Source of the DNA: an uncultured Phascolarctobacterium sp. | GTDB taxonomy: Bacteria > Bacillota > Negativicutes > Acidaminococcales > Acidaminococcaceae | NCBI RefSeq assembly: GCF_934203365.1 | Contig: NZ_CAKPZA010000012.1 | Direction: 5' to 3' (one strand) | DNA length: 64,000 nt | In this document: positions 1-64,000 of the stretch, piece after piece | Position numbering within the stretch: position 1 is the first letter of the stretch | How the letters are laid out: each line of letters opens with the position of its first letter | The notes under the pieces: generated by a model | What the model was told of the DNA's origin: nothing | The model's database searches: none | Seen by the model: the letters and a program-made list of their open reading frames with translations, nothing else | Position numbers and translations under genes: made by a program

Positions 1-2406
1 TGCTTCGTCAAAAGCAGATTGGGGTAAAGTGTATCTACAATATAGTTGCATACCACTTCCAGCTTTTCACGGCTTTCAGCAGGTGCCTGCTGCACCAAGG
101 GCAGCTGCAGAGCGTCGGCAACAGCTTCCTTCACAAAGTCACGCTGCTGCAGGCAGCGAATCAGCTCGCGGCACTGGTCAGCAATGCGGTCAATCAGTAT
201 ACCGTAGGTAATATTCAGCGGTTCATATATCAGGCTGCTGTTTTCCAGCAGATAGTAATAATCAAAGCCATATAACGCTGCAATCGCCTGTGTCAGGCTG
301 GGAATATTGCCGTTATCCAGACGCAGCAGCAGCCACAGATAATCCTCCAGCTGCTGTCCTTCCGGCGGCTGGCCCATAATATGCAGGCCTGTGTGTACCT
401 CCATATTCTTCAAATCCGTAATGTAATTATGCAGGCTCATCACGTATTCGTCGAAGGGTTTCTCCTCGTCATAAGCAACTTCGTCCTGCAGGTTGGCCTC
501 GGCAACCTTCGCCAGCACCAGCTCCTGCAAGCGCGGCAGATTATCAGGCTGCGTGCTGCTGAAGTGTACGTATTCGTCCATGAGCTTTTCCAGCTCCTCC
601 AGCTCGTCATACACTCCAGCCTGCGTCTGCGGTGCCGGCAAATGCTCAATCAGGCAGGCAGCGCCGCGGCGTTTTGCCTGAATACCTTCGCCCGTAATGG
701 TGATGTTATAGGGATAAATATTCGGCAAATCTCCCAATGACAAGTCAGGGTAACAGCTGCAGTCCAGGCCGGCATTCTTGCCCGGCAGCCACTCCAGGCT
801 GCCATGCGTGCCGATATGGGCAACAGCGTCTGCCTGCCACACATCGCGTACCCAACGGTAGAAGGCCAGATATTGATGTGTCGGTGCAACGTAAGGATCG
901 TGGTAAATCTTTTCCGGATCCTCGCCAAAACCACGCGGCGGCTGTACCGTTACGAAAACATTACCGTTCATCGTTCCCGGCACCAGGATATCGCCGTCAT
1001 ATTCCATAACAGAACCCGGCGCTTCGCCCCAGTCCTTCACCAGCTGCTCCTGCACCTTTTTATCCATCAATGCAAAGAATTCTTTATATTCTGCTCCCGT
1101 CAGCTTGTTGGCTGCGTCAATCTGCTTTTCCGTCAGCATGCTGCGGTCGTTGGTAGCATTGGCAGTCAGCAATTTGATAAATTCCTTCGTATCCTCCGGA
1201 ATCCAATCAACCTTATAGCCACGCTCGCGCATAGCAGCCAGCACGCGGCGGATGCTTTCGATTGTATCAAGGCCGATAGCACTGCCGATATTGGAATTAC
1301 GCGGCGGATAGTTATGGAAAATAATGGCGATTTTTTTCTCGCTGTTGGCCTTGTGGCGCAGCATCGCCCACTTCTTCGCCTTGGAAGCCATGCGCTTTAC
1401 ACGTTCTGTATTCGGCAGATATCGTACATCGCCGTTTTCCAACACCTTTTTATGTGCTACAGGCACACCATGAATAATACCATCAAACTCCGGCAGGGAA
1501 ACGCTGATAGAAACCTCCATCGCGTTCATGCCTTCGAAGCTGTTCTTCCATTCTTCGAAGGGCGCAATTGTTGTATAGGCAGCCAAAACCGGCACGTTAA
1601 ACTTTTTCAGATAATCAAGGTTAATCGAACCGCCGGTAGTCATGGAAAACTTCATCACATTTAGCAGCACATCGATTGCAGGCACACCGTCTGCCGTGCA
1701 GAAAAAGCTGTTGAAAACCTGCGTCAAACTGGGCATGCCCATTTCTTCAAGCGGCATGCCGTTGCTGAAAACGCAGACAGCGTTGACGCCCTGTGCTTCC
1801 AGTTCCTCTATCATCGCAGTCTGGTAGGTCAAATCGCCCCACACCCATTCATCACGGTAAAAAAGAATGCCTGCTGTCGGACGGCCGCTGACGCAAAAAT
1901 CACGCTGATATTCCGCCAAATCGGTATATACCTTTTTCGCCCGCGGATGATAAATACCACACCAGTGAATCGGGTTAGGCTCATCGACTGTAATAGCCTC
2001 ACCTTGCAGCAGCTGCTGCAGATATAACCACAGATTGCTATAGTTGATTTCGCCGCCGAACATGCAATATTTTTTGATAACTGCAAGCTGCTCCGGTGTC
2101 AGTCCCTGCGCCAGCTCGCCTTCCTTGCTGCCGGCAGCATCAATATAAAAGGGCAGGCGCAGCTGTTTCAGCAGGCTGACGCAGCGCTGCAGAAACGGTG
2201 TATCCAGGCCTGTACCCATCCATTTCATAATAACCAGCTTAGAGCCGGCAAGCTCCTTGTGCCATTTATCATCCCAAACCGTCGCATCGGTAATCCAACG
2301 GCAGGCGCAGGCATTATCCAGCTTGCCTTCCTGCTGCAGCTTTTCCATAGTCTGCTGCATCATACCCATGCGGCGAATAACATTCGTCAAGAAAATAACC
2401 TTCATA
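1..2406 (-). CDS. CobN/Mg-chelatase-H family chelatase, N-terminal ~800 aa, continues beyond the left window edge
   Basis: Manual minus-strand translation from ATG at 2406-2404 gives an uninterrupted frame to position 1 (MKVIFLTNVIRRMG...HIGTHGSLEWLPGKNAGL...). The HGSLEWLPGK box is typical of CobN/ChlH chelatases. The ORF track omits it because it runs off the edge. The plus-strand ORFs 804..1664 and 1642..1827 are antisense shadows. Confidence 0.75.
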
Positions 2407-2420
2407 ATTTCTACCTCATC

Positions 2421-3458
2421 TTAAAAGAACTGCTTCTGCATTCTGCGCAGCAGATACAGGAAATACGGCGTGCCCAGGAATGCTGTCATAATACCTACAC
2501 GCACCTCTGCCGGTGGCATAATAATGCGTCCCAGCGAATCGCAGAATACCAAAAAGGCTGCGCCGCCAAGTGCGCTGGCAGGCAAAAGCACGCGATGGTC
2601 AGGACCGATAAGCATACGCATCATATGCGGAATAACCAAGCCGACAAAGCCGATGTTGCCACTGACGCAAACGGAGGTAGCAGTAGTCATAGCAGCTACG
2701 AAAAGCAAACCCATGCGGAAAGCGGTAACAGGCATACCAACGGCTTTAGCTTCTGTTTCGCCCAGCACCAGAATGTTCAGGTGACGCGCCAGCATGCACA
2801 TAATCACAATACCGCACAGCACAGGTCCGACTGCCAGATATACATGCTCCCAGCGACGGTAATCAAGACCGCCGACCATCCAGAACAGATATTGCTGCAG
2901 CTTCTGCTCGTTCATAAAGGTGAGCAGACCGGAGGTAATGGCACCCAAAAGCATACCTACGGCAACGCCTGCCAAAAGCAACGTCATAACAGGTATTTTG
3001 CCGTTACGCATCGCCAAAAATACTGTCAGGCACACAGCACAGATACTGCCGCAAAAAGCAAAAGCCGGCATAGCAAACATGCTGCCGGAGGCTGCACCCA
3101 AAGCAATAGACAGCACGGCGCCGGTAGCAGCACCGGAGGAGATACCGATAAGACCGGGATCTGCCAGCGGGTTGCTGAAGATGCCCTGCATTACAGCGCC
3201 GGAAATACCCAGCGCTGCACCTACAAGCACACCTACCAGCATACGCGGCAGGCGGATATACCAGATAACAGCAAGCTGCTCTCTGGTGTAATCAGCCTCG
3301 GTAAAGCCTGGCAGATTCAGCTGAGTGCCGATAACCGCCAACGCTTTGCCTACCGGCACATCTATCTGACCGAAGGTCAGAGATACACAGGCAATAACAA
3401 CTAAGAGAACTGCTAAAAAAATAATAGCCAATGGACTCCGTTCACGTTTAATAATCAT
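2421..3458 (-). CDS. FecCD/BtuC-family ABC transporter permease (iron-siderophore/cobalamin type)
   Basis: 345 aa. About 9 predicted TM helices. The motif GISSGAATGAV and overall pattern are typical of FecCD permeases. Confidence 0.85.
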   Translation of the reverse strand: MIIKRERSPLAIIFLAVLLVVIACVSLTFGQIDVPVGKALAVIGTQLNLPGFTEADYTREQLAVIWYIRLPRMLVGVLVGAALGISGAVMQGIFSNPLADPGLIGISSGAATGAVLSIALGAASGSMFAMPAFAFCGSICAVCLTVFLAMRNGKIPVMTLLLAGVAVGMLLGAITSGLLTFMNEQKLQQYLFWMVGGLDYRRWEHVYLAVGPVLCGIVIMCMLARHLNILVLGETEAKAVGMPVTAFRMGLLFVAAMTTATSVCVSGNIGFVGLVIPHMMRMLIGPDHRVLLPASALGGAAFLVFCDSLGRIIMPPAEVRVGIMTAFLGTPYFLYLLRRMQKQFF

Positions 3459-3474
3459 CTACAAACACACTTCC

Positions 3475-4446
3475 TCAAAAAATTTCCGGATATACAGCAT
3501 GCGCGATGTTTTCAATAGCATCGACAATATGCTGGCTGGCAACATAGCGGTATTTATCCGAAACAAACTTAATCTGCTTGTTGCGTACAGCCTTGACATC
3601 GCGATAAGCAGGGTCATTCATTACGGCATAAGCATAACCCTGCACATCCTGTTTATTGTTGTAATTCCAGGTCGGCAACATAAAAATATCCGGATTTATG
3701 CGTACCACCTGTTCCTTGCTGATAGCAGGCATACCATGCTCGCTCTTGTTTTCATCGGCAACAATGGCCGCGCCGTTGATAACATGCGCCATCGTCAGCA
3801 TACTGTCTAGCAAATCGCCCCTACGCCCCATGGCAGAAGTAAAATTAAAGGCTACGGCAACTCGCCTTTGGCTTGACGGAATCTGGCGCAAGCGTTTTTG
3901 CAGCTGCTGCAGGTGCGTGTCCATCTTCTGCACCATCAGCTCCCCCTGCTGCTTTTCGCCCACCGCTGCAGCTATGCCGCGGATTTTGTCGCACATCTCC
4001 TTGTAATTATGCGGGCTGCGCGCTATATATACAGGCACGCCCAAGCCCTCCAGACTGCGCACCAAATCACTGGAGGTGGCTGTTGAAGCAACGACAAGGT
4101 CAGGCTGCAATGCATATACGGCTTCCGTATTCTCCGGCACCTTGCGTCCCACGGTATAAGCCTGCTCCTTGGTAATAAAGCTTATTTCGCTGTCGCCCGC
4201 CCAACGGCTGTAGGCCATAATGCGTTTGATATCAACCAAATCGGTAAGAATTTCGTCCGTACCATAGGTAAGCGAAACAATCCGCTGCGGCTTATGCTCA
4301 AAGCGCAGCGTCCGTCCGACATCATCCGTAACGCTGTAGGCTGCATCCACCGCCGACGGAGCAGGAACATCCGCAGCCTGCTGCTTACTGCATCCTGCAG
4401 TAAAAACCAAAAGCAACAGGCTGATAATCATCAATAGCTTTTTCAT
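3475..4446 (-). CDS. Periplasmic binding protein (BtuF/FhuD-like class III SBP), lipoprotein
   Basis: Signal peptide plus lipobox LVFTAGCS. Size ~320 aa. Peripla_BP_2-like sequence. Adjacent to the FecCD permease. Confidence 0.8.
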   Translation of the reverse strand: MKKLLMIISLLLLVFTAGCSKQQAADVPAPSAVDAAYSVTDDVGRTLRFEHKPQRIVSLTYGTDEILTDLVDIKRIMAYSRWAGDSEISFITKEQAYTVGRKVPENTEAVYALQPDLVVASTATSSDLVRSLEGLGVPVYIARSPHNYKEMCDKIRGIAAAVGEKQQGELMVQKMDTHLQQLQKRLRQIPSSQRRVAVAFNFTSAMGRRGDLLDSMLTMAHVINGAAIVADENKSEHGMPAISKEQVVRINPDIFMLPTWNYNNKQDVQGYAYAVMNDPAYRDVKAVRNKQIKFVSDKYRYVASQHIVDAIENIAHAVYPEIF

Positions 4447-4453
4447 AGACCAC

Positions 4454-5749
4454 CTACTCTACTTTATTCTTTTTCCTACGGATAAAGCAATTCCACAGTC
4501 GCTCCAGCATGTAAGCACTGCCTTGCAGGCCTACCATCGGCTGCTTGGTAATAAACACCTCATCATTCGTAGGATAGCAGATATTGCAGGCCTCAAAGCT
4601 GCACTGCTTTCTGCGGTAAAGAACCGAGCTTTCGCTGCTGCTGCTCAGCAGCAGTACATTGTCACAGCTTTTAAAGTATTCGCTGATGGCAGCATCATCC
4701 ACACCAACAGTATAAATCGCCTCAGCCGTATCACAGGCAGGCGCATCCTTGAGCTGCTGTTGGCAGATGACCGTCAGCCTGCCGATGTCAGTCCATTCCG
4801 TGCGCAGCGTCTGTGCGAGGCACAGCGCCTGTGTAGCAGGTGCACTGACGAGCACATTGTCAAACCACATGCTGCCCCAAAGCGCAATCGCTTCATTATT
4901 ACGGCTCAGCAGATAATTATCCTGTGCCTGAGCTTCTGCCGTTACCTTATCCATAGAGGGAGCAGGCAACTGTGCATTTATCTGCTGCAGCCAGCGCAGC
5001 GTTCCCTGCACACCGTAAGGCAGTCCGGCAAAAATATACGGCGTACCGTATTTTTTCTGCAGATATTCAGCCAGCGGCAAGCCCAGCTCCGCATTGGTAA
5101 CAATGTTCAGCGAAGCCTCCGGCAAGCGCTGCAGCTCCTCCAGCGTGCATTCGCAGCCGGGAGTGCAAAGCACCTCATAGCCTGCCAGCTGCAGCAATCT
5201 TTTTATTTCCTGCGTATCGGCAGCACCCTGCAGATAAAATTCCGATTGTCCTAAAACATTTACTGCCAAGGGCTTTGCCGTCGCAGTCTGCGGCAACAGC
5301 TGCGCAAACAGCTTCTTGGCAGCCTTGGCGTAGCCTTCGGCAAAGCCGCCGACCATACCGCCGCTGTCCAATGTAACTACGGGGAACGGCAGCTGCAGCT
5401 TGCGCGCCATGCCCGCAAGGTCATCACCGATTAAGCTCAGCGAGCAGCTGCTTTCCAAAAGCAGTACCGACGGCTTGTGACCATCTTCCAGCATACGCTG
5501 CAGCTCCTGCGTTACATATTCCTCGGAGCCGTAAATAACAGCGTTATTATCAGGCTGAGAGCCGTAAAAGCGCGTATACATATCGGGGCGCGCCTTTTCC
5601 AGATGTCTAAGAGCATAAAAATAACACCACAACGGTCCGTTAATCAAAACCTCACTCTTGTCAATAGCAGCAAAAAAGGCACCTGCACCTGTCAGCGCAC
5701 AGGTATCCACTCGCTCGCAGATATTGCCCCAGCCTTGTTTTTCAGACAT
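4454..5749 (-). CDS. Nitrogenase component-1-type oxidoreductase subunit (NifK/NifD-like paralog)
   Basis: 431 aa with Cys-containing nitrogenase-component-1 family pattern. 8-nt overlap with the upstream NifD-like gene suggests translational coupling. Confidence 0.7.
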   Translation of the reverse strand: MSEKQGWGNICERVDTCALTGAGAFFAAIDKSEVLINGPLWCYFYALRHLEKARPDMYTRFYGSQPDNNAVIYGSEEYVTQELQRMLEDGHKPSVLLLESSCSLSLIGDDLAGMARKLQLPFPVVTLDSGGMVGGFAEGYAKAAKKLFAQLLPQTATAKPLAVNVLGQSEFYLQGAADTQEIKRLLQLAGYEVLCTPGCECTLEELQRLPEASLNIVTNAELGLPLAEYLQKKYGTPYIFAGLPYGVQGTLRWLQQINAQLPAPSMDKVTAEAQAQDNYLLSRNNEAIALWGSMWFDNVLVSAPATQALCLAQTLRTEWTDIGRLTVICQQQLKDAPACDTAEAIYTVGVDDAAISEYFKSCDNVLLLSSSSESSVLYRRKQCSFEACNICYPTNDEVFITKQPMVGLQGSAYMLERLWNCFIRRKKNKVE

Positions 5750-7061
5750 AGCGCACGCCTCCCTTCAGCCTGCTGCACAGACTCTGATAAATTCCCTGCA
5801 TCATCTTGACCTCACCGGCAACGGCAACCTGCGGCAACATCGGCAGGAAAATCTGGCGTGCTTCCTTGTTCTGCAGCTCGTGCGTCGTCAGCACAATATC
5901 AGCCTGCGCCACCAGCTTTTCGCCCTCCGCCGTAGTATATACAGGTACATCGCTGTTTTCCTGCACAACCTTCAGCATCGCTTTACGCTCATCACCGTCA
6001 TAGGAATCCAGCAGGATAATGCCTGTAAGATTCAAGCGCAAAAGTCTGATGGTCTGCAGGATATTGCCCGGATGAAAATATCTCAGGATACGGCCGATGC
6101 ACAGCACTGTTTTCTTGCCTTCCGTTACCGGCAGAAAATGCTGCAGCTGCTCATCTAAGCGCTGCTGCTCCAGCTTCAGCACCTGCTGTGCCAGCGCCTC
6201 ACGCCCCAGCATACGTCCTATGCTGATAATCCAGTCCTGCGTTTCCTGCCAACCGACAGGATAAATATCGGCCAGATAATGTGTGCCGTATTTTTCCTGC
6301 AGCTGCTCTGCAACCTTACGCAAACCGATGTGCGTCTGCCCACGGCCGCCAAGCACAACAGCATATTCGGCAGCCGCCACCTTTTCCAGCTCATCCATAG
6401 CCATATATCCGGGGAACTGACCGATGACCTCTACGCCAAATTCCTGCAGAATACGCGTAACCTCTTTTGCATAATGGCCCCACGGGCCACCGTTATCACC
6501 TAAAAGCAGCACGCTGTCCTTTTGCTTGGCGCAAGGCTTCACAAAGCGTTCCAACAGCTTCTGCGTAATTTCAAAATAACCATCATAATATTCTGCACCT
6601 AAAAAGCCACAGCATTCAACAGTCAGAATAGGAACATTATATTCCTCCTCCACCTCGCGTGCCACGGATTCCACATCGTCACCGATAACACCGGCCACGC
6701 AGGAATTGGCAATCATCAGGCATTTGGGTTTATATGTTTCAATAGCAAAGCGCAGGCATTTTTCCAAACGTGCCACTCCGCCGAAAATTGCATCCTTTTC
6801 CTGCATCTGGCTGCTGAGCAACGGTACGGAGCCCCACTGCTCGCGCTCATTCTCGGAAAGAGTGCGGTATTGGGAATTGATATCCATTGTACGTGCTACA
6901 TGAGCGCAGGCACGCGGGCTGTGAAAAACTACTACAGCGCCGTCCATATAGGCAACAGCGCGCCACACGCCCGGCATACTGCAGCTGCAGCTTTTGCGTG
7001 CACTGTAAAAACGTCTGGTTTTAATTGCCATATTCGGCCACCAGCTTTTCAAGCTCTTCAA
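5742..7061 (-). CDS. Nitrogenase component-1-type oxidoreductase subunit (NifD/NifE-like paralog)
   Basis: 439 aa. The '[12 protein letters not shown]' region resembles NifD/E/BchN family cluster-binding segments. The true start may be the internal Met (MAIKTRRF, ~7031), which overlaps the nifH-like stop. Confidence 0.7.
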
Positions 7062-7827
7062 AGCTCATCGGCGTAGGAATAGCCATGTTTTCATTATGCC
7101 AGATATCATGCGCCAGCTTGCGGTAAACCTCAGCCTGAGCGCTTTCCGGTGCATATTGCAGCACAGTCTGGCGATTGTTTTCTGCCTTGTTGACGATAAC
7201 GTCACGCGGAATAAAGGCAATCAGCTGTGTGTGCAGGCGTTTAGCGAACTCCTGCAGCAGCTGCTGCTCGTTAGGTGTATTACGGCCGTTACCGATGATA
7301 CCTCCAAGTCGCACACCGCCGCGCATAGCAAAACGCTTAACACCCTTAGCGATGTTGTTGGCAGCATAAAGGCTCATCAGCTCACCGGAAGAAACAATAT
7401 ATATATCAGTTGCGTAGCCCTCGCGAATAGGCACGGCGAAACCGCCGCAGACTACGTCACCCAGAACGTCGTACATAATAAGGTCCTCGTCCGTCAACAC
7501 CTCCAGCGAACGCAGCTTTTCCAAAGCCACGATAATACCGCGGCCCGCACAGCCTACGCCCGGCTCAGGACCGCCGGCCTCTACGCATTTGATGCCGTTA
7601 TAGCCTGTATGGACAATATCCTCTGCCGCAACCTCATCATTATCGCGCACCATATCCAGCACAGTCTGACTGCAGATGCGTCCCAGCAAAAGTCTGGTAG
7701 AATCATTTTTCGGATCGCAGCCGATCTGGCAAACCTTAAGACCTTCCTCGCTGAATGCAGCCGACAGATTTGATGTTGTTGTGGACTTGCCGATACCGCC
7801 CTTACCATAAATCGCAATTTTTTTCAT
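7021..7827 (-). CDS. NifH/BchL/CfbC-family ATPase, Fe-protein-like reductase component
   Basis: N-terminal P-loop [15 protein letters not shown]. Both [4Fe-4S] ligand cysteines are present (CAGRG, VCGGF). 268 aa. Confidence 0.85.
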
Positions 7828-7930
7828 TAGACATTGACCTCCATCCTATACTCAAAAACTTCTATTCAACTAGCAAGGAAAATATGATATAATTTACTAG
7901 ATAAAAAGAAGTGATATTACTCCTTTTAAT

Positions 7931-7959
7931 ATTAAACTATATACTAGTATTATAGTCAA
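7931..7959 (-). promoter_or_regulatory. Putative sigma-70 promoter for the nif-like operon with an embedded perfect 10-bp palindrome ATACTAGTAT (candidate MerR-type operator)
   Basis: On the minus strand: TTGACT (7959-7954), 17-nt spacer, TTTAAT (7936-7931). The palindrome 7941-7950 lies inside the spacer. The site is in the divergent region shared with the MerR-family gene. Confidence 0.4.
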
Positions 7960-7976
7960 GCTTATGAGGAACAATT

Positions 7977-8837
7977 ATGATTAATAAAGACAAGCGAAAG
8001 TACTTTACTGCCGGCGAGCTGGCAGCAATTTTTAATATATCCAAGCAGTCATTGCTCTACTACGATAAGGTTAACCTACTTTCACCCGATTTTGTCAGTG
8101 AAAACGGTTACCGCAATTATTCCATCCAACAGTTTTTGGATTTGGAGATAATAGTTAACCTGCGTGCGCTTGATATCAGCATCGCCAATATCAAAAAATA
8201 TCTGGATGACCGCAGCAAGGAGCATTTCCTGCAGTTGCTGCAGGAAAAAACAGCGGAATGTCAGGCCATCATCCGCAGCAATCAGGAAATCTGCGACACC
8301 ATCGAACGCATCAAGGAGGATATGCACGTCAAGGAGCTTAATCCCTGCCGTCACCTGACGCTCAGCTGGCAAAATGACCGTCTGCTACGCCTCACGCCGC
8401 TTGCGGAAAGTGACGACGGTAAAAGCCGTATTACTAAGTTTGCGCGTCACGGCCAAAGACGCGCACATCACAAGGGAGCTCTGCCTAATCATGCCGGTTG
8501 GGTTTTAGATCAGGAGAGCTTTTTTAAGACGCATGATTTTCTGCATTCACAGGCATATTTTTCCTGCGTCACCAGCGCTACCAAGCACAGGCAGTCCATA
8601 AAAATGACACTGCCCGCAGGTCTTTATCTGGAAATCATTTTTTCCGGTACCTTCTGCGAAAACGCTGCCAAGCTGTCCAAACGTATAGAACACTTTCTGC
8701 AGGCCAATGATTTGGAGCCTGTCGGCAATATTTATATCCTTCCTTTGGAAAATCATTGGTTCTCCTGCGACTGCGAGCAGTACGTCAACAAAATCTTTCT
8801 GAAGGTTGAAGATAAGGATACAACTTCTCTAACGTAA
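7977..8837 (+). CDS. MerR-family transcriptional regulator with C-terminal effector-binding (GyrI-like) domain
   Basis: N-terminal HTH pattern YFTAGELAAIFNISKQSLLYYDKVNLL is typical of MerR. 286 aa. Divergent from the nifH-like operon. Confidence 0.8.
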   Translation: MINKDKRKYFTAGELAAIFNISKQSLLYYDKVNLLSPDFVSENGYRNYSIQQFLDLEIIVNLRALDISIANIKKYLDDRSKEHFLQLLQEKTAECQAIIRSNQEICDTIERIKEDMHVKELNPCRHLTLSWQNDRLLRLTPLAESDDGKSRITKFARHGQRRAHHKGALPNHAGWVLDQESFFKTHDFLHSQAYFSCVTSATKHRQSIKMTLPAGLYLEIIFSGTFCENAAKLSKRIEHFLQANDLEPVGNIYILPLENHWFSCDCEQYVNKIFLKVEDKDTTSLT

Positions 8838-8902
8838 AAAATATACTGCGTTTTGCTTCCAGCGAAGCATTCGCACAAAATATCCAAGACAGCCTTTACT
8901 CC

Positions 8903-8928
8903 GTCCGCTCCATGTGAGCGGACTTTTT
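8903..8928 (+). terminator. Rho-independent terminator after the MerR-like gene
   Basis: gtccgctc-catgt-gagcggac hairpin followed by TTTTT. Confidence 0.6.
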
Positions 8929-8934
8929 GCATGC

Positions 8935-8974
8935 AAAAAACGCTAAAGACTTTCGCAAGCCTTTAGCGTTTTTG
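8935..8974. terminator. Bidirectional terminator hairpin (serves recO on the minus strand)
   Basis: aaaaaa-cgctaaag...ctttagcg-ttttt. An A-tract upstream and a T-tract downstream give U-runs in both orientations. Confidence 0.55.
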
Positions 8975-9016
8975 TTTACGTTTTACGTTCTTCAATTAAG
9001 CGCCTTCTCCGCAGCC

Positions 9017-9778
9017 TCACAGCTGCAGCTGACTCAAAAAGTTTAAGCTGTTCAACGGCTTATCCGTCTGAAAGAAGATAAACTTGAAGAGAATTTTTTC
9101 CAGCTCCATGAGCGCACCGCCACGCACCTTAAAGGGCGCCGGCTGCTCGTAATCAAGCTGCGCCAGCCACTGCCACAGCTCGCGTGTTTCCGCACTGCAC
9201 GGTTCTAGCCCGTCACCGTTATAACTGCTTTTGCAGCTGCTGCAGATAAGTCCGCCCTGCAGCGGACTGAACCATGCACCCTCCTGCGCCGTCACAGCCT
9301 CACCGCAATGCACGCAATGCGTAAGCTGCGGTGCAAAACCAGTAGCCGCCAGCAATTTTATAGCATAGGACAAAACTACCAGACGCGGATTGCGCTGCAT
9401 CAGCGCCGCCAAGGCAGCGCCCAGCATTTCATAAAGCTCCGGCTGCGGCACTCTGTCCTCCGTCAGCACGGCAGTCAGCTCCGACGCCACCGCCGCATAA
9501 GCCATCTGCTGCATATCCATCGACTTGGGCATCTGCAAAAGCTCACAGCTGCGCAACTTGTCTATCTTCTGCCCCTGCTGAACCTCAATATGCAGATTGG
9601 CAAAGGGCTGCAGCAATCTGCCATGTATATTTTTTTCATAGCGGGCACCATAGGCGATAAAGCGCAACTTGCCATGCTCCTTCGTAAAGCAGACCGCATA
9701 TTTATCAGCCGTCTGCCAGTTTTTTACATGCAAAACAAGGGCATCATCTGCCAAAAGCTCCCTTTGCGACTCACTCAT
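9017..9778 (-). CDS. recO: DNA repair protein RecO
   Basis: 253 aa. C-terminal zinc-binding CVHCG...CSSC motif. Canonical position next to era. Confidence 0.8.
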   Translation of the reverse strand: MSESQRELLADDALVLHVKNWQTADKYAVCFTKEHGKLRFIAYGARYEKNIHGRLLQPFANLHIEVQQGQKIDKLRSCELLQMPKSMDMQQMAYAAVASELTAVLTEDRVPQPELYEMLGAALAALMQRNPRLVVLSYAIKLLAATGFAPQLTHCVHCGEAVTAQEGAWFSPLQGGLICSSCKSSYNGDGLEPCSAETRELWQWLAQLDYEQPAPFKVRGGALMELEKILFKFIFFQTDKPLNSLNFLSQLQL

Positions 9779-10619
9779 CCTGCTGTTCTTCCTTCTGCTT
9801 TTGCTCCTGCGGCAGCTTCGTAGCCAGCACGCGAACTACACGGAAGCCCTCCGTGCGCAACACCTTAAAACTATAGCCGGAAATTTCCACAACATCGCCA
9901 ATCTCAGGCTTGCGCCCCAGCAAACCGAATACATAACCGCCGATGGTATCCTCCTCCGGATCATCAAATACAATCGGCAGCTGCTCTGCCACATCGTCCA
10001 GCAGCACCATACCGTCAAATTCAATACTGCCATCGGGAAGCTGCAATACATCCGGCGGCTCCTGCGCTTCATGCTCGTCCTGAATATCACCGACAAATTC
10101 CTCCACGAGGTCCTCCATCGTAATCAGGCCTGCAGTACCACCGTACTCATCTGCTACAAGCACCATCTGCACATGACGCTGCTGCATCAGGCGCAAGGCC
10201 TTCGGCACCGGCATAGCCTCAGGAATAACAACAATCGGACGCATCAGGCGGCGCAGGTCAAAGGTAGTCTGCCCCGGCTTAATCTTCAGCAGGTCGCGCA
10301 CATGCAGCGTTCCCACAACCTGATCCTTGTCCTCCATGCAGAGCGGATAGCGTGTATGATGACTGCTGCGCACAACAGCCATATTTTCTGCCAGCGTATC
10401 GTCCAAAAACAGGCATACCATATCCTGTCTTGGTACCATGACCTCGCGCGCCACACGGTCGGCAAAGTCAAACACATTGCCGATCATGCTGCCCTCGACA
10501 TGGTCAATCTGGCCATGTCGCTCACTGGCGCTCACCAGCCGGCGCAGTTCGTCCTCACTGCTGGCGCTGCCCTCCTTGTGCCAGGTACCGGTTTTCAGGT
10601 AATACCAGGCAAGCGGCAA
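9771..10619 (-). CDS. CorC/CNNM-type CBS-pair + CorC_HlyC domain protein (soluble, no DUF21 membrane domain)
   Basis: 282 aa. CBS pair followed by the transporter-associated domain. Acidic C-terminus. Confidence 0.7.
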   Translation of the reverse strand: MPLAWYYLKTGTWHKEGSASSEDELRRLVSASERHGQIDHVEGSMIGNVFDFADRVAREVMVPRQDMVCLFLDDTLAENMAVVRSSHHTRYPLCMEDKDQVVGTLHVRDLLKIKPGQTTFDLRRLMRPIVVIPEAMPVPKALRLMQQRHVQMVLVADEYGGTAGLITMEDLVEEFVGDIQDEHEAQEPPDVLQLPDGSIEFDGMVLLDDVAEQLPIVFDDPEEDTIGGYVFGLLGRKPEIGDVVEISGYSFKVLRTEGFRVVRVLATKLPQEQKQKEEQQDE

Positions 10620-10664
10620 CCTGTGCCAGAAATCAATCAGTTTCCGAAAAAAGTTGATAAGTCC

Positions 10665-11534
10665 TCACTCCTTGTAGCCAAGCTGCTTCAAGGCTTTATC
10701 CTTGTTACGCCAGTCAGCCTTAACCTTAACCCATAAATCCAAAAAGACCTTACAGTACAGCAGGTTCTCGATATCAGCACGCGCCTGTTGGCCGATTTTC
10801 TTCAGCAGGCTGCCCTTAGCACCGATAACAATGCCCTTTTGCGATTCACGCTCTACAAAAATTGTTGCTCTGATATAAACGTTTTCTTCGTCGCGCTCCT
10901 TGAATTCATCCACCTCAACCGCTACGGAATGAGGGATTTCATCACGCGTCAGGCGCAATACCTTTTCACGGATCATTTCGGCGGCAATTACGCGCTCCGG
11001 CTGGTCGGTAATCATATCCTCCGGGAAGTACGCCGGTCCCTCCGGCAGATGCTTGGTTATTTCCTGCACCAGGCCGGGGAATTCGCTGTCATTCAATGCG
11101 GAAACAGGTACAATCGCCGCAAATTTATACAGCTTGCTGTAGCCTTCCATAATTTGGAACAGCTTTTGCTTATCCGTCAGTTTGTCAATTTTATTTACTA
11201 CCAGAATTACCGGTGTTTTTACCTTCTGCAGCAGGTTCAGGATATAATCTTCGCCTGCGCCGCGTTTTTCGGTTGCATCCACTACAAAGAGGACAACGTC
11301 AACCTCCTGCAGGGTGCTTTCAGCAGTGCGCACCATGTATTCGCCCAGCTTGTGCTGCGGCTTGTGAATGCCCGGTGTATCAAGAAACATAATCTGCGCA
11401 TTATCCGTATTCATAATGCACATAATCTTGTTGCGGGTTGTCTGCGGTCTGTCGGACATGATGGCGATTTTCTCACCGATCAGACTGTTTGTCAGAGTGG
11501 ATTTGCCTACGTTCGGGCGGCCCACCATAGCCAC
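10665..11534 (-). CDS. era: GTPase Era
   Basis: [10 protein letters not shown]1 motif and DTPG G3 motif. C-terminal KH domain. The ORF track starts at GTG, but the conserved N-terminus extends upstream (see findings). Confidence 0.85.
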
Positions 11535-11597
11535 AAAGCCGGCATAATGTTTAGCTTCTTCGTTGTTTACCTTCTTTATCTTAATCAGCTCCTGTTA

Positions 11598-12014
11598 TTA
11601 TAATTCAAAACCATACGGCAGCAGCTCTTCTACCGTGGTAATTTTAAAGTCACCCTTCATATTTGCTAAAATCACGGTCTGGATACCAAACTCGCGCATT
11701 ACCTGTCTGCAGGCACCGCAGGGAGAAACGGGGCCGGAGGTATCTGCAACTACGCACAGCTCTACCATCTCGCGCTCACCGGCGCAGGCAGCGTGGAAAA
11801 TAGCGTTACGCTCACCGCAGACACAAAGTCCGTAGGAAGCGTTTTCCACATTACAGCCACCGTAGATTTTTCCGTTGGCACAGCGTACTGCTGCACCTAC
11901 AGCAAAGTTGGAATAAGGAATGTACGCATTCTTACGGGCAGCAACTGCTGCATCGTACAATTCGCGCCAAGCCGGGGATAATTCATTCAGTTTTACGTCT
12001 TTCATGGAAAGCAC
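11598..12014 (-). CDS. cdd: Cytidine deaminase
   Basis: 138 aa. CVCGERNAI and PCGACRQ zinc-binding motifs. Confidence 0.85.
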   Translation of the reverse strand: MLSMKDVKLNELSPAWRELYDAAVAARKNAYIPYSNFAVGAAVRCANGKIYGGCNVENASYGLCVCGERNAIFHAACAGEREMVELCVVADTSGPVSPCGACRQVMREFGIQTVILANMKGDFKITTVEELLPYGFEL

Positions 12015-12061
12015 CTCCTATGATTTTTACAGGTTAGTTATTAATTATTGAGCATTATGCA

Positions 12062-12568
12062 TCAATGAATACCAGTGGGATGGTCAAAATATTCTTCGGA
12101 AAGGTTAATCGCACGCAGAGCTTCCTCCTCTTTCGCACGCATTTCAGCCTTATCCTCTTCCGTCATATGGTCATAGCCCAACAGATGGAACATGCCATGC
12201 ACTGCCAGATACGTCATTTCACGCTCCAGGCCGTGGCCGTATTCCTCTGCCTGACGCAGAGCGGTTTCCGCCGAAATGATGATATCACCGAAAAGATGCT
12301 CCTCCGGTCCGCCAATCAGCTCCGGCTCATCTTCATCCTCGCAGTCCTCATCCAGCGCAAAACTCAAAACGTCGGTAGGCTTATCCATACCGCGATACTC
12401 ACGGTTCAGCGCATGGATTTCCTCATCGTCGACAATAGTTACATCAACTTCGGACTCCTCCGGCAGCTCATTCAAGCGTGCTACTGCCTGCAAGCCCTCC
12501 TGCAGACGCTCCAGCACCTGCGCGGAAAGCTCTAGCTTCTGCTGGTCGTTTTCCAAATTAATTATCAT
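12062..12568 (-). CDS. ybeY: Endoribonuclease YbeY (rRNA maturation factor)
   Basis: Conserved HGMFHLLGYDH metal-binding motif. I moved the start to the internal Met (MIINLEN), because the longer ORF overlaps the end of phoH. Confidence 0.8.
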   Translation of the reverse strand: MIINLENDQQKLELSAQVLERLQEGLQAVARLNELPEESEVDVTIVDDEEIHALNREYRGMDKPTDVLSFALDEDCEDEDEPELIGGPEEHLFGDIIISAETALRQAEEYGHGLEREMTYLAVHGMFHLLGYDHMTEEDKAEMRAKEEEALRAINLSEEYFDHPTGIH

Positions 12569-13565
12569 GCTTTTTTTCTCCGTTATATTTTTCTTTTTGT
12601 TTTTCAAAGCGTTCGTAAGCCTTGATAATCGAACCGACGATTTCGTGGCGCACAACATCCTGCTCACTGAACTTAATCACGCCTATTCCCGGTACGTTGC
12701 CCAGAATACGCGCTGCATCCTTCAGGCCGCTGTTTTTGCCGCCCGGCAAATCTATCTGCGTGATATCGCCGGTAATAACCATCTTACTGCCAAAGCCGAA
12801 ACGCGTCAGGAACATTTTCATCTGCTCCGGCGTAGTGTTCTGCGCCTCATCCAAAATGATGAAGGCGTCATTCAGCGTGCGTCCGCGCATGTAGGCCAGC
12901 GGTGCAACCTCAATCGTACCCTTGGTAAGATACTTTTGGAAGGTTTCCGTGCCCAGCATATCATACAGGCCGTCATAAAGCGGTCGCAGATACGGGTCTA
13001 CCTTATCCTGCATATCGCCCGGCAAAAAGCCAAGCTTTTCACCTGCTTCTACCGCAGGACGCGTCAGGATAATGCGCTCCACCTCTTTTTTCTTCAGCGC
13101 CGCTACTGCCAACGCTACTGCCAGGTAAGTTTTGCCTGTGCCTGCAGGTCCGATGCCCAAGGTTATATAGTTATGACGGATAGTTTCCACATACTGCCAC
13201 TGTCCCAGGGTTTTAGCCTTTACCTGACGGCCGCGATTATTGACAATAATCGTATCAGCGTACATACGGTGCAGGCTTTCCAAATTTCCTGCCTTCACCA
13301 TATACATGCTGTAACGCACATCATGCGTTGTCAGCGGCAATCCCTGACGGTACAAAAACAGAAGCTCCTGCAGCAGCTGTTCCAACAGTGCCACCTCTTC
13401 AGTGCATCCGCTCATGGTAATCTGATTGCCGCGCGCTACAATTGTACAGTCAAAAGCTCCACGGATTAAACGCAGAAATTCATCGTTACGTCCGCAAATG
13501 CCAACCATTTCCTGCTGGTCAACAGTTTCGAGTATACCTTGCATTTTTTCTTCTTCACTAGCCAA
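12558..13565 (-). CDS. phoH: PhoH-like ATPase
   Basis: Walker A GPAGTGKT. 335 aa. Conserved phoH–ybeY neighbourhood. Confidence 0.85.
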   Translation of the reverse strand: MASEEEKMQGILETVDQQEMVGICGRNDEFLRLIRGAFDCTIVARGNQITMSGCTEEVALLEQLLQELLFLYRQGLPLTTHDVRYSMYMVKAGNLESLHRMYADTIIVNNRGRQVKAKTLGQWQYVETIRHNYITLGIGPAGTGKTYLAVALAVAALKKKEVERIILTRPAVEAGEKLGFLPGDMQDKVDPYLRPLYDGLYDMLGTETFQKYLTKGTIEVAPLAYMRGRTLNDAFIILDEAQNTTPEQMKMFLTRFGFGSKMVITGDITQIDLPGGKNSGLKDAARILGNVPGIGVIKFSEQDVVRHEIVGSIIKAYERFEKQKEKYNGEKKHDN

Positions 13566-13597
13566 GCAATTTCCTCCTACCTGTTTTAAAAGGGGTG

Positions 13598-14158
13598 TTA
13601 ACGTTTTTCTATCGTAACCTTCTTAATGATTACAGGCTCCAACGGTTTATCATTGGAATCTGTTGCTGTTTTGCCGATTTTATAAACAACATCCATGCCC
13701 TTGCTTACCTTGCCGAAAACAGCGTGCTTGCCGTCAAGCCATTTGCATTCACGCAGGGTGATAAAGAACTGGCTGCCGCCGGTATTCGGACCGCGGTTTG
13801 CCATGGAGATGACACCGGGGCCGTCATGCAGCAGCTTACTGCTGAACTCATCCTTAATAGTGTAGCCGGGACCACCGGTACCGTTGCCGGCAGGGTCACC
13901 GCCCTGAATCATAAAGTTATCGATTACACGGTGGAAAACTAGACCGTTATAAAAGCCCTTTTCTGCCAGCGTAATAAAATTCTTCGACGTTTCCGGTGCA
14001 TAATCTGTTGCCAGCTTCACCTCAAAATCGCCCATGCTCGTGTTGAAAACCGCCGTCGCAGGCTCTGCCTTCGGCGCCTGCTCCTGCTTTTCCTGACCGC
14101 AGGCTGTAAGTCCCAACGCACACACCAGCATCAGGCAGATTATTAACAATTTCTTCAT
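13598..14158 (-). CDS. Cyclophilin-type peptidyl-prolyl cis-trans isomerase, lipoprotein
   Basis: Signal peptide plus LTACG lipobox. Cyclophilin motifs FHRVI, MIQGGD and GSQFFIT. Confidence 0.85.
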
Positions 14159-14208
14159 GCTCTTTCCTCCCATAGAAAAGGATATAATTCCTCAAGTATA
14201 TTATACAA

Positions 14209-14961
14209 CTAACAAGCGCCGCATTTCAAGCGTTTGCCCAGCCAATCGCTCAGCAGCGCGCCTGCTTCGTCACTGTATTCCGTAAAGCTGTGGTCACCGC
14301 CTGCAAAGATATGCAGCTCTGCTGCCTCACCGATGGCTGCAGCGTTACGCTGCGCCTGCTCCGCCAGCACCACCTCATCCGCACTGCAGTGCAGCAAAAG
14401 TACAGGCAAGGGCTGTGCTTTTTGCAGCAACGCCGGCAAATCGTATTGGTCAAAGTCCGTCAGAAAATCCGGTGTCAAATCGCATTCGCCGCGCTCATCA
14501 TTAAAGTGCAGCGTTTCGCCGCTGTCCAGACGACGATATTCGTCCTCTGTCATCACATAGCGAAAGGTAAAGCGCAGATTATTCGGCGTTGCCCACAGAA
14601 TCAGGCCGGCAAGAGCACCGTCCTGCGCCGCAGTGATGATAGAGGCGGCACCGCCAAGGCTGCGTCCCAAAAGAAACAGCTTACAGCCCGGCTGTCTGCG
14701 GCGTACCTCTGCCAGTACGGCGCGCAGCTCCTCCACCTGACGCGAAATTATCTGCGTACCCGTAAAGTTAAAGCGCACTACGGCAGCATGCGCAGCAGCC
14801 TGTTGCGCCACGCCTACAGCACGTCCGCCGCTGTCGCGGCTGCCACGGAAGCCGTGCGCCATAACAAGAACGGCATTATTATCACTGCGGTTAGGCTCAA
14901 CAAGGCATTCAATCTCGCCTAAAGGTCCCTGAAAAGTAAATGTATCTTTAAGCATCTTCAC
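14209..14961 (-). CDS. Alpha/beta-hydrolase family protein
   Basis: GRSLGG nucleophile elbow. ~250 aa. Ends with a TAG stop. Confidence 0.6.
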   Translation of the reverse strand: MKMLKDTFTFQGPLGEIECLVEPNRSDNNAVLVMAHGFRGSRDSGGRAVGVAQQAAAHAAVVRFNFTGTQIISRQVEELRAVLAEVRRRQPGCKLFLLGRSLGGAASIITAAQDGALAGLILWATPNNLRFTFRYVMTEDEYRRLDSGETLHFNDERGECDLTPDFLTDFDQYDLPALLQKAQPLPVLLLHCSADEVVLAEQAQRNAAAIGEAAELHIFAGGDHSFTEYSDEAGALLSDWLGKRLKCGAC

Positions 14962-15077
14962 TCACTCTTTTCGTATTTTTTAGCGTTACAAGAAGTATTT
15001 ATTAACGCATTTTCTTATCGGTCTTTCTATAGCTTCTAAGTACACGTTTAACCATAAACTCTACGCACGCTCAGTAC

Positions 15078-15905
15078 TTACGCATTTTTCCCGGCTGACA
15101 TTCTGTACAGGCACACACCCATGCGCCCTGTTTTGCCCTGCTCTGCACGGTAGGAGCAGAACATTTCATGGTTATGCTCCGTGCAGATACCGGCAGTAAG
15201 AATATTTTCCGCCTTTAATCCTGCGTCTAGCAGCACCTGACGGTTATACCCCCACAAATCCAGCAGATACTTGCCGGGCTTTTCTGCTCTGGGCGCAAAG
15301 AACTGCTCGTAGCCTGCTGCCTTACTGCGCACAAAATCGTCCACCTCATAGCAGCATTGGCCGATAGACGGACCAATCGCTGCAACGATATCTGCGGGAC
15401 GGGAGCCAAAGGATTGCTGCATAGCTTCCACAGTTTTGCGCCCTATCTGAGCCACCGTACCGCGCCAGCCTGCGTGCGCCACAGCGCACACGCCTTGGCG
15501 CTCGTCGGCAAAAAGCAACGGCACGCAGTCTGCGAAGAACAGCAGCAGCGGCACGTTTGCCAAATTTGTAACCAGTGCATCCGTATCCTTAATTGTATCG
15601 GCAAGTGCTGTCGCACCGGCGCCAACCAAGGCTTCATCTACCACCGCAACATTGCTGCCATGCACCTGCTCGCAGGTGGTAAATTTCGACGCATCCAAGC
15701 CTAAAGCCTGTGCAAACAGGCGACGGTTTTGCAATACCAGCTCTGCATCGTCACCCACATGCAAAGCCAGGTTCAAAGTCCCCGGCACCAAGGAGCTTTC
15801 CCCATGCAGCCGGCAGTTGCAGGCATTGCCGAAGCCCGCCTGCGTCAAACGAGGGAACATTCCCCACCAGATATTATTTTTTTGCGTAATGATAAAATCC
15901 TGCAT
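15078..15905 (-). CDS. pgeF: PgeF/YfiH (DUF152, LACC1-family) purine-nucleoside/peptidoglycan-editing enzyme
   Basis: DUF152-like His/Cys pattern. I moved the start to MQDFIITQ. Confidence 0.7.
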   Translation of the reverse strand: MQDFIITQKNNIWWGMFPRLTQAGFGNACNCRLHGESSLVPGTLNLALHVGDDAELVLQNRRLFAQALGLDASKFTTCEQVHGSNVAVVDEALVGAGATALADTIKDTDALVTNLANVPLLLFFADCVPLLFADERQGVCAVAHAGWRGTVAQIGRKTVEAMQQSFGSRPADIVAAIGPSIGQCCYEVDDFVRSKAAGYEQFFAPRAEKPGKYLLDLWGYNRQVLLDAGLKAENILTAGICTEHNHEMFCSYRAEQGKTGRMGVCLYRMSAGKNA

Positions 15906-15990
15906 CAAAACCGCTCCTTTTATCTCTAATACCAAAAGAGACGGCTAATGCCGTCTCCCTTTGCAAGTGCCTACGGCACTTTTTTGCTAT

Positions 15991-16251
15991 TTACTTTTGA
16001 TATGCTGGCACACCTTCCGGTATATCCAGCACTACGGTGATAATCACCGTGCTGTCGGTAGCCTTGGCTGCAGTGTCCATAAACACAACCTTGGCACCAT
16101 TATCCAAATAATAATTAACCTCTTTCACAGCTCCGTTATTATTGTTGGAAAACGTAAAGAGTCTTTCCTTAGCCAGCGCAGAGCCACTGAAGCCTGCAAC
16201 CAGCATAAGAGCCGTTAAAGTAAGCAGTAAATACTTTTTCATATTCCGCAC
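15991..16251 (-). CDS. Small secreted protein of unknown function
   Basis: 86 aa. N-terminal signal peptide (MKKYLLLTLTALMLVAGFSGSALA). Confidence 0.4.
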   Translation of the reverse strand: MRNMKKYLLLTLTALMLVAGFSGSALAKERLFTFSNNNNGAVKEVNYYLDNGAKVVFMDTAAKATDSTVIITVVLDIPEGVPAYQK

Positions 16252-16253
16252 CT

Positions 16254-16721
16254 CTATTTTGCGTCTTTAGATTTTTGCATGATGCGTTCCAGCTCCTGCA
16301 TAAAATTGCGCACGTCGGCAAACTGACGATATACGGAAGCAAAGCGTACATAAGCAATCTGATCTGTCTGCTCCAGATACTTCATAACCAGCTCACCGAT
16401 CTGGGCGCTGGGAATTTCCGCATCCGCACTCATCCGCAACTCACGCTCGATGCTGTCGGCAATCTCTTTAATCTTTTCATAAGGAACCGGGCGTTTTTCA
16501 CAAGCCTTCAAAAGACCTGCCAGCAGCTTTTTACCGTCAAAAAGCTCGCGACGGCCATCCTTCTTGCTGACAACAAGCGGTGTTTCCTCATATTTTTCAT
16601 ATGTAGTAAAGCGTTTGCCGCAATTAGGGCATTCACGTCTGCGACGGATAGAACAGCCTTCCTCTACAGCACGGCTGTCGATAACACGGCTGTCTCGGTG
16701 GGAGCAAAACGGGCACTTCAT
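16254..16721 (-). CDS. nrdR: Transcriptional repressor NrdR
   Basis: N-terminal CPFC...CPNC zinc ribbon plus ATP-cone. 155 aa. Confidence 0.85.
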   Translation of the reverse strand: MKCPFCSHRDSRVIDSRAVEEGCSIRRRRECPNCGKRFTTYEKYEETPLVVSKKDGRRELFDGKKLLAGLLKACEKRPVPYEKIKEIADSIERELRMSADAEIPSAQIGELVMKYLEQTDQIAYVRFASVYRQFADVRNFMQELERIMQKSKDAK

Positions 16722-16740
16722 ATTACTGCCTTCCTTTCAA

Positions 16741-17811
16741 TCAGTGACGCAGCCATGGCGGAATTTCATTCGGATCGGAGAAATTCTTGATAACACCGCT
16801 AGTGTTGCGGTTGATAGATGCCGGACCGCCAACTGTATTTTTGGTAACAGGAGATTTTTTCTCAAAGCCTGTTGCGATAACCGTAACACGGATTTCGTCA
16901 TTGAGGCTTTCATCAATAACAGCGCCGAAGATAACCACTGCATTGGGATCAGCTGCTTCATTAACAATATTGGCAGCTTCGTTAACGTCAAACAGGGACA
17001 GCTCCTTGCCGCCGATAACGTTAATCAGTACACCGCGGGCACCGTCGATAGATGCCTCCAGCAACGGGCTCTTGATAGCAGCTTCGGCTGCAGCCTTGCC
17101 GCCGCCTTCGCCCTTAGCGGTACCAACGCCCATCAGAGCGCTGCCTGCATTGGACATAACAGTCTTGACATCGGCGAAGTCAACGTTAATCAGACCGGGA
17201 ACAGCAATCAGGTTGGAAATACCCTGAACGCCCTGACGCAATACGTCATCGGCCTTTTTGAATGCTTCCAGCATGGAAGTACGTTTTTCGATAATCTGCA
17301 GCAAACGGTCGTTAGGAATAGTTACCAGGGTATCAACCTTTTCCTTCAGGTTGACAATACCTGCCTCAGCCTGCTTCATGCGGCGAGGACCCTCAAAGCC
17401 AAAGGGTTTGGTTACAACGCCGACAGTCAGCGCACCGATTTCTTTGGCACATTCCGCAACAACGTGTGCAGCACCGGTACCGGTACCGCCGCCCATACCT
17501 GCGGTAACAAATACCATATCTGCACCCTTCAGGGACTCCAGAATCTGGTCACGGGATTCTTCGGCAGCTTTTTCGCCGATTTCGGGATTTGCGCCTGCAC
17601 CCAGACCTTTAGTCAGCTTTTCGCCGATTTGGATGCGTTTTTCTGCTTTGGAAAGCATCAGGCACTGCTTATCGCAGTTCACTGCAATGAATTCTACGCC
17701 GCTTACGCCGGCGTCAATCATACGGTTTACGGCGTTATTGCCGCCACCGCCGACACCAATTACTTTAATATTGGCCAACGGTTCAAAGGTTGTCTCTACG
17801 TCATCAAACAT
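16741..17811 (-). CDS. ftsZ: Cell division protein FtsZ
   Basis: GGGTGTG tubulin signature. 356 aa. Confidence 0.95.
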
Positions 17812-17935
17812 ATTCTACGTCCCCCTTAGCTTTGGGTAGCTTATTTATAAAATAATCATTTTTATATTGTTCAACATGAAAGTGCTATTTTCCTGCTTAT
17901 TGATGAATTTTTTTCTTCATCTTCCTGCAGGACAC

Positions 17936-18268
17936 TTATTTGCCCATATAAAGGCGACGGATAATTCCCAGATTCTGGAAAATACGCATACCGAAAATCA
18001 GTACCGCTACCAGATACAAATCGATACCGATCAGATTACCTGCATAGCACAAAAAGGCAGCTAAAATACCGTTGATAAAGAATCCGGAAATGAAAACCTG
18101 AGTATCATAATTGCCTTCAAGCGAAGCACGTACACCGCCAAGCACTGCATCCATACCGGCCATAACGGCTACGGCAAGCAGGCGTGCGTATTCAGGCGGC
18201 ACTCTGAAAGGACAGTAAACACCGAGTATAAGGCCAAGCACAAGGCCGGCAAATGCAAATCCAATCAT
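17936..18268 (-). CDS. sbp: Small basic protein Sbp / DUF1290 membrane protein
   Basis: 110 aa, hydrophobic. In Bacillus this gene sits in the divIB–ftsZ region; the order is from memory, not recomputed. Confidence 0.55.
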   Translation of the reverse strand: MIGFAFAGLVLGLILGVYCPFRVPPEYARLLAVAVMAGMDAVLGGVRASLEGNYDTQVFISGFFINGILAAFLCYAGNLIGIDLYLVAVLIFGMRIFQNLGIIRRLYMGK

Positions 18269-18963
18269 TTCGCAGCCTCCTTGCTTTCCACTATCTTAGC
18301 GTATTCAAAGCTGCGCGGTGCCTTCAGCGCCGGAATATGCAGCTTTTCAACAGTCTTGATTTTTACCTGAATGCCCCAGAACTCAAAGGTTTCTACAACA
18401 CCGCCACGCAGACGCAGGGCACTGCTCAGAGTTTTAGGAGCGCCTATAGCCTTGATTACATAAGGCGGAGCGCTGCGGACATTGTTTACCGAAATAGTAG
18501 GTCCGGCACAACGAATCTCGCTCATAGCCACAATACGCTGATCGTTGACAGAAATTGCTTCCGCACCGGCAGCGCGCAGCTCGTTGAGCACACGCAGCAA
18601 ATCTTCATCATGAATAATGTACAAATTAGGATTTTCACCGGACTTTTTGGCAATATTGCTGTCATCCAGCAAAATCTCAATGCCTTCGCCCTCTACGTCA
18701 GTCGTGCCTGCCATCAGCTTCATACGGTCATCAGCAGGATCCTTGCCAGCACCTGCACGCAAGGTTTCCAGCTCCGTCAACAGCTGCTTGTTCTCGGCTT
18801 CCATAATCTTCAGGCGTTCCGACAAATCCTCTACGCGGTCCATACGTACATTGCGCTGAAGCTCTGTAGTTTTATACTGTACCGAAAGCATAAATCCCAA
18901 CACCATGAATACCACGGCAATCAACAGCTTGCCCTTTAAATCCATAGTAAAAATTTCTTTCAT
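18265..18963 (-). CDS. DUF881 (YlxW/YlxX-like) division-associated membrane protein
   Basis: N-terminal TM, coiled coil, DUF881-like C-terminal domain. 4-nt overlap with sbp. Confidence 0.6.
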   Translation of the reverse strand: MKEIFTMDLKGKLLIAVVFMVLGFMLSVQYKTTELQRNVRMDRVEDLSERLKIMEAENKQLLTELETLRAGAGKDPADDRMKLMAGTTDVEGEGIEILLDDSNIAKKSGENPNLYIIHDEDLLRVLNELRAAGAEAISVNDQRIVAMSEIRCAGPTISVNNVRSAPPYVIKAIGAPKTLSSALRLRGGVVETFEFWGIQVKIKTVEKLHIPALKAPRSFEYAKIVESKEAAK

Positions 18964-19026
18964 TATCTCACCCTCACTGTGACATCAGCTGCAATGACTT
19001 TGCAGCTGTAACAAGTTAACAGCAAT

Positions 19027-19803
19027 TTATTTTGGCAAAAGCTTGATATATGGCTTACCGAAGGTCAAATCAATATATTCAGCCTTAATATTTTTATCTT
19101 TAATCTCGTTGAACACAGTCATAAACACAGAAGCCTTCTGTGATACCTCCTGTACCCTGCCCAAACGCACCGGAAAGCTGCCGCTCAGCTGCAGCTTGAC
19201 ATCCTGCTTATCATCAACGGCAATTTCACCGATACGCTGCAGTGCTTCCGGCGTCAGCTGCTGCAAAAATTGCAGAATCTGCAGCACACCCGTATTGGCA
19301 ACCTTATCTCCCAGATAAAGATTACCGCACTTTATTCCGGCCAGCACAGGGGCCTTGGCATCCGGAATAGTAGTCGTCACACTAAGAACAACACCGTTAT
19401 AATCCACCTTCAGATAGCTGTGATAGGAATTGGCAACATAAAGCGCCGGCTGCCGTTCCTCTACGCTCACCTGCAAGGTTGCCGGAAAGCGGTAAGCCAC
19501 CTCTGCATTCTTAAAGCGGACATCATGCAGCAAAGCATCACGCAGACGGCCGGAGCTGGCATTGAAAAGATTCAACGGTCCCTGCCCGCAGCCTGCAAGC
19601 GAGATAACCTCTGCCTCCGTCAGCTGACTGCTTCCGTGAATGCTGACATTGCCAAAGGCAAACGCAGGATTATGCACATAGCGCCAGGCATATGTACATG
19701 TTACAGCAAGTACAGCCGTGGATACCAGTAGGCGCACCATGTGCCAGAATTTCCGGCGTCTGCGTCTGCGCAGTTGTTCGCGTATAGTCTGCGATGAATC
19801 CAT
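19027..19803 (-). CDS. ftsQ: Cell division protein FtsQ/DivIB
   Basis: Basic N-terminus, single TM, POTRA-like domain. Located after ddl. Confidence 0.7.
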   Translation of the reverse strand: MDSSQTIREQLRRRRRRKFWHMVRLLVSTAVLAVTCTYAWRYVHNPAFAFGNVSIHGSSQLTEAEVISLAGCGQGPLNLFNASSGRLRDALLHDVRFKNAEVAYRFPATLQVSVEERQPALYVANSYHSYLKVDYNGVVLSVTTTIPDAKAPVLAGIKCGNLYLGDKVANTGVLQILQFLQQLTPEALQRIGEIAVDDKQDVKLQLSGSFPVRLGRVQEVSQKASVFMTVFNEIKDKNIKAEYIDLTFGKPYIKLLPK

Positions 19804-19836
19804 GCTGCACCTCCTTTGGCTCCTTGTAAAACGTTT

Positions 19837-20784
19837 TTATTTAGCGCTCAGTAAAATTTTCTCGCACAGCTCCGGGAAGCTGATGCCCACAGCAGCAGCA
19901 GCCTTCGGAACCAGGCTGGTTGCCGTCATGCCGGGAACAGTATTTGCTTCCAGTACATAAGCAACGCCATCCTCATCACCCAGCATAGCATCTACACGCG
20001 CTACACCGGAAAGTCCCAGCAGCTTGTAGGTTTCTACGGCAATTTTTTGGATATAAGCAGTAGTTTTCTCATCAAACGGTGCCGGGCAGTGGTAATCCGT
20101 AGCACCCTTGGTGTATTTGGAATGGAAGTCGTAGGCGCCGGAATGCGGTGCAATCCAGATAACCGGCAACGGTTTGGGCTCGCCGTTCTCTTCCATAATA
20201 GAAATTGTCAGCTCCTTGCCCTTGATGCACTTTTCTGCCAACACATTTTCGGAATACTTGAAGGCTTCCTCCAGTGCAGGCACAACCTCTTGTGCAGTCT
20301 TGGGAATTACCACGCCGATGCTGGAGCCCTGAGTTGCTGCCTTAATAACTACGGGCAGACCGAACTCGGAAATAATTTTTTCTGCCAACGCCTGCAAATC
20401 ACCTGCATCACGCTTGTTGATAATCATGCAAGGTGCGGTAGGAATGCCTGCAGACTGCAGATAACGCTTTGTAGCGGATTTATCCATAGAAACAGCGCTT
20501 GCCAGTACGCCGCAGCCGGTATAAGGAATACCTGCTGCCTCCAGAATACTCTGCAAACGGCCATCCTCACCGTACATACCATGAACGGCGTTAAATACTA
20601 CCCTAGCGTTCATATCACGCAGCTCGTTAATCAGATTAGACGGATTCAGCTCAACTTCCTTGGCATTATAGCCCTTTTCGCGCAGTGCGTTGGCAATAGC
20701 GCCGCCGGTAACACGCGAAATCTCGGCCTCAGAGGAAGGCCCGCCTAAAACAACAGCAACAACATCCTGCTTATTAATCTGCAT
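19837..20784 (-). CDS. ddl: D-alanine--D-alanine ligase
   Basis: ATP-grasp with Ddl motifs. 315 aa. Confidence 0.9.
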   Translation of the reverse strand: MQINKQDVVAVVLGGPSSEAEISRVTGGAIANALREKGYNAKEVELNPSNLINELRDMNARVVFNAVHGMYGEDGRLQSILEAAGIPYTGCGVLASAVSMDKSATKRYLQSAGIPTAPCMIINKRDAGDLQALAEKIISEFGLPVVIKAATQGSSIGVVIPKTAQEVVPALEEAFKYSENVLAEKCIKGKELTISIMEENGEPKPLPVIWIAPHSGAYDFHSKYTKGATDYHCPAPFDEKTTAYIQKIAVETYKLLGLSGVARVDAMLGDEDGVAYVLEANTVPGMTATSLVPKAAAAVGISFPELCEKILLSAK

Positions 20785-22168
20785 TTCTTTCCAACTCCCT
20801 AACTAATTCTTCTCCAATTTTAAACACATCACCGGCACCGATGGTCATCACCAGATCGCCGGGACGTACAACGCGCTCCAGGTATTCCTCAGCCTTGGTC
20901 AGCTTGCCGATATACAGCACCTCCTGACCGGTCGCTGCTTTGATACCCTCTGCCAAATGCATGCTGCTCACGCCGGGAATTGCTTCCTCGCTGGCTGCAT
21001 AAATGTCAGTCAGAATCAGCTCATCGCAATCCTTAAAGCATTCGCAGAACTCAGAGAACAGCAGCTTGGTACGGGTGTAACGATGCGGCTGGAATACACA
21101 CAACAGACGCTCAGGCTTTGTCTGTCTGGCAGCCTTCAGCGTTACGCCGATTTCTGTCGGATGATGCGCATAATCATCAACAACCCAGACACCGTTTACC
21201 TTACCCTTGGTTTCAAAACGACGTTTGGCACCGCCGAACTTTTTCAGGGATGCAAGAATTTTGTCGGTAGCGATACCCATCTCATGTGCAGCAGCAAACG
21301 CGCCCATAGAATTCAGCACATTATGTCTGCCGGGAACAATCAGATGAACCTCCGTCACAAATTCTCCCTTGTAGTACAGCTTATAGCTGGTGCCGTCAAC
21401 ACCGTAGGAAATGTCACGGGCAATGTAGTCAGCACCCTCGCCTTCTACGCCGTAGGTAATTACCTCTTTATCGGTTTCGGCAGCCAGACGGCGCACCTTG
21501 GCATTATCAAAGCAAAGGACTGCCTTGCCGCCTTCCTTGATGTTGCCTACAAACTGTTTAAAAGCCTGATATATATTTTCTTCTGTACCGTAATGGTCCA
21601 GATGATCATCTTCAATATTAGTTACTACAGCAAGATACGGATACAGCTTGAGGAAGGAGCCGTCGCTCTCATCCGCCTCCGCTACCACAAAACGGCCTGC
21701 ACCGTTGCGCGCATTACCGCCAAGGCTGCTTACCTCGCCACCGATGATAACAGTCGGGTCAATACCGCTTTCTGCCGCAATGCAGGAAATCATCGCACTG
21801 GTAGTAGTTTTGCCGTGAGCGCCTGCGACAGCTACGCCGTCGGCAGCATTCATTACTGCAGCCAGCACATCGCTGCGGTGCAGCACGGGAATACCGCGCT
21901 TTCTGGCCTCCATCAGCTCCGGATTGTTGGGATGAATCGCTGTAGAAATAACTACAGCCTCGGCATCCTCCACCTGGCTGGCAGCATGGCCCATATAAAC
22001 CATAGCGCCTTCTTCCGCCAGATGTGCCGACATATGACCGGCATTTAAATCGGAACCGCTTACATCATAGCCGCGCTTAATCAATACATAAGCAATTGCG
22101 CTCATGCCAGCGCCGCCGATACCGATAAAATGTATATTATGCAGGTTTGCTAATTTGTTTTCAGCCAC
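20774..22168 (-). CDS. murC: UDP-N-acetylmuramate--L-alanine ligase
   Basis: Mur ligase GTNGKTT-type P-loop (GAHGKTTT). 464 aa. Confidence 0.9.
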   Translation of the reverse strand: MAENKLANLHNIHFIGIGGAGMSAIAYVLIKRGYDVSGSDLNAGHMSAHLAEEGAMVYMGHAASQVEDAEAVVISTAIHPNNPELMEARKRGIPVLHRSDVLAAVMNAADGVAVAGAHGKTTTSAMISCIAAESGIDPTVIIGGEVSSLGGNARNGAGRFVVAEADESDGSFLKLYPYLAVVTNIEDDHLDHYGTEENIYQAFKQFVGNIKEGGKAVLCFDNAKVRRLAAETDKEVITYGVEGEGADYIARDISYGVDGTSYKLYYKGEFVTEVHLIVPGRHNVLNSMGAFAAAHEMGIATDKILASLKKFGGAKRRFETKGKVNGVWVVDDYAHHPTEIGVTLKAARQTKPERLLCVFQPHRYTRTKLLFSEFCECFKDCDELILTDIYAASEEAIPGVSSMHLAEGIKAATGQEVLYIGKLTKAEEYLERVVRPGDLVMTIGAGDVFKIGEELVRELERNAD

Positions 22169-22181
22169 TCGAGGCCCTCCC

Positions 22182-23285
22182 TTATTGTTTAGTCAAGGCC
22201 ACAGCCTCTTTGGCTATAACCTCTGCAGCCTGCGGTCTGCCAAGCTTTTGGGCCGCCGCATGCATCTGCTGCAATTCCTCTTCATGTACTAATAAATGCT
22301 CGATAAACTCCAAAACGGTGTCACCCGTCAGGTCCTTATCAAGAATAACCTTGGCAGCACCTTGAGCCTCTACCGCTCTGGCATTAAACTCCTGGTGATT
22401 TGCCGTAGCATACGGATATGGTACCAGAAGCGACGGCACTCCCTTAGCCATCAGCTCTGCCAAACCGATTGCACCGGCACGGAATACTGCCAAATCTGCC
22501 GCAGCCAACGCTACCGGCATATTATGCAGATAAGGCTTGATGATAATATTATCTGCCACACCGCCGCGCTTTTTAATTTCTGCCATATAGGCTTCATAAT
22601 TCACATCACCGGTCGCATGCAGCACCTGTACCTCGGCTCTGCCGGAAAGCGCCAGCTCTGCTTCGAGCATCGCGTTGTTGATAGTGCGCGCACCACGGCT
22701 GCCGCCGGAAACGAGAATCGTTTTCTTCGCCGGGTCCAGCCCCAGCTCCTTAACAGCTTCCTCACGCGTATGCTGCAGAATTTCACTGCGGATAGGATTG
22801 CCGGTATATTCCAGCTCTGCCTTGCCGTGAAAATATTTGCCGCCCTCTTTATAACCTAAAAATACTTTGCGCACATAACGTGACAAAATTTTATTGGTTA
22901 CACCGGGCATCGCGTTCTGCTCCTGAATGCAGCAGGGAATTCCCTTTAACGCTGCCATGAAAACAATCGGCCCGCAGACATAACCGCCGGTACCGATTAC
23001 CAGGTCCGGTTTTTCGTTGCTGATAATCTTGTAGGCATCATATAAGCCGGCAAAAAGCTTTGCTGCACTGCGCAGGGTATCCAGGCTCAGGCTGCGCTTA
23101 AAGCCTGCTACTTCAATGAACTGCAGCTTGTAGCCGTAGCGGGGAATGATATCCTTTTCCAAGCCCTGCTGTGTGCCTACGAAGCTGATTTCCGCCTCAG
23201 GCTGCAGTTTTTTTATCTGGTCCGCAATGGTCAGGGCCGGATAAATGTGTCCGCCCGTACCGCCGCCGGAAAGAATTACCTTCAC
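22182..23285 (-). CDS. murG: UDP-GlcNAc:undecaprenyl-PP-MurNAc-pentapeptide GlcNAc transferase
   Basis: GT28 family, GGTGGH motif. Confidence 0.9.
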   Translation of the reverse strand: MKVILSGGGTGGHIYPALTIADQIKKLQPEAEISFVGTQQGLEKDIIPRYGYKLQFIEVAGFKRSLSLDTLRSAAKLFAGLYDAYKIISNEKPDLVIGTGGYVCGPIVFMAALKGIPCCIQEQNAMPGVTNKILSRYVRKVFLGYKEGGKYFHGKAELEYTGNPIRSEILQHTREEAVKELGLDPAKKTILVSGGSRGARTINNAMLEAELALSGRAEVQVLHATGDVNYEAYMAEIKKRGGVADNIIIKPYLHNMPVALAAADLAVFRAGAIGLAELMAKGVPSLLVPYPYATANHQEFNARAVEAQGAAKVILDKDLTGDTVLEFIEHLLVHEEELQQMHAAAQKLGRPQAAEVIAKEAVALTKQ

Positions 23286-24682
23286 TTAACGTTACCTCCC
23301 TCCAGCTCGTGTACCAGCTTTTTAAAATAATTTCCGCGTTCTGGATAATTCTTGAACATATCAAAGGATGAGCAGGCCGGCGAAAGCAACACAACCTGTG
23401 GCTTGTGTGCCAGCGCATGCGCCTTGCTGACTGCGTCCTCAAAGCTGTCGGCCAGCACAATGTTCTGCACGCCGCAGGCAACAGCTGCCTTGTTAAAGCG
23501 CTCCTTGGCAGCGCCCAGCAGAATCAAGGCGTCGGTCTTTTCCTTAACCAGCTCCATCATCGGCTCCAACGGTGTCAGCTTATCGTGACCGCCTGCCAGC
23601 AGGATGATGTGGCCGTCCTTAAAGGCCTCCAACGCTTTAATCGTAGAATCGGTGTTGGTAGCCTTGGAATCATTGTAATACGGTACGCCATCAATCGTAG
23701 CAACGTATTCAATGCGGTGCTCAATGCTGCGGAAGTTACGCAGCACATCAGCCATATCGCTGATGCTCACACCGGCGAAAAAGCCGCAGGCAATGGCTGC
23801 CAACACATTTTCTTCGTTGTGACCGCCGAACAGATGCAGCTCGCTGATATTGCAGACAGTTTCCTGCTTGCCGTCCCAGCTGATGATAAAATTACCATCC
23901 TGCATGTAGATGCCCTGCTGCAGCTTTTCCTTGCGGCTGAAGTAACACAGACGGCCTTTAGTTTCCGCACCCCAGGTACGCACGATGGGATCATCGTAAT
24001 TAAGCACCGTAACCTGTGCCTCGCCCTGCTGACAGAAAATATTTTTCTTCGCCTCGCCGTAGGCCTCCATCGTATGATGACGCTCCAGATGATCCGGAGT
24101 CAGGTTCAGTACTACTGCGATATCAGGGCAGAAGCTGCTGACTTTTTCCAGCTGAAAGCTGGAAAGCTCGGCAGCGAGCCAGCCATCCTGCGGCAGGCTC
24201 TCTACCTCCTTGGACAGTGCCAGGCCGATGTTGCCGCCTACTGCAGAAGGCACCGGCAGACGCTTGAGCATCTCACCCACGATAGTAGTGGTAGTGGTTT
24301 TGCCGTTAGTACCGGTGATAGCGGCAATGTGACCGCCATACAGCCTGTAGCCCAGCTCAACCTCGCTGATGACCTCCAGTCCGCGCTGCTCTGCGAGCAG
24401 CACATTTGCGTTATCGCAGGCAATACCCGGAGAAAGCACCAGCACACCTGCAATATCAAGCAGGCCTTCAAATGCAGCCTGACCGATGGCCAGCCCGCCG
24501 CCAACGCTCTCTAAAAGCTGCAGCAGCTGCGGCTCCAAAGTACAGTCCATATCGTTATATAAATAAACCTGCTGCTTTCTGTCAGCCAGCACCTGCGCTG
24601 CGCCACGGCCGCTGATGCCTGCGCCGTAAACGATTACAGCATCCTTTTTAGTCATCAAGAAACACCCTCTATTCATAAACAT
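23282..24682 (-). CDS. murD: UDP-N-acetylmuramoylalanine--D-glutamate ligase
   Basis: Mur ligase motifs GTNGKTTTT. 4-nt overlap with murG. Confidence 0.9.
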   Translation of the reverse strand: MFMNRGCFLMTKKDAVIVYGAGISGRGAAQVLADRKQQVYLYNDMDCTLEPQLLQLLESVGGGLAIGQAAFEGLLDIAGVLVLSPGIACDNANVLLAEQRGLEVISEVELGYRLYGGHIAAITGTNGKTTTTTIVGEMLKRLPVPSAVGGNIGLALSKEVESLPQDGWLAAELSSFQLEKVSSFCPDIAVVLNLTPDHLERHHTMEAYGEAKKNIFCQQGEAQVTVLNYDDPIVRTWGAETKGRLCYFSRKEKLQQGIYMQDGNFIISWDGKQETVCNISELHLFGGHNEENVLAAIACGFFAGVSISDMADVLRNFRSIEHRIEYVATIDGVPYYNDSKATNTDSTIKALEAFKDGHIILLAGGHDKLTPLEPMMELVKEKTDALILLGAAKERFNKAAVACGVQNIVLADSFEDAVSKAHALAHKPQVVLLSPACSSFDMFKNYPERGNYFKKLVHELEGGNVK

Positions 24683-24743
24683 ACATAGGCTATAGCCATT
24701 TCACCGCAAAAATTACGATAAAATGGTTATAGCCGAAGATTTT

Positions 24744-25706
24744 TTATACAAATGCATTAAGCCACAGACATAAGCCAATGACAGACAATACGCAGCTTAC
24801 TGCTGTAAACACACGCACAACCTTAACCTCAGGCCAACCGCCCAGCTCAAAATGATGATGTAGCGGAGACATGCGGAAAATGCGTTTACCGCCGCTGAAG
24901 CGGAAGTAGGTAACCTGAATAATTACCGACAGTGCTTCCGCTACATAGATACCGCCGACAATAACCAGCAGCAGCTCTGTACGTGTCAAAAGCGCTAAAG
25001 CGGCAATAGCACCGCCCAAAGCCAAGGAACCGGTATCACCCATGAACACCCTGGCAGGATGACGGTTAAACAGTAAAAAGCCCAGGCAGGCACCGGTCAG
25101 TCCCAAAGAAAAACCGCTCAGATCCAGCATGCCTTGCATGTAAGCAATAAAAGCGAAAACCATGGTAACCGGCAGACTGACAAAGGAAACCAGTCCGTCC
25201 AGACCATCCGTCAGGTTTACGGCATTGGTTGTACCAACCAAAAGCAGGAAGGCCAGCACATAATAACCCCAGCCTAAATCAATGACAGCATTGATGCCGG
25301 GAACCCACAGCTCCGTATTGCGGATATGAGTTTCGGCGAAATATACATAGGCACCGGCCAGAATGAACTGCAGTAAGAATTTCTGCTTGGCAGTCAGGCC
25401 CAGATTGCGCTTCATGACAACCTTGATGTAATCATCTATAAAGCCTATGACCGCATGGCCTACTGTCAGCACCAGAGCAATAATTACATGGGGAGTAAAG
25501 TTACCCCACAGCAAAGCAACCAGCAACGCTGCCAGCATCATAAGTCCGCCCATCGTCGGTGTGCCGCTTTTCGCCATATGGCTCGCCGGTCCGCATTCAC
25601 GGATAGACTGGCCGAACTTCAGCTTATGCAGATAAGGAATCAGCACCGGGCCGATTAAAGCACACACAATAAACGCAGTCACAGGAATTCCGATTAATTT
25701 TAACAT
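24744..25706 (-). CDS. mraY: Phospho-N-acetylmuramoyl-pentapeptide transferase
   Basis: 10-TM protein with MraY signature. Confidence 0.9.
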   Translation of the reverse strand: MLKLIGIPVTAFIVCALIGPVLIPYLHKLKFGQSIRECGPASHMAKSGTPTMGGLMMLAALLVALLWGNFTPHVIIALVLTVGHAVIGFIDDYIKVVMKRNLGLTAKQKFLLQFILAGAYVYFAETHIRNTELWVPGINAVIDLGWGYYVLAFLLLVGTTNAVNLTDGLDGLVSFVSLPVTMVFAFIAYMQGMLDLSGFSLGLTGACLGFLLFNRHPARVFMGDTGSLALGGAIAALALLTRTELLLVIVGGIYVAEALSVIIQVTYFRFSGGKRIFRMSPLHHHFELGGWPEVKVVRVFTAVSCVLSVIGLCLWLNAFV

Positions 25707-25731
25707 CTACTAAAATCTCACTCTCTTAAGT

Positions 25732-27096
25732 TTACTTGAACAGCTCCAGCATCTTGTCAACCTGCATGGAATGGCTGCCCTTAAGCAGGATAATATCACC
25801 TGCGGAAGCCATCAGACGCAAAGCATCCGCTGCCTCCTGACGGTCAGCGCAATGCTTGCTCTTGCCGCCCAGCTTTGCAGCCTCATCCGCAATATAAGCA
25901 GCCTGCGGTCCGTAGGTCAGTACAAAATCTACACCGTTTTCTACAGCCCAGCGGCCTACACGGCGATGCGCGTCCTCGCTTATATCTCCCAGCTCCAGCA
26001 TATCTGCCAACACAGCAATAGTGCGAGCCTTGCCATGTGCTGCCTTCTTGGCCTCTGCCAAGGTTTTCAGTGCCGCTTCCATAGAAGCAGGACTAGCATT
26101 ATAAGCATCGTTGATAAAGGTGATATCGCCGATATAAACGATTTCCTGACGACTGCCTGTCAGACGGGCAGTTGCCAATGCCTGTGCGCTTGCTGCCATC
26201 GGCACGCCGTAGCAGAAGGCACCGGCGATAGCGCTCAGCGCATTATAAACATTATGCTCACCAATCAGCTGCAGGCTTACCTTAACAGCTTCGCCCGTAG
26301 CCTTGTGAGTGCAGGTAAAGGTAGTGCCTGCACCGGAGGTCACAATATCACTGCCGCGGAAGTCGCAGTTTTCGCCCAGGCCAAAGTAAACAACCTTTGC
26401 CTTGGTTTTGTCTGCTGCCGGCAGTACGTATTCGTTATCGCCGTTGAGCACAGCAAAGCCATCCTCCGGCAGATTAAGTACGATTTCGCTTTTGGCCTTG
26501 CCGATGTTTTCCATGCTACCCAAAAGCTCCATATGGGTTTCGCCCACGTTGGTAATCAGGCCGCTGTCAGGCTCGGCAATGCGGCACAGCTCTGCAATCT
26601 GGCCCAAGCCGCGCATGCCCATCTCCACAACGGCAATATCAGTATCAGGCTTAATGCTCAGCAAGGTTTTCGGCAGACCGATTTCATTATTGAAGTTGCC
26701 CTGAGTTTTGACAACATTATATTTACAGCTCAGGCAAGCAGCCAGCAAATCCTTCGTAGAGGTTTTGCCGTTGGAGCCTGTGATAGCAAAAACCTTCAGG
26801 CCCTGCTTGCGCAGACGGTAGGCATGCGCAAGCTGCTGATAAGCAAGCAGCGTATCCTCTACCATGAACACAGCAACGCCCGCAGGCAGACCGCTAACCT
26901 CATGGGATACAACAACGCCCGCAGCACCTAGCTCCACAGCCTTGGCGCAATAGTCATGGCCGTCAAAATTATCGCCCTTCAGCGCTACAAACAATTCTCC
27001 CGGCTTTACCGCACGGGAATCGGTGGTTACGCCGGTAAACTCAAAATCTGCACAAACAGCCTTAGTAGCTGCTAAAACTTCACTGGCCTTCAGCAT
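25732..27096 (-). CDS. murF: UDP-MurNAc-tripeptide--D-Ala-D-Ala ligase
   Basis: Mur ligase family, GSNGKTSTK. Confidence 0.9.
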   Translation of the reverse strand: MLKASEVLAATKAVCADFEFTGVTTDSRAVKPGELFVALKGDNFDGHDYCAKAVELGAAGVVVSHEVSGLPAGVAVFMVEDTLLAYQQLAHAYRLRKQGLKVFAITGSNGKTSTKDLLAACLSCKYNVVKTQGNFNNEIGLPKTLLSIKPDTDIAVVEMGMRGLGQIAELCRIAEPDSGLITNVGETHMELLGSMENIGKAKSEIVLNLPEDGFAVLNGDNEYVLPAADKTKAKVVYFGLGENCDFRGSDIVTSGAGTTFTCTHKATGEAVKVSLQLIGEHNVYNALSAIAGAFCYGVPMAASAQALATARLTGSRQEIVYIGDITFINDAYNASPASMEAALKTLAEAKKAAHGKARTIAVLADMLELGDISEDAHRRVGRWAVENGVDFVLTYGPQAAYIADEAAKLGGKSKHCADRQEAADALRLMASAGDIILLKGSHSMQVDKMLELFK

Positions 27097-28577
27097 TTTT
27101 TATCACTCCAGTATTCCATTACAACTTCTTTATCATCAAAGTGAATAGTTCTGTCCTTCAAAATCTGGTAATTTTCGTGGCCCTTGCCGGCAATCAGAAT
27201 AACATCATCGTCAGCAGCCTCTGCCAAAGCATAGCAGATAGCCTCACGTCTGTCGCTCAAACGGGTAACGTGCTTGCCCTCGGGCACATTTTGCAGCGCC
27301 GTAAAGATTTCGTCGATAATCAGCTCCGGATCCTCGGTACGCGGATTATCGGAGGTAACAACGATGTTGTCAGCCAGCTCCAGCGCCAGCGCACCCATTA
27401 TCGGACGCTTTTTGTTGTCACGGTCACCGCCGCAGCCGAACACAACCCACAGCTTGCCGCGAGTAATGGAGCGTGCGGTTTTCAGCACGTTCTCCAAGCC
27501 GTCGGGAGTATGTGCGTAGTCTACAATAACAGTATAAGGCTGTCCTGCTTCAACAAGCTGGAAACGTCCGGGAACGCCGTCAAAGCCGTCAAGTACGGAG
27601 CAGATAATATCCTTGTCAATCTTTTCGGCCAACATTGCACCGATAACGCCCATAACGTTATAAACATTGAACTCACCGGTAATCTTCAGCTCCAGGTCCA
27701 TTTCGCCCACCGGAGTGTGCAGTAAAAGTTGCATATGCTTAGGCTCTACCGTAAAGCTCAAAGGATAGATATCATTATCATGGCCTTCGCCATAGGTCAG
27801 TACGTTAGCCTTGGTACGCTCACGGATAATTGCGGAGCTCGGATCATCCATATTGAATACAGCGTTTTTATTCGGCTTGCTGCCGTCAGTCAGATGCTCA
27901 AAGAGCAGGCTCTTGGCATCGCGGTAATTCTCCATAGTTTTATGGAAGTCCAGGTGATCCTGAGTAATATTCGTCAGCACAGCGCAGTCATATTCAATGC
28001 CTGCTACACGCTTCAGCGCCAGCGCATGACTGGATACCTCCATTACGCAGTAATCGCAGCCGGCGCAGCACATAGCGTACAGCGTCTTCTGCAGGTCAAC
28101 TACGTCCGGAGTAGTGTTATGAGATTCGGTAATCTCATCGTTAATCATAATATTGATAGTGCCGATCAGGCCGACCTTGTAGCCTGCCTTGCGCAGAATC
28201 AGACGGATAATATTTGTTGAAGTTGTTTTGCCGTTAGTACCGGTCACGCCGATCATTCTCAGCTTGCGTCCCGGATAATCATAAAAATACGGCGTTACCA
28301 GCTCCATAGCCTCACGCGTATCGGCAACCTTAATCAGAGTAACGCCCTGCGGTACTTCAGCAGGAGCGTCCTCCACCAGCGCAGCAACAGCGCCCTTCTC
28401 GGCAGCCATCGCCAAAAATTTATGTCCGTCTACAGTTGCACCCTTCAGGCAGATGAAAAGACTGCCGGCTACCACCGTACGGGAATCGGCAGTTACATCA
28501 GTAATAACTTTATCAGCACTGCCAATAACCTCAGCCTGCGGCAATAAGGCAAGGAGTGAAGCTAATTGCTTTTCCAT
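27090..28577 (-). CDS. murE: UDP-MurNAc-L-Ala-D-Glu--2,6-diaminopimelate ligase
   Basis: Mur ligase family, GTNGKTTST. 495 aa. Confidence 0.9.
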   Translation of the reverse strand: MEKQLASLLALLPQAEVIGSADKVITDVTADSRTVVAGSLFICLKGATVDGHKFLAMAAEKGAVAALVEDAPAEVPQGVTLIKVADTREAMELVTPYFYDYPGRKLRMIGVTGTNGKTTSTNIIRLILRKAGYKVGLIGTINIMINDEITESHNTTPDVVDLQKTLYAMCCAGCDYCVMEVSSHALALKRVAGIEYDCAVLTNITQDHLDFHKTMENYRDAKSLLFEHLTDGSKPNKNAVFNMDDPSSAIIRERTKANVLTYGEGHDNDIYPLSFTVEPKHMQLLLHTPVGEMDLELKITGEFNVYNVMGVIGAMLAEKIDKDIICSVLDGFDGVPGRFQLVEAGQPYTVIVDYAHTPDGLENVLKTARSITRGKLWVVFGCGGDRDNKKRPIMGALALELADNIVVTSDNPRTEDPELIIDEIFTALQNVPEGKHVTRLSDRREAICYALAEAADDDVILIAGKGHENYQILKDRTIHFDDKEVVMEYWSDKKC

Positions 28578-28669
28578 TTATTAACCCCCCTGTTTTACGT
28601 TCCGCCCCTCAAGGAGCAAAGCCGTAAATTACTTCTAGTTTAATTATAGTATAGAATTTAAATTGAAAC

Positions 28670-28687
28670 GGCAGCCAAAAGGCTGCC
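28670..28687 (-). terminator. GC-rich hairpin (ggcagcc-aaaa-ggctgcc) downstream of ftsL and upstream of murE
   Basis: 7-bp GC stem followed on the minus strand by GUUUCAAUUU. Suggests a transcriptional break inside the dcw cluster. Confidence 0.35.
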
Positions 28688-28737
28688 TCCCAAAAACCCA
28701 TTCAAATTATATCACAATATAAACTGAATGGCTATGT

Positions 28738-29148
28738 TTATTTGTTATGCACAGCCAAAGAATTGCTGCTTCCGCCAGCCTTAACATAAATATTGCTGCG
28801 GGCAACACTCATACCCAAATACTGTTCGGCCAAACCGATAATACGGTCCGGTCCCTTCAGCTGTTCAACCTCGATTTTCAGCTCGTTGTTTTTGGTAATA
28901 AGCTGAGCCTCCTGCTGCTGCAGGCTCACCAGCTCATTGCCATATTGCACCATAGCATTACTGCGTAAAACAACAATGAAATAAGCTGCCATAATAAGTA
29001 AAAATGCTTTAAGAATTCTGTTGCGCAGCACCCTTCTCGGATCAGGTCTATGTACTTTTCTGCGGGCAGGCTGCTGAACCTCATATTGCTCGGCAGGCTG
29101 CTCCTGCCAAGCATAATTATCGTATTTTCTGGCAAGCATCAAAATCAC
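28738..29148 (-). CDS. ftsL: Cell division protein FtsL (septum formation initiator family)
   Basis: Single TM, coiled coil, conserved C-terminal IIGLAEQYLGM-like segment. Confidence 0.6.
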   Translation of the reverse strand: MILMLARKYDNYAWQEQPAEQYEVQQPARRKVHRPDPRRVLRNRILKAFLLIMAAYFIVVLRSNAMVQYGNELVSLQQQEAQLITKNNELKIEVEQLKGPDRIIGLAEQYLGMSVARSNIYVKAGGSSNSLAVHNK

Positions 29149-29183
29149 CCTTCATCAAAACATCAAAATTTATCTCTTATCTG

Positions 29184-30128
29184 TCAAATTTTAATTGCAT
29201 AACGCAGGCGTGCACTGCGGCTGCGCGGATTTTCTTCCACCTCTGCCTTGGAGGGAACAATATTGCCTGTTTTGCGCAGCAAAGGCTTTTTACCGCATAC
29301 GCACACCGGCAGTTGCGGCGGGCAAGTACAGCCTTTGGCAAGCTTGGCAAAGGTCTGTTTAATAATTCTGTCCTCCAGCGAATGGAAGGTAATAACACCG
29401 ATACGGCCGCCGCTCTTTAAGCGGTTCACGGCTCTTTCCATAGTATCTGCCAAAATTCCCAGCTCGTTGTTTACCTCTATGCGGATAGCCTGAAAGGTAC
29501 GCTTAGCCGGATGCGGACCGTCAAGTCTTGCTCCCTTGGGAATAGCCTTCTTGATGACATCCACCAGCTCAAAGGTAGTAGTCAACGGCTTTTCCTTGCG
29601 TGCCGCCACAATAAACTGCGCGATACGCTTCGCCCAGCGTTCCTCACCGTAACAGTGAATGATATCCGCCAGCTCTTCTTCCTTGTAGTGGTTGACGATG
29701 TACTCTGCATCCAGACTCGCTTCTTTATTCATGCGCATATCCAAAGGTCCGTCATGCATATATGAGAAACCACGCTCCGGTGTATCCAGCTGATAGCTCG
29801 AAACACCAAGGTCAAAAAAGATACCGTCAATTTCATCGATTCCCATGGAATCCAATACCTGGGAAAAGTTTTCAAAATTGGACTTGGCAACTGCGGTTTT
29901 GCAGGTAAATTTATTCAGCAAGCGTTCGGAACCGGCAGCAATAGCATCATCATCCTGATCAATGCCAATCAAAAGGCCTCCTGCCTCCAGCTGTGCGGCA
30001 AACGCACTGCTGTGCCCCGCACCACCCATCGTGCAGTCCACGTAAATACCATTTTTATCTGTAATCAGAAAGTCCACGCTCTCAGCGAGCAGAATACTTG
30101 TATGCTTAAATTCCATAGCCAACACCAA
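29184..30128 (-). CDS. rsmH: 16S rRNA (cytosine1402-N4)-methyltransferase RsmH/MraW
   Basis: SAM-MTase motifs, 314 aa. Position after mraZ. Confidence 0.9.
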
Positions 30129-30130
30129 TC

Positions 30131-30562
30131 TTATATTCCTAAGTCAGCAAGCTGCTCTGCGAGCTCACTCACATCCTCGGCATTTTCTTCGTTATATTCG
30201 TTCCAACGGCCTGCATCCCAAATTTCGGCTCTGCTGCCTACGCCGACAATCACAGCATCCTTTTCCAAGCCGGCATGACGACGCAGGTTTGCCGGCAAAA
30301 GCACTCTGCCCTGCTTGTCACATTCGCCCTCGCAGGCACCGCCAAAGAGGAAACGGGTAAAATCACGCGCTGTTTTGCGGCTCATCGGCAAGGCTGCCAG
30401 CTTCTGTTCCAGCTGATGCCATTGCTCCATATCGTAAACAAAAAGACAGCCATCCAGACCTTTGGTAATAATAAACTTACTGCCCAAACTTTCACGCAGC
30501 TTAGCAGGCATAGCAAGACGACCTTTTGCATCCAGAGTGTGTTCGTATTCACCTAAAAGCAT
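30131..30562 (-). CDS. mraZ: Transcriptional regulator MraZ
   Basis: Duplicated DxxxR-containing MraZ fold. 143 aa. Confidence 0.9.
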
Positions 30563-30565
30563 TTT

Positions 30566-30600
30566 GTCGCCCCCTTTTTACCCACATTGCACCACTTTTC
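30566..30600 (-). promoter_or_regulatory. Candidate MraZ operator: three direct GTGGN-type repeats at ~10-bp spacing immediately upstream of mraZ
   Basis: Minus-strand reading: GTGGT-gcaat-GTGGG-taaaa-AGGGGG, ending 4 nt before the mraZ ATG. Confidence 0.45.
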
Positions 30601-30796
30601 TCCATTATATCGTTTATCAGCCGTAAACGCAAGTATTTCACAGCTTAATGTGAAAAAATAATCAAAAAAACGTGAACTCTGTCAAGCTTATTTCGCAAAA
30701 AATTTTCAGTAATAAATTTGGCTTTTAGAAGCACAGATGATATAATGAATGAGTACGGATTTCGTGTACAATTTTTATAAAAAGGAGACTTATACA

Positions 30797-31006
30797 ATGG
30801 TTACTAAAGATACCGGCATTATTGAAGCCGTTCAAAACCATCCTGAAATCATGGAGGTTTTCGCTGAATACGGTCTGGGCTGCATCGGCTGCATGGCTGC
30901 TCATTTCGAAACCATCGGTCAGGGCGCAGGCGCTCACGGCATTGATGTTGATGCTCTTATCGAAGATATCAACAAGGTTATTGCTGAAGCAGAAGCAAAC
31001 AAATAA
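30797..31006 (+). CDS. DUF1858-domain protein (hybrid-cluster-protein-associated redox/disulfide domain)
   Basis: 69 aa starting at ATG 30797 behind an AAAGGAG RBS. CIGCMAAH motif. Confidence 0.55.
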   Translation: MVTKDTGIIEAVQNHPEIMEVFAEYGLGCIGCMAAHFETIGQGAGAHGIDVDALIEDINKVIAEAEANK

Positions 31007-31122
31007 TATAGTGAAGCGGGATAAATACTGCATCGGCATATTTTCACCGCATAAAAAAATGAGGGAACTATCTCCAGCACAAGTGGGGACGGTTCCCTGT
31101 TTTTATAAGGAGGTCTCTGTTA

Positions 31123-32075
31123 TGTTCAAAACTCGTAAGATTGTAATCGTCGGCGCAGGTCACGTCGGCTCCCATGTTGCTTTAGCGCTTATCCAATCCG
31201 GTGAAGCAGATGATATTGTACTTATTGATATTCTTAAGGAAAAAGCTGCAGCACAGGCGCTGGATTTGGATGACTGTGTCAGCGGCGCTCTTTGCGGTCA
31301 CGATGCAAAAATCCGCGCCGGTGAATATAGCGAGCTCAATGACGCAGATATTCTAGTAATGGCCTTCGGCCGCAGCCGTCGTCCCGGCGAAACTCGTCTG
31401 GATATGTTTGACGATTCCATCAAGATGGCTAACGAAGTTATCAGCCACCTGAAGCAGGTTGACTTCAAGGGAATTATGATCAGCATTTCCAATCCGGCAG
31501 ATATTATCTGCGAGCATATCCGCCGTCAGATGCAGTGGGATCCGCATCGCTGCTTCTGCACCGGCACCAGCCTGGAAAGCTACCGCCTGCTGCGCGTACT
31601 CAGCGCCGCTACCGGCTACAGCCGCAAATCTATTCAGGCCTTCTGCATGGGCGAGCACGGTAATTCCAGCTTCGTTGTCTGGTCCCGCATCCGCATCGGC
31701 AGCAAGAGCTTTGCCCAGCTGCGCAGAGAACGTCCGGAGCTGGCTGCCCTCAGTCTGGACGATTTACAGCTGCAGGTTAAAAGAGCCGGCGATATTGAGG
31801 TTGACGGCAAAGGCTGCACGGAATTCGGTATTGCCAATGCTGCCTGCATGCTGATTAAGGCTATCTTCCACGACCAAAAGCTCATCTGGCCCTGCTCCAC
31901 CGCTCTCAACGGCGAATACGGTCAGAAGAACGTTGCTGCCGGCGTACCCTGTGTCATCGGCAAGAACGGTATTGAGGAGATTCTTGAACTGAAGCTTACG
32001 GAAGAGGAGCAGGCTAAATTCGCTGCCTCCTGCGACATTCTGCGTGGCTTTTTGGACAGAGCAGGCAGCTTGTAA
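31123..32075 (+). CDS. L-lactate/2-hydroxyacid dehydrogenase (LDH/MDH family)
   Basis: Rossmann IVGAGHVGS. Catalytic-region pattern of the LDH family. The start is the internal ATG at 31123 (GGAGG RBS), not the long ORF that begins at 30822. Confidence 0.8.
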
Positions 32076-32364
32076 GCTTCCGCACCTTCTCTAAGGGGCA
32101 CAACCCTCAGTCATCGCCTACGGCGATGCCAGCTCCCTGACGCTAAGACCCAGTTTGTCGCAAGCTTGCGCTGCGAGAAACTGTTGGTCGTGCTAATGTC
32201 GCTTTGCGACGGCAGGGAGCATATAGAAGTTAAACAGATTTACGAAGTTTAGCCTTCCGCAGGTCTGATATATCTTCCCTGAAAGGGAAGGTGGCTGCGA
32301 GCTTTGCGAGCAGACGGAAGGGTTGCAGCGCGATATTTAATTGCGACGCTCACATGTAAATAAG

Positions 32365-32425
32365 CAAAAAACACCGGCATCCGCCGTACCCCTGGTACGG
32401 CAGACGTCGGTGTTTTCACGTTTTA
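32365..32425. terminator. Long imperfect hairpin with flanking A- and T-tracts, bidirectional terminator between the convergent LDH and OMP genes
   Basis: aaaaaa-caccggcatccgccgtacc...ggtacggcagacgtcggtg-tttt. Confidence 0.5.
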
Positions 32426-32455
32426 GCGTATATTAAACTCTTGCATGCTCTAAGC

Positions 32456-33937
32456 TCAATACTCCCAGCTCAGGCCCACAGCCACCAGCTTACTGGTATC
32501 GTCCCCCAGCTTACCATAGCCAACAGCAGTATGCAGCAGCAAATTCTTCTGCAGGCTCTTGCTGTAGCTCAGCTCCACCTCCTGCAGCCCGCCATCATGC
32601 TGTGCCGTCTGCTGCATATCAGCCCAGGTATAGCTCAGTCCCAGTTTGCCGCCATCTGCCAGATAATGGTTAACCTCCGCATAAACGCGTTTCGCATCTG
32701 CGCCCAGCCAATCGCCCAAAATAGCGTCTTTATACGTCCAGCCATTCTTCAGCACCCAATGGCCATACCAGGCATCATTAGTTTTGGCAGCCTCCACGCG
32801 CAAATCCCAGCTGCCGTCCGGCACCAGCTGTGGGAAGTAAACGCCCACATTATAAGCATTTTCGCAGGGGAAGGCATGCGCCTGGTCCTCGCCATACAGC
32901 GAAGCATAAACCTGCACGCCCGGGAAGCGATACTTAAAATCAAGGCCAGCGATATCGTTCCAATTATCCTTTTCGGCAGCATCAGCATTATCGCCCAGCA
33001 GCCAATGCTTATTAAACTTCTTCAGCATCGACATGCGCTCCAGGCCAATCGTAAACGTATCCGTCGGCATAAAATCCACACGCATGCCGACAAGAGCAGC
33101 GTGGTCCTTTTCCAGCGCCGAACCGGAAGTTGCAACCCTGTTACCCTCCAGCCTGCTGGCAAAGACATTGACATTCGCCTTGCCCAAAAACTTCAACGCA
33201 CCATGCTCAAAGGTGTGCGGCTCCAGCAAATTCAGCTTAATTGCTGTCTGCGGCGTTGCATTGCTGCCAAAGGCCAGCTGTCCTGCGCGCCCTGCACCCC
33301 AGGACATCGGCTGCCTGCCAGCAGTAATCCCCCACACGCCCAAATGCGTTTTGGCGTAGCCTTCAACAAGGCTGGCATCACCATGCTCGTCCTTATCCCA
33401 GCTGAAGCGCGGCGTAATGCCCACAGCCAGGTCCTTGCTCAGGCTGCCGCTGATGTGCAGCGTGCCCACAGCGTTAAAGCCATCGCCATAAAGATAGCCA
33501 TTATTATTGTGGTTCAACAGCTGCCAATGTGCCTTGGCGTTATTATACTTATACGCAGCACTGTCCTGCTGCAAATAGGAAAGGTCAACGCTCGCACCAC
33601 GCAGCTTCACATTATTGATTTTCCCTGCACCCTGCAGGTAAGCAATCTCCTCTGCCAGTCCCTCGCGCATTGCATCCAGCCTGGTCTGCAGGTATGGCGG
33701 CAGCGGCTTGCTCTGGGCAATTGCTTCAGCCTGCAGCACCCATTTGGCCATGTCCAGGCGGCTATAAGGCTTGGTATTGGCAGGCATATCCTGGATATAG
33801 CCCATGCCCTCCAGCTTATCAAGATAACCGTAATAGCTGCTGTCCAGCGGCACGTCAGCCGTAACCAGCGGGCTGGCGGCGGCACAGCTGCAGCCCAAGG
33901 CTGCAGCAATTGCTATAGCACTAAGTAGTTTCTTCAT
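32456..33937 (-). CDS. Outer-membrane beta-barrel protein, Wzi-like (capsule-anchoring lectin/porin candidate)
   Basis: Signal peptide. 493 aa. Alternating amphipathic strands. C-terminal ...LSWEY aromatic terminus typical of OM beta-barrels. N-terminal region resembles Wzi. Sits at the edge of a polysaccharide locus. Confidence 0.5.
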   Translation of the reverse strand: MKKLLSAIAIAAALGCSCAAASPLVTADVPLDSSYYGYLDKLEGMGYIQDMPANTKPYSRLDMAKWVLQAEAIAQSKPLPPYLQTRLDAMREGLAEEIAYLQGAGKINNVKLRGASVDLSYLQQDSAAYKYNNAKAHWQLLNHNNNGYLYGDGFNAVGTLHISGSLSKDLAVGITPRFSWDKDEHGDASLVEGYAKTHLGVWGITAGRQPMSWGAGRAGQLAFGSNATPQTAIKLNLLEPHTFEHGALKFLGKANVNVFASRLEGNRVATSGSALEKDHAALVGMRVDFMPTDTFTIGLERMSMLKKFNKHWLLGDNADAAEKDNWNDIAGLDFKYRFPGVQVYASLYGEDQAHAFPCENAYNVGVYFPQLVPDGSWDLRVEAAKTNDAWYGHWVLKNGWTYKDAILGDWLGADAKRVYAEVNHYLADGGKLGLSYTWADMQQTAQHDGGLQEVELSYSKSLQKNLLLHTAVGYGKLGDDTSKLVAVGLSWEY

Positions 33938-34128
33938 CAGTTAGCATCTCCTATGCTTATAAATTTGTTCATTGCAAGTGTATATTATATCGCTTGCTTA
34001 TCGAAAACAGTCTACAGTAATATATTGTAGCAAACTATATTCTATGTTTCAAGATTATTTTATATGCTGATGGCTAAACCTGTATATCGCAATACCATCT
34101 CGTTTGTATGATTTTTCAGAATTTTCGC

Positions 34129-34157
34129 TTGACTTTCGTTACCCTCTTATTTATACT
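34129..34157 (+). promoter_or_regulatory. Putative sigma-70 promoter (TTGACT-17-TATACT) upstream of the Rpn gene
   Basis: Consensus-like -35 and -10 hexamers with a 17-nt spacer. Confidence 0.35.
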
Positions 34158-34330
34158 TAGCTTAGCTTCACATTTACAACAAAATAAGCAGGGCCTACCA
34201 GCTCATGTCGGTAGTATTTAGCAGTACCTACGGTATCCGAATTTCCCGGATGCTATGTGTACTGCTTTTTTTCTTAAGCACCTCATGTTGTATTTTGCTG
34301 AAGCAAATATTATAATTAAAGGAGGAAACT

Positions 34331-35176
34331 ATGACCAAAAAACTATCCAAAAGCAGTCTTCTGCTGACACAGGAAGAGCTGCAAAAGCACATCTTGGGCA
34401 TGACCTTGTTCAACGACCTGCTTGCCAGAGCTGTTTTAGAGGACAAAGAGGCTTGCGAGCATATCCTGCGTGTTCTCACCGGTATCAAAACACTGGTAAT
34501 CAAAAAGAACAAAACGCAGTATGTCATCAGCAAGCTCTCCTCGCACAACATCATCATGGATGTACTCGCTGAGGATGCCAACAACAAGCTTTATGAAATT
34601 GAAATTCAGAAGGCAGATGGCGGCATTGCACATGAAAAGAGGATGCTTTATTACGCATCAACTATCATCAATGAATACTTTTTTAAGGGTGACCAGACTT
34701 ATGCATCTGTACCCGAGCTGCACATTTTTTATATCAGCCAGACAGATATCTGGAAGCTCGGCAAAACCTGCTACCCAATCTTAAAATTTTTAGGCGATAA
34801 CAATACTCCCTACAATGACGGACTGCATATGTGCTATATCAACGCAGAGGTTGATGATAACAGCAGTATTGCGCAGCTTATGCAATATTTTGCTACCGCC
34901 GACGCAGGTGATTTTAGCCAAGGAAAGCTTTCACAATGTATCAATAATCTTAAAACCACAAAGGAGGGACTCGCAACTATGGATAATTTCAGCAAGCAAA
35001 TTTATGAAGCTGGCATTAATGACGGAAGAGCTGAAGGCAAGGCTGAAGGCAAAGCTGAAAGCATCAAAAATCTTATGTCTACAATGAATGTCTCCATTGA
35101 CCAGGCCATGGATATTTTAAAAACACCACCCGAAGAGCACCAGTACTTCAAAGATCTGTTAGCTAAGGAGCAGTAA
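34331..35176 (+). CDS. Rpn-family recombination-promoting nuclease / PD-(D/E)xK putative transposase (YhgA-like)
   Basis: 281 aa. C-terminal EGxxEG-type repeat GRAEGKAEGKAES, then a helical tail typical of the Rpn/YhgA family. Confidence 0.65.
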   Translation: MTKKLSKSSLLLTQEELQKHILGMTLFNDLLARAVLEDKEACEHILRVLTGIKTLVIKKNKTQYVISKLSSHNIIMDVLAEDANNKLYEIEIQKADGGIAHEKRMLYYASTIINEYFFKGDQTYASVPELHIFYISQTDIWKLGKTCYPILKFLGDNNTPYNDGLHMCYINAEVDDNSSIAQLMQYFATADAGDFSQGKLSQCINNLKTTKEGLATMDNFSKQIYEAGINDGRAEGKAEGKAESIKNLMSTMNVSIDQAMDILKTPPEEHQYFKDLLAKEQ

Positions 35177-35194
35177 GCTCCGCCCGCACAAAAA

Positions 35195-35225
35195 GCGCCT
35201 GCCATTTGGCAAGCGCTTTTTCTAT
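35195..35225 (+). terminator. Rho-independent terminator after rpn; first copy of a duplicated hairpin
   Basis: agcgcctgcca-ttt-tggcaagcgct followed by TTTTT. A near-identical copy lies at 44495-44526. Confidence 0.65.
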
Positions 35226-35256
35226 TGCACGATATTCGAGTATATATTTGCTCTTC

Positions 35257-35820
35257 TTACTCTTTTCTCCAGACCATCTTATTAACCACACCAGTGTAGC
35301 TTTGGATAATCTTCACCACCATAGCAGATACGTTCTCATCTACATAATCAGGCACCGGCTGTCCGTCATCGCCATCAAGGTTCATCTGCACTGCTGTGTC
35401 TACAGCCTGCAGCAGGCTCTTTTCGTCAATGCCTGCAAGCACAAAGCAGCCCTTATCCATTGCTTCCGGGTGCTCCGTAGAGGTGCGGATGCAAACCGCC
35501 GGGAACTGATGTCCCACGCTCGTGAAGAAGCTGCTTTCCTCCGGCAGTGTACCAGAATCAGATACTACAGCAAAGGCGTTCATCTGCAGGCAGTTGTAAT
35601 CATGGAAGCCCAACGGCTCATGCTGAATTACGCGCTTGTCCAGTTCAAAGCCGCTTGCTGCCAGACGGTTGCGGGAACGCGGATGACAGGAATACAGAAT
35701 CGGCATATCGTATTTATCCGCCATTTTGTAGGATTCAGCGATAATATTGCTAATGGTGTCGCCCAAATCGCTGCCTACGACGTTCTGATCCACTTCAGGA
35801 TCTGCCAGCTCCAAATCATG
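35257..35820 (-). pseudogene. C-terminal fragment of UDP-N-acetylglucosamine 2-epimerase (WecB/MnaA family), truncated at an AT-rich junction
   Basis: Matches the C-terminal half only (VVSDSGTLPEE, CIRTSTEHPEA). The first ~23 codons of the called ORF (MTKSIKKYLKRL...) are AT-rich and unrelated. Confidence 0.6.
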
Positions 35821-36013
35821 GAAGAAGACGCCGTTCAGTGTATAATATATAATTAAGCGCTTTAAATACTTTTTAATGCTTTTTGTCAAATTCGCCTAAA
35901 GTACGCTGATAATAAACATAACTATTGCTTGAACGCAAAGAAGAGATCGATTGTTTCATTGAATATAGTGTTATAAGCAAACGACTTGCTAGAATAATTC
36001 ACTTTATAACCCA

Positions 36014-36916
36014 TTATTTCTCAGGCGCATATTTTTGCATTAAACATTGTCCATCAATTAATGCCTTTAAGTCAATAATGTCCACGATATTAAATAAATC
36101 ATTGTAAAAAACGCTCAAATATTGAATCAAATCATCAAAAATAAAATAGCATAGCGTTAATAATAGCTTTATTGCCCCCAAATTAGATTCCTCTAACCCC
36201 GCATCGCTTATTAATGAATTATATCCTTGAAACCCATGAGAGAATGAAGAAAATTGAGAATATAGATTATCATATACTACGCTCCACGCTGCTTGTGATT
36301 CGTATTTAAACAATGTATTACTCAATTGGTAAAAAGAGTTCAATTTAGAATCATATATCTTGTACCATTTATCTATCTTTTTATGTTTATCGCCTTTTCT
36401 ATAGCTTTGATTAATCTTTTCTCTATAACTTTTTCCAAGCAATAAAAAAGGATCGTTTTCATAAAATTTAATTCCGCAATTACGCATTTTCTCTAATTCG
36501 TTTAACTTCATCTCTATATTAACTGATTGAGTACTATTGCTTATTTTTATTTTTCTCTCTATATCAGCAATATAATTCCATGCTACAACATTACGATAAC
36601 ACTGCACTTTAGACGATAGTTTAGCACCATCTATTATAAAAAATAAAAACTGTATATATGATTCATACAGACTTCTAGCTAAAATTTGAGAACTGGATAT
36701 ATTTCCATGCTCTATCAATAACATAATGCTATTGAAATTTTCTTTAATGTCTTCCAAACAACGTAATACATGATGGTAAGATATAGTTCTATCGTTATGT
36801 TTAACAATCTCTTTGATAATGGATTGGAAAGTATCATCAAATACTTTAGACATAAATTTTACATCAGAAATTATATCGCTCTTAAGAAGCCAATTGTTAT
36901 TATACAAACTCTTCAC
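36014..36916 (-). CDS. Hypothetical protein (AT-rich island); possible Abi/HEPN-like (R-x4-H near N-terminus)
   Basis: 300-aa open frame in ~28% GC DNA. No confident homology from sequence alone. Confidence 0.35.
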   Translation of the reverse strand: MKSLYNNNWLLKSDIISDVKFMSKVFDDTFQSIIKEIVKHNDRTISYHHVLRCLEDIKENFNSIMLLIEHGNISSSQILARSLYESYIQFLFFIIDGAKLSSKVQCYRNVVAWNYIADIERKIKISNSTQSVNIEMKLNELEKMRNCGIKFYENDPFLLLGKSYREKINQSYRKGDKHKKIDKWYKIYDSKLNSFYQLSNTLFKYESQAAWSVVYDNLYSQFSSFSHGFQGYNSLISDAGLEESNLGAIKLLLTLCYFIFDDLIQYLSVFYNDLFNIVDIIDLKALIDGQCLMQKYAPEK

Positions 36917-37352
36917 CCCATTTAAGATTATTTACTAGAGGACGTTTACTTACAGCTATCTCAATAACATTATATATGTAATCTATCGATTTATCTACAA
37001 GAAATCTTAAGCATCAAACCAATAACTGTCAAAACACGCTTACACGAAAATGACCGCCAGCGTGAGCCTTATTCTCTGTAGTTTGCTTTGCAGTTTTCTG
37101 TACATTTTTGGATAGCAATTGTTTAACACAACTCTCTTCACCTTCTTAAAGATTCGAAGCTATGATGAGCACATACGCCAGATAGTTAAAGCTTGTTTCT
37201 TTAGCGGTTCCAATTTGACTAAAGACGGTTGCTGCTCCCTAGATATTATAACCGGCTTAACCAAATACTCTGCTATGTCATACAATGTCTTCCACTCTTT
37301 TTAGGGAAATTCTCCTGCTGATATTAGGGAATAATTACGCTTTTTCAGGTAC

Positions 37353-38474
37353 TTATATTGTATCATATACACAAATCTCGTATTTTTTGTCTAATAAAAC
37401 AGGTATATCAGGTATATTTTTTAAAGAGTATTTACGTTTCTCTATTTCAAATGCTCTGTTTATATCATCCCCTTCATTTATACTAAAACCAGAATTTGTT
37501 ATTTTATACGTATCCTTAATTCTATCTAGCACATTAGATGAAATTAAAGGTGAAATAAAAAAATCTTCTGTGTATAAAAACAATATATAATTAATTATTG
37601 TAATTTTCTCATCTAAACGCTTTCCTCTTAACTGTTTAAAAAACCTCTTATATTTTTCATTCTTTTTCTCGACAAACGCCATTATTATAGTTTTGTCTTC
37701 TAAAGGAAAAATACATAAATTCATTGTTTCTATTTTCGTACTAGCCTTAGGACTATATGTCATATTAATTAAATTTCCCTCTAGGTCTACTATTAACGCA
37801 ATCTGTCCCTGATATGCTATAGGCACTGTAAATGGCAATTCTTCATATAAACCCATATAATAATTACTATCACGTAAATTACTAATATGATTTTTGGCGA
37901 TTCTGAAAGAATTGCCTAATTCAGTTAGATCAATTTTTATATTATTTATCTGCTTGCTAGCAATATCAAACCAAAGATCATCATCTCCGTAATTCTTTTG
38001 TATGTACTTATAAGCTTCTTTTTCTATTATTCTCTTACTGATGCTCTTTAAAATGTTTTTTAGATCAATCTCTGCTAACATTTTGCTACTAGGTATTGAT
38101 TTATAGTTTGTAGGATTCTCGTATTCTCTAAATAAACTACTATCACAATCATTACAAATTATATAAAAAACACCAGCTTCAGCTATACCCTTTTCTTCCT
38201 TTTGCAATGGGGATTTTAAAATGGTATTCGCATAATATAATTTGCCGTTTTTTGCAATATTTTTTAATATGAATTGAGGAACTGTATGTGATTTACAAAA
38301 TCCATCACGATGTTTTTTACAATAAAAACACGTATTTAACTTAGCTTGCTCTCTAGCATGCTTAAGAATTTTACCAACTTCCTTTCTCTGTTCTATCGTA
38401 ATTTTATCTTCTTCAAATTCATTAGAAAAACCTAAATCTAATGATACATACATATTACGCCTCCACATATTCAA
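37353..38474 (-). CDS. Hypothetical protein with N-terminal Cys/His cluster (CFYCKKHRDGFCKSHTVP, HNH- or Zn-finger-like)
   Basis: 373-aa ORF in an AT-rich island. Confidence 0.35.
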   Translation of the reverse strand: MNMWRRNMYVSLDLGFSNEFEEDKITIEQRKEVGKILKHAREQAKLNTCFYCKKHRDGFCKSHTVPQFILKNIAKNGKLYYANTILKSPLQKEEKGIAEAGVFYIICNDCDSSLFREYENPTNYKSIPSSKMLAEIDLKNILKSISKRIIEKEAYKYIQKNYGDDDLWFDIASKQINNIKIDLTELGNSFRIAKNHISNLRDSNYYMGLYEELPFTVPIAYQGQIALIVDLEGNLINMTYSPKASTKIETMNLCIFPLEDKTIIMAFVEKKNEKYKRFFKQLRGKRLDEKITIINYILFLYTEDFFISPLISSNVLDRIKDTYKITNSGFSINEGDDINRAFEIEKRKYSLKNIPDIPVLLDKKYEICVYDTI

Positions 38475-38682
38475 TATCTAACTGCTTTTCACCCATCAGC
38501 AATCTAACCTTGCAAAGCAGCTTTTGTATTTTGTCAACCCCAATTCCTCAAAATCAGCAAATAAACTCCCTGTTTCCGTACAAATTTCGTTAAACTTCTT
38601 ATATCATTGTAGAATATAGATAACTATCTTTACTTTAATTGAACGATTTATATTCACATCAATTTTGGCACCTACAGCAAAC

Positions 38683-38716
38683 ACCGCCCTGCGCACATGC
38701 GCCTGGCGGTGTTTTT
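38683..38716 (+). terminator. Hairpin caccgcc...ggcggtg followed by TTTTT
   Basis: Stem-loop with inner gcgcacatgcgc palindrome and a T-run. Lies between the AT-rich island and the ugd remnant. Confidence 0.4.
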
Positions 38717-38732
38717 ACATTTCATTCTTTTC

Positions 38733-39967
38733 TTAGTCTCTTCTGAACAAATCTCTGGTATATACTTTTTCCTGCACATCATCCAGGCAACTGTCATAGC
38801 GGTTAGCAATAATCGCCTGACTTTCAGCCTTGAACTTCTCGAGGTCGTTTACCACAGCACTGCCAAAGAAGGTACTGCCATCCTCCAGCGTAGGTTCGTA
38901 AACAATAACCTTCGCACCTTTGGCCTTAATGCGCTTCATTACTCCCTGAATACTGCTCTGGCGGAAGTTGTCAGAGTTGGATTTCATGGTCAGGCGGTAT
39001 ACGCCGATTACAGGCTCTTTGCCTTCCTTCTGTGCATCATATTCAGCATTTGCTTCATAGCCACCGGCGATTTCCAGCACACGCTCAGCGATGAAGTCTT
39101 TACGCGTTCTGTTGCTTTCAACAATCGCTTCGATGATGTTTGCCGGTACATCTGCATAGTTCGCCAGCAGCTGCTTGGTGTCCTTAGGCAGGCAGTAACC
39201 GCCATAACCAAAGCTGGGGTTGTTATAATGGCTGCCAATACGCGGATCAAGGCAAACGCCGTTGATAATCTGCTGGGTGTCCAGTCCCTTCATTTCTGCA
39301 TATGTATCCAGCTCGTTGAAATAGGAAACGCGCAGTGCCAGATAAGTGTTGCTGAACAGCTTAACAGCCTCTGCCTCAGTGAAGCCCATGAATAAGGTGT
39401 CAATGTTCTCTTTAATTGCGCCCTCCTGCAGCAGGCCGGCAAAGGTATGCGCAGCCTTCACCAAGCGCTCGTCCTCCAGGTCGGTGCCCACGATGATGCG
39501 GCTCGGATACAGGTTATCGTACAGCGCCTTGCTTTCACGCAAGAATTCCGGGCTGAAGATGATGTTCTTGCTACCAGTTTTTTCACGGATGCTTTTGGTG
39601 TAGCCAACGGGAATGGTGGATTTGATTACCATAATCGCATTGGGGTTGTACTGCATAACCAGCTTGATTACTGTTTCTACAGCGCTGGTGTCGAAAAAGT
39701 TCTTTTTGCTGTCGTAGTTAGTCGGTGCAGCGATAATAACAAATTCTGCGTCTTTATAAGCCATTTCTGCATCCAGCGTAGCAACAAGGTTGAGGTCCTT
39801 TTCAGCCAGATATTTTTCAATATAATCATCCTGAATCGGGGAAAGCTTTTTGTTGATCAGTTCAACCTTCTCCGGATAATATCAACGGCCTTTACCTCAT
39901 TGTGCTACGCAAGCAGCGTAGCCAGGGAAAGTCCAACGTAACCGGTACCGGCAACGGCAATTTTCAT
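38733..39967 (-). pseudogene. ugd: UDP-glucose 6-dehydrogenase gene inactivated by a TAG nonsense codon (39905-39907) and a 1-nt deletion (~39872-39875)
   Basis: Manual translation from ATG 39967 gives [30 protein letters not shown]. The frame then shifts −1 into [45 protein letters not shown], which continues as the called ORF 38733..39764. Confidence 0.75.
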
Positions 39968-39994
39968 GTTCATCATACTCTTTTGTTTATATAA

Positions 39995-41060
39995 TCAGCA
40001 GTTATAAAATTTCTTGTACCATTCAGCAAATTTGCGCAAGCCTTCGCGCAGCGGTGTGCTCGGTTTAAAGCCAAAGTCGCGCTCCAGCGGTGATGTGTCT
40101 GCATAGGTTACAGGCACATCACCGGGCTGCATGGGTACAAGCTTTTTGTGTGCTTCGAAGTCATAATCAGCAGGCAGTACTCCTGCGCGCAGCAGCTCTT
40201 CCTGCAGGATGGTCACAAAGTCCAGCAGGTTTTCGGGATGGCTGTTGCCAATGTTATATACCTTATACGGCGGCAAGGGCAGTCCGTCCTCGCCCACCTT
40301 GCGCTCAGGCGGTGCCTGCATTACGCGCTTTACGCCTTCTACGATATCGTCAACGTAGGTAAAGTCGCGCTTGCAATTGCCGTAGTTAAAGATTTCAATG
40401 GTTTTGCCTGCCAGCAGCTTGTTGGTGAAGCCAAAGTAGGCCATGTCCGGGCGGCCTGCAGGACCATATACGGTGAAGAAGCGCAGTCCGGTTGAAGGAA
40501 TGTTGTACAGTTTGCTGTAGGCATGTGCCAGCAGCTCGTTGGATTTTTTAGTTGCTGCATACAGCGATACAGGGTTATCTACCTTGTCATCAGTAGAATA
40601 CGGCACTTTTTTGTTGGAGCCATATACGCTGGAGCTGGAAGCATATACAAGATGCTCTACGCCCTTGGCTCCGTTGTCATAGGAGTGGCGGCAGGCTTCC
40701 AGTATGTTGTAAAAGCCAATAAGGTTACTTTCGATGTAGGCATCCTGGTTGGTGATGGAATAGCGCACGCCTGCCTGTGCTGCCAGGTTTACTACTATTT
40801 CAGGCTTGTAGTCGGCAAAGATTTTGTCGATGAGTGCTTTGTCAGCCAGGTTGCCTTTGATGAAGGTACACTAGGAGTCGCTGTGCTCGGCAGCGCTGGC
40901 AGCAATCTGCTACAGACGGTATTCCTTGATGGATACGTCGTAGTAGTCGTTCATGTTGTCCAGACCGATGATTTGCACCAGTGACATGGAGCGCAAAAGC
41001 TCCAGAACAAGGTTGCTGCCGATGAAGCCGGCGGCACCGGTTACTAAGATTGTTTGCATG
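39995..41060 (-). pseudogene. NAD-dependent epimerase (UDP-glucuronate 4-epimerase-like) with two in-frame TAG codons (40900-40902, 40861-40863)
   Basis: Manual translation from ATG 41060: MQTILVTGAAGFIGSNLVLELLRSMSLVQIIGLDNMNDYYDVSIKEYRL*QIAASAAEHSDS*CTFIKGNLADKALIDKIFADYKPEIVVNLAAQAGVRYSITNQ..., continuing in-frame into ORF 39995..40768. Confidence 0.7.
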
Positions 41061-41278
41061 ATATACATATCTCCTTACACGAGCATAATAGTATGCTATA
41101 TTATAACACAGTTTAATAAAAATTGCTTAAATGCTTTGTGAAAATTCATTTAAAAACATTGATAATTCAGGCTTGTACTTGAATTTAATCTCAAGAAAGT
41201 CAAGAAAGCTAATGTAATTCTGATAAAAGCATCACCTTTAATCGCTATACTGTTAATAAGAATAACTTCCAGAAAAAA

Positions 41279-42208
41279 TTAAAGAAAGTTTTCAGCTTTA
41301 AAATTAATATTTTTTATGTTTCTATGTTGCTTCGAAACACATTTGAATTTCTCAGGATCAAATATTGCGTAATTAATTCCGCCTTCATTTATAGTGCTCT
41401 TATACTTTATTCCATCATAGCCAAGGTTTTTTATATAATCAGCAATATACTGTGTTGGTACATAATCTATGTCTTTATCAAACCTTCTCATAGGTTTAGA
41501 AATCTCTTTTGCTATTTGCTTGATAGCTTCTATATTTATTGCAAACCATGTAAGATCAACATCTTCATATTGAAAAGGAGTTATGCTATCCAAATAACAC
41601 AAATCAATAATATTTAATGGCACTATATTTTCAAACACGCCTAAAGTAATATGGTCATAAACTCTAGCCCGCACCTCATGAAACGTAGTTATATCGCTAT
41701 CAGCCAAATATAAACACGGAATACCCTCTGAATTAATTCTTCCAGCAGTGGCAACATTTTTAGGCGGAGCTCCTATATCCTTATCGTCTTTATATCCTAT
41801 ATCATAATGTGCTGCATCGCATATTCTTGCACGGAATAAGGATAATTTCCCGCTAGGAATTTCCAGTTTTAAAAATTTCAGTAATTCTGTTAACTGCTCT
41901 ACATTAACCTCTGATGAATGGAATCTATTATGATACTTGATGTCCTCGCAGAATTCTTTTCAACTATACTTTTTTAATATAGCAGACTGATTTATATATT
42001 TTTCATTTAAAAATTCGCTAATTATAACATTCTCAGTAAAAATCTGCGCGTTTTCATCTAATTTAGAATGAAATATGGCCTTTAAAATGATCTCTATATC
42101 ATGGCTTTTTACACTAAACATATTCCATTTTTCCAAAATATCATACAGGCTAGCAGAATACTTTTCTACTCCTTGAATATGCTTCATGGAACTAACAGGT
42201 GTAAACAA
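41279..42208 (-). pseudogene. RES-domain protein (putative NAD+-targeting toxin) with ~90-aa N-terminal extension, interrupted by an in-frame TGA at 41960-41962
   Basis: ORFs 41960..42208 and 41279..41707 are in the same frame. The 75 codons between them are open and carry the RES signature (...ATAGRINSEGIPCLYLADSDITTFHEV...) but have no ATG/GTG/TTG start. Confidence 0.55.
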
Positions 42209-42366
42209 GTCTAAAATTTATTCTAAATAGGGCAATAATTCCTCATTTGTGTTGCTATCATATACATTTTGATTTTCTGATTTTGTTATTTCGCAGGTTC
42301 CTACATTGTGTAAGGAATCAACTATAGATTTAAATGTCTTGTCGGAGAAACAGTTCGATCCTATTT

Positions 42367-43305
42367 TCATTTTATTTCTCCCAAACGTTTACTCATTAAT
42401 TCTAAATGATGCATAATGGAACATTTTTTGACTACTCCTAAACCAGGAAATCTACCTTTATCACAATAATCATAAAACGCTTTTAATCCCTTGGTTTCTT
42501 GAATCTTATTCTCTATGCACCAATGCTTTAGCTCAGAAACAGCTTCACCAAATTTACCGGCAATATCTCTGTTATTAATATTGTGTTCCGAAACAAAATG
42601 ATGTACTCTTAAATCATCATCAGAGCTTAAATAGACTATATGAATAGCTACAGCTATAGGAGCAAATCCAGATTCACTATATTCTGAACCTACTATGGAA
42701 TAATCCGAAAACCCACTATAGCCTTCTTCAATATACTCCCTATGCCAATCAGAAAAAAATTCATCTGTGTTGTTTTTGTAGTCAACATTACGCTTTTGCT
42801 TAATAAACGAATCTTCTAAGATGATTTTTTCACCTTTAACATTTCTCTTGATACTTCTTCTGTCAGGGATTATTGTATATAATGGTTTTTCGTTTTCATA
42901 AGCTTCTAAATAACTACTTATATCATCCACAGAGTCAATTATCGCAATACTATTTTTCATGTCATTAACAACTATTTCGTTATTATCCTGGAATAAATAC
43001 GCCTTTATGACATTACCTTTTTCTAATTCAATTTTTAATTTTCCATACAGTGAATTTTCATCCAACTTCTCTTCCTCCATGCTTACTGGATACGCACCCA
43101 CAGACGGATTTTGGACAAAAACAAGTTTATGATTTTTCTTATTAAATAACTCTACTGTTTTTAAAAGAGAGGAAGATAGCTTGACAGGTTCAATTATAGG
43201 TATAATATTATTCCCTAATAAATCATTTTCCAATAATTCTCTTAATGCGATTAATTCAAATTGTCTACCACGTAAAAAAGGAAAATACATATTATACACC
43301 TCCAC
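42367..43305 (-). CDS. Hypothetical protein, 'sce7725-family'-like (N-terminus MYFPFLRGRQFELIALRELLEN)
   Basis: 312 aa, AT-rich. 14-nt overlap with the upstream PD-(D/E)xK gene. The family assignment is from memory of the N-terminal motif, not a search. Confidence 0.45.
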   Translation of the reverse strand: MEVYNMYFPFLRGRQFELIALRELLENDLLGNNIIPIIEPVKLSSSLLKTVELFNKKNHKLVFVQNPSVGAYPVSMEEEKLDENSLYGKLKIELEKGNVIKAYLFQDNNEIVVNDMKNSIAIIDSVDDISSYLEAYENEKPLYTIIPDRRSIKRNVKGEKIILEDSFIKQKRNVDYKNNTDEFFSDWHREYIEEGYSGFSDYSIVGSEYSESGFAPIAVAIHIVYLSSDDDLRVHHFVSEHNINNRDIAGKFGEAVSELKHWCIENKIQETKGLKAFYDYCDKGRFPGLGVVKKCSIMHHLELMSKRLGEIK

Positions 43306-44245
43306 ACTTTTGCCTTAAATAAAAGTCAAGATTTTTATAATCTTCTTGACTAAAATTCAGAAAGTATACTAAAAATTTTAATTCTATAGGAACATTACTA
43401 AATTCATTTTTCGTCACTTTTACTCGTTTTTTTAAGAGTTTTAAAAAATTACTATATATATAATCGATAGGAATCTTTAAAAATTCTTTTTTACATTCGC
43501 TATAATGATTGAACGAATTAGTTTTTGGCAAACTACCAAAATAATTCATCAAAATGCTTTGATATTCTTCCTTTCTCAAAATCGAAAATATAGTTTCTTT
43601 GCTTAATCTATTTCTATATGCTTTGGGCTTCTTTACAGTGCTAATGGCTCCATTCTTCTTAATATAATATATTCCTACAGGTTTACTCAGATTAGCTATT
43701 AGCTTTTCTATTGCTTCTAGATTATCCTCATAGGTAACCACAGCTACATGGTCAAAAGCAAGATAGTAATCATTTATTTGAGATTCCAGGCGCTCCAAAT
43801 TATCTAGTTCTGTCTTAATTTCATAAACCACTGCTTTACCATTTATCATTAAGAAATCAGCTTTAGAATTAGCTATAGGCAATTCAGTTAAAGCTGTAGT
43901 AGTATTAACACTATGAACTCCTAGCAAAAGCTTGTTAAGCAACGTATTTTTATAATAATATTCATTTCTGTAACTCTTCTTTAAAACATCGTATATATGC
44001 TTAAATAAGTCGCCGTATGATTTATTATTCAGCTCATATTGCTGTACAATATAATTTAAATTATCATTTTCTCTAGCAGAAACTATATCCCTAAGAACAT
44101 TGCGAGTGAATATTTTGTTTAGTATGCTCATATTTTTCATCATTTTAAATTCACCCTTCCATAGTTTCTTAGTGAGAATCTGCAAAAAATCTGTTCTTTC
44201 AGTAAAACCTAGCCAAAGTATCTTGTACACCAAAAGCATAGTCAA
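43292..44245 (-). CDS. PD-(D/E)xK nuclease-fold protein, 'sce7726-family'-like
   Basis: Core motif ...SKADFLMINGKAVVYEIKTELDNLE (D...ExK). 317 aa. The true start is probably the internal MMKNMSIL. Confidence 0.45.
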   Translation of the reverse strand: MTMLLVYKILWLGFTERTDFLQILTKKLWKGEFKMMKNMSILNKIFTRNVLRDIVSARENDNLNYIVQQYELNNKSYGDLFKHIYDVLKKSYRNEYYYKNTLLNKLLLGVHSVNTTTALTELPIANSKADFLMINGKAVVYEIKTELDNLERLESQINDYYLAFDHVAVVTYEDNLEAIEKLIANLSKPVGIYYIKKNGAISTVKKPKAYRNRLSKETIFSILRKEEYQSILMNYFGSLPKTNSFNHYSECKKEFLKIPIDYIYSNFLKLLKKRVKVTKNEFSNVPIELKFLVYFLNFSQEDYKNLDFYLRQKCGGV

Positions 44246-44494
44246 AACAAGGAACCATAAAATGTTTTTCTTTTGTTTCTATCTCATTCAAAGACAAAAA
44301 TTTATCAGAAAATATATTACGCTTATATAATATATTATACACTACTACAGTTAAATCAACAAATCATATATGACACACTAAAAGATACGTTTCTTCCATC
44401 CAACTCATAAGAACTCTTCTGCAAATTCTAACGAACTCTAAGATGTAGTTTCATATAGTTTCCTATAAAGCGCCTTGTAAATCATGATATATTT

Positions 44495-44526
44495 AGCGCC
44501 TGCCATCTGGCAAGCGCTTTTTAATC
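44495..44526 (+). repeat. Second copy of the rpn-terminator hairpin (agcgcctgccatCtggcaagcgcttttt), orphaned from any + strand gene
   Basis: 27/28 nt identical to 35194-35221. Single difference in the loop. Confidence 0.6.
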
Positions 44527-45396
44527 TTACTCTACAATCCCCTTCAGATATTCCAAAAACTTATCCTTCAGGTCCGGTCTGCGCAGCGCGTATTCCACTG
44601 TCGCTTCCAGATATCCTTGCTTGTCGCCTACGTCATAACGACGGCCAACAAAGTCATACGCATACATGGCCTGTTCCTTCGCCAGCACCTTCAATGCATC
44701 AGTAAGCTGAATTTCGCCACCACGTCCAGGTTCCGTATGCTCCAGGATGGAGAATATCTCCGGCGTGATTACATAACGTCCCAATACCGCCAAACGGCTG
44801 GGTGCTTCTTCTACAGCAGGCTTTTCTACCATATCGTTTACTTTATAGATACGCTCTGCATCTGTTGCTTCGCTTGCTACAATGCCATAAGATGAAACCT
44901 TTTCCTGCGGCACTGTTTGGCAGCCAAGCACGCTGGCACCAGTGTTATTATATACATCCATGAGCTGCTTTAAGCAGGGATATTCATCGTTATAAACAAC
45001 GTCATCACCTAAGAGGACTGCAAAAGGCTCATTACCTACGAACGCTTTGGCACACAGGATGGCGTGTCCCAGTCCTTTAGGCTCCTTTTGACGGATGTAG
45101 TGCAGGTTGATGTTGCCAATATCCCTTACCATCGCCAACAGGTCGTCTTTGCCATGCTCACGCAGGTTTTGTTCCAGCTCAGGGCTGTAGTCAAAGTGGT
45201 CTTCGATGGAGCGTTTGTTGTGGCCGGTGATGATTAAGATGTCTTCAATTCTGGAAGCAAGTGCTTCTTCAATGATGTATTGAATTGTAGGTTTATCTAC
45301 GATTGGCAGCATTTCTTTTGGGCACGCTTTTGTTGCTGGCAAAAAGCGGGTGCCTAAGCCTGCAGCAGGGATTACAGCTTTGGTTATTTTTTGCAT
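44527..45396 (-). CDS. galU: UTP--glucose-1-phosphate uridylyltransferase
   Basis: AVIPAAGLGTRFLPATK nucleotidyltransferase motif. I set the start at MQKITK. Confidence 0.85.
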   Translation of the reverse strand: MQKITKAVIPAAGLGTRFLPATKACPKEMLPIVDKPTIQYIIEEALASRIEDILIITGHNKRSIEDHFDYSPELEQNLREHGKDDLLAMVRDIGNINLHYIRQKEPKGLGHAILCAKAFVGNEPFAVLLGDDVVYNDEYPCLKQLMDVYNNTGASVLGCQTVPQEKVSSYGIVASEATDAERIYKVNDMVEKPAVEEAPSRLAVLGRYVITPEIFSILEHTEPGRGGEIQLTDALKVLAKEQAMYAYDFVGRRYDVGDKQGYLEATVEYALRRPDLKDKFLEYLKGIVE

Positions 45397-45436
45397 CCTA
45401 AAAAGCTCCATTTCTTTTACAATTATTTATTAAAAC

Positions 45437-46393
45437 CTATTTCCTTAGGGGAATCTCTGAGCATATTACTTTTGTATTTGCATTAGCTACGCCATTCTTC
45501 TTCAGAGCACGTACAAAAATTTCTTTTAATTGTTCAGCATTGCTGCTAGGGCCTATGATGATTCTGTCAAGTAATTCATTTATCTTGAGTTTACGATTAT
45601 TATATTTTATCTTCGAAAAGTTTAGTTTCTTAACTATCCGCGGTACACCATTTATAACTTCTATGTTTTCTTCGATTATCTCGCTAAGGCAATTTCCATA
45701 CAGAGATTTATTATACAAAACTCTCCATTCACATTCTTCCTCAAAACCTTTATGTTTTAAACTTAGCGCAGTCATAAAGAATTTATCTAATATGTAACTA
45801 TCAAAATTAGGCACCATCTTTAATATTTCACAATCATCTTTTAGTCTTCTAGTAAATTCCGAAATGGCATGACTAAAATCATTTTTATTAAAATAAAACA
45901 TTGGGATTGTCATAACATTTGTATTAACAGCTTCTTCTAAAAACATTGATGTATTAAAAACAAGAGCAACACCATTATTCAATCCGTATGCACGCCACAT
46001 TGATAATCTGCCATACTCATCTTCTTCCTTTGTATGTTCAGTCAAACAAAAAGCATAGGTATTCATCAAGTGAGAACTCTGATGATCATAATACTGTTCT
46101 AAAGTATTTGTACAGCCTTTATGTATCTCATCCATTATTTCTCGCAGTTCTCCACCTGTATCATTTTTATAAAAATCCATCAACAGTCGGTTGCCTATTT
46201 CAATTTCACTGTAATCGTTCATATAGCATACATTGTTTAGCCATATAGTCTTGTTTTCAATAATGCTAAGAGCTACAGCAGCTGATGTATAATGAGCTAA
46301 TCTTATATTTTTAGTTTTTAAGTTATCAACTCTATCCAAGTATTCTTTGTAAATTATCTTGTTTATTATTTCTTGGCTATACATTTCTATCAC
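45437..46393 (-). CDS. DUF2971-family protein (HYTS...ND..E signature; defence-island-associated family)
   Basis: The LAHYTSAAVALSIIEN...CYMNDYSEIEIG pattern matches DUF2971 from memory. AT-rich. Confidence 0.45.
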   Translation of the reverse strand: MIEMYSQEIINKIIYKEYLDRVDNLKTKNIRLAHYTSAAVALSIIENKTIWLNNVCYMNDYSEIEIGNRLLMDFYKNDTGGELREIMDEIHKGCTNTLEQYYDHQSSHLMNTYAFCLTEHTKEEDEYGRLSMWRAYGLNNGVALVFNTSMFLEEAVNTNVMTIPMFYFNKNDFSHAISEFTRRLKDDCEILKMVPNFDSYILDKFFMTALSLKHKGFEEECEWRVLYNKSLYGNCLSEIIEENIEVINGVPRIVKKLNFSKIKYNNRKLKINELLDRIIIGPSSNAEQLKEIFVRALKKNGVANANTKVICSEIPLRK

Positions 46394-46474
46394 CTTACGT
46401 TATCCTAATTAAACATTAATACAATGTTTAGTTTTACTCTAATATCATTCCCTTAGTACTATTAAAACATGCCT

Positions 46475-47152
46475 TTATTCTATCAATCCTTCAAATACTC
46501 CATCTCTCGGAGCATTCTCTTCACATTCACTTATCCATTTGCCTAATTTGTTGATAGCTGCTTGAACCTTTGCTTTAGTCAAACCTTCCTCAGCAGCTTT
46601 ATCCCAAAGCCACTCAAAAAATAAATTTATGTCTTTAGGATAGCAAACACCATCATTATCTAATAAATGGTTTAATTCCGGACTCATGGATTTATTACTT
46701 GAGTACGAATCACTAAGTACTCTAATATCCCATCCTTTTTCTGTCCTTGTAATTTTATAATGCTCAATATATTGCCAGCGTCTTGTAAAAAACTTCAATG
46801 TAAATGTCTTGCCTATAGTTTTATCTTTAGAATTATCATTAATGTGAACATCATCTATAAATGCCAGCAAATCCTGAACCGGATGTACGTGCCTATAAAA
46901 GCGTACATCATCAGGTGTACACTCTCGATTTTCAATCATATACTTATGATGCTTAGGCTCATGACCGCTGTCTTTTAAAGACATATGTAATTCATGAGCT
47001 TTTCTAGCCATTTCGTCATAAAGCCTACTAGCATCATCACCAGAAAGTAACTTTTGGTCACTTTCTATGTATTGCCAAATTTGGTTATGGAGGATTTCAA
47101 GTTCAGATTTAAGCTTTGTTTGAGATTCCGTTAATTTTAATTTTTTAGGCAT
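46475..47152 (-). CDS. Hypothetical protein
   Basis: 225-aa AT-rich ORF. No recognisable motif. Confidence 0.3.
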   Translation of the reverse strand: MPKKLKLTESQTKLKSELEILHNQIWQYIESDQKLLSGDDASRLYDEMARKAHELHMSLKDSGHEPKHHKYMIENRECTPDDVRFYRHVHPVQDLLAFIDDVHINDNSKDKTIGKTFTLKFFTRRWQYIEHYKITRTEKGWDIRVLSDSYSSNKSMSPELNHLLDNDGVCYPKDINLFFEWLWDKAAEEGLTKAKVQAAINKLGKWISECEENAPRDGVFEGLIE

Positions 47153-47721
47153 AATTACATCTCCAACTCGTATATCTATGTTGGATTTTTATTTTGCATA
47201 GTCAATATATTGCAATATACGTAATATATCAACCATACTATTTCTGCAAGACACTCTCATATTCCATAAATTTTACAAGGCGGAATTCATCTAATAACCA
47301 TGAAAGTGTGTACTTTCATTATATCACTACAATATTTCTTTTACAATCAAACTAGCATAGGTATTATTTAATCCTAATATGCATTTATTATTCTCGCTCA
47401 ATGCTTGAATGACTCCTAAAGTATTAGGAGAAAAGCCTCAATAACGACTACTGCTATCTATTACCTTCCGTTATATATGGTACTGTCAATAGTTTTGCGC
47501 AACTTATTATACGTCATCAAAATTTCTCATAAGTTGTAGAAAGCCTAGGCGATGTTCTTTTTTCATCCATATTAAATCTCCCCATCTCTATAAAATAAAA
47601 CACACCCTTATATCTATAATTTCATCCCAAAACAAAATTTTCATAGAACAATAAGAGTGTGCTCATTAATATTATACCGCAGAAGATACAATATCTATAC
47701 TATTTAATTTTCAAAACTTCT

Positions 47722-47841
47722 CTACCCTCTCACCAGCAGCAGCTGCACTTCGCCATGTACCTTCACTTCTACTGAATCAGCAGGCAAAAATACGCAGTCC
47801 CCTCTAAAAAGCTGCAATACCTCTCCATCGCCAAAGGTCAT
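47722..47841 (-). pseudogene. ~40-codon C-terminal remnant of a cupin-fold sugar isomerase/pyrophosphorylase
   Basis: The GC-normal patch translates to MTFGDGEVLQLFRGDCVFLPADSVEVKVHGEVQLLLVRG*, a cupin motif-2-like sequence, between AT-rich genes. Confidence 0.3.
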
Positions 47842-47859
47842 AATGCCACATGTATTTTG

Positions 47860-48495
47860 TCAACACAAATTCTTCTCTATCTCTAAACACAAAGCATGAT
47901 AAACCGGCAAATGCAATTCTTGTACCTTAAAAGTTTCCACCTCTGGTACTTTTATGCATACATCGCAAATATCCTTCAGCTTGCCACCGCTCATTCCTGT
48001 GAGGCCTACAACCTTCATACCCATAGCTTTTGCCACTTCGGCTGCATAGATAATATTCTTAGAATTACCAGATGTGGAAATGCCTAGAAACACATCACCA
48101 GATTTTGCATATCCTAGCACCTGCTGCGCAAACATCAAATCTGATGCTACATCATTACTATACGCAGTAGTTAACCCAACTTCACCAACTAAAGCAATTG
48201 CTGGTAATGCCATCTGCAAATTCTTTTTCAAATACGTCGCATTTTGACTATTCTTATCTAAAGCATCACAAATCTGCTTATTAAGCTCACGCGGCAAAAC
48301 AAAAGCTTTCATAAGCTCTCCCACAATATGCAATGCATCTGCTGCAGAGCCACCATTTCCGGCAACAAGAAGCTTATTACCATTCTTATAGCATTCTTCT
48401 AACAATATATACGTATCTACGATATCTTGCTTACAAACAGCCAAAGCTGGATACCTGTTTATCAAAGTTTCAATATGCTCATAATTATTATCCAT
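47860..48495 (-). CDS. gmhA: D-sedoheptulose-7-phosphate isomerase (SIS domain)
   Basis: SIS-domain motifs VAGNGGSAADA and GISTSGNS. 211 aa. Confidence 0.8.
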   Translation of the reverse strand: MDNNYEHIETLINRYPALAVCKQDIVDTYILLEECYKNGNKLLVAGNGGSAADALHIVGELMKAFVLPRELNKQICDALDKNSQNATYLKKNLQMALPAIALVGEVGLTTAYSNDVASDLMFAQQVLGYAKSGDVFLGISTSGNSKNIIYAAEVAKAMGMKVVGLTGMSGGKLKDICDVCIKVPEVETFKVQELHLPVYHALCLEIEKNLC

Positions 48496-48507
48496 TATTA
48501 TCCCTCA

Positions 48508-49794
48508 TCATAAAATCTCATTCACAAAATTTAAAAGCGAAGTAACCTGTAAATCTTGTCCATAGTCAGATTCTCCAATCAGCGCAGTCTTACAACCTGC
48601 ATTCTTGCCTGCTAATACGTCATTCTCGCTATCCCCTATCATCCACGACTGCGATAGGTCAATATTGAAATCCTTAGCGGCCTGCAACAATAAGCCTGCT
48701 TTAGGCTTTCTGCATTCACAAACAATCTTCAGTTCTTTAACTTCACCATCAAATCCTTTATCTGGATGATGCGGACAATAATAGATACCGTCTAAGTATG
48801 CTCCTTCTTTACCGAGCAGAGTTTCTATTTTATTGTGAATCTCCTGCAATCCTTCTACAGTAACTTCTCCACGCGCAACAACAGGTTGGTTAGTAACCAC
48901 AATAGCAAGATATCCGGAAAGATTGATTTTTCTTACAGCCTCTCCTACGCCATCTAACAATTCTAATTGCTCAGGATTATGTAAATATCCTACATATTTA
49001 TTGACAGTACCATCTCTGTCTAAGAAAATTGCTTTCTGCTTATTACGCAGATTTTTTCCTTGAATTTTTCCTGCTTTATAATCTGCACATGCCGCATAAT
49101 AGCGTTCCGGTGTTCCCATGTCCTTTGCATACTCAGGACTGTTGTAGCACAACATCTTACCGGTACCTGCAAGCGGTTTTAAAATTTGTCTGTCCAAATC
49201 TATTTTCGGAGTAGTAATTTCAACATCCAACACCTTAGAAGAAACAACATGTAATCCACCATTTACTATATTCCTATAATACTGCGGTCTTGCATCCTCC
49301 TTCGTCAGCCACTGCTGCACATAGTTATCCTTGTCAACTACTAATAAACCACTGTCATAAGGATGATCATTAGCATGTGCAAAAAGAGTTACTAAAGCAC
49401 CATGTTGCTCATGATATTTAACAAACCTGTTGAAATCCACATCAAAAAGCGCATCAGCATTCAATAAAAGGAAATCATTAGTAAGCTTATCTTTTATTTT
49501 AAACAGCGCACCAGCATTTCCTAATGGTTCCTTCTCAAAATAATACTCTATATGCACTCCAAACGGTTTACCAGTAGCAGGAGAAACTTTGCTGCCATCG
49601 CCAAAGTAGTCCATAATAATATGACCAAGATGACTAACCGTTATGATGATATCCGTAAAGCCTTGACTTCGCAAGCATTCTAATTCATGCTCAAGAACTG
49701 GTTTGTCACCTATTTTTATCATTGGTTTAGGAATATCGCTAGCAACAGAAGTTATACGAGTTCCTCTGCCGCCTGCCATTATTACTACCTTCAT
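48508..49794 (-). CDS. Bifunctional D-glycero-alpha-D-manno-heptose-1-phosphate guanylyltransferase (HddC-like) / D,D-heptose-1,7-bisphosphate phosphatase (GmhB, HAD)
   Basis: N-terminal NTP-transferase (MAGGRGTR). C-terminal HAD motif FLDRDGT with GDS.ND. Confidence 0.7.
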   Translation of the reverse strand: MKVVIMAGGRGTRITSVASDIPKPMIKIGDKPVLEHELECLRSQGFTDIIITVSHLGHIIMDYFGDGSKVSPATGKPFGVHIEYYFEKEPLGNAGALFKIKDKLTNDFLLLNADALFDVDFNRFVKYHEQHGALVTLFAHANDHPYDSGLLVVDKDNYVQQWLTKEDARPQYYRNIVNGGLHVVSSKVLDVEITTPKIDLDRQILKPLAGTGKMLCYNSPEYAKDMGTPERYYAACADYKAGKIQGKNLRNKQKAIFLDRDGTVNKYVGYLHNPEQLELLDGVGEAVRKINLSGYLAIVVTNQPVVARGEVTVEGLQEIHNKIETLLGKEGAYLDGIYYCPHHPDKGFDGEVKELKIVCECRKPKAGLLLQAAKDFNIDLSQSWMIGDSENDVLAGKNAGCKTALIGESDYGQDLQVTSLLNFVNEIL

Positions 49795-50810
49795 TTACAA
49801 GCCACCATTCTTTCATCATTCAACTTATAATCTTCAGCTGCATAATAAATTACTCGTGTACCACCATTTTCAAAATGGAAGGGAATATATAGTAAGTCGC
49901 TCATAGCTTTTTTTACAGCGTCCTGTTTGTCGGGTTCTACATAAAATACTAAAAAGCCACCGCCACCAGCGCCAAGCAGTTTACCACCAATCGCACCTGC
50001 ATTAATACCTTTTTGATATAATTCATCAATGCTATTGGTAGAAACGGCATTGCCAGTCTGACGCTTCAAATGCCATGTATGGTCAAGAAGACGACCAAAG
50101 TCATTCAAGTCGCTATGCTTGTCTGTCAAAACTTTTTCAGCTTCATCTACAAGTCCATACATTTCCAAAAGCTGCTTTGTTTTATCAGCCTTACCTGCAT
50201 TCGCTTTTTGCACATCAGAAGAAAAACGTGTAAAGCCGGTAAAGAACATTAGTAGATTATTATCAAGCTGCTGTTTGCGTTCCGGATGAATTATAACAGG
50301 CTTGACCTCATATCCTTCGCTAGAGAAAGTAATCTTGTTCAAACCGCCGAAAGCTGCCGCAATCTGATCCTGCCAACCGCCAGCTTCATTGCACAATTCA
50401 CGTTCAAGATAAATTGCCTTATCTGCTAAAAGCCTTTTATCTGCATACTTGCCCTTCAAAGCATAAAAAGCATTGAGCATACCAACTGCAAAAGAGCTGC
50501 TAGTCCCTAATCCGGAACGTGCTGGCAAATCGCCTTCATACGTCAGGCGGATTTCGTGCATATCTAACATATGCATTGCATTACGGATTGCAGGATGAAC
50601 GATGGAATCTAAAGCTGTAACACGTTCGATTTTTGAATAAGATAATTCTGTAGAATAATCGAAGAAACGTGGCAGATGACGAACATTTACATAGCAGTAC
50701 TTATCAAATGTTGTAGAAAGTACCGCTCCTCCATATTCTCTAAAAAACTCTAGCATATCTGTTCCACCGCCGAAAAAGGACATACGGAATGGTGTTTTAG
50801 TGATTATCAT
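49791..50810 (-). CDS. GHMP-family D-glycero-D-manno-heptose-7-phosphate kinase (HddA-like)
   Basis: GHMP ATP-binding motif PARSGLGTSSS. 339 aa. 4-nt overlap with the hddC-gmhB fusion. Confidence 0.7.
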   Translation of the reverse strand: MIITKTPFRMSFFGGGTDMLEFFREYGGAVLSTTFDKYCYVNVRHLPRFFDYSTELSYSKIERVTALDSIVHPAIRNAMHMLDMHEIRLTYEGDLPARSGLGTSSSFAVGMLNAFYALKGKYADKRLLADKAIYLERELCNEAGGWQDQIAAAFGGLNKITFSSEGYEVKPVIIHPERKQQLDNNLLMFFTGFTRFSSDVQKANAGKADKTKQLLEMYGLVDEAEKVLTDKHSDLNDFGRLLDHTWHLKRQTGNAVSTNSIDELYQKGINAGAIGGKLLGAGGGGFLVFYVEPDKQDAVKKAMSDLLYIPFHFENGGTRVIYYAAEDYKLNDERMVACK

Positions 50811-51240
50811 TTTTATCAGTCTCCCATTTTTAGAATTTTATTTTATTTCCTATTAATTTCCCTGTATACGTAAATTAATAGTCGTGCGTTTATAACTAAA
50901 TAAGTAGTACCTGACAAAATTCTTGTTAGTGATGCAGCTATTGAAGTATCGTTGGCTGTTAGCAGTACCTATGGTGCTCGGTTTTCCGAGTGTTGTTGTA
51001 TGCTACTTTTTTGTTTGTTGCTTATAAGCTTCATAAGCAATATAAGCCTGAGTTTAGAAATTTTGTTGAGCTGCTTCGTGACATAAGACTAGGTAGAACG
51101 CCTCAGTACTCGCCTATCAAAAGCAAACATGTACATAAGCTTTTACAACTTATGCGAGTTATGAGCGGCAATCGTGAATATGAGGAATTGTGGAACGAAA
51201 GTAGCCCAAACCTAATAAACTTAAAGGAGATGACATTACT

Positions 51241-51420
51241 ATGAGAAAAATTGTATCGCTTAGTTTTGATGAAGCTAGAGCTGAAGGAGAAAACAAAGGA
51301 AAATTTGCTACCGTTAAGCGTATGCTAAAACGTGGAAAAAGCCTTCAATAAATTTTACTTATTACCGATTTACCTCTAGCTAAAGTACAAGAACTACAAA
51401 CGGAAGTAAAACACGTGTAA
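51241..51420 (+). pseudogene. Remnant of an Rpn-family nuclease C-terminus (EG-repeat and ITDLPLAKVQEL tail), split by a stop
   Basis: Translates to ...ARAEGENKGKFATVKRMLKRGKSLQ* then ILLITDLPLAKVQELQTEVKHV*. Resembles the C-terminus of the intact rpn at 34331..35176. Confidence 0.4.
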
Positions 51421-51437
51421 AAAGTAATATAGCTCCA

Positions 51438-51478
51438 CATTCACCGCTGTGCGTGTGAGCGTGCGGCGGTGAATGTTT
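51438..51478. terminator. Hairpin cattcaccgc...gcggtgaatg followed by TTT
   Basis: 10-bp perfect stem, 18-nt loop. Confidence 0.35.
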
Positions 51479-52295
51479 AAACAGTTTCTCCAATATTCCC
51501 TATTGAAAAATTATCTTTTTTTCTACAAATAATACGCAATTTTTGTGGTTTTTTTATTTTATAAGTAGATAATTTATAAGTAGCTATCATAATATCTAAA
51601 AGTTCTTGTTGTGTAAGTTTCTTATCTCCGATTCTAGTGACACCAGAACCCAATACTGGAACGCAAATATCTATTCCTTTGTAATAAGTATCTATTTCAC
51701 TCCAAAGGCGAAATAAACTATCAATATATTCATGTTTACTTAATACCCCCAAACCTTTTGAATCTAATTTTGAAAAAGCCAGTAATAAATCATTATCTCT
51801 TGGTACCAAACTTCCAGATTCATATCTTATTTTATTTTGGCAACTAGATCTACTTCTCAACGGCTTTAATCCTGATTCTTTTATTAATTCATACATATCT
51901 CGCTGACTAATCGAATTTTTAAGCAAATATTGTCCGCAAATAGAAGTTTTATTGATATCAAAAGGTCTATCTCCCACTGTCGTTGTAAAACATTCATCAA
52001 ACGGTATTACTTTTTTACAATTTTCTACTTTAAATAAATTGCCATATTCAACAGTTATCTTATAATCATAACCTTCTATTAATGCTGAATTTCTATTATT
52101 TTTATAGCAATAATAAAGAAACAACAAAATAGCAAAAAGCCCAAAACGAGCTAAAAAGATATTTATTTTTTCTGAGAAATAGAAACATATTTCCATTGCA
52201 AATAACTCTTCTGGTATAATCGCAAAAAGAAAACCGCATAATGCAGCAACACTACACATGTATTTTTTATAAAATTTATATACCTTATCAATCAT
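51477..52295 (-). CDS. ThsA-like effector: two N-terminal TM helices plus Macro-like domain (type II Thoeris-like)
   Basis: Hydrophobic N-terminus (two helices). C-terminal ICVPVLGSGVTRIGD resembles the second Macro-domain glycine-rich motif. 8-nt overlap with the TIR-like gene. Confidence 0.45.
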   Translation of the reverse strand: MIDKVYKFYKKYMCSVAALCGFLFAIIPEELFAMEICFYFSEKINIFLARFGLFAILLFLYYCYKNNRNSALIEGYDYKITVEYGNLFKVENCKKVIPFDECFTTTVGDRPFDINKTSICGQYLLKNSISQRDMYELIKESGLKPLRSRSSCQNKIRYESGSLVPRDNDLLLAFSKLDSKGLGVLSKHEYIDSLFRLWSEIDTYYKGIDICVPVLGSGVTRIGDKKLTQQELLDIMIATYKLSTYKIKKPQKLRIICRKKDNFSIGNIGETV

Positions 52296-52926
52296 ATCCT
52301 AACGATCTTTTCAAATAATCATAATTGCCTACTTTTTCACCACAAACATTTCTAACCCAAAACGGTTGCGCTTGTTCTTCATATCCACCCATGTATGGTG
52401 GCAGCCATTGTCTTTCTTGACGTAAAGAATTATAAAAAACTATTATATTTTTGTTTTTCTTTTTTGCTTGTTCAAATTCATGTTGAAGATAAGAATATCC
52501 ATTAATATTACCAATATTAAATTTTGAAGGATAGATTTTGTAAACATTGCATATTTTGCTACCATTAGCATTTTGTTTGTATGGTGTGCATTGACATTCA
52601 GTCCATTCTTTTTCCCATCTTTGGCAATTACTACCAGCCATACGCTGAGCTGTCTTATCACCTATGATAATGATAACAGCAGAAGAAGCATTTATTTGAT
52701 CATTAAATTCTTTTTTCAACATACACGGTCTGCAATCATCACTATCTGAAACACTTCCAGACTTAACTTCTGCCATATCTATAAACTCTACTTTATGCCA
52801 ATCATCACTTCCCAATTTTTTCAAAACATCAACAACTGCACGATCGCCATCATCTTCAGAATAATCAGCACTTATATAAACATGTTTAATCATAAGAATC
52901 TCCATGCCGTGCGAGGCTCGGCACAA
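52288..52926 (-). CDS. ThsB-like TIR/DUF1863 protein
   Basis: Pattern HVYISADYSEDD...VEFIDMAEVKSGSVSD...AVIIIIGDKT...QRWEKEW parallels Bacillus ThsB (VFISF..ED...FEFVDMSVKEPWDSS...VIVLISKNT...WELK). The comparison sequence is from memory. Confidence 0.5.
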   Translation of the reverse strand: MCRASHGMEILMIKHVYISADYSEDDGDRAVVDVLKKLGSDDWHKVEFIDMAEVKSGSVSDSDDCRPCMLKKEFNDQINASSAVIIIIGDKTAQRMAGSNCQRWEKEWTECQCTPYKQNANGSKICNVYKIYPSKFNIGNINGYSYLQHEFEQAKKKNKNIIVFYNSLRQERQWLPPYMGGYEEQAQPFWVRNVCGEKVGNYDYLKRSLGYD

Positions 52927-52949
52927 ATAGGAATGAAACAGAACCCGCC

Positions 52950-54560
52950 AGATTCTCTGTTTCTGTTATAATTTGTTTGAGGAAGGTACACTACAAAGCA
53001 CGGTAGGGTGAGTTTAACTCGAACCTTCGTAAGTAAGTATAAGAATCAGTGTAAGTGTTGCCTTTTCAAGCACAAATAAGTGGTAGTACGACTCCGCACA
53101 CTAAGAATTGTTTTAGCTATTGTTAAATGTGTGGTAACACAGTCAATGCCTTCCTCGCCTATTTTAATTAAGGAGGGCAGCTATGCGTAAAACATACCAA
53201 ATATGCTGTGGTGTCGATGTGCACAAAACTTTTCTCGTTGCCACAATCGTTAAAACTACCAACAATATCCCACATTACGAAAAAAAGCGTTTCTCCACTT
53301 TTGCCAAAGATCTCAAATTGCTCAAACAGTGGTTGCTCAATAACAACTGTTTTGATCTTTGTATGGAATCGACTGGCAAATATTGGATTCCCGTCTGGAA
53401 TATGCTTGAGGACAAAATCAATGTTACCATCGCTAACCCTAAGTGGGTTTCTGCTGTTAAGGGTAATAAAGACGACACCAAGGATTCCAAATGGATTGCT
53501 GACTTATTCCGTATGGGGATTGTTCCCAGAAGTTATATCCCATGCCGCGCCATTCGTATTTTAAGAGAATTTACTCGTTACCGTTACAAACTTGTATGTA
53601 TGCGTTCCAGTGAAAAAATCGTTACCAAAATGCTTTCACTGTGTCTAACTGTAATCTTGACGCTGTTGTTTCCGATATGTTCGGCAAGTCCGCTATGGAT
53701 ATAGAAAATTATCTCTTAGAAATTGACATGGAAAACTTTGACCCTGAATACTGTAAATCGCTTCTCCGACGTTCTTTGAAGAAAAAAGCAGACTCGGTAA
53801 TCGAATCAGTTGAATCTTTCAATATGATTGTCGAGCAGAAAGAAAGAATTAAAATTATTCAGGAGCATTTCAATGATCTTGACACAAGAATCAATCGTAT
53901 TGATGAACAGATAGAAAAACTAATCGTCACAAACAAATGGCAATCCGCTATTTCTCTTATCTGTTCTATTCCTGGCATAGACCGTCATATGGCTATCACC
54001 ATTATTTCTGAAATCGGTACTGATATGACCCTTTTCTCTTCCTCTAAACGTCTATGCTGTTGGGCTGGTCTTACCCCAGGTAACAATCAATCTGCCGGAA
54101 AGAAAAAATCTGTTAAGATAACCCGTGCTGGAATATACCTGAAGCCAGCTCTTGTTCAGGCTGCTCACGCAGCGGTAAAATCAACAACAAATCCATACTT
54201 TAAAAATAAGTATGAACGCATTTATAAACGAAGAGGAAAGAAAAGAGCCATTATCGCTATCGCAAGAAAAATACTTACTGCCATATACCACATGTTCAAA
54301 ACTGGAGAATTATTTAATCCTTGCGATATCTACAAAGAAGATATTCCAGAAACAGTTCAGCTACATCAAAAGAAAAAAGCTGCAAAACAGGCAATTAAAC
54401 TGCTTGTTAATTTAGGCATAATCGCTGAAGGAGCTGTTTCTCTTGAACTACTAGCCGGTTAGTTAGCAAAAATTTTCAGTCTTATAGCAAAGGCTTATTT
54501 AAGTGCGCCTAAAATCAATTTACGACGATATTCACAGTTAAAGATGTTGTTTCACACTAA
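52950..54560 (+). mobile_element. IS110-family insertion sequence (boundaries approximate)
   Basis: Contains the DEDD-type transposase and ~230 nt of 5' leader. IS110 elements lack clear terminal inverted repeats, so the ends are not defined. Confidence 0.5.
53183..54462 (+). pseudogene. IS110-family transposase split by a −1 frameshift in an A6 run (53613-53618)
   Basis: N-terminal part is 53183..53704 (MRKTYQICCGVDVHK...). C-terminal part is 53641..54462 (...AIARKILTAIYHMFKTGELFN). Restoring one A gives the family-typical SSEKNRYQNAFTVSNCNLDAVVSDMFGKS. Confidence 0.7.
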
Positions 54561-54572
54561 TATTCCACCTTT

Positions 54573-55298
54573 CTATAAAAATAATTTGTTATTTTTATTT
54601 TTGGACAACCTCATCGCATACCCTTCAAACATCTCTAAATCCTCTTTCGTCGTAATCTTAATATTCGTCTGATCGCCATACGCCAAATTCAAATTATCCC
54701 CCAACGCATACATCAAACTCGTAGTGTGCGGCTCAATCGTTTCCAGTAACCCTTTTTCTTCTGCTCTCTTATAAATATCAAGCAAATAACCATACTTGAA
54801 TCCATAAGGACAAGCTATCTGCACATACTTATCTCTATCTACCCACTTTCTGCTTTCATCACCATCTTTCGTACCTAAAAGCTGATAACAAGGCGTTCCC
54901 GTTACCGCAGAGCCTTTTTCTTTCATAATTCTTATAACATCTGTAACTATTTTACCGCTTGTAAATGGTGCTGCTCCGTATTGAATCAATACATAATCGT
55001 CTTGCGCAATTTTATCTTTCAAATAATTTGCACCATTGATTACAGACTCCTGAAATGTATTGCCACCATGCACTACCCATTGCACTTTATTTAGATTATA
55101 CTTTTTCAGCATTTCTTTTAGATAATCCATCCATTCAGCGTGGCACACTACTTCTATAATATCTACCTCTGGATGCTTCTGAAATATCTCAATCGTATAC
55201 GCCAAGACTGGCTTGCCTAAAATATCTACAAACTGTTTCGGCCTGTCTGCTCCAACGCGCGAACCAACACCAGCAGCTAAAATCATTGTTGCAATCAT
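54573..55298 (-). CDS. IspD/TarI-family cytidylyltransferase (ribitol-5-phosphate or related CDP-alditol synthase)
   Basis: N-terminal ILAAGVGSRVGADRPKQF motif. 241 aa. Confidence 0.65.
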   Translation of the reverse strand: MIATMILAAGVGSRVGADRPKQFVDILGKPVLAYTIEIFQKHPEVDIIEVVCHAEWMDYLKEMLKKYNLNKVQWVVHGGNTFQESVINGANYLKDKIAQDDYVLIQYGAAPFTSGKIVTDVIRIMKEKGSAVTGTPCYQLLGTKDGDESRKWVDRDKYVQIACPYGFKYGYLLDIYKRAEEKGLLETIEPHTTSLMYALGDNLNLAYGDQTNIKITTKEDLEMFEGYAMRLSKNKNNKLFL

Positions 55299-55307
55299 CT
55301 AAAATCA

Positions 55308-56903
55308 CTACTCCATATCTTCATAACTTGCTAAAGCTTTATCAACAAAACGAATTAAATTTCTGTACGAAGGCAGAAAGAAAAAGCTGTCATCGTCGCC
55401 AACACTACCCTTATACAACCCCCAACAGAACCAATAAAACGCAGATATAGGTAAAAACGCCATATAAAATCTATGCTCATCACTGCTTAACTTCCTACCG
55501 ACATAAGCCTGCAAATAGCGTTCTATCTGTTCTTCAGACCAGTCATAACGAGAAAGAATGCAACTTATGTCGTTAGCAGCATAATTTAATCCAGCATATT
55601 CCCAATCTATAAGATAGATTTCCCCATCACTATCATATAAATAATTAGGCTCATACGTATCGTTATGACATAGTACTAACCCATATCCTAGTAGCTCTGC
55701 ATCACGCTTTACTAATGAATAAAGTTTTTCAACTTTAACAATGATAGCATCAAATTCTTTTTCCAGATTACCTTTAGTAGCAGAAGCAATTTTCATAAGC
55801 TTCTTGCCCTCTGCCACATTATCAAAAACTTTTACATTAGAATCTGCTTGCACATTATGCAAACGATGCAAATACTCCATTCCAATCATCAAATGGTCGT
55901 CAAAAGCTTCAAAATCACAATTCTTAGCCTCCTGCACAAAATACGATATCTTCCAACCAGATAAATCCATATAAATAACAGATTTGTCTATGCCTATTTT
56001 TTTCGCTACCATTTGTGCAAAAAGCTCTGTCTTCCGGTCAATCAAATTACCAGCAGTTCCTCCTGGATGGCGATATACATATTTCTTTCCATTACATTCA
56101 AACGCAAAAGAAACATTTGTCAATCCTGCATTAATAACAGAAATATCAGCAATATCATTCGGTTGACACAATAACGTCTTGCAAATATTCGTAATAATTT
56201 CAGAATCAACATTCAACAGAAATTCCGAATCAAACTCACGCAAGTCATCTATGCTGTCAAACTCCAATATATCATTTGCAGCAAATTGCTTTTTATAAAA
56301 CGTAAGCTCCTCAATATGCTTAGCATAAAATTCTTCCCAAAACATAGAAGCAACGCCAAAGTCATTTATTTCGGCTTCCATCAGGTTACGAAAAACACCG
56401 CTAAATTTTTTATTCATATAGGCATGACCAACCATCGCCAAAGAATCATGCCCGCCAACTTTCATACTGGTAATCACGTCTGCATCAGAACAAGTCACGC
56501 CAAACTCACGGAACTTACCTTGCTGATATGCGCAAGCCCTATAAGATTCATTGTTCTTGTTCACCTGCAAAAACGGATTGTGTACAAAATAATGATCTGC
56601 ACAGCAAATATAGGTATTTGCCAAATATTCTCTTGCTACATAAAGGCTATATAAATTACCCTTAGTACCAAAATCATTATTAACGATAAGTTTTACACCA
56701 CACTTCTGCTCAAGATAAAAGAATTTTTCTTTCATATAGCCAACTACGATGTAAATTTCATCAATTCCTGCTTCTTGAAGCTGCTCTATTTGGCGTTCTA
56801 TTAAAACATCACCTTTCACTCGAAACAAGCCTTTTGGCTTTTCATAAGTGAATGGCGCAAATCTATTTGATTTTCCTGCTGCGAGAATAATTGCGTTTGT
56901 CAT
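55308..56903 (-). CDS. Fused LicC-like nucleotidyltransferase + LicA-like choline/ethanolamine kinase
   Basis: N-terminal IILAAGKSNRF NTP-transferase. C-terminal kinase Brenner motif CHNDTYEPNYLYD...IYLIDWEYAG. Confidence 0.65.
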   Translation of the reverse strand: MTNAIILAAGKSNRFAPFTYEKPKGLFRVKGDVLIERQIEQLQEAGIDEIYIVVGYMKEKFFYLEQKCGVKLIVNNDFGTKGNLYSLYVAREYLANTYICCADHYFVHNPFLQVNKNNESYRACAYQQGKFREFGVTCSDADVITSMKVGGHDSLAMVGHAYMNKKFSGVFRNLMEAEINDFGVASMFWEEFYAKHIEELTFYKKQFAANDILEFDSIDDLREFDSEFLLNVDSEIITNICKTLLCQPNDIADISVINAGLTNVSFAFECNGKKYVYRHPGGTAGNLIDRKTELFAQMVAKKIGIDKSVIYMDLSGWKISYFVQEAKNCDFEAFDDHLMIGMEYLHRLHNVQADSNVKVFDNVAEGKKLMKIASATKGNLEKEFDAIIVKVEKLYSLVKRDAELLGYGLVLCHNDTYEPNYLYDSDGEIYLIDWEYAGLNYAANDISCILSRYDWSEEQIERYLQAYVGRKLSSDEHRFYMAFLPISAFYWFCWGLYKGSVGDDDSFFFLPSYRNLIRFVDKALASYEDME

Positions 56904-57715
56904 TCTTCTATCTCCAAAGTAAAATCATGGTGCGGTTTTCTTAATTCTACTGGTGGGAACTTCATATAATCACCATATATGCTACTTAAAATCTCATGAT
57001 AGCTTTCTGGAATATGCGCATGTATATTCTCAAATGTAGCAATGATTTCATTGCTAAACAAATCAGATTTCATAATAATGTTTCTTCCCTTTCTTCTCCC
57101 TGGAGCTAAAACTTGTAGATATTCACTAGAACTACAACTAGATTTCTTCGCAAGTTTTTCATACATATACATATACTTTCTTGTATTGATGTTTTTAAAT
57201 ATTTTCGCAATATTATTTATAATAATGGAGTTATTCTTTTTTTTATTAGGGACATAAGAAGCTAATGTAACTATATTTTTCAAAATTTGCAACTCCGTCA
57301 TTCTTAACCAACGCAAATATCGATTATTAGGCGTTCCATCAAGCGGAAAAATATCAACAAAATAGCCCTCTTCATAATTATTTATACGATCTTTAGCTTT
57401 TAATCGTGTCTTTTTTAAACAAACTTGTGCATGGACTCTATTATAAGTTTCTACTGTCTGTATTGAATTCAAATACAATCCATGCTTATCTCCCCATGCT
57501 GGAAAGAATTTAATAAATTTATCAAAGTCATTTCTCAACATCCATATATCTATATCATCATCCCAAGGAATAAATCCTTTATGCCGCACAGCACCTAACA
57601 ATGTTCCATACGCAAGATAATATCTAACATCTTTTTCTTCACAAAATAAGTTTATATTATACAGCATATCTAAAGCCATACTTTGAATTTCTTTAAGTTC
57701 TGTTACTTTTCGCAT
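56900..57715 (-). CDS. licD: LicD-family phosphotransferase (phosphocholine / alditol-phosphate transfer)
   Basis: LicD motif YLAYGTLLGAVRHKGFIPWDDDIDI. Confidence 0.65.
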   Translation of the reverse strand: MRKVTELKEIQSMALDMLYNINLFCEEKDVRYYLAYGTLLGAVRHKGFIPWDDDIDIWMLRNDFDKFIKFFPAWGDKHGLYLNSIQTVETYNRVHAQVCLKKTRLKAKDRINNYEEGYFVDIFPLDGTPNNRYLRWLRMTELQILKNIVTLASYVPNKKKNNSIIINNIAKIFKNINTRKYMYMYEKLAKKSSCSSSEYLQVLAPGRRKGRNIIMKSDLFSNEIIATFENIHAHIPESYHEILSSIYGDYMKFPPVELRKPHHDFTLEIEE

Positions 57716-57737
57716 CTTCTAAACCTCCTGTTTTATA

Positions 57738-59144
57738 TTAAGCAATGTTTTTGACTAAATATTTTTCAATATATTTTTTAATTATAGTATCTTGTAAAGC
57801 GATAAAGATATTGAAGGAGAAATTAAACAGTAAAGTTATTATCACCAGATATATACTACTTTCCAAATTAGATATTTTAATAAAAGAATATATTAACATT
57901 GTTGGAAACCACAATAAAATATAAGTACTGAATGATACTATCTTGTCTTCAAACCACTTGCACAGCGAATAATACTTCAATATACCTTCACTTATTGCCT
58001 GAGCACATAACCCATACACAGCAAAAAACTCATCATTTTTCATAGCAAAAAAAACTATAAACATTACAGCTATCGATATCCACTGATTTCGATTACATAC
58101 AACCTCATTCCCAGTCATCTGTAAAAAACCAGTTACTGGTCCAACACTAGCAATCAATAACAAGCAAAACGAAACTAGTACCAATAAATTACTATACTGT
58201 TGTAATTCGCTATTGAAAAATCCTAATACCAATTTAGGAAAACCTATAAGCAGCGTTCCAGCACTGCCAATCACAAGCATCTGTACTTTAACAATCATTA
58301 TATAAGTTTCTTTTAACTTTTCTAATTCTCCATTTTTGTATAATCGTGAACATTCAGGCAAGAATACTTTGGCGGTAGGACCAGCAATAAAATTTATAAT
58401 CTTTTTTATAATCCCCAATATGCCTGTGAATCCAGCTGTAAACGCTGAACAAAAAATGTATTGCAAAATTGCTGGTGCATATGCAATAAAAGCATTTGCA
58501 ATATCTGATTTTTGAAACTCTATTAATTTATCAACAGGAACCTGTATATCTTTCAAACAGCTTGCAGGCTTATATTCAAATCTACTAAACCAAATCAACA
58601 TAACTATAAATTGTATTCCATAAAGAATACATAACAAGAATATATCAACCTTATTTAATTCTACTAAGATTATCAAACCTATAAGCATGGATAATCTTCC
58701 CATTAAGTACTCGCCTAGCAAAGCAATACCTTGATGGCCACAAGAAAGAAGTGTACTGCTTTTATCAAATGCAAAATAGTAAGTCAGTAGTATAATAACA
58801 GCTACAGAATACAAAAAATTTTGAATCAATACAGCTATACTAAACATAATGATGGATATCGGTAAAACAAATTTTTTTAAATACTGTCTTTTAAAATTTT
58901 TCAAACTTACTTCTGAACTAGATAAATAAAATGTGTTTAATTTTATACTTCCAGAAAATAAAATAAAATAAGCAGTTTCAACTAAACTTACAAAAAATGT
59001 GTATTCCCCATAACCATTAACACCTATGCTGCGCGTCATAAGAATTTGTATGCCGATTTCAACAATAGCAGAAATACCTTTTATTCCAATGCCTAGCAGC
59101 ATAGCTAAAACTATGTTCAACCTAGATTCACCTCTCGTCTTCAT
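57738..59144 (-). CDS. wzx: Wzx-type oligosaccharide flippase (MOP/PST family)
   Basis: 468 aa, ~12-14 TM, AT-rich. Confidence 0.7.
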   Translation of the reverse strand: MKTRGESRLNIVLAMLLGIGIKGISAIVEIGIQILMTRSIGVNGYGEYTFFVSLVETAYFILFSGSIKLNTFYLSSSEVSLKNFKRQYLKKFVLPISIIMFSIAVLIQNFLYSVAVIILLTYYFAFDKSSTLLSCGHQGIALLGEYLMGRLSMLIGLIILVELNKVDIFLLCILYGIQFIVMLIWFSRFEYKPASCLKDIQVPVDKLIEFQKSDIANAFIAYAPAILQYIFCSAFTAGFTGILGIIKKIINFIAGPTAKVFLPECSRLYKNGELEKLKETYIMIVKVQMLVIGSAGTLLIGFPKLVLGFFNSELQQYSNLLVLVSFCLLLIASVGPVTGFLQMTGNEVVCNRNQWISIAVMFIVFFAMKNDEFFAVYGLCAQAISEGILKYYSLCKWFEDKIVSFSTYILLWFPTMLIYSFIKISNLESSIYLVIITLLFNFSFNIFIALQDTIIKKYIEKYLVKNIA

Positions 59145-60417
59145 TTTTATCTTGCTTTATTTTTTGTAATATTAAAGCCAAAATTATCATTTCACCAATG
59201 CCACAATCTGCTGACCATCTATAATAATTCATCAATAAAAAGCCTATAAAATATAAAATTAATGCATATTTGATATCAACACTATCTATACAGCATAAGC
59301 TTATTGTTTTATATATATATAAGCCCATAAAAGCTATAACTATTAATCCCAGTATTCCTAAAGTAAGTAAAATATTAGCATATAAATTATGAAATAAAAC
59401 TCCACTACCATACATATATCTACTAGAATGCCACATTCCTAAAGTTAATTGATCATTTAAAGCTTTAAGATATTCTGAATATTCTCCAGCTTTACCTCCC
59501 ATTCCAATACCAAAAATATTCACTAATAGAGAAGTATTTTTGAAAAAATCTATAATTAAAGCATTTTCAAACGTTCTTATGCCAACAGAAGCACTCAAGC
59601 GCAATATGCTATCAACTCTATCAGTTACGTCCGGTAGCCATATTATTATCAGCAGTACAACTAAACTAATTCCACATAAAATAAACAAACTATTCTTTAT
59701 TAATGATTTTATATCTCTTACTCTAAAACCAAAATAATCCAATAAAATAACAAGCATAGTAAAAGAATATATCATTAAATATCCTCTAGTACCCGATAAA
59801 ACTATCCAAACCAAGAATAAGAGATTTGTTAATATTAACTTTCTGCGAATCACACTAGTAGCATTAACAGAAAAATATAGATAAACACTTATAGGCAGTG
59901 TAACTATTGCCAAATTACCAGTAATTGGTTGCGAATTTGAAACTAACCTAACCATTCCATTAGGGTCCATCATTTGACCAGTAGATAATAAATACATTCC
60001 CAAAAGTGTTTCGATAATTAAACAAGTGTAAATTGTCTGCATTGTTATCGTTTCTTTAAACTTTATTTTTATACTAATGACAATAAAGAAGATGATAAAC
60101 TGCCAAAATTTAGCCACAAACGCAACTATAGTAGCAACAATATCTTGATTTATAAGCCCATAAAGTAAGTATATCAAAAAATATATACTACTAAAGAATG
60201 TGACTTTAGTAACAAATTTCAATTTACTTATTAGCGTCACTGCAGAGAATGTAAAATAAATCGGTAATAATACATCTAATTGTCCAACAAAAGTCAAGCC
60301 AATTATAAAAATTAACAATAAATATATTTGTTGTTTGATGTACGCTGATTTATATTGTATCAATATGAAAATATCTGCAATTACAGTAAGCAATGCTATT
60401 CCCAACACCATATACAA
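59128..60417 (-). CDS. wzy: Wzy-type polymerase / O-antigen-ligase-like membrane protein
   Basis: 429 aa polytopic membrane protein with a large loop. 17-nt overlap with wzx. Confidence 0.55.
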   Translation of the reverse strand: MYMVLGIALLTVIADIFILIQYKSAYIKQQIYLLLIFIIGLTFVGQLDVLLPIYFTFSAVTLISKLKFVTKVTFFSSIYFLIYLLYGLINQDIVATIVAFVAKFWQFIIFFIVISIKIKFKETITMQTIYTCLIIETLLGMYLLSTGQMMDPNGMVRLVSNSQPITGNLAIVTLPISVYLYFSVNATSVIRRKLILTNLLFLVWIVLSGTRGYLMIYSFTMLVILLDYFGFRVRDIKSLIKNSLFILCGISLVVLLIIIWLPDVTDRVDSILRLSASVGIRTFENALIIDFFKNTSLLVNIFGIGMGGKAGEYSEYLKALNDQLTLGMWHSSRYMYGSGVLFHNLYANILLTLGILGLIVIAFMGLYIYKTISLCCIDSVDIKYALILYFIGFLLMNYYRWSADCGIGEMIILALILQKIKQDKNEDER

Positions 60418-60446
60418 CTTACTCCTTTATAAAAATATGAGCACAA

Positions 60447-61511
60447 TTATCTTATTATCTCAATGAAACGATGCATTGCACCTATTAGTCCATACTTCTT
60501 TAATCCAAAAGCGTAAGCATCACTACATGCTTTTTTAAATACGCTATCTTTAAAACAAACAGCGTCCTTTAACTTTTCAGCAAATTCCTTCTTATCCCCA
60601 GCCTTAACCAAAAAGCCGCTCACGCCATCTTCCACCTGCTCCCCAATCGCCCCCACGTCAAACGCTATCACTGGCCTGCTATATTTATAAGCATCAATAA
60701 TAACGCCCGACTGAGAAGCAGAATTATACGGAAGAATAACCCAATCGGCGTTAATAAATGCTTCTTTCATTTCATCATCGCTAACATAATTATTATTCAA
60801 AAACACATTAGGAAGCTTTTTCAATGCATCTACTATCCCCTGCATTTGTGGATCAACTCGACCTATAACATCAAAATGAATGTCTGGACATAATTTAGCA
60901 ATTTCTAGTAAATTGTCTACGCCCTTATATGGATTAATGCGACCAAAAAAAAGCACTCTCTTCGTATACTTTGGTTCAGTAAATTCAGGAAATCTTCTCC
61001 AAAGTTCCAAGAAATGTACCCTGTCTTTTTCTATACCATAACGTTTTATTAGTTCATCAATATATTTTTTATTACGTAAAACAATATGGTCAGATAGCTT
61101 TACTACAGCTTTATTCATCAAATCGACCATTTTTACTTGCTTATCGCCTTCATGCGGAATAACCTCATGTATTACCTGATACGTGCAAGCACTTCCAGAA
61201 AACATCATTATCGGTAAATTCCACACATGCAAACTTTCAAAATATATTACATCAAAATTCTCTTTTCTTATTTTCTTTATTAAAGAAGTCAGAAGAAAGA
61301 TATTAAATGTCTTCTTAGTGATTCCTGGTCTTTCAGGACAGTCAACAAGCCATGTATGACTAGATTTGCGCAATGCAACTTTAGGAGTCTTAATAGCTAA
61401 CAGATAAGCATCTTGCTTGCCTTCATCTTCCAAGGCTTCATATAAGCCAAAAATAGTATCTTGATGATCCGCATTATCAGAAAATGAAACCAATAAAATT
61501 TTCTTTTTCAT
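60447..61511 (-). CDS. GT4-family glycosyltransferase
   Basis: C-terminal E-x7-E region (EQVEDGVSGFLV). 354 aa. Confidence 0.7.
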   Translation of the reverse strand: MKKKILLVSFSDNADHQDTIFGLYEALEDEGKQDAYLLAIKTPKVALRKSSHTWLVDCPERPGITKKTFNIFLLTSLIKKIRKENFDVIYFESLHVWNLPIMMFSGSACTYQVIHEVIPHEGDKQVKMVDLMNKAVVKLSDHIVLRNKKYIDELIKRYGIEKDRVHFLELWRRFPEFTEPKYTKRVLFFGRINPYKGVDNLLEIAKLCPDIHFDVIGRVDPQMQGIVDALKKLPNVFLNNNYVSDDEMKEAFINADWVILPYNSASQSGVIIDAYKYSRPVIAFDVGAIGEQVEDGVSGFLVKAGDKKEFAEKLKDAVCFKDSVFKKACSDAYAFGLKKYGLIGAMHRFIEIIR

Positions 61512-61525
61512 CTCAGACTATTCCC

Positions 61526-62869
61526 TCACTTCATCGCCGTCTGCTGTCCCTTAGCAACACCTTCAGTGCTTTCAGGTACAAACAGAATCTTAATCGTAGC
61601 AAAAATTATACGCAAATCCTCCCAAAAGCTGGGATGAGCAATATACAGCAAATCCATTTGCAGCTTGTCATACGGAGTAGTGTTGTACTTGCCGTAAACC
61701 TGCGCATAACCGGTAAGACCGGCCTTTGCCTGCAGGCGCAGCTTAAACTCCGGAATCTGCTCTTCATACTGGCTGGCAATTTCCGGACGTTCCGGACGCG
61801 GGCCAACAACGCTCATGCTGCCACCTATGATATTCAAAAGCTGTGGCAGCTCGTCAATACGCACCTTGCGGATAAAATGGCCAACCGGAGTAATGCGGTC
61901 ATCGTTATCACCGCTGGAAAGACGTGCCACGCCATCCTTTTCTGCATCCACACGCATAGAACGGAACTTCAGTACATCAAACTCCTCGCCATTCTGCGTC
62001 AGGCGACGCTGCTTATAAAACACCGGTCCGCCATCTGTCATTTTAATAGCAATAGCTGTCACCAGCATCACCGGCGAAATAACCAGAAACAGCGCACCTG
62101 CAGAAACAACGTCAAAGGTACGCTTAGCAATTGTATGCCAGGGAGAAGGATTATACCTGCCCACGCGCAGCATCGGCAAATGGAACATGTGCATCTGCTG
62201 TGCACCGCTCATCAGCACATCGCCAATACGCGGAATAAGGTACATCATAATATTATTGGCAACGCAATATTTTAAAATAACATTACGTTCATGGCTATGC
62301 ACGCCACTCACAAAAACAGTCTGCGCATTTTTCAGCAAATCCAGGTTATTGATGCAGTTATCTACAGTCAGGGTTTTAATAACCGTAAACTTCTTTTCAA
62401 AGCCATATTCATGAATCAGCTTTTCCATGCCTTGACGCTCATCATAAACAATAATCGTCTTGGTAGCAGGGAACAGGATATAAAACGCAATATGCGCCAA
62501 AAAGCTCCAAATTGCGGAAATCACAATCTGCACTGCAAACACTGCCAAAATCGGCAAAACATTCGGCAAATGTCTCATCAGCAGGCAGGTAATAACATAC
62601 ATAATGCCGTTAACCATGCAAGCAGCCAATGACTGACTGTATACGCTTTCGGAAATACGGTTCAGCGAAATCCAAAAGGCACCATACACACGGCCAAAAG
62701 CAATATAAAGTATAAAAAACAAAGCTATTACCAGCCAATTACCCATGTTATAATACGGGCTTGCAATGCGCTCTGCATAATAAGCAAACCAGCATACTGC
62801 AAATGGCACTGTCATTAAAATAACATTTAACAGCTTCAATAATCGCAGTTCCAATTCCTTAAAAAACAT
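61526..62869 (-). CDS. Undecaprenyl-phosphate hexose-1-phosphate transferase (WbaP/CpsE family initiating enzyme)
   Basis: N-terminal TM block plus C-terminal bacterial sugar transferase motifs (KFRSM, PRPERPE). GC-normal. Confidence 0.85.
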   Translation of the reverse strand: MFFKELELRLLKLLNVILMTVPFAVCWFAYYAERIASPYYNMGNWLVIALFFILYIAFGRVYGAFWISLNRISESVYSQSLAACMVNGIMYVITCLLMRHLPNVLPILAVFAVQIVISAIWSFLAHIAFYILFPATKTIIVYDERQGMEKLIHEYGFEKKFTVIKTLTVDNCINNLDLLKNAQTVFVSGVHSHERNVILKYCVANNIMMYLIPRIGDVLMSGAQQMHMFHLPMLRVGRYNPSPWHTIAKRTFDVVSAGALFLVISPVMLVTAIAIKMTDGGPVFYKQRRLTQNGEEFDVLKFRSMRVDAEKDGVARLSSGDNDDRITPVGHFIRKVRIDELPQLLNIIGGSMSVVGPRPERPEIASQYEEQIPEFKLRLQAKAGLTGYAQVYGKYNTTPYDKLQMDLLYIAHPSFWEDLRIIFATIKILFVPESTEGVAKGQQTAMK

Positions 62870-62977
62870 TCTCTTAGGTCCCCCACTTCATCAACACTAT
62901 CATCCATCATAAAATACATCATTTCTACGCATAAGTGCTGCTTTTGTCCGTAAAGCAGCACTCTTTCTATATTATTA

Positions 62978-63682
62978 TTACTTTTCAGCCTCCTTGCTTC
63001 CGTAATAATAGTAATAGCCATAACCATAGCCATGGTGCTCACTGCGCACCTTGTTCAGCACAACGCCCAAAATATTGGCACCGGCATGCTGCAGCTGGTT
63101 CTTCACATCGCGCGCCAGGTCAACCTTCACCTCGCCGCTGTCAATAACCAACACCACGCCGTCAACCATAGCACCCAAAACCAGTGCATCCGCAACCGGC
63201 AGCACCGGCGGCAGGTCAATCAGCACATAATCATAAATCTCTCTGGCCTCCTGCAGCAGCTCCCGCATCCGCTCGCTGCCCAGCAGCTCGCTCGGGTTCG
63301 GCGGAATCACGCCGCTTGTCACCGCATACAGGTTGTCCACCTTCGTAGCCTGCGCTGCAGCGCTCAGCGGTGTGCCCATGCTGATGCAGCTGGAAAGCCC
63401 CAGCTTATTGGAAAGGCCAAAATTCTTGTGCACAGTCGGGTTACGCATATCGCAATCCAAAAGCAGCACGCTCTTGCCTGCCTGCGTCAGCACCACCGCC
63501 AAATTGGCAGCAGTCATGCTCTTGCCCTCGTTAGGTATGCAGCTGGTAACAGCCAGCGTCTTCAGCTCCTTACCGGCCTGCGCAAACTGGATGCTGGTGC
63601 GGATAACACGGTATGCCTCCGTCGCCGGGTTCTTCAAATCATTATGTGCAATCAGGTTTATGCCTTCCATATTTTCCTCCAC
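62978..63682 (-). CDS. BY-kinase (CpsD/Wze) with C-terminal tyrosine cluster
   Basis: Walker A NEGKSMTAANLA. C-terminal GYGYGYYYYYG. Confidence 0.85.
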   Translation of the reverse strand: MEENMEGINLIAHNDLKNPATEAYRVIRTSIQFAQAGKELKTLAVTSCIPNEGKSMTAANLAVVLTQAGKSVLLLDCDMRNPTVHKNFGLSNKLGLSSCISMGTPLSAAAQATKVDNLYAVTSGVIPPNPSELLGSERMRELLQEAREIYDYVLIDLPPVLPVADALVLGAMVDGVVLVIDSGEVKVDLARDVKNQLQHAGANILGVVLNKVRSEHHGYGYGYYYYYGSKEAEK

Positions 63683-64000
63683 ATTCTCACAGCCAGGCCA
63701 GGTTTTTTATCCTTCTCCTGCATATTCTTCTGCAAATCCTCCAAATCAGGAACACTGCCCAAAACCGGTAAATTCAGGTATTGCGCCACATCATCGGCAG
63801 TCTTGATCGTTCTGTTGAGCAGCTCGCGCACCACTACAAAGCCACTGCTTGCCAAAATGCCCAGCAGTGCTGCCAAAAGCAGTGTCATCGCCTTACGCGG
63901 CTTCACAGGGGATTCCGGCAGCGTTCCGCTGTCCACCACCTGCACCTCGGTAGCAACGCTTGCTTCCGCAACCTTGGCCTCCTCCAGGCGTTTGGCCAGC
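63658..64000 (-). CDS. Polysaccharide co-polymerase CpsC/Wzd (Wzz family), C-terminal part; gene continues beyond the right window edge
   Basis: Second TM plus basic C-terminal tail. The frame stays open to position 64000 (...LAKRLEEAKVAEASVATEVQVVDSGT...). 25-nt overlap with cpsD. Confidence 0.7.
   Translation of the reverse strand, partial: LAKRLEEAKVAEASVATEVQVVDSGTLPESPVKPRKAMTLLLAALLGILASSGFVVVRELLNRTIKTADDVAQYLNLPVLGSVPDLEDLQKNMQEKDKKPGLAVRMWRKIWKA

Follow-up and report, generated by a model that had tools for sequence, protein, structure and literature searches.

A nitrogenase-like nfl operon of Phascolarctobacterium succinatutens and its putative role in cobamide homeostasis of Negativicutes

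Organization of the nfl locus

Phascolarctobacterium succinatutens is a frequent human gut bacterium. The window (the whole analyzed stretch of 64,000 nucleotides) carries within positions 1-7827 of the minus strand the genes nflH, nflD and nflK, followed by genes encoding a lipoprotein substrate-binding protein, a FecCD permease and CobN, with a BmrR-type MerR gene divergent from them (Table 1). The genes are tightly packed: nflD overlaps nflH by 11 nt, nflK overlaps nflD by 8 nt, and spacers of 7-16 nt separate the binding protein and permease genes from each other and from the flanking nflK and cobN. The ATG start of nflD agrees with all homologues, while the TTG start at 7061 in the list of open reading frames probably makes the gene too long. 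This gene content, with overlapping stop/start codons and a cobN gene running off the window on the same strand, is as described in the initial annotation, which had been made from the sequence alone.

Table 1. Features of the nfl locus of P. succinatutens
Feature	Position	Strand	Description
merR-family regulator	7977..8837	+	BmrR type, divergent from nflH
nfl promoter/operator	7929..7959	-	read from sequence
nflH	7021..7827	-	NifH-like ATPase / [4Fe-4S] electron donor, 268 aa
nflD	5742..7031	-	NifD/E-like catalytic subunit, 429 aa
nflK	4454..5749	-	second NifD/K/E-like subunit, 431 aa
lipoprotein substrate-binding protein	3475..4446	-	type II (BtuF/FhuD/IsdE class) ABC importer, 323 aa
FecCD/BtuC-type ABC permease	2421..3458	-	345 aa
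cobN, class I chelatase large subunit	1..2405	-	N-terminal 801 of 1239 aa; gene cut by window edge

The region past the window edge was read in the identical contig L001 (10 kb on each side). There the operon runs on with a gene for a 341-aa SPASM radical SAM protein, which overlaps the cobN stop codon, and then with genes for CN_hydrolase, for a TonB-dependent receptor and for another binding protein. Extension of the contig had been proposed as a way to find ChlI/ChlD-type partners and the ABC ATPase; it revealed the radical SAM partner, but neither ChlI/ChlD nor an ABC ATPase is encoded within 10 kb in this strain. The reported absence of nifB, nifE/N and nifV holds for the window part and for 10 kb on either side in L001.

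Nitrogenase-like proteins NflH, NflD and NflK

NflH has the features expected of a NifH-like ATPase, i.e. a P-loop (GKGGIGKS, at residue 8), switch I (DPKNDS, at 38), switch II, and both cluster cysteines, C93 (CAGRG) and C127. It scored 367 bits against Pfam Fer4_NifH, just reached the cut-off of the NCBIfam nifH model (394.7 bits; cut-off 394.35) and remained below that of CfbC (391.6 bits; cut-off 402). NflD and NflK match Pfam Oxidored_nitro with 176 and 159 bits, respectively. Cysteines C17/C42/C111 of NflD align with C66/C91/C158 of MarD, and C17/C42/C102 of NflK with the NifE cysteine triad. The suggested alignment of ligand residues thus gave a divided result: the P-cluster cysteines are kept (6/6 across both subunits), while the equivalent of the FeMo-co ligand Cys275 is absent from NflD.

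The six cysteines, together with an NflH that barely reaches the nifH cut-off, are what a true, if unusual, nitrogenase would share with the nfl proteins. However, NflD scored only 103-121 bits against nitrogenase alpha-subunit models with cut-offs of 486-654, and, compared with NifD, the subunits are shorter by about 60 residues. Since the Cys275 equivalent is also missing and no nifB/E/N/V genes lie within 10 kb, a nitrogenase is for practical purposes refuted, in agreement with the earlier view that the locus does not serve nitrogen fixation.

The nearest relative in both solved structure and sequence is the methylthio-alkane reductase MarHDK (Group IV-C; PDB 9FMG, 9D9U), whose D and K subunits likewise pair in a heterotetramer-type arrangement and carry six P-cluster cysteines. 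Among solved structures, MarD came closest to NflD both in sequence (E 1.6e-27) and in fold (TM 0.68; the AlphaFold model of NflD, pLDDT 81, matched MarD, NifD and NifE best, with TM 0.62-0.68). A C-S bond-cleaving reductase of sulfur compounds, akin to MarHDK or IsrHDK, is nevertheless extremely unlikely. Identity to MarD is just 24-27%, and the position of C270, the MarD ligand of the L-like cluster, is occupied by T233 in NflD, in a column that varies within the family. A maturase resembling NifB or MarB is absent, the radical SAM protein being of the SPASM type with no NifB match, and no sulfur-metabolism neighbors were seen. Moreover, NflD belongs to a separate clade, so far found in Negativicutes only, whereas genuine MarD relatives (20-23% identity) form a different one. 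Both NflD and NflK also fall far under the cut-offs of the CfbD, BchN, BchB, BchY and BchZ models. Identity with CfbCD, MarHDK or DPOR, two of which the initial annotation had named as possible refutations, was therefore rejected.

Chelatase, importer and radical SAM protein

The CobN box HGSLEWLPGK is located at residues 534-543 (window 806-777). The visible part of the protein scored 667 bits against CobN-Mg_chel, and full-length CobN (1239 aa, L001) reached the equivalog level of TIGR02257 (936.7 bits; cut-off 822). Its best solved relative is Mycobacterium tuberculosis CobN (5e-215; HmuS, 2.9e-119), and the 720 bits scored with true CobN far exceed the 402 bits scored with HmuS. No signal peptide or membrane anchor was found at the N-terminus, and the protein is predicted to be cytoplasmic. 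The equivalog-level score would suit an enzyme inserting cobalt, the forward reaction, no less than one removing it. The initial annotation had assumed metal insertion; co-occurrence with CbiZ and an amidase (see below) and the precedent of HmuS, a CobN-family dechelatase in which metal removal needs prior reduction (PMC12583661), leave removal equally open.

The binding protein (Peripla_BP_2, 78 bits; lipobox LVFTAGC) matches no NCBIfam equivalog, so its sequence assigns no specificity. The permease scored 324 bits against FecCD and, as its best NCBIfam match, 298.6 bits against BtuC (cut-off 461). The TonB-dependent receptor scored 203 bits on a B12-receptor model and 193 bits on a hemin-receptor model. 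No equivalog cut-off was reached by the binding protein, permease or receptor, whose sequences do not separate heme, siderophore and B12. The best scores of the radical SAM protein were with peptide-modifying SPASM enzymes, which makes a protein a possible substrate.

Conserved linkage in Negativicutes

Neighbors of nflD were counted within 10 kb in 83 loci with an NflD relative. CobN was present in 54 loci, the permease in 51, the radical SAM protein in 41, ChlI in 29, the TonB-dependent receptor in 28, CbiZ in 27, ChlD in 22, and CN_hydrolase and the ABC ATPase in 21 each; these counts are lower bounds, since many contigs are short. Thus, nflHDK is linked, in shuffled orders, to CobN, ChlI/ChlD, CbiZ, a nitrilase-family amidase, the radical SAM protein and BtuBFCD-type importers. 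The order is H-D-K-SBP-permease-CobN-rSAM-ChlI-ChlD in Phascolarctobacterium and rSAM-ChlI-ChlD-CbiZ-CobN-H-D-K-SBP-ATPase-permease-TonB-receptor in Selenomonas, although the gene set is kept at about 40% identity. The genetic link with a chelatase for tetrapyrroles and with an importer of the BtuF/FecCD type, proposed from a single locus, therefore survives rearrangement.

A 33%-identical outgroup has a single run CN_hydrolase-NflH-D-K-ChlI-ChlD-rSAM-CbiZ, and CbiZ and the amidase lie inside uninterrupted gene runs in L087, L058, L066 and L080. The B12 enzymes CbiZ, CbiK and CobA occur within nfl operons of relatives. In Succiniclasticum-like Acidaminococcaceae (L054-L057) nflHDK has no partner within 10 kb. 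B12-related genes cluster in general, so some neighbors may be co-regulated rather than belong to the same pathway.

Regulation

In MerR-family operators the spacer is typically overlong, at 19 nt, and has a dyad in its middle. The promoter preceding nflH fits this layout: TTGACT (7959-7954) and TAATAT (7934-7929) on the minus strand are separated by a 19-nt spacer that holds the palindrome ATACTAGTAT (7950-7941). The TTGAC-N19-TAxAAT arrangement and the CTATA..TATAG dyad are shared by 14 Phascolarctobacterium loci. The divergently encoded protein has an N-terminal MerR helix-turn-helix (Pfam MerR_1, 42 bits) and a C-terminal GyrI-like effector domain with a weak Cass2 match; its best solved relative is BmrR (residues 6-270 aligned, E 1e-9). 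An orthologue is divergent to nflH in 40 of the 83 loci. The dedicated MerR-type regulator proposed earlier is thus credible.

Cobalamin riboswitches generally repress genes when cobamide is plentiful. An Rfam search identified such elements (85-122 bits; gathering score 31.5) ahead of the nfl operon in at least six genera. They are placed directly upstream of nflH, on the same strand, in Sporomusa ovata (L060, 8858-9041; nflH start at 9202), Anaerospora (L061, 8895-9076) and one Phascolarctobacterium species (L037, 8905-9079). The riboswitch precedes CbiK-nflHDK in Schwartzia and CbiK-NflD-NflK-CbiZ-CobA in Pelosinus, and heads an operon of about 20 kb in Selenomonas. None was found in the window or in P. 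succinatutens contigs, where the operon has a predicted conserved MerR operator instead; the B12 link of this locus is accordingly drawn from orthology and synteny.

These riboswitches and the CbiZ, CbiK and CobA genes of the same operons point to a cobamide as the cofactor concerned. The initial annotation had recognized the tie to a tetrapyrrole-type compound, yet left the cofactor open, with tests on Ni/Co tetrapyrroles, and missed the B12 link; its reading was otherwise upheld for gene content and for the exclusion of nitrogenase.

The same observations bear on two other substrates. In HmuS/BtuS-type iron harvesting, heme would be imported, CobN would strip its iron, and NflHDK would reduce heme or porphyrin. 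Gut anaerobes of the Bacteroidota do combine CobN-family dechelatases with TonB-dependent uptake of metallo-tetrapyrroles, the hemin and B12 scores of the receptor are close, and the binding proteins show weak IsdE matches. However, HmuS is periplasmic, membrane-anchored, NADH-dependent and ATP-independent, and acts on heme, whereas the CobN described here is nearer to true CobN, lacks an N-terminal anchor and lies within a B12 regulon; neither Fur-type genes nor genes connected with heme came to light, and we consider heme harvesting very unlikely. A bacterial CfbCD-like enzyme producing an F430-like nickel (or other) hydroporphinoid cofactor is hardly credible. NflH comes close to the CfbC cut-off, and a,c-diamides are the substrate type of CfbCD and CobN alike (PMC13474568). 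NflD, however, reached 41.5 bits with the CfbD model, whose cut-off is 268, two different large subunits replace the single-type CfbD, no CfbA/B/E neighbors were found, and riboswitch control indicates B12. We also know of no methyl-coenzyme M reductase biology in the hosts.

Proposed role of the nfl module

On balance, we favor the view that the locus is the P. succinatutens copy of a Negativicutes-specific cobamide (vitamin B12) homeostasis module that processes imported corrinoids. The best reading of the sequences is corrinoid import followed by cytoplasmic processing through ATP-driven reduction and class I (de)chelatase chemistry. Given the riboswitches and B12 salvage neighbors of the relatives, the nfl enzyme most likely acts on imported B12-type molecules.

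We hypothesize that exogenous corrinoid enters through an outer-membrane receptor resembling BtuB and an ABC importer of the BtuF/BtuC type. In the cytoplasm, NflH would spend ATP to push low-potential electrons into NflDK via an interface Fe-S cluster held by the six cysteines, and NflDK, having no FeMo-co or L-cluster site, would reduce the corrinoid, either at its cobalt or at double bonds of the ring. CobN might then move the metal, with ChlI/ChlD motors encoded elsewhere in the P. succinatutens strain. Side chains and the nucleotide loop may be trimmed by the SPASM radical SAM protein, the nitrilase-family amidase and, in relatives, CbiZ. Expression would be turned on by the BmrR-type MerR activator in P. 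succinatutens and controlled by cobalamin riboswitches in other genera.

Alternatively, NflHDK, CobN-ChlID and the radical SAM protein may take part in the anaerobic de novo synthesis of cobamides, through alternative or auxiliary reactions. They could, for example, insert cobalt with high affinity at the expense of ATP and then use ATP to reduce an intermediate such as a cobalt-precorrin or cobyrinate; the importer, CbiZ and amidase genes would be merely co-regulated salvage genes, neighbors by chance. Riboswitch logic suits biosynthetic genes equally, CobN exceeds the cobaltochelatase cut-off, CbiK and CobA adjoin nfl genes in relatives, de novo production is predicted for the hosts (PMC7568257), and the known tetrapyrrole-directed nitrogenase-like enzymes (DPOR, COR, CfbCD) are all biosynthetic (PMC13474568). 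Such a role is possible but rather unlikely, as the importer genes lie inside the P. succinatutens operon, CbiZ and the amidase share unbroken runs with nfl genes, and cbiL/H/F/D/J/E/T/C-type genes never adjoin the module in the loci examined. To our knowledge, the anaerobic pathway also has no unfilled step demanding so strong a reductant. Processing of imported corrinoids, possibly including cobalt recovery, is therefore favored over de novo synthesis.

CfbCD, DPOR (BchLNB) and COR (BchXYZ) are a likely model for how the nfl system works, by analogy: each combines a NifH-type ATPase donor with a NifD/K-type component devoid of FeMo-co ligands, and is encoded within a tetrapyrrole pathway beside a chelatase. 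Besides its model scores, the nfl system differs in keeping six P-cluster cysteines instead of a 3Cys+Asp or symmetric 4Cys [4Fe-4S] site, in having an importer, and in belonging to a cobalamin rather than a chlorophyll or F430 regulon. Group VI NflHDK of Elusimicrobia are also nitrogenase paralogues with radical SAM neighbors, for which tetrapyrrole cofactor synthesis was proposed from context alone (10.1101/765248; PMC13474568). By its description, Group VI NifH is a sibling of group V with about 40% identity to NifH, and its D/K proteins have at most four of the six cysteines, in contrast to the Negativicutes proteins; links to CobN, CbiZ or riboswitches were not reported for that group. 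B12-regulated operons of anaerobic Firmicutes combine CobN, ChlI/ChlD, BtuFCD and CbiZ as the nfl loci do, e.g. the riboswitch-controlled operon-2 of Dehalobacter restrictus (BtuFCD, CbiZ, CobN and a Mg-chelatase subunit), which belongs to the corrinoid biosynthesis/uptake gene clusters of this organism and has no Nfl genes (PMC4285132). Nitrogenase-like and SPASM radical SAM genes distinguish the nfl loci from such operons.

P. succinatutens needs B12 for the conversion of succinate to propionate and is a predicted B12 producer (PMC7568257). No paper linking nitrogenase-like enzymes to B12 was found in the literature. The new point is comparative, namely the association of nfl genes with B12 sensing and salvage in related bacteria. 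If the substrate is indeed of the B12 type, this would be a role without precedent among the known enzymes of the nitrogenase-like class.

Gene content and organization of the nfl operon

Sequence identity of 98-99% to strains YIT 12067 and CAG:287 assigns the window to Phascolarctobacterium succinatutens. All genes from nflH to cobN are located on the minus strand. The presence of genes for a NifH-like ATPase, two NifD/K-like subunits, a substrate-binding protein (SBP), a permease and CobN, reported in the initial annotation, was confirmed, with every assignment supported by Pfam and NCBIfam. The nflK, SBP, permease and cobN genes are separated by gaps of 7-16 nt. NflH contains a P-loop (GKGGIGKS, residue 8), switch I (DPKNDS, residue 38), switch II and the cysteines C93 (CAGRG) and C127 (VCGGF), and thus has the features of the NifH/BchL/CfbC family, in which two cysteines per monomer bridge one [4Fe-4S] cluster. 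Features of the operon and of related loci are summarized in the table.

Features of the nfl operon, its surroundings in the window and related loci
Feature	Contig	Position	Strand	Remarks
nflH	window	7827..7021	-	268 aa; Fer4_NifH, 367 bits (Pfam)
nflD	window	7031..5742	-	429 aa from the ATG used by all homologues; 11-nt overlap with nflH
nflK	window	5749..4454	-	431 aa; 8-nt overlap with nflD
SBP gene (lipoprotein, Peripla_BP_2)	window	4446..3475	-	
FecCD permease gene	window	3458..2421	-	
cobN	window	2405..1	-	cut by the window edge; HGSLEWLPGK at 806-777
merR-family gene	window	7977..8837	+	divergent from nflH
nfl promoter/operator (predicted)	window	7959-7929	-	TTGACT (7959-7954), 19-nt spacer with palindrome ATACTAGTAT, TAATAT (7934-7929)
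Leader motif ATCTAGTAAATTATATCATA	window	7902-7883	-	nflH 5′ leader
recO and corC-type gene	window	9017-10619		
dcw cluster	window	~17900-30600		
Low-GC stretch	window	~36000-62000		
Cobalamin riboswitch, Sporomusa ovata	L060	8858-9041	operon strand	directly before nflH (at 9202)
Cobalamin riboswitch, Anaerospora hongkongensis	L061	8895-9076	operon strand	directly before nflH
Cobalamin riboswitch, Phascolarctobacterium sp. UMGS706	L037	8905-9079	operon strand	directly before nflH; locus without merR
Cobalamin riboswitch, S. rhizae				before TPR-nflHDK-permease-ATPase; cobA ~200 nt further on
Cobalamin riboswitch, Schwartzia				before CbiK-nflHDK
Cobalamin riboswitch, Pelosinus				before CbiK-NflDK-CbiZ-CobA
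Cobalamin riboswitch, Selenomonas				head of ~20-kb operon
ZMP/ZTP riboswitch, Schwartzia	L072	12656-12736		57-61 bits (both loci)
ZMP/ZTP riboswitch, Schwartzia	L076	12646-12726		
CbiK homologue, Schwartzia	L072	14234-15238		
Second CobN-NflD/NflK-like set, Phascolarctobacterium	L047	9-6058		
Polyferredoxin, HGD-D and BcrAD/BadFG genes after nflHDK, S. ovata	L060	12660-16484		
Polyferredoxin, HGD-D and BcrAD/BadFG genes after nflHDK, Acidaminococcaceae	L038	16591-19600		
CbiZ homologue, P. succinatutens-like	L008, L012	~6230		

Contig L001, which carries an identical permease, was used to see past the window edge. Its CobN is 1239 aa long; a gene for a 341-aa radical SAM protein (rSAM) overlaps the cobN stop codon and is followed by genes encoding a nitrilase-family amidase (CN_hydrolase), a TonB-dependent receptor and a second binding protein. 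No nifB/E/N/V genes were found within 10 kb on either side. ChlI/ChlD partners and an ABC ATPase, which the initial annotation had proposed to look for by extending the contig leftwards, are likewise lacking within 10 kb here. In public assemblies, 5773 sequences belong to the NflD cluster at 98% identity, which makes this gene a common one in the gut.

Strains differ in the flank of the operon: ~2 kb past merR, two P. succinatutens-like genomes carry a CbiZ homologue at the place of recO and a corC-type gene in the window. Further along the window there is an ordinary division/cell-wall (dcw) cluster (mraZ, rsmH, murE, murF, mraY, murD, murG, murC, ddl, ftsQ, ftsZ), followed by nrdR. The low-GC stretch (29-41%, compared with ~50% elsewhere) probably represents a surface-polysaccharide locus that was acquired horizontally and varies between strains. 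Locus L089, with which it shares one protein, contains surface-polysaccharide genes (LicD, choline kinase/cytidylyltransferase, heptose-type sugar nucleotide genes) and genes for an IS110 transposase, a ThsA_Macro protein and a RES toxin.

Distribution and gene neighbourhood

A scan of 1.84 billion representatives yielded a family proper of ~25 clusters (34-47% identity, 250-430 bits) and, beyond a gap, relatives of similar length with 23-33% identity. In a separate scan, with one genome taken per species, the family was found only in Negativicutes, i.e. Phascolarctobacterium, other Acidaminococcaceae, Succiniclasticum, Selenomonas, Schwartzia, Mitsuokella, Megamonas, Centipeda, Sporomusa, Anaerospora and Pelosinus. 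Phascolarctobacterium-type nfl contigs (67-98% identity) also occur in “cleanbin” assemblies (L013, L015-L018, L039) titled Bacteroides sp., Escherichia coli, Segatella copri, Bacteroidaceae, Ruminococcus or Duodenibacillus, where they are most likely mis-binned.

Genes located up to 10 kb from nflD were mapped by tblastn and Pfam in 83 loci, many of them on short contigs, so that all counts are lower bounds. CobN was found in at least 54 of the 83 loci, a permease in at least 51, a SPASM-type rSAM in at least 41, MerR in at least 40, ChlI in at least 29, a TonB-dependent receptor in at least 28, CbiZ in at least 27, ChlD in at least 22, CN_hydrolase and an ABC ATPase each in at least 21, an AP_endonuc_2-type TIM barrel in at least 20, CbiK in at least six and CobA in at least four. 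The gene order is MerR divergent from H-D-K-SBP-permease-CobN-rSAM-ChlI-ChlD in Phascolarctobacterium, rSAM-ChlI-ChlD-(CbiZ)-CobN-(SBP)-H-D-K-SBP-ATPase-permease-TonB-receptor in Selenomonas, and CbiK-NflD-NflK-CbiZ-CobA in Pelosinus, while in a 33%-identical outgroup (L087) MerR is divergent from CN_hydrolase-H-D-K-ChlI-ChlD-rSAM-CbiZ. Linkage that persists despite this degree of reshuffling and sequence divergence points to a shared pathway. Family members standing alone were found in loci L054-L057.

Several loci contain additional genes. In Phascolarctobacterium L047 the main set is adjoined by a second one, which lacks an nflH of its own and comprises CobN, a 271-aa rSAM and an NflD/NflK-like pair sharing just 26% identity with the main pair. 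In S. ovata and one Acidaminococcaceae locus, nflHDK is followed in one run by genes for a polyferredoxin, an HGD-D protein (2-hydroxyacyl-CoA dehydratase/double-cubane type) and a BcrAD/BadFG ATPase; the riboswitch-controlled operon thereby encodes a further low-potential reductase driven by ATP. The CbiK homologue encoded between the nfl operon and a TonB-dependent receptor gene in Schwartzia L072 is probably periplasmic, because it has a clear signal peptide (MKKGFKKYVAAAAAVASLFS...); S. ovata CbiK is cytoplasmic, with a His/Cys-rich tail.

Regulation of the operon

Cobalamin riboswitches (Rfam RF00174, gathering score 31.5), counted when placed upstream on the same strand, were identified at orthologous operons with scores of 85-122 bits. 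No Rfam match to this riboswitch was found in the 64-kb window, L001 or the P. succinatutens contigs, and the B12 link of the window locus therefore rests on orthology.

The 150-nt spacer between merR and nflH contains the predicted promoter; 14 Phascolarctobacterium loci share its layout, including a CTATA..TATAG dyad. An automated inverted-repeat search of this spacer found none, because the palindrome arms are only 5 nt long and adjacent; the palindrome was read by eye and is supported by its conservation across loci. The regulator aligns with BmrR over its full length, which indicates a MerR subgroup sensing bulky organic ligands via a GyrI-like domain, not metal ions. A helix-turn-helix, the GyrI-like effector domain and a target promoter with a dyad in its 19-nt spacer (19-20 nt being expected for this subgroup) are all predicted. 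It appears, then, that one operon can be controlled within a single genus either by a riboswitch or by a ligand-sensing MerR activator.

Downstream of the MerR-type promoter, most Phascolarctobacterium loci share a further motif, ATCTAGTAAATTATATCATA, which could act as another operator or as an RNA element. In two Schwartzia loci a ZMP/ZTP riboswitch lies right after nflK and before an MFS transporter gene, an unexpected neighbour within a B12-regulated stretch.

Chelatase and importer

Full-length CobN of L001 scored 936.7 bits on TIGR02257 (cobaltochelatase equivalog; cut-off 822.05) and 822.1 bits on the BchH model, just below the cut-off of 829. It is closer to Mycobacterium tuberculosis CobN (720 bits) than to HmuS (402 bits). 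Neither a signal peptide nor a membrane anchor was found at its N-terminus, and the protein is predicted to be cytoplasmic. In contrast, the HmuS/BtuS heme dechelatase system of Bacteroidota has a periplasmic, membrane-anchored CobN homologue with HmuS-specific heme ligands. HmuS-like heme dechelation had been suspected first, prompted by the combination of CobN, IsdE-like matches and a TonB receptor in a gut anaerobe. It was dropped because of the cytoplasmic prediction, the closer similarity to true CobN, and the cobalamin riboswitches and CbiZ/CbiK/CobA genes of related loci.

The partners sought for a class I cobaltochelatase were AAA+ and VWA subunits (CobS/CobT or ChlI/ChlD). ChlI/ChlD are encoded directly downstream of rSAM in congeners (L028, L033, L040, L041 and L045) and adjoin CobN in Selenomonas. 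The Peripla_BP_2 SBP and FecCD permease are of the type II (BtuFCD) importer class; the ATPase gene is not in the operon of the window strain. Model scores (BtuC, 298.6 bits, cut-off 461; BtuF, 30.7 bits, cut-off 234) allow no ligand to be assigned to the binding proteins, permease or receptor.

Relationship of NflHDK to known nitrogenase-like enzymes

NflH scored 394.7 bits on the NCBIfam nifH model (cut-off 394.35) and 391.6 bits on the CfbC model (cut-off 402); its sequence is typical of group-IV-style Fe proteins. For NflD and NflK, every curated model gave a score well short of its cut-off. The scores in bits, with cut-offs in parentheses, were 102.8 for nifD (653.55), 120.8 for N2-ase-Ialpha (486), 47.3 for nifK (427), 114 for nifE (505), 41.5 for CfbD (TIGR03282, methanogenesis marker 13; 268.4), 65-97 for BchB (490), 28-49 for BchN (420) and 18-47 for BchZ (529); the BchL model gave 227 (345).

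The closest solved relative is MarD of methylthio-alkane reductase (E 1.6e-27, ~25% identity). C17/C42/C111 of the D-like protein align with MarD C66/C91/C158, equivalent to the NifD triad C62/C88/C154, and C17/C42/C102 of the K-like protein align with the NifE triad. A cysteine is thus present at all six P-cluster positions of nitrogenase (NifD C62/C88/C154 and NifK C70/C95/C153). MarD C270 (NifD C275), which anchors the catalytic cluster in nitrogenase and MAR (PMC13474568), aligns with T233, in a column that is variable across the family. The regions of His442 (NifD) and His429 (MarD) do not align with the window protein, and the ligand comparison covers the Cys275/C270 position. In the ligand check proposed in the initial annotation, the P-cluster set was retained and the Cys275-equivalent FeMo-co ligand was missing. 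Its claim that the system does not fix nitrogen stands, given the missing Cys275 equivalent, the low model scores and the lack of nifB/E/N in the 10 kb on either side.

An AlphaFold model of NflD (pLDDT 81) matched MarD, NifD and NifE about equally (TM 0.62-0.68, 16-24% identity); this fold search adds only a predicted generic NifD/E/MarD-like fold (TM 0.6-0.7). The MarD-like clusters P0197 and P0218 share 20-23% identity with the window D-like protein and form a separate neighbour-joining clade, in an identity-based tree built without curated group references; the separation shown is that from the MarD, CfbD, Nif and Bch models. With the low CfbD score, this places the system outside the CfbCD and MarHDK clades. 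Model scores, ligands and clade together set NflHDK apart from true nitrogenases (groups I-III), CfbCD (group IV-B), MarHDK (group IV-C) and DPOR/COR (group V).

Further differences concern subunits and partners. CfbD is a single large-subunit type, whereas two different large subunits are encoded here. MarHDK has ligand C270 where NflD has T233, and is accompanied by a NifB/MarB maturase, whereas the rSAM found here is of the SPASM type, without a NifB match in the PDB search. A role of this rSAM as a NifB/MarB-type cluster maturase was considered and rejected, since PDB and NCBIfam identify a minimal SPASM enzyme (CteB, anSME, PapB-like); it most closely resembles peptide-modifying SPASM enzymes. 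Group VI Nfl proteins of Elusimicrobia have a NifH sibling to group V, with ~40% identity to NifH, and at most four of six P-cluster cysteines (10.1101/765248; PMC13474568). Both published hallmarks differ here (394.7 bits on the nifH model, six of six cysteines), in a comparison made by description and not by tree.

Proposed role in corrinoid metabolism

The genes that cobalamin riboswitches control are those for cobamide synthesis, for the uptake of cobamides or cobalt, and for B12-independent isozymes. The presence of CobN, ChlI/ChlD, CbiZ, CbiK and CobA in the same transcription units removes the isozyme option and places NflHDK in corrinoid metabolism. According to literature cited in PMC8620254, CbiZ is known only to remove the nucleotide loop or the aminopropanol arm from corrinoids in salvage and remodelling. 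The corrinoid clusters of Dehalobacter restrictus include a riboswitch-controlled operon for BtuFCD, CbiZ, CobN and an Mg-chelatase subunit (PMC4285132), i.e. the same kinds of chelatase, importer and CbiZ genes, but without nfl genes. P. succinatutens is a predicted B12 producer that needs B12 for methylmalonyl-CoA mutase (PMC7568257).

On the basis of the riboswitches, the B12-enzyme neighbours and the CobN and CbiZ data, we propose that a corrinoid would be imported by the module and reduced by NflH/NflDK, which would use ATP to drive low-potential electrons through an interface Fe-S cluster. In the cavity that takes the place of the FeMo-co site, the conserved H384 and the GxGQTH region (228-234) are candidate contacts for a corrin. 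CobN-ChlID would then move cobalt, and the rSAM enzyme, amidase and CbiZ would act on the side chains.

The direction of metal transfer may be read in two ways. Salvage or disassembly of the corrinoid is suggested by importer genes inside the operon and by CbiZ and the amidase, which would be superfluous for de novo synthesis. Compared with the HmuS case, cobalt in a corrin would require a far stronger reductant (Co(II)/Co(I) potentials), such as a NifH-type ATPase supplies. By analogy, HmuS offers a precedent for a CobN-family enzyme removing the metal once reduced (PMC12583661). An anabolic role in cobamide synthesis would fit the resemblance of CobN to an ordinary cobaltochelatase and the fact that every known tetrapyrrole-directed nitrogenase-like enzyme is biosynthetic; we regard this role as rather unlikely.

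Salvage in its furthest form would make the module the first corrinoid disassembly or “cobalt-mining” pathway, a specific proposal that we consider unlikely. Unusable cobamide analogues would be imported, CbiZ would take off the nucleotide loop and the nitrilase-family amidase the side-chain amides, and NflHDK would deliver ATP-driven electrons of very low potential for the reduction. CobN-ChlID, run backwards as HmuS is on heme, would pull cobalt from the otherwise inert corrin, for re-use in the B12 synthesis of the cell.

Significance

That nitrogenase-like genes occur together with ABC transporters in Firmicutes has been on record since 2012, with no function proposed (PMC3464626). A 2026 review gives functions only for groups IV-A, IV-B, IV-C, IV-F and V, calls the remaining groups a major open problem and finds genomic context of little help beyond sulfur-metabolism and tetrapyrrole gene associations (PMC13474568). 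Our literature search found no link of nitrogenase-like genes to cobalamin riboswitches, corrinoids, CobN or heme. Rodionov et al. reportedly defined B12-regulated CobN and BtuS in 2003. We read the system as a nitrogenase-like tetrapyrrole reductase that is new in its clade, B12 regulon and partners, and probably in the substrate class of NflHDK.

Genomic context here provides a specific, testable lead, as one whole clade is linked to cobamide metabolism by the position of its riboswitches and by neighbouring genes for B12 enzymes. NflHDK may be studied in cultivable hosts, i.e. P. succinatutens YIT 12067, S. ovata and Selenomonas species. Phascolarctobacterium, Selenomonas and Megamonas are abundant gut, oral and rumen bacteria whose succinate-to-propionate metabolism is B12-dependent. 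The system bears on the puzzle of why CbiK-using strict anaerobes retain a B12-regulated CobN-ChlID beside corrinoid importers, and on whether there is any biological route to dismantle corrinoids or recycle their cobalt. If cobalt mining proved true, corrinoids would become a fourth tetrapyrrole class for nitrogenase-like enzymes, and these bacteria would possess a previously unknown biological route for degrading vitamin B12.

Follow-up and report, generated by a model that had tools for sequence, protein, structure and literature searches.

The locus described here raises the question of why a 28-nt hairpin occurs twice, 9.3 kb apart, beside a nuclease gene of the Rpn type, and whether the two copies are the ends of one inserted segment. 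The window, by which we mean the whole 64-kb stretch of DNA analysed, contains the features listed in Table 1. In the original prediction, the copies marked the breakpoints of a single duplication/insertion event. Our comparisons favour another reading, which we hold with a probability of about 65%: the 28-mer is the terminator of an rpnL/rpnS-type gene, copied within the capsule-defence locus, and its copies form a small locus-specific repeat family rather than the ends of one 9.3-kb event.

Table 1. Positions in the window of the hairpin copies, their flanks and the surrounding genes.
Feature	Position	Strand	Description
rpnL-like gene	34331..35176	+	281 aa; PD-(D/E)XK nuclease domain (PDDEXK_2)
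Predicted internal rpnS	34962..35176	+	SD AAGGAGG at 34962-34968; ATG at 34979 (M217); 65 aa
Hairpin copy 1	35194..35221		Loop ATTT; on + strand AGCGCCTGCCATTTGGCAAGCGCTTTTT; T5 at end
Right flank of copy 1	35222..35244		23 nt, ctattgcacgatattcgagtata; in most contexts (R1, R2, R6, R10) it accompanies the hairpin
wecB remnant (UDP-GlcNAc 2-epimerase)	35257..35889	-	C-terminal part
AT-rich two-gene island	36014..38474	-	DUF5677 protein and orf373; 27-34% GC
ugd pseudogene	38733..39982	-	Frameshift near codon 40
NAD-dependent epimerase pseudogene	39995..41068	-	Interrupted by in-frame stop(s)
Inserted RES cassette	41145..44458	-	sce7726 43292-44245, sce7725 42367-43305, RES 41282-42370
Left flank of copy 2	44459..44494		About 35 nt; family L5
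Hairpin copy 2	44495..44522		Loop ATCT; on + strand AGCGCCTGCCATCTGGCAAGCGCTTTTT; T5 tail on +
galU	44527..45411	-	TIGR01099, exceeds curated cutoff
Second rpn remnant	51038..51411	+	YhgA/Transposase_31-type, aa 166-296 of 298; frameshift and stop

The recurrence of the 28-mer with one loop change, as originally described, was confirmed. The copies are identical at 27 of 28 positions, the single mismatch lying in the loop, and a search allowing up to 3 mismatches gave 2 matches in the window, with 0 expected from 100 shuffles. Scanning the 64 kb with an nhmmer profile of the family added no other copy; a weak match at 20484-20505 falls within a coding region. Copy 1 is situated between the convergent rpn gene (+) and wecB remnant (-), beginning 18 nt after the rpn stop codon (35174-35176) and ending 36 nt short of that of the wecB remnant (35257-35259). 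The A5 and T5 on its two sides (AAAA at 35190-35193) give it the shape of a bidirectional terminator. Copy 2 indeed faces no gene on the + strand, none being present to its left, and abuts the 3' end of galU, 4 nt from the stop codon (44527-44529, - strand). Here the A-tract is replaced by ATTT and the 23-nt right flank ctattgcacgatattcgagtata is missing. The flank to the left of copy 2 is the one that L120-type strains have at the epimerase-upstream/hairpin/wecB junction and, together with TTGCCA within the hairpin, matches the -35/-10 consensus on the - strand (44513-44484).

The conserved unit is a 24-nt hairpin, with a GC stem of 10 bp and a loop of 4 nt, followed by T5. The + strand folds with a C.A mismatch in the stem, and the - strand forms a perfect 10-bp stem including G.U (the two copies having z of -4.8 and -5.1). 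Folding of 56-nt contexts gave -15.7 to -28.8 kcal/mol with z of -3.7 to -5.1, and 0 of 200 shuffles were equally stable. U-tracts are present on both strands at copy 1 (T5 on +, TTTTTGTG on -). At copy 2, the tract is good on the gene-less + strand only, and the tail on the galU strand is poor (UAAAUAUAU). Rfam returned only weak, partial matches, in which sRNA models aligned by their 3'-terminal ends. The related strain L083 has a group II intron that begins right after the T-tract on the wecB strand; insertion at terminators is a known habit of bacterial class C introns. We infer that the 28-mer is an intrinsic (Rho-independent) terminator belonging to an rpnL/rpnS-type gene.

The rpn product scored 31.3 bits against PF12784 (cutoff 27.4) and 43.7 bits against TIGR01784, under the cutoff of 52.1; the source annotation reads 'PD-(D/E)XK nuclease family transposase'. 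According to the accessible text of Zhong et al. 2023 (PMC10400941) and Kingston et al. 2017 (PMC5350276), RpnL/RpnS are gene-within-gene toxin-antitoxin defence genes that occur in arrays. The former describes arrays arising from tandem duplication, repeat numbers that vary among members and small RpnS homologues downstream. The present gene carries 1 to 4 units of a 4-aa repeat (GKAE/GLAE) depending on the strain, and members of its cluster (277, 281, 285 and 289 aa) are 97-99% identical and differ by these repeats. The repeats begin 16-19 residues past M217, whose ATG is preceded at 10 nt by the SD sequence. An internal start yielding a small C-terminal protein, a hallmark of the family, is predicted from this arrangement. 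Relatives carry a stand-alone rpnS gene (61, 65 or 69 aa) together with the hairpin, and homology among the stand-alone copies begins about 22 nt upstream of the ATG. The locus is rich in rpn, rpnS and rpn-remnant copies. A second degraded rpn C-terminus, originally placed at 51241-51420, is real, but its extent had been drawn too small (Table 1) and it represents a different paralogue, which a related contig (L091) carries as an intact gene of 298 aa (68-75% identity); the hairpin 3' of the remnant differs from the 28-mer.

The distribution of the hairpin in other genomes was then examined. Related matches in GTDB contigs (one genome per species) were restricted to 9 loci in Phascolarctobacterium-type bins, with 1-2 copies per representative genome; up to 3-4 copies were found per metagenome contig, and viral contigs gave 0 matches. 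All copies are in direct orientation, and wherever neighbours could be mapped they were wzi, ldh, wecB, ugd, galU or rpn. The hairpin is a low-copy element limited to the wzi-capsule-defence locus of the gut bacterium Phascolarctobacterium succinatutens, the species to which the window belongs. As comparator loci were fetched by exact hairpin match, diverged copies and hairpin-less junctions are under-represented among them; most are metagenome contigs or MAGs, some under mislabelled taxa (E. coli, Bacteroides and Prevotella bins).

Among 169 occurrences in related contigs, we distinguished 8 left-flank (L1, L2 and so on) and 12 right-flank (R1, R2 and so on) families, which are mixed. The 3' end of rpn or rpnS precedes the hairpin in 107 (63%), among them 42 genes of full length and about 50 small ORFs, which in many cases have M217 as their exact start. 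Other left flanks are the RES-cassette leader, a Gabija-like island, a group II intron and IS; the right flanks include wecB, ugd, galU and rmlB. The pairs seen were L1/R1, L1/R3, L2/R1, L2/R3, L2/R4, L3/R3 and L3/R5. Since L1 and L2 each occur with both R1 and R3, exchange of flanks has taken place across the hairpin. Several different contexts have in common two linked alleles of the loop, ATTT and ATCC. Junctions fall exactly at the stem base in left families L2, L4 and L5 and right family R4, and right-hand breakpoints are spread over +0 to +23 nt. Ordinary causes account for some junctions, namely a group II intron or IS256-like and ISL3-like transposase genes.

The gene content between the copies proved as originally listed: a wecB fragment, an AT-rich pair, ugd and epimerase pseudogenes and the RES cassette. 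Relative to a longer L120 copy (315-aa ORF), the wecB remnant has an internal deletion, and the AT-rich island is replaced by other genes in other strains. ugd is intact in L003 and L120 (414-417 aa), and the epimerase pseudogene is 98% identical, in a single frame, to an intact 357-aa gene of L120. The RES gene contains in-frame stops. The cassette is flanked by an imperfect direct repeat, about 18 nt long, of the empty-site sequence, and is missing from the empty sites of L120 and L028. Inserts in the locus are largely anti-phage (Thoeris, a Gabija-like pair, a PycTM gene and the RES cassette).

If the copies were the left and right breakpoints of a single duplication/insertion, possibly Rpn-promoted, that remodelled 35222-44494, this segment should come and go as a unit. 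Direct repeats 9.3 kb apart enclosing decayed genes and AT-rich insertions are what such an event could leave, and an rpn gene does abut copy 1. The strains show otherwise. The order [RES-cassette leader]-hairpin-galU recurs in 14 other contigs, and in 7 of these it was possible to map RES, epimerase and ugd on the left as well. What follows past ugd is not the same in these strains (rpnS plus hairpin immediately adjoining ugd, large defence genes, a PycTM gene or a group II intron). The copy 2 arrangement is fixed in every strain with the RES cassette, while the DNA from ugd to copy 1 varies independently, and a sister species (L028) lacks only 41145-44525, that is, the RES cassette with copy 2. 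All 15 galU-adjacent copies have the RES leader on their left and none has rpn; the rpn-hairpin-galU junction expected of an empty site was found in 0 of the 169 occurrences, which argues that 35222-44494 is not a unit. A decayed hairpin at the equivalent place behind galU in L120-type strains indicates that the galU-hairpin junction is old. One [RES leader]-hairpin-wecB junction (L132) would fit a circle or tandem duplication of such a unit, but its wecB is far longer (about 325 codons aligned) and it has a 4-kb capsule block absent from the window, and so it does not derive from the window's segment. What stands of the original prediction is that homologous copies lie at junctions between modules of different origin; their bracketing a single unit we regard as very improbable. 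Even less credible is that the 28-mer is a generic REP/MITE-like palindrome or a common terminator that arose independently twice. The element is imperfectly palindromic and does lie at gene 3' ends, and a degenerate free-loop pattern finds matches by chance in many unrelated genomes, but these differ in loop and flanks, with a single one in each genome. A high-copy, genome-wide REP, named in the original prediction as the finding that would speak against it, does not agree with 1-4 copies per related genome at a single locus, and the 27/28 identity combined with flank homology to other copies excludes independent origin.

The hairpin might also be a site dedicated to recombination, with an asymmetric stem (C.A/G.U) that a structure-specific enzyme, perhaps the adjacent Rpn, would read in an integrase-less, integron-like shuffling of capsule and defence cassettes. 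The mixing of flanks, the several independent junctions at the stem base, the uniform orientation, the frequent proximity to rpn/rpnS and the stem mismatch kept in most copies would all suit such a site, and RpnA is reported, in the accessible text of PMC5350276, to increase RecA-independent recombination in E. coli. On the other hand, common descent accounts for the kept mismatch, the right breakpoints have no fixed position, introns and transposases explain some junctions, and the RES cassette was inserted 35 nt off the hairpin rather than at it. The ORFs of 30-64 kb contain no tyrosine or serine recombinase, only a split IS110 (53183-54462), and Rpn nucleases are described in the accessible text of PMC10400941 as having little sequence specificity and not being transposases. 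Intergenic spacers of about 80 nt, with selection against intragenic breaks, would make breakpoints cluster near the hairpin anyway, so that clustering is no proof of a recombinogenic nature of the hairpin itself. We consider a dedicated site unlikely. A bolder version, in which the rpnS-hairpin module is a working recombination joint, the folded, asymmetric hairpin being the preferred substrate of the neighbouring Rpn and breaks in it causing capsule and anti-phage modules to be exchanged, deleted and captured independently of RecA, seems to us very improbable; if true, it would represent integrase-free cassette shuffling and the first defined DNA target for Rpn proteins.

Under the favoured reading of a terminator copied within its locus, the hairpin would have been carried along by the segmental duplications and truncations that yield rpn arrays and orphan rpnS genes, the copied module probably comprising the SD, rpnS, the hairpin and about 23 nt. 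Several direct copies in one locus provide short portable homologies and intergenic 'safe' breakpoints, and recombination at or beside them would have swapped genes on both sides. Exchange at these 28-51 nt repeats was probably of RecA-type or illegitimate, possibly aided by Rpn. Copy 1, with rpn, hairpin and wecB remnant, would be of the original type and act as a bidirectional terminator. The T5 of copy 2 faces no gene, which suggests that it is a derived copy. Lacking rpn, it would have become fixed behind galU, serving as a probably leaky galU terminator ahead of the later-inserted sce7726/sce7725/RES cassette. Homologous recombination alone is insufficient for the first arrival of the hairpin there, with its breakpoint precisely where T5 ends, and one illegitimate or site-directed event would be needed.

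The rpn gene resembles RpnL/RpnS in its N-terminal PD-(D/E)XK domain, its helical C-terminal tail with strain-variable 4-aa repeats, its predicted internal SD and ATG (the family's repeats lie 8-20 residues after the Met of the small protein), nearby stand-alone small homologues and truncated copies, grouping with other defence genes, and a gene without surrounding inverted repeats or target duplications. Toxic endonuclease activity neutralised by RpnS and a role in phage defence are marks of the family, to which the present gene is assigned by sequence. It belongs to the PDDEXK_2 (PF12784) branch, whereas those E. coli proteins that have been characterised belong to Transposase_31 (PF04754), and the accessible text of PMC10400941 and PMC5350276 makes no mention of a terminator hairpin travelling with rpnS to capsule-locus junctions.

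As in bidirectional intrinsic terminators, the GC-rich 10-bp stem carries a 4-nt loop, copy 1 has an A-tract upstream and a T-tract downstream, and neither of the two converging stop codons is more than 40 nt away from it. Unlike ordinary ones, a single sequence is reused behind rpn, wecB, ugd, galU and rmlB, and the T-tract of copy 2 sits on the gene-less strand only. With REP, BIME and REPIN elements the hairpin shares its short, repeated, imperfectly palindromic form, gene 3' ends and an asymmetric mismatch; those elements, however, number tens to hundreds genome-wide, against 1-4 copies in one locus here, where the copies move with adjacent coding sequence (rpnS) and the window's ORFs from 30 to 64 kb include no RAYT (IS200/IS605-like) transposase. 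As in integron attC arrays, imperfect hairpins in direct orientation bound co-oriented modules that can be exchanged, and several of these modules are defence genes. An attC site, though, is 57-141 nt long with R''-L''/L'-R' boxes and extrahelical bases, compared with 24 nt here; the modules here are multi-gene with their own promoters and their breakpoints are not fixed, and no IntI/recombinase domain besides the split IS110 was detected in the ORFs of 30-64 kb. K-loci, O-antigen loci and pneumococcal cps owe their mosaic structure to recombination at conserved sequences on their flanks or at their junctions. The present locus is similarly a hypervariable capsule locus between conserved genes, with sugar-nucleotide gene remnants (wecB, ugd, galU) at its junctions and IS and low-GC inserts; it differs in that a terminator module of 28-51 nt, linked to rpn/rpnS, forms its recurrent junction sequence, and in that its inserts are largely anti-phage systems.

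The hairpin downstream of rpn (copy 1), a 28-mer of sequence AGCGCCTGCCATTTGGCAAGCGCTTTTT, recurs beside galU (copy 2), the loop differing by one T-to-C change. With up to 3 mismatches allowed, the window contains no further match, and 100 dinucleotide-preserving shuffles yielded no match at all, confirming the duplication claimed in the original prediction. Nor did a profile of the whole family detect a third copy in the window; a weak profile match at 20484-20505 was rejected, being inside a coding region. Copy 1 lies between the stop codons of rpn (35176) and the wecB remnant (35257, - strand) and is bordered by AAAA on one side and TTTTT on the other. Copy 2 ends 4 nt from the galU stop codon (44527-44529, - strand), and no + strand gene is present to its left. 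The + strand RNA folds into a stem with a C.A mismatch and the - strand into a fully paired 10-bp helix, one of the pairs being G.U, and all four 56-nt contexts folded better than 200 of 200 shuffles.

Gene order was determined with Pfam, NCBIfam and PADLOC, as shown in the table below.

Features of the locus in the window
Feature	Coordinates	Strand	Lesion
ldh	30822-32075	+	
wzi	32456-33937	-	
PDDEXK_2 Rpn-like gene (rpn)	34331-35176	+	
Hairpin copy 1	35194-35221		
wecB remnant	35257-35889	-	
DUF5677 + orf373 pair, AT-rich	36014-38474	-	
ugd	38733-39982	-	frameshift near codon 40
NAD-dependent epimerase	39995-41068	-	interrupted by stop(s)
RES	41282-42370	-	in-frame stops
sce7725	42367-43305	-	
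sce7726	43292-44245	-	
Hairpin copy 2	44495-44522		
galU	44527-45411	-	
DUF2971 protein	45437-46393	-	
orf225	46475-47152	-	
SIS / nucleotidyltransferase-HAD / GHMP-kinase trio	47860-50810	-	
rpn remnant	51038-51411	+	one frameshift, one stop
Thoeris ThsA/ThsB	51477-52926	-	
Split IS110	53183-54462	+	
Capsule biosynthesis genes	54573 onward	-	

This order, together with the lesions in ugd and epimerase, agrees with the genes originally listed between the two copies. The interrupted epimerase is 98% identical, in a single frame, to an intact 357-aa gene, and the RES alignment spans 363 codons with 99.4% identity; an intact RES gene (363 aa) is present in several other strains. The SIS / nucleotidyltransferase-HAD / GHMP-kinase trio is probably responsible for heptose-nucleotide synthesis. 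The 294-aa GalU ORF had no exact record, the called gene being 289 aa. PADLOC gave no match for Rpn, DUF5677, orf373, sce7725 or RES, and its only match for sce7726 was the 'cll' model. A megablast search of 33900-46500 against E. coli genome and plasmid sequences gave no useful match. The degraded rpn C-terminus earlier placed at 51241-51420 is real, but its extent had been set too small: it corresponds to residues 166-296 of a Transposase_31/YhgA-type Rpn, with 68-75% identity to an intact gene on contig L091 (three-digit L-numbers denote related loci or contigs retrieved through a hairpin match). A tblastn search of the window with its own Rpn missed this remnant, which was detected only with the Transposase_31-type query from L091; the remnant and the rpn gene preceding copy 1 are different paralogues.

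Judging from its shape, position and flanking tracts, the hairpin is predicted to be an intrinsic terminator. Independent support for this role came from L083, where a group II intron (16739-18429; Rfam D1-D4 and domain V/VI, D1D4-3 at 127.7 bits; RT at 17211-18353) immediately follows the hairpin T-tract on the wecB strand. Insertion behind terminator stem-loops is characteristic of bacterial class C introns, and the L083 intron would be a terminator-targeted insertion. A consensus terminator scan listed neither hairpin; we assume that the A/T tracts lengthen the stem and consume the tail. A further terminator hairpin, a long one (aaaaaacaccggcatccgccgtacccctggtacggcagacgtcggtgtttt), follows wzi at 32367-32416, and L120 and L028 carry it behind ugd at about 83% identity; it is apparently a second terminator reused within this locus.

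Concerning the distribution of the hairpin, a search with a free loop in one genome per species returned 71 stretches. Most were chance palindromes from unrelated phyla, single in their genomes and different in loop and flanks, and were discarded. Nine were related loci (L028, L031, L033, L039, L045, L054, L065, L070 and L072), all of Phascolarctobacterium-type sequence, some in mislabelled bins, with 1-2 copies per genome. The mapped genes within reach of these hairpins were always wzi, ldh, wecB, ugd, galU or rpn. Viral contigs gave zero matches, and metagenome contigs gave 108 stretches with a maximum of 3-4 copies on one contig. The low copy number, the single gene neighbourhood and the lack of viral matches indicate that the hairpin is low-copy and locus-specific. 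A REP element scattered genome-wide, which the original prediction had named as what would refute it, was thus rejected for the genomes covered. The GTDB bins of L031, L033, L045 and L072 are labelled Escherichia coli, Bacteroides sp. CAG:545 or Prevotella sp.; their contigs are 94-97% identical to the window over ldh-wzi and clearly Phascolarctobacterium, and the bins are probably contaminated or mislabelled.

We then clustered the 150 nt on each side of 169 hairpin occurrences (at most 3 mismatches) into left (L1-L8) and right (R1-R12) flank families.

Flank families of the hairpin occurrences
Family	n	Flank
L1	107	rpn or rpnS 3' end
L2	17	RES-cassette leader
L3	16	another gene end; next to metA in sister lineage
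L4	9	Gabija-like island (OLD + UvrD)
L5	5	epimerase upstream region
L6	3	diverged rpn end
L7	2	group II intron
L8	1	ISL3-like element
R1	71	wecB 3' end
R2	27	wecB flank, 23 nt, then ugd
R3	26	heterogeneous; representative L099: unassigned 305-aa ORF + membrane protein
R4	15	galU
R5	6	rmlB
R6-R12	1-4 each	large defence-like genes, Fic-like gene, IS256-like transposase gene

The combinations L1/R1, L1/R3, L2/R1, L2/R3, L2/R4, L3/R3 and L3/R5 were all present, a four-gamete pattern which shows exchange of left and right flanks across the hairpin. The linked loop alleles ATTT (72) and ATCC (70) each occur in several flank contexts; a third, intermediate form, ATCT (13), carried by copy 2 of the window, is less common. 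This spread of alleles suggests exchange or conversion between paralogous hairpin copies.

The two copies had been proposed to mark the breakpoints of one duplication or insertion of 35222-44494, perhaps promoted by Rpn. The arrangement RES leader-hairpin-galU is found in 14 other contigs with unvarying flanks, and in 7 of these the mapped block comprises ugd-epimerase-RES cassette-hairpin-galU. Beyond ugd the content differs: rpnS and hairpin directly on ugd in L082, L084 and L086; rpnS and hairpin, a wecB remnant, a second hairpin and the group II intron in L083; a PycTM gene and a YhgA-type rpn in L091; and large proteins of 1250-1418 aa in others. Contigs L120, L095 and L142 display the order rpn-hairpin-ugd-epimerase-hairpin-wecB-(4 kb)-galU, devoid of the RES cassette, and L132 carries ugd-epimerase on the opposite side of wecB. 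In the sister species L028, the sole window DNA absent is 41145-44525 (RES cassette and copy 2). No rpn-to-galU junction was found among the 169 occurrences. On these strain comparisons a single insertion is rejected: 35222-44494 is not a unit, is not present or absent as one among the related strains compared, and its 9.3 kb should not be read as one event. What stands of the breakpoint interpretation is that derived hairpin copies lie at recombination joints in an rpn-rich locus. For annotation, identical short repeats around a segment are in themselves no evidence that it moves as a unit.

Copy 2 shares its left-hand 35 nt with L120-type loci, where this sequence (L5) separates the epimerase upstream region from the hairpin of wecB, and the RES cassette was inserted 35 nt from copy 2. 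To its right, homology to other copies ends exactly with T5, where the galU 3' end starts. L120 retains a decayed hairpin at equal distance from the galU stop (AGTGCCTG...CAAACGCTTTTTaatcTTA), and L159 harbours intact hairpins behind both wecB and galU. The shared L5 flank and the copies in L120 and L159 identify copy 2 as an old, rpn-less family member. It has kept the + strand T5 tail with no + strand gene left, and has lost the A-tract for the U-tail of a galU transcript; we infer a bidirectional ancestor resembling copy 1, from which it arose by rearrangement at the hairpin. Compared with L120 and L028, the sce7726/sce7725/RES cassette (41145-44458) has been inserted, and about 18 nt of empty-site sequence border it as an imperfect direct repeat. 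A - strand consensus match at 44513-44484 places TTGCCA inside the hairpin and TATCAT in the conserved left flank; going by this pattern match, copy 2 may double as the promoter region of the cassette.

The window Ldh and Rpn exactly match proteins of Phascolarctobacterium succinatutens or uncultured Phascolarctobacterium. Members of the 90%-identity Rpn cluster (including P0016-P0030) are 277, 281, 285 or 289 aa long and differ only in the number of GKAE/GLAE units, from 1 to 4. The repeats begin 16-19 residues past Met217, and the codon of this residue (ATG 34979), the predicted RpnS start, is preceded at 10 nt by the strong Shine-Dalgarno (SD) sequence AAGGAGG (34962-34968). Judged from these sequence features, namely the repeat-number variation, the repeat position and the SD before the internal ATG, the gene is of RpnL/RpnS type. 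PMC10400941 describes variable 4-aa repeats with an internal SD and start as hallmarks of RpnL/RpnS gene-within-gene toxin-antitoxin defence genes. It also presents rpn genes as other than conventional transposases and without defined ends, with arrays formed through tandem duplication of genomic segments and small RpnS homologues downstream of some copies. Among our L1 occurrences, 42 were full-length rpn and about 50 were small ORFs, many of them intact genes of 61, 65 or 69 aa that start exactly at MDNFSKQIYEAG. In stand-alone rpnS genes, homology with the window sets in about 22 nt before the ATG; the inclusion of the SD and the identical start indicate that the copied unit is SD-rpnS-hairpin plus 9-23 nt. 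Such intact genes, with SD and hairpin and without the nuclease part, are found in L028 (4349-4546), L082 (reverse strand, about 5083-5290), L033, L094, L113 and L133, often adjoining ugd, and may be orphan antitoxin genes.

Other putative defence genes occur in the region. A type I Thoeris pair (ThsA, Macro-type, PADLOC E = 2e-93; ThsB, TIR, E = 3e-99) lies inside the capsule locus, adjoining the YhgA-type rpn remnant and the split IS110. The DUF5677 and orf373 genes (27-34% GC; orf373, 373 aa, has no family match) occupy the place of the wecB 5' part; DUF5677 genes are found at the same hotspot in L091, L065 and the R9 context, and the two are a possible, uncharacterised defence pair. Upstream of galU, where the window carries the DUF2971 gene and orf225, L083, L084 and L086 contain orf280, a longer orf225 homologue, with a Gabija-like OLD/UvrD pair, as well as a 901-aa helicase and an HTH gene. 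This position is a second defence hotspot.

Taking these results into account, we propose that segmental duplication and truncation of rpnLS would have spread the terminator, that the resulting direct repeats of 28-51 nt would mediate occasional exchanges and deletions, and that selection would retain only breakpoints in short intergenic spacers. The lower length limit of RecA-dependent recombination is about 25 bp in E. coli, and these repeats are near it. Such selection would also make breakpoints cluster near the hairpin, and the clustering is therefore no proof that the hairpin itself is recombinogenic. A dedicated recombination site, possibly cut by Rpn, is improbable: no recombinase was found among the ORFs of 30-64 kb apart from the split IS110, right-hand breakpoints range from +0 to +23 nt, and some junctions have ordinary causes (intron, IS). 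An integron was rejected too, as these ORFs include no IntI recombinase and the hairpin lacks attC architecture.

Under the proposed scheme of rpnLS duplication, a short terminator can travel with rpnL/rpnS copies in a hypervariable capsule/defence locus and become a recurring module junction. The locus adds, for a gut commensal among the Negativicutes, a system of RpnL/RpnS type whose repeat number varies and whose rpnS also occurs as orphan genes. This system lies at a hotspot of swaps between strains that involve Thoeris, a Gabija-like pair, a PycTM gene, the RES cassette and capsule genes. The locus also provides a concrete substrate for asking whether Rpn nucleases initiate rearrangements around their genes. 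All of this belongs to kinds of system already known, of which the locus is a fresh example: rpnLS arrays accompanied by orphan rpnS, terminator reuse, and mosaicism of a capsule/defence region.

Follow-up and report, generated by a model that had tools for sequence, protein, structure and literature searches.

The three-gene cassette that we analysed in an uncultured Phascolarctobacterium can be read, with a probability of roughly 0.6 and by analogy with characterized systems, as a sister of the gop-beta-cII defence system of phage P4, in which an NAD+ phosphorylase of the aRES type has replaced the Gop toxin and in which this effector is inactive in the present strain. The cassette lies at positions 41279-44245 of the window, by which we mean the whole 64,000-nucleotide stretch of contig NZ_CAKPZA010000012.1 that was analysed, and it comprises three co-directional, close-packed genes on the minus strand that form an operon, with a GC content of 0.28-0.32 (about 30%) compared with about 0.50 for the flanking sugar genes (Table 1). 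This bears out the description, in an earlier note made from the sequence, of a co-directional, tightly packed AT-rich operon. The surrounding island of this human-gut Phascolarctobacterium is hypervariable and is given over to LPS/polysaccharide and defence functions. The RES gene, which is the third of the operon, has the sce7725 gene as its upstream neighbour and a sugar epimerase gene as its downstream neighbour, and the operon promoter is presumably contained in the AT-rich region between galU and gene 1; a GC-rich hairpin follows the galU stop codon. Among candidate flanking repeats, the best was a 19-nt repeat around the cassette with 15/19 positions matching, which probably brackets it by chance, and there is no adjoining integrase or tRNA.

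Table 1. Coordinates of the cassette features in the window
Feature	Position	Strand	Basis or remark
Gene 1, sce7726-family, P4 cII-like, 283 aa	43292..44143	-	NF033832, PADLOC and homologue N-termini
Gene 2, sce7725-family, 307 aa, intact	42367..43290	-	NF033831; TIM-barrel-like predicted fold
Gene 3, pseudogene of a 363-aa RES-domain protein (363 codons), aRES-like architecture	41279..42370	-	
First in-frame stop, TAA, codon 51 of the RES gene	42218..42220	-	CAA (Gln) in intact alleles
Second in-frame stop, TGA, codon 137 of the RES gene	41960..41962	-	TGG (Trp) in intact alleles
RES domain-coding part, codons 203-348	41327..41764	-	Pfam RES, residues 203-348
AT-rich intergenic region, galU to gene 1; putative operon promoter	44144..44526	-	Sequence and consensus promoter-like sites only

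Gene 1 matches the NCBIfam model NF033832 (sce7726_fam) with 191 bits (1.8e-56) against a curated cutoff of 70 bits, covering positions 1-183 of the 184 in the model, in agreement with its original assignment to the sce7726 family, and it also matches the PADLOC model PDLC02989 'cll', which represents cII of the gop-beta-cII system, at 2.2e-19. The P4 cII protein itself scores 2.5e-44 in NF033832, which makes it a member of the sce7726 family, and the homologue of gene 1 at the identical locus has a PF26915 (Phage_P4_cII) annotation. The protein appears to carry a conserved PD-(D/E)xK-like motif, with E87, D96, and E108-x-K110 invariant in 19 diverse sce7726 members that include P4 cII, and D114, R118, and Q122 are likewise invariant in the family and common to P4 cII. 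The D…E-x-K core recognized in the earlier note is therefore a family-wide feature, but the span of 43292-44245 given for the gene is that of the longest ORF, which reaches 44245, and the likely start is ATG 44143, because the homologue N-termini and a GGAAGGG ribosome-binding site point to this codon. Profile searches of PDB sequences returned zero relatives for all three cassette families, and thus no solved relative of gene 1.

Gene 2 was also correctly placed, in the sce7725 family: it matches NF033831 (sce7725_fam) with 333 bits (1.8e-99) against a curated cutoff of 60 bits, covering positions 1-310 of the 312 in the model. Its start is likely ATG 43290, which would give the invariant N-terminus MYFPFLRG, and structure prediction suggests a TIM-barrel-like fold for the gene 2 protein. 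The protein encoded in the window has no match to the PADLOC beta model or to PF14350 (Beta_protein) at E up to 0.01, and the link to P4 beta comes instead from the wider family, in which PF14350 gives sub-threshold matches in 22/26 sce7725 members (best 4.7e-4), an hhalign comparison of large alignments relates sce7725 to P4 beta with a probability of 65% (E 6e-5, 267 columns), N- and C-terminal motifs are common to the two families, and the top two BFVD structural neighbours are identical for the sce7725 and P4 beta models. The larger alignments were needed for the hhalign link, with BLASTP and small-alignment hhalign aligning only 33-48 N-terminal columns at a probability of 2.5-44%. Taken together, these comparisons suggest a distant relationship between sce7725 and P4 beta, at scores below the curated Pfam and PADLOC thresholds. 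Candidate equivalent pairs of conserved residues in sce7725 and P4 beta are R7/R15, R9/R17, E12/E20, and H217/H246.

The RES assignment of gene 3 was likewise right, with a match to Pfam PF08808 at 2.5e-17 (63.8 bits; cutoff 23.2), and the gene starts with ATG 42370, which overlaps the stop codon of gene 2 (ATGA). The part ahead of the RES domain had been described as a unique N-terminal region of about 90 aa; it is in fact approximately 190-200 aa long, with a Cys-rich N-terminus followed by a helical N-terminal domain, it is conserved in >100 homologues, and it resembles a zinc ribbon plus HEPN/RES-NTD1. The PF18870 (HEPN_RES_NTD1) model matches 9/14 RES relatives (best 4.4e-5) and is present as a precomputed annotation on two of the relatives, and the window sequence itself has no match at E up to 1. 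Intact RES homologues of 340-370 aa are the rule, and a comparison of homologous triplets, as proposed in the earlier note, found the RES gene to be normally uninterrupted, as one long ORF fused to the N-terminal region.

In the window, a single-frame translation of the RES gene meets two in-frame stops, TAA at codon 51 and TGA at codon 137. The gene had been described as split by one in-frame TGA, which is real, but the TAA had been missed. Relative to the sister locus L004, the TAA arises by C>T at 42220 and the TGA by G>A at 41960. Every intact homologue in the strain cluster has Q51, and W137 is nearly invariant across the RES family. Seven sister-strain contigs encoding an identical sce7725 protein carry an intact 363-aa RES gene with Q51 and W137, the gene is intact at the same locus in L002-L009, L011, and L012, and an intact 363-aa homologue, P0001, is 99% identical to the RES protein of the window. 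There are 12 substitutions relative to the L004 gene, of which, by comparison with P0001, the protein that L004 encodes, only four alter the product, two nonsense and two missense. Because intact alleles lie beside an identical sce7725 gene in the sister contigs, we regard the window copy as a recent pseudogene. A candidate origin of the stops in hypermutation or deaminase editing was rejected, since the substitutions relative to L002-L004 show an ordinary spectrum that includes transitions in both directions. Beyond the TGA, no start codon occurs before TTG 41707, which lies downstream of the arginine of the invariant G-R-x-N motif, so that the part encoding the RES domain cannot be expressed as such; the observation that the post-TGA part has no start codon of its own is thereby upheld. 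The 142-aa residual ORF does not include the invariant G210-R211-x-N213, which is upstream of it; E232 and S325 are, like R211, invariant in the RES family.

It had been suggested that the effector gene might need stop read-through, but recoding or read-through is ruled out by the occurrence of two different stops (TAA and TGA) and by the CAA (Gln) and TGG (Trp) codons of the sister strains, and we give almost no credence to a RES gene that functions by stop read-through, recoding, or internal re-initiation. TGA is the leakiest of the stop codons, and the RES domain-coding part after it is otherwise unchanged, but both stops lie in one frame, the residues at both codons of the sister alleles are ordinary amino acids, the next in-frame start after the TGA is already past the catalytic Arg motif, and all three stop codons are used normally by the surrounding genes. 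Nor does it seem at all probable that both stops are assembly or sequencing artefacts and that the real triad is intact. The contig is from a metagenome-assembled genome, and the broken allele was found in two further assemblies, ERZ28613651 (L010/L101) and Logan ERR7738626 (L102), that are 100% identical to it, so that the three may come from one host or sample; against an artefact, the allele recurs under different assembly accessions, the changes are substitutions without indels amid an ordinary mutation spectrum, and the neighbouring epimerase and ugd pseudogenes are common to independent samples (L007; L005 and L011 with a different stop), and therefore the gene decay at this locus is real. 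Judged from its sequence, the system is almost certainly non-functional in this strain, that is, a decayed, effector-null defence module whose partner genes 1 and 2 are intact.

The order of the triad is conserved across 80 species genomes from several phyla. A RES homologue is encoded directly downstream of sce7725 in 78 of the 80 species genomes retrieved with sce7725, with the RES start overlapping or abutting the sce7725 stop across several phyla, and the distant RES relatives that were checked (n=3, 29-36% identity) are all still found in a triad. Annotated triads are present in an ICE of Salmonella houtenae and on plasmids of Moraxella, Rhizobium, and Shinella, and one has also been reported in a Pseudomonas aeruginosa mobile element (PMC9394441). 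Intact triads include those of Moraxella osloensis pYHS1 (WP_060994622/621/620) and Salmonella houtenae (SEHO0A_04578-80). A scan of IMG/VR found only two triad loci, both at contig ends, and therefore the triad is not typically phage-borne. In the sister strains, the cassette neighbourhood contains genes for an OLD-ATPase with UvrD, reverse transcriptases, and DUF5677 and DUF2971 proteins, and it is a defence island. Look-ups by exact protein found no 'empty site' strain without the cassette, and no paper describing the sce7726-sce7725-RES triad was found in the literature searched.

The earlier view that the cassette matches no named system stands for the triad itself, which fits none fully, but it does not hold for the components, gene 1 being assigned to cII by PADLOC and sce7725 being apparently related to P4 beta. 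The closest comparator is the gop-beta-cII system (DefenseFinder Rst_gop_beta_cll; Rousset et al. 2022, PMC9122126), which protects against lambda and P1, in which Gop is toxic without beta, and in which cell death is triggered by a phage gene (bioRxiv 10.1101/2023.04.06.535777); the lambda-family orf184 is a trigger of the system. As in the triad, there are three genes located on mobile elements, the cII component falls in NF033832, the middle protein has a length of about 310-355 aa, a TIM-like alpha/beta fold, and the same closest structural neighbours, and the third gene is a toxin, a role that is predicted for the RES protein of the triad. In the case of gop-beta-cII, however, the toxin is the 109-161-aa Gop rather than a predicted 363-aa RES NAD+ phosphorylase, and none of the three cassette proteins matches the PADLOC gop model (control P4 Gop: 4.8e-70). 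The triad is co-directional in the order cII-like, beta-like, toxin, whereas in P4 the gop gene is followed by beta with cII convergent, a layout also present in Pseudomonas, Methylibium, and Acinetobacter loci. Unlike gop-beta-cII, the triad has a taxonomic range far wider than the Proteobacteria, and the scores of sce7725 do not reach the thresholds curated for the beta models. The absence of Gop and the different gene orientation count against reading the triad as a sister of gop-beta-cII.

A second comparator is aRES (Osterman et al., bioRxiv 10.64898/2026.01.28.702374), an NAD+ phosphorylase that depletes NAD+ in anti-phage defence and whose N-terminal region keeps the enzyme silent without any antitoxin. 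It shares with the triad RES protein an N-terminal region before the RES domain, which in the triad resembles HEPN/RES-NTD1, a length in the 300-600 aa range, and a defence-island context, and the expected conversion of NAD+ to nicotinamide and ADPR-1''-phosphate would, from the sequence of the triad protein, be the same. aRES is standalone ('not operonically associated'), whereas in the triad the RES gene follows two conserved genes, to which it is start/stop-coupled in practically all copies; aRES is an intact ORF, whereas the window copy is inactivated; and a PF18870 match is confined to relatives of the window protein. Given that aRES is standalone, the RES protein could perhaps act without partners. 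PD-lambda-2 (Vassallo et al. 2022, PMC9519451) has a beta-like third component, PD-lambda-2C, that P4 beta matches in PADLOC (model PD-Lambda-2_C, 8e-14). This component is needed for defence and dispensable for toxin neutralisation, so that there is precedent for an accessory or sensing role of a beta-like protein; the partners there are a HigB-like toxin and an Xre-peptidase, with no cII-like protein and no RES. The type II toxin-antitoxin systems Xre-RES and MbcT-MbcA also have a RES-domain NAD+ phosphorylase (PF08808) as their toxic activity, but the triad RES protein is about twice the length of those toxins, some 200 aa at its N-terminus form a conserved region, and it has two unrelated partners; in addition, there is no Xre/DUF2384 antitoxin gene by the RES gene and no HTH or Xre family match among its neighbours.

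In the proposed sister system of gop-beta-cII, the RES protein would be the effector: in response to a phage cue it would phosphorolyse NAD+ to nicotinamide and ADP-ribose-1''-phosphate, and the loss of NAD+ would lead to cell arrest (abortive infection). The beta-like TIM-barrel and cII-like PD-(D/E)xK-motif proteins would form a module for sensing or licensing, under whose control the effector stays silent until infection, roles that we assign to genes 1 and 2 by analogy; the nuclease/sensor pair of the earlier note is likewise putative. The NAD+-depleting defence function envisaged in the earlier note is plausible, as what appears to be the same RES architecture is found in anti-phage aRES, an NAD+ phosphorylase. 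A further possibility, for which the odds are in our estimate a shade below even, is that the cII-like and beta-like proteins constitute a portable phage-sensing or licensing module that arms interchangeable toxins, and that the triad is a distinct, widespread, and as yet unnamed abortive-infection system; the toxin would be Gop in P4 and RES here, and the beta-like part alone would operate with HigB/Xre-peptidase in PD-lambda-2.

It is unlikely that the triad serves mobile elements as a toxin-antitoxin (addiction) module of three components instead of defending against phage, with RES as toxin, the beta-like sce7725 as antitoxin, and sce7726 as regulator, and with the loss of the toxin here representing decay after the element became fixed in the chromosome. 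RES domains are classical toxin-antitoxin toxins (Xre-RES, MbcT), plasmids and ICE/IME elements carry triads, gene 2 and RES may be translationally coupled, as their ATGA overlap suggests, and RES has repeatedly been lost or broken with the sce7726-sce7725 pair kept (the window, L086, L022, and Enterococcus faecium plasmid p114-2). In addition, Gop is neutralised by P4 beta (PMC9122126). Against this, the N-terminal region appears to be of the type that silences aRES without an antitoxin, the beta-like PD-lambda-2C is not required to neutralise its toxin, the sister-strain context is a defence island, and at L110 a frameshifted sce7725 lies beside an unchanged RES gene, a single, unverified observation from one contig. 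The plasmid and ICE location of the triad fits an addiction module equally well, and toxin-antitoxin function does not preclude abortive-infection defence. We consider it quite improbable that the linkage is incidental, with a self-sufficient aRES gene and a separate sce7725/sce7726 two-gene system travelling along with it. aRES does work as a single gene, the NCBIfam descriptions pair sce7725 with sce7726, and RES-less pairs exist, as in p114-2 and L022, and at L061, where Macro and ADP-ribosylglycohydrolase genes take the place of RES; however, the near-constant downstream position of RES, its overlapping or abutting start, and its retention in the triad in all three distant relatives amount to strict co-inheritance and operon fusion, which argue for one functional unit.

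The gop-beta-cII system is a validated anti-phage system, but the biochemistry of its three proteins is not known. If the triad is indeed its sister, it would provide a relative with an effector of known chemistry, so that activation could be measured and the part played by the beta/cII pair put to the test, and if the cII-like and beta-like proteins are a portable module, NAD+ loss and ADPR-1''-P would offer a first biochemical read-out of gop-beta-cII-type firing. For the annotation of this Phascolarctobacterium genome, the cassette is best recorded as a decayed (effector-null) defence locus. More broadly, the triad qualifies the description of aRES as standalone, in that a branch of similarly built RES proteins occurs strictly in a three-gene operon across several phyla.

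The AT-rich block at 41279-44245 on the minus strand (GC 28-32%, compared with about 50% in the flanking sugar-nucleotide genes) consists of three abutting reading frames, whose family identities are established by NCBIfam, Pfam and PADLOC profile searches that bear out the calls made earlier from the DNA alone. For gene 1 the most likely start is at 44143, which gives a protein of homologue-like length (283 aa) and is preceded by GGAAGGG. The ATG of gene 2 yields MYFPFLRGRQ, the invariant N-terminus of the sce7725 family, and its stop shares an ATGA with the ATG of gene 3 at 42370. Pfam RES matches residues 203-348 of the conceptual gene 3 product (2.5e-17), so that the region ahead of it, with the conserved cysteines C7 and C26, is roughly 200 aa long rather than the approximately 90 aa first proposed. 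The TGA noted in this gene is present, but it is not the only stop, as a TAA upstream of it had been missed.

Coordinates of the cassette genes, the in-frame stops of gene 3 and neighbouring accessory genes
Feature	Coordinates	Strand	Remarks
Gene 1 (sce7726)	43292-44245	-	longest ORF; NCBIfam sce7726_fam 1.8e-56; PADLOC 'cll' 2.2e-19
Gene 2 (sce7725)	42367-43290	-	NCBIfam sce7725_fam 1.8e-99
Gene 3 (RES)	42370 down to 41279	-	one frame, 364 codons with final stop
First in-frame stop of gene 3	42218-42220	-	TAA, codon 51
Second in-frame stop of gene 3	41960-41962	-	TGA, codon 137
DUF2971 protein	45437-46393	-	AT-rich; weak PADLOC PDC-S31 match, 3e-4
225-aa protein	46475-47152	-	AT-rich; below-threshold 'integron cassette protein' match
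DUF5677 protein	36014-36916		within AT-rich stretch 35249-38729
Cys-rich 373-aa protein	37353-38474		no Pfam or PADLOC match

Strict linkage of the three genes is established. When one genome per species was scanned with an sce7725 alignment and the best 80 of 158 relatives were kept, an sce7726 homologue lay immediately upstream in all 80 loci and a homologue of the window's RES protein immediately downstream in 78, usually with overlapping or abutting sce7725 and RES start and stop codons. The taxa include Lachnospiraceae, Oscillospiraceae, Paenibacillus and other Bacilli, Megasphaera, Melainabacteria, Treponema, Odoribacter and Anaerolinea; annotations show the same gene order for an ICE of Salmonella houtenae and for plasmids of Moraxella, Rhizobium and Shinella, and the three proteins are listed together for a P. 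aeruginosa integrative mobilisable element (PMC9394441). The distant RES relatives that were checked, with 29-36% identity, all sit in the triad again; the three are a Flavobacteriales member, one on a 1.28-Mb contig and one annotated with PF18870. Only two loci, both at contig ends, were found among the 2.9 million contigs of IMG/VR, which argues that the triad is chromosomal or plasmid- or ICE-borne and not phage-borne.

The earlier note regarded the cassette as matching no named system, yet the PADLOC model matched by gene 1 is that of cII from gop-beta-cII of satellite phage P4, and P4 cII in turn scores 2.5e-44 on the sce7726 model. Residues E87, D96 (K-A-D), E108-x-K110, D114, R118 and Q122 are invariant in the family alignment including P4 cII and, as judged from that alignment, form a PD-(D/E)xK-like signature, in agreement with the D...E-x-K motif originally noticed in gene 1. 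P4 beta (L001, 651-1718; Pfam Beta_protein, PF14350, 4e-56) and sce7725 appeared unrelated at first by BLASTP (E 0.38), and hhalign with small profiles aligned the N-terminal motif alone. With 197 versus 119 sequences, hhalign gives 65% probability (E 6e-5) over 267 columns, with common motifs at the N-terminus (Y-[FY]-P-x-L-R-x-R-x-x-E) and near the C-terminus (G-[LM]-x-[TS]-x-[KA]-K-[YW]). Sub-threshold PF14350 matches occur in 22 of 26 sce7725 members (best 4.7e-4), and no other family is matched by more than three of the 26. The two best structural neighbours in BFVD are the same for the gene 2 and P4 beta models, namely A0A5J6TRS2 of Gordonia phage Powerball (7.9e-9 and 1.5e-12 for the two models) and A0A516MBS4 (4.1e-4 and 3.8e-4), and they are the sole gene 2 matches below 1e-3. 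These comparisons support a distant homology of sce7725 and P4 beta. Gene orientation and toxin both differ between the two systems: at the canonical gop-beta-cII loci of Pseudomonas, Methylibium and Acinetobacter, beta comes after a gene for 109-161 aa, and cII is transcribed convergently. [quoted passage not shown] P4 beta also matches PADLOC PD-Lambda-2_C (8e-14), which places beta-like proteins in at least three differently armed systems, with Gop, HigB/Xre-peptidase and RES.

An architecture like that of aRES, defined as NTD1 plus RES in 300-600 aa (Osterman et al., bioRxiv 10.64898/2026.01.28.702374), is indicated for many of the RES relatives, as PF18870 (HEPN/RES-NTD1) is matched by 9 of 14 of them (best 4.4e-5), though not by the window's own sequence; an additional zinc ribbon has been noted in some NTD1-RES proteins (Anantharaman et al. 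2013, PMC3710099). The aRES protein shields E. coli from phages with growth arrest, converts NAD+ to nicotinamide and ADPR-1''-phosphate, and is encoded, in the description given there, by a gene 'not operonically associated' with others (bioRxiv 10.64898/2026.01.28.702374).

Judged by its sequence, which comes from a metagenome-assembled genome, the window's RES gene is a recent pseudogene. Its conceptual product has 137 relatives, most of 340-370 aa and spanning the whole query, including a 363-aa protein with 99% identity (P0001), and the stops fall at Gln51 and at Trp137, which hardly varies in the alignment. An exact copy of the 307-aa gene 2 protein is indexed for 101 contig-collection blocks, and in seven of the eight of these loci listed the RES gene is intact, with 363 codons and with CAA and TGG in place of the stops, which is the uninterrupted homologue that the earlier note had proposed to look for. 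L004, the intact contig most similar to the window (98.75% identity), differs by 12 substitutions in this gene, of which only four alter the product relative to P0001, namely the nonsense changes C>T at 42220 and G>A at 41960 plus two missense ones, which indicates purifying selection until recently. The first in-frame start past the TGA, a TTG at 41707, follows the invariant G210-R211-x-N213, so no catalytically competent RES fragment is possible. The identical allele occurs, with 100% identity to the window, in ENA assembly ERZ28613651 and the Logan assembly of ERR7738626, possibly from one sample. Hypermutation as the source of the stops is ruled out because the substitution spectrum against L002-L004 is ordinary. 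Stop read-through, which had been considered, is not tenable with two in-frame stops; the effector is dead here and the cassette is therefore a relic, whose two intact partner genes may simply have their decay still to come.

Decayed copies are not rare: L086 retains a RES remnant only, L027 has a split sce7725 and a truncated RES, L045 has a split sce7726, L022 and an E. faecium plasmid (L096) are without RES, and in an Arthrobacter plasmid (L100) sce7725 is shortened to 156 aa and directly followed by an IS3 transposase gene. Relative to L109, an A-run in L110 (3077-4004) has lost 2 bp, so that sce7725 is split, while the adjoining RES protein is identical and intact; if real, this would mean that sce7725 is no essential antitoxin, and an assembly error is equally possible. 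In one Lachnospiraceae genome (L061, 5142-8912) the place of RES is taken by a Macro-domain gene (1.6e-46) with its start inside an overlap with the end of sce7725 (the stop codon), followed by an ADP-ribosylglycohydrolase gene (2.7e-39), both likewise related to NAD+/ADP-ribose.

Defence-type genes vary so much upstream of galU that the site is a hotspot for them. The flank upstream of the cassette differs from strain to strain, and sister strains carry at this site an OLD-type ATPase with UvrD helicase, a Schlafen-like helicase, reverse transcriptases, and DUF5677 and DUF2971 proteins, all defence-type genes. L007 (1-5400) and L011 (1-5300), from other Phascolarctobacterium strains, have there a Gabija-like pair of OLD-type ATPase/TOPRIM and UvrD helicase and a 901-aa Schlafen-group helicase; in the window their place is occupied by heptose genes and DUF2971, the DUF2971 and 225-aa genes (45437-47152) being flanked by the heptose-biosynthesis genes on one side and galU on the other. 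Immediately downstream of the cassette, two sugar genes (38733-41068, minus strand) are both pseudogenes, a UDP-glucuronate-epimerase-like gene with two in-frame stops and ugd with a single nonsense codon and, near 39875, a 1-bp deletion. Other mutations have inactivated these genes in a second sub-lineage, which shows decay at this locus to be real and recurrent; the epimerase stop in L005 and L011 (Tyr to stop) differs from that in L007 and the window, which points to independent inactivations of the sugar pathway. The AT-rich stretch at 35249-38729 is missing from the related contig L002, perhaps as a further insertion of accessory or defence genes. The cassette is bracketed almost exactly by a 19-nt direct repeat that is imperfect (CATGATATA...; 41057-41075 and 44483-44501, 15 of 19 positions matching); no integrase or tRNA is nearby, and the repeat is probably due to chance in AT-rich DNA.

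No paper in the searchable literature was found to describe the triad as a system, although newer defence-system catalogues may list it. With RES-domain chemistry taken as established from the literature, the RES protein of an intact triad would be the effector, depleting NAD+ upon infection (abortive infection), and the beta-like and cII-like proteins would sense a phage cue or license this effector. That sce7725 is instead a classical antitoxin of RES stays a live alternative, which the ATGA coupling of the two genes and the P4 precedent of beta and Gop favour; however, the beta-like component of PD-lambda-2 is needed for defence but dispensable for toxin neutralisation (Vassallo et al., PMC9519451), and aRES works autonomously, and these two points tip the balance somewhat towards sce7725 as a sensor or accessory factor. 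The observation of a three-gene module in the window is real, but the module is neither unmatched nor functional in this strain, and it is best read as a decayed copy of a widespread sister of gop-beta-cII that is armed with an aRES-type predicted NADase.
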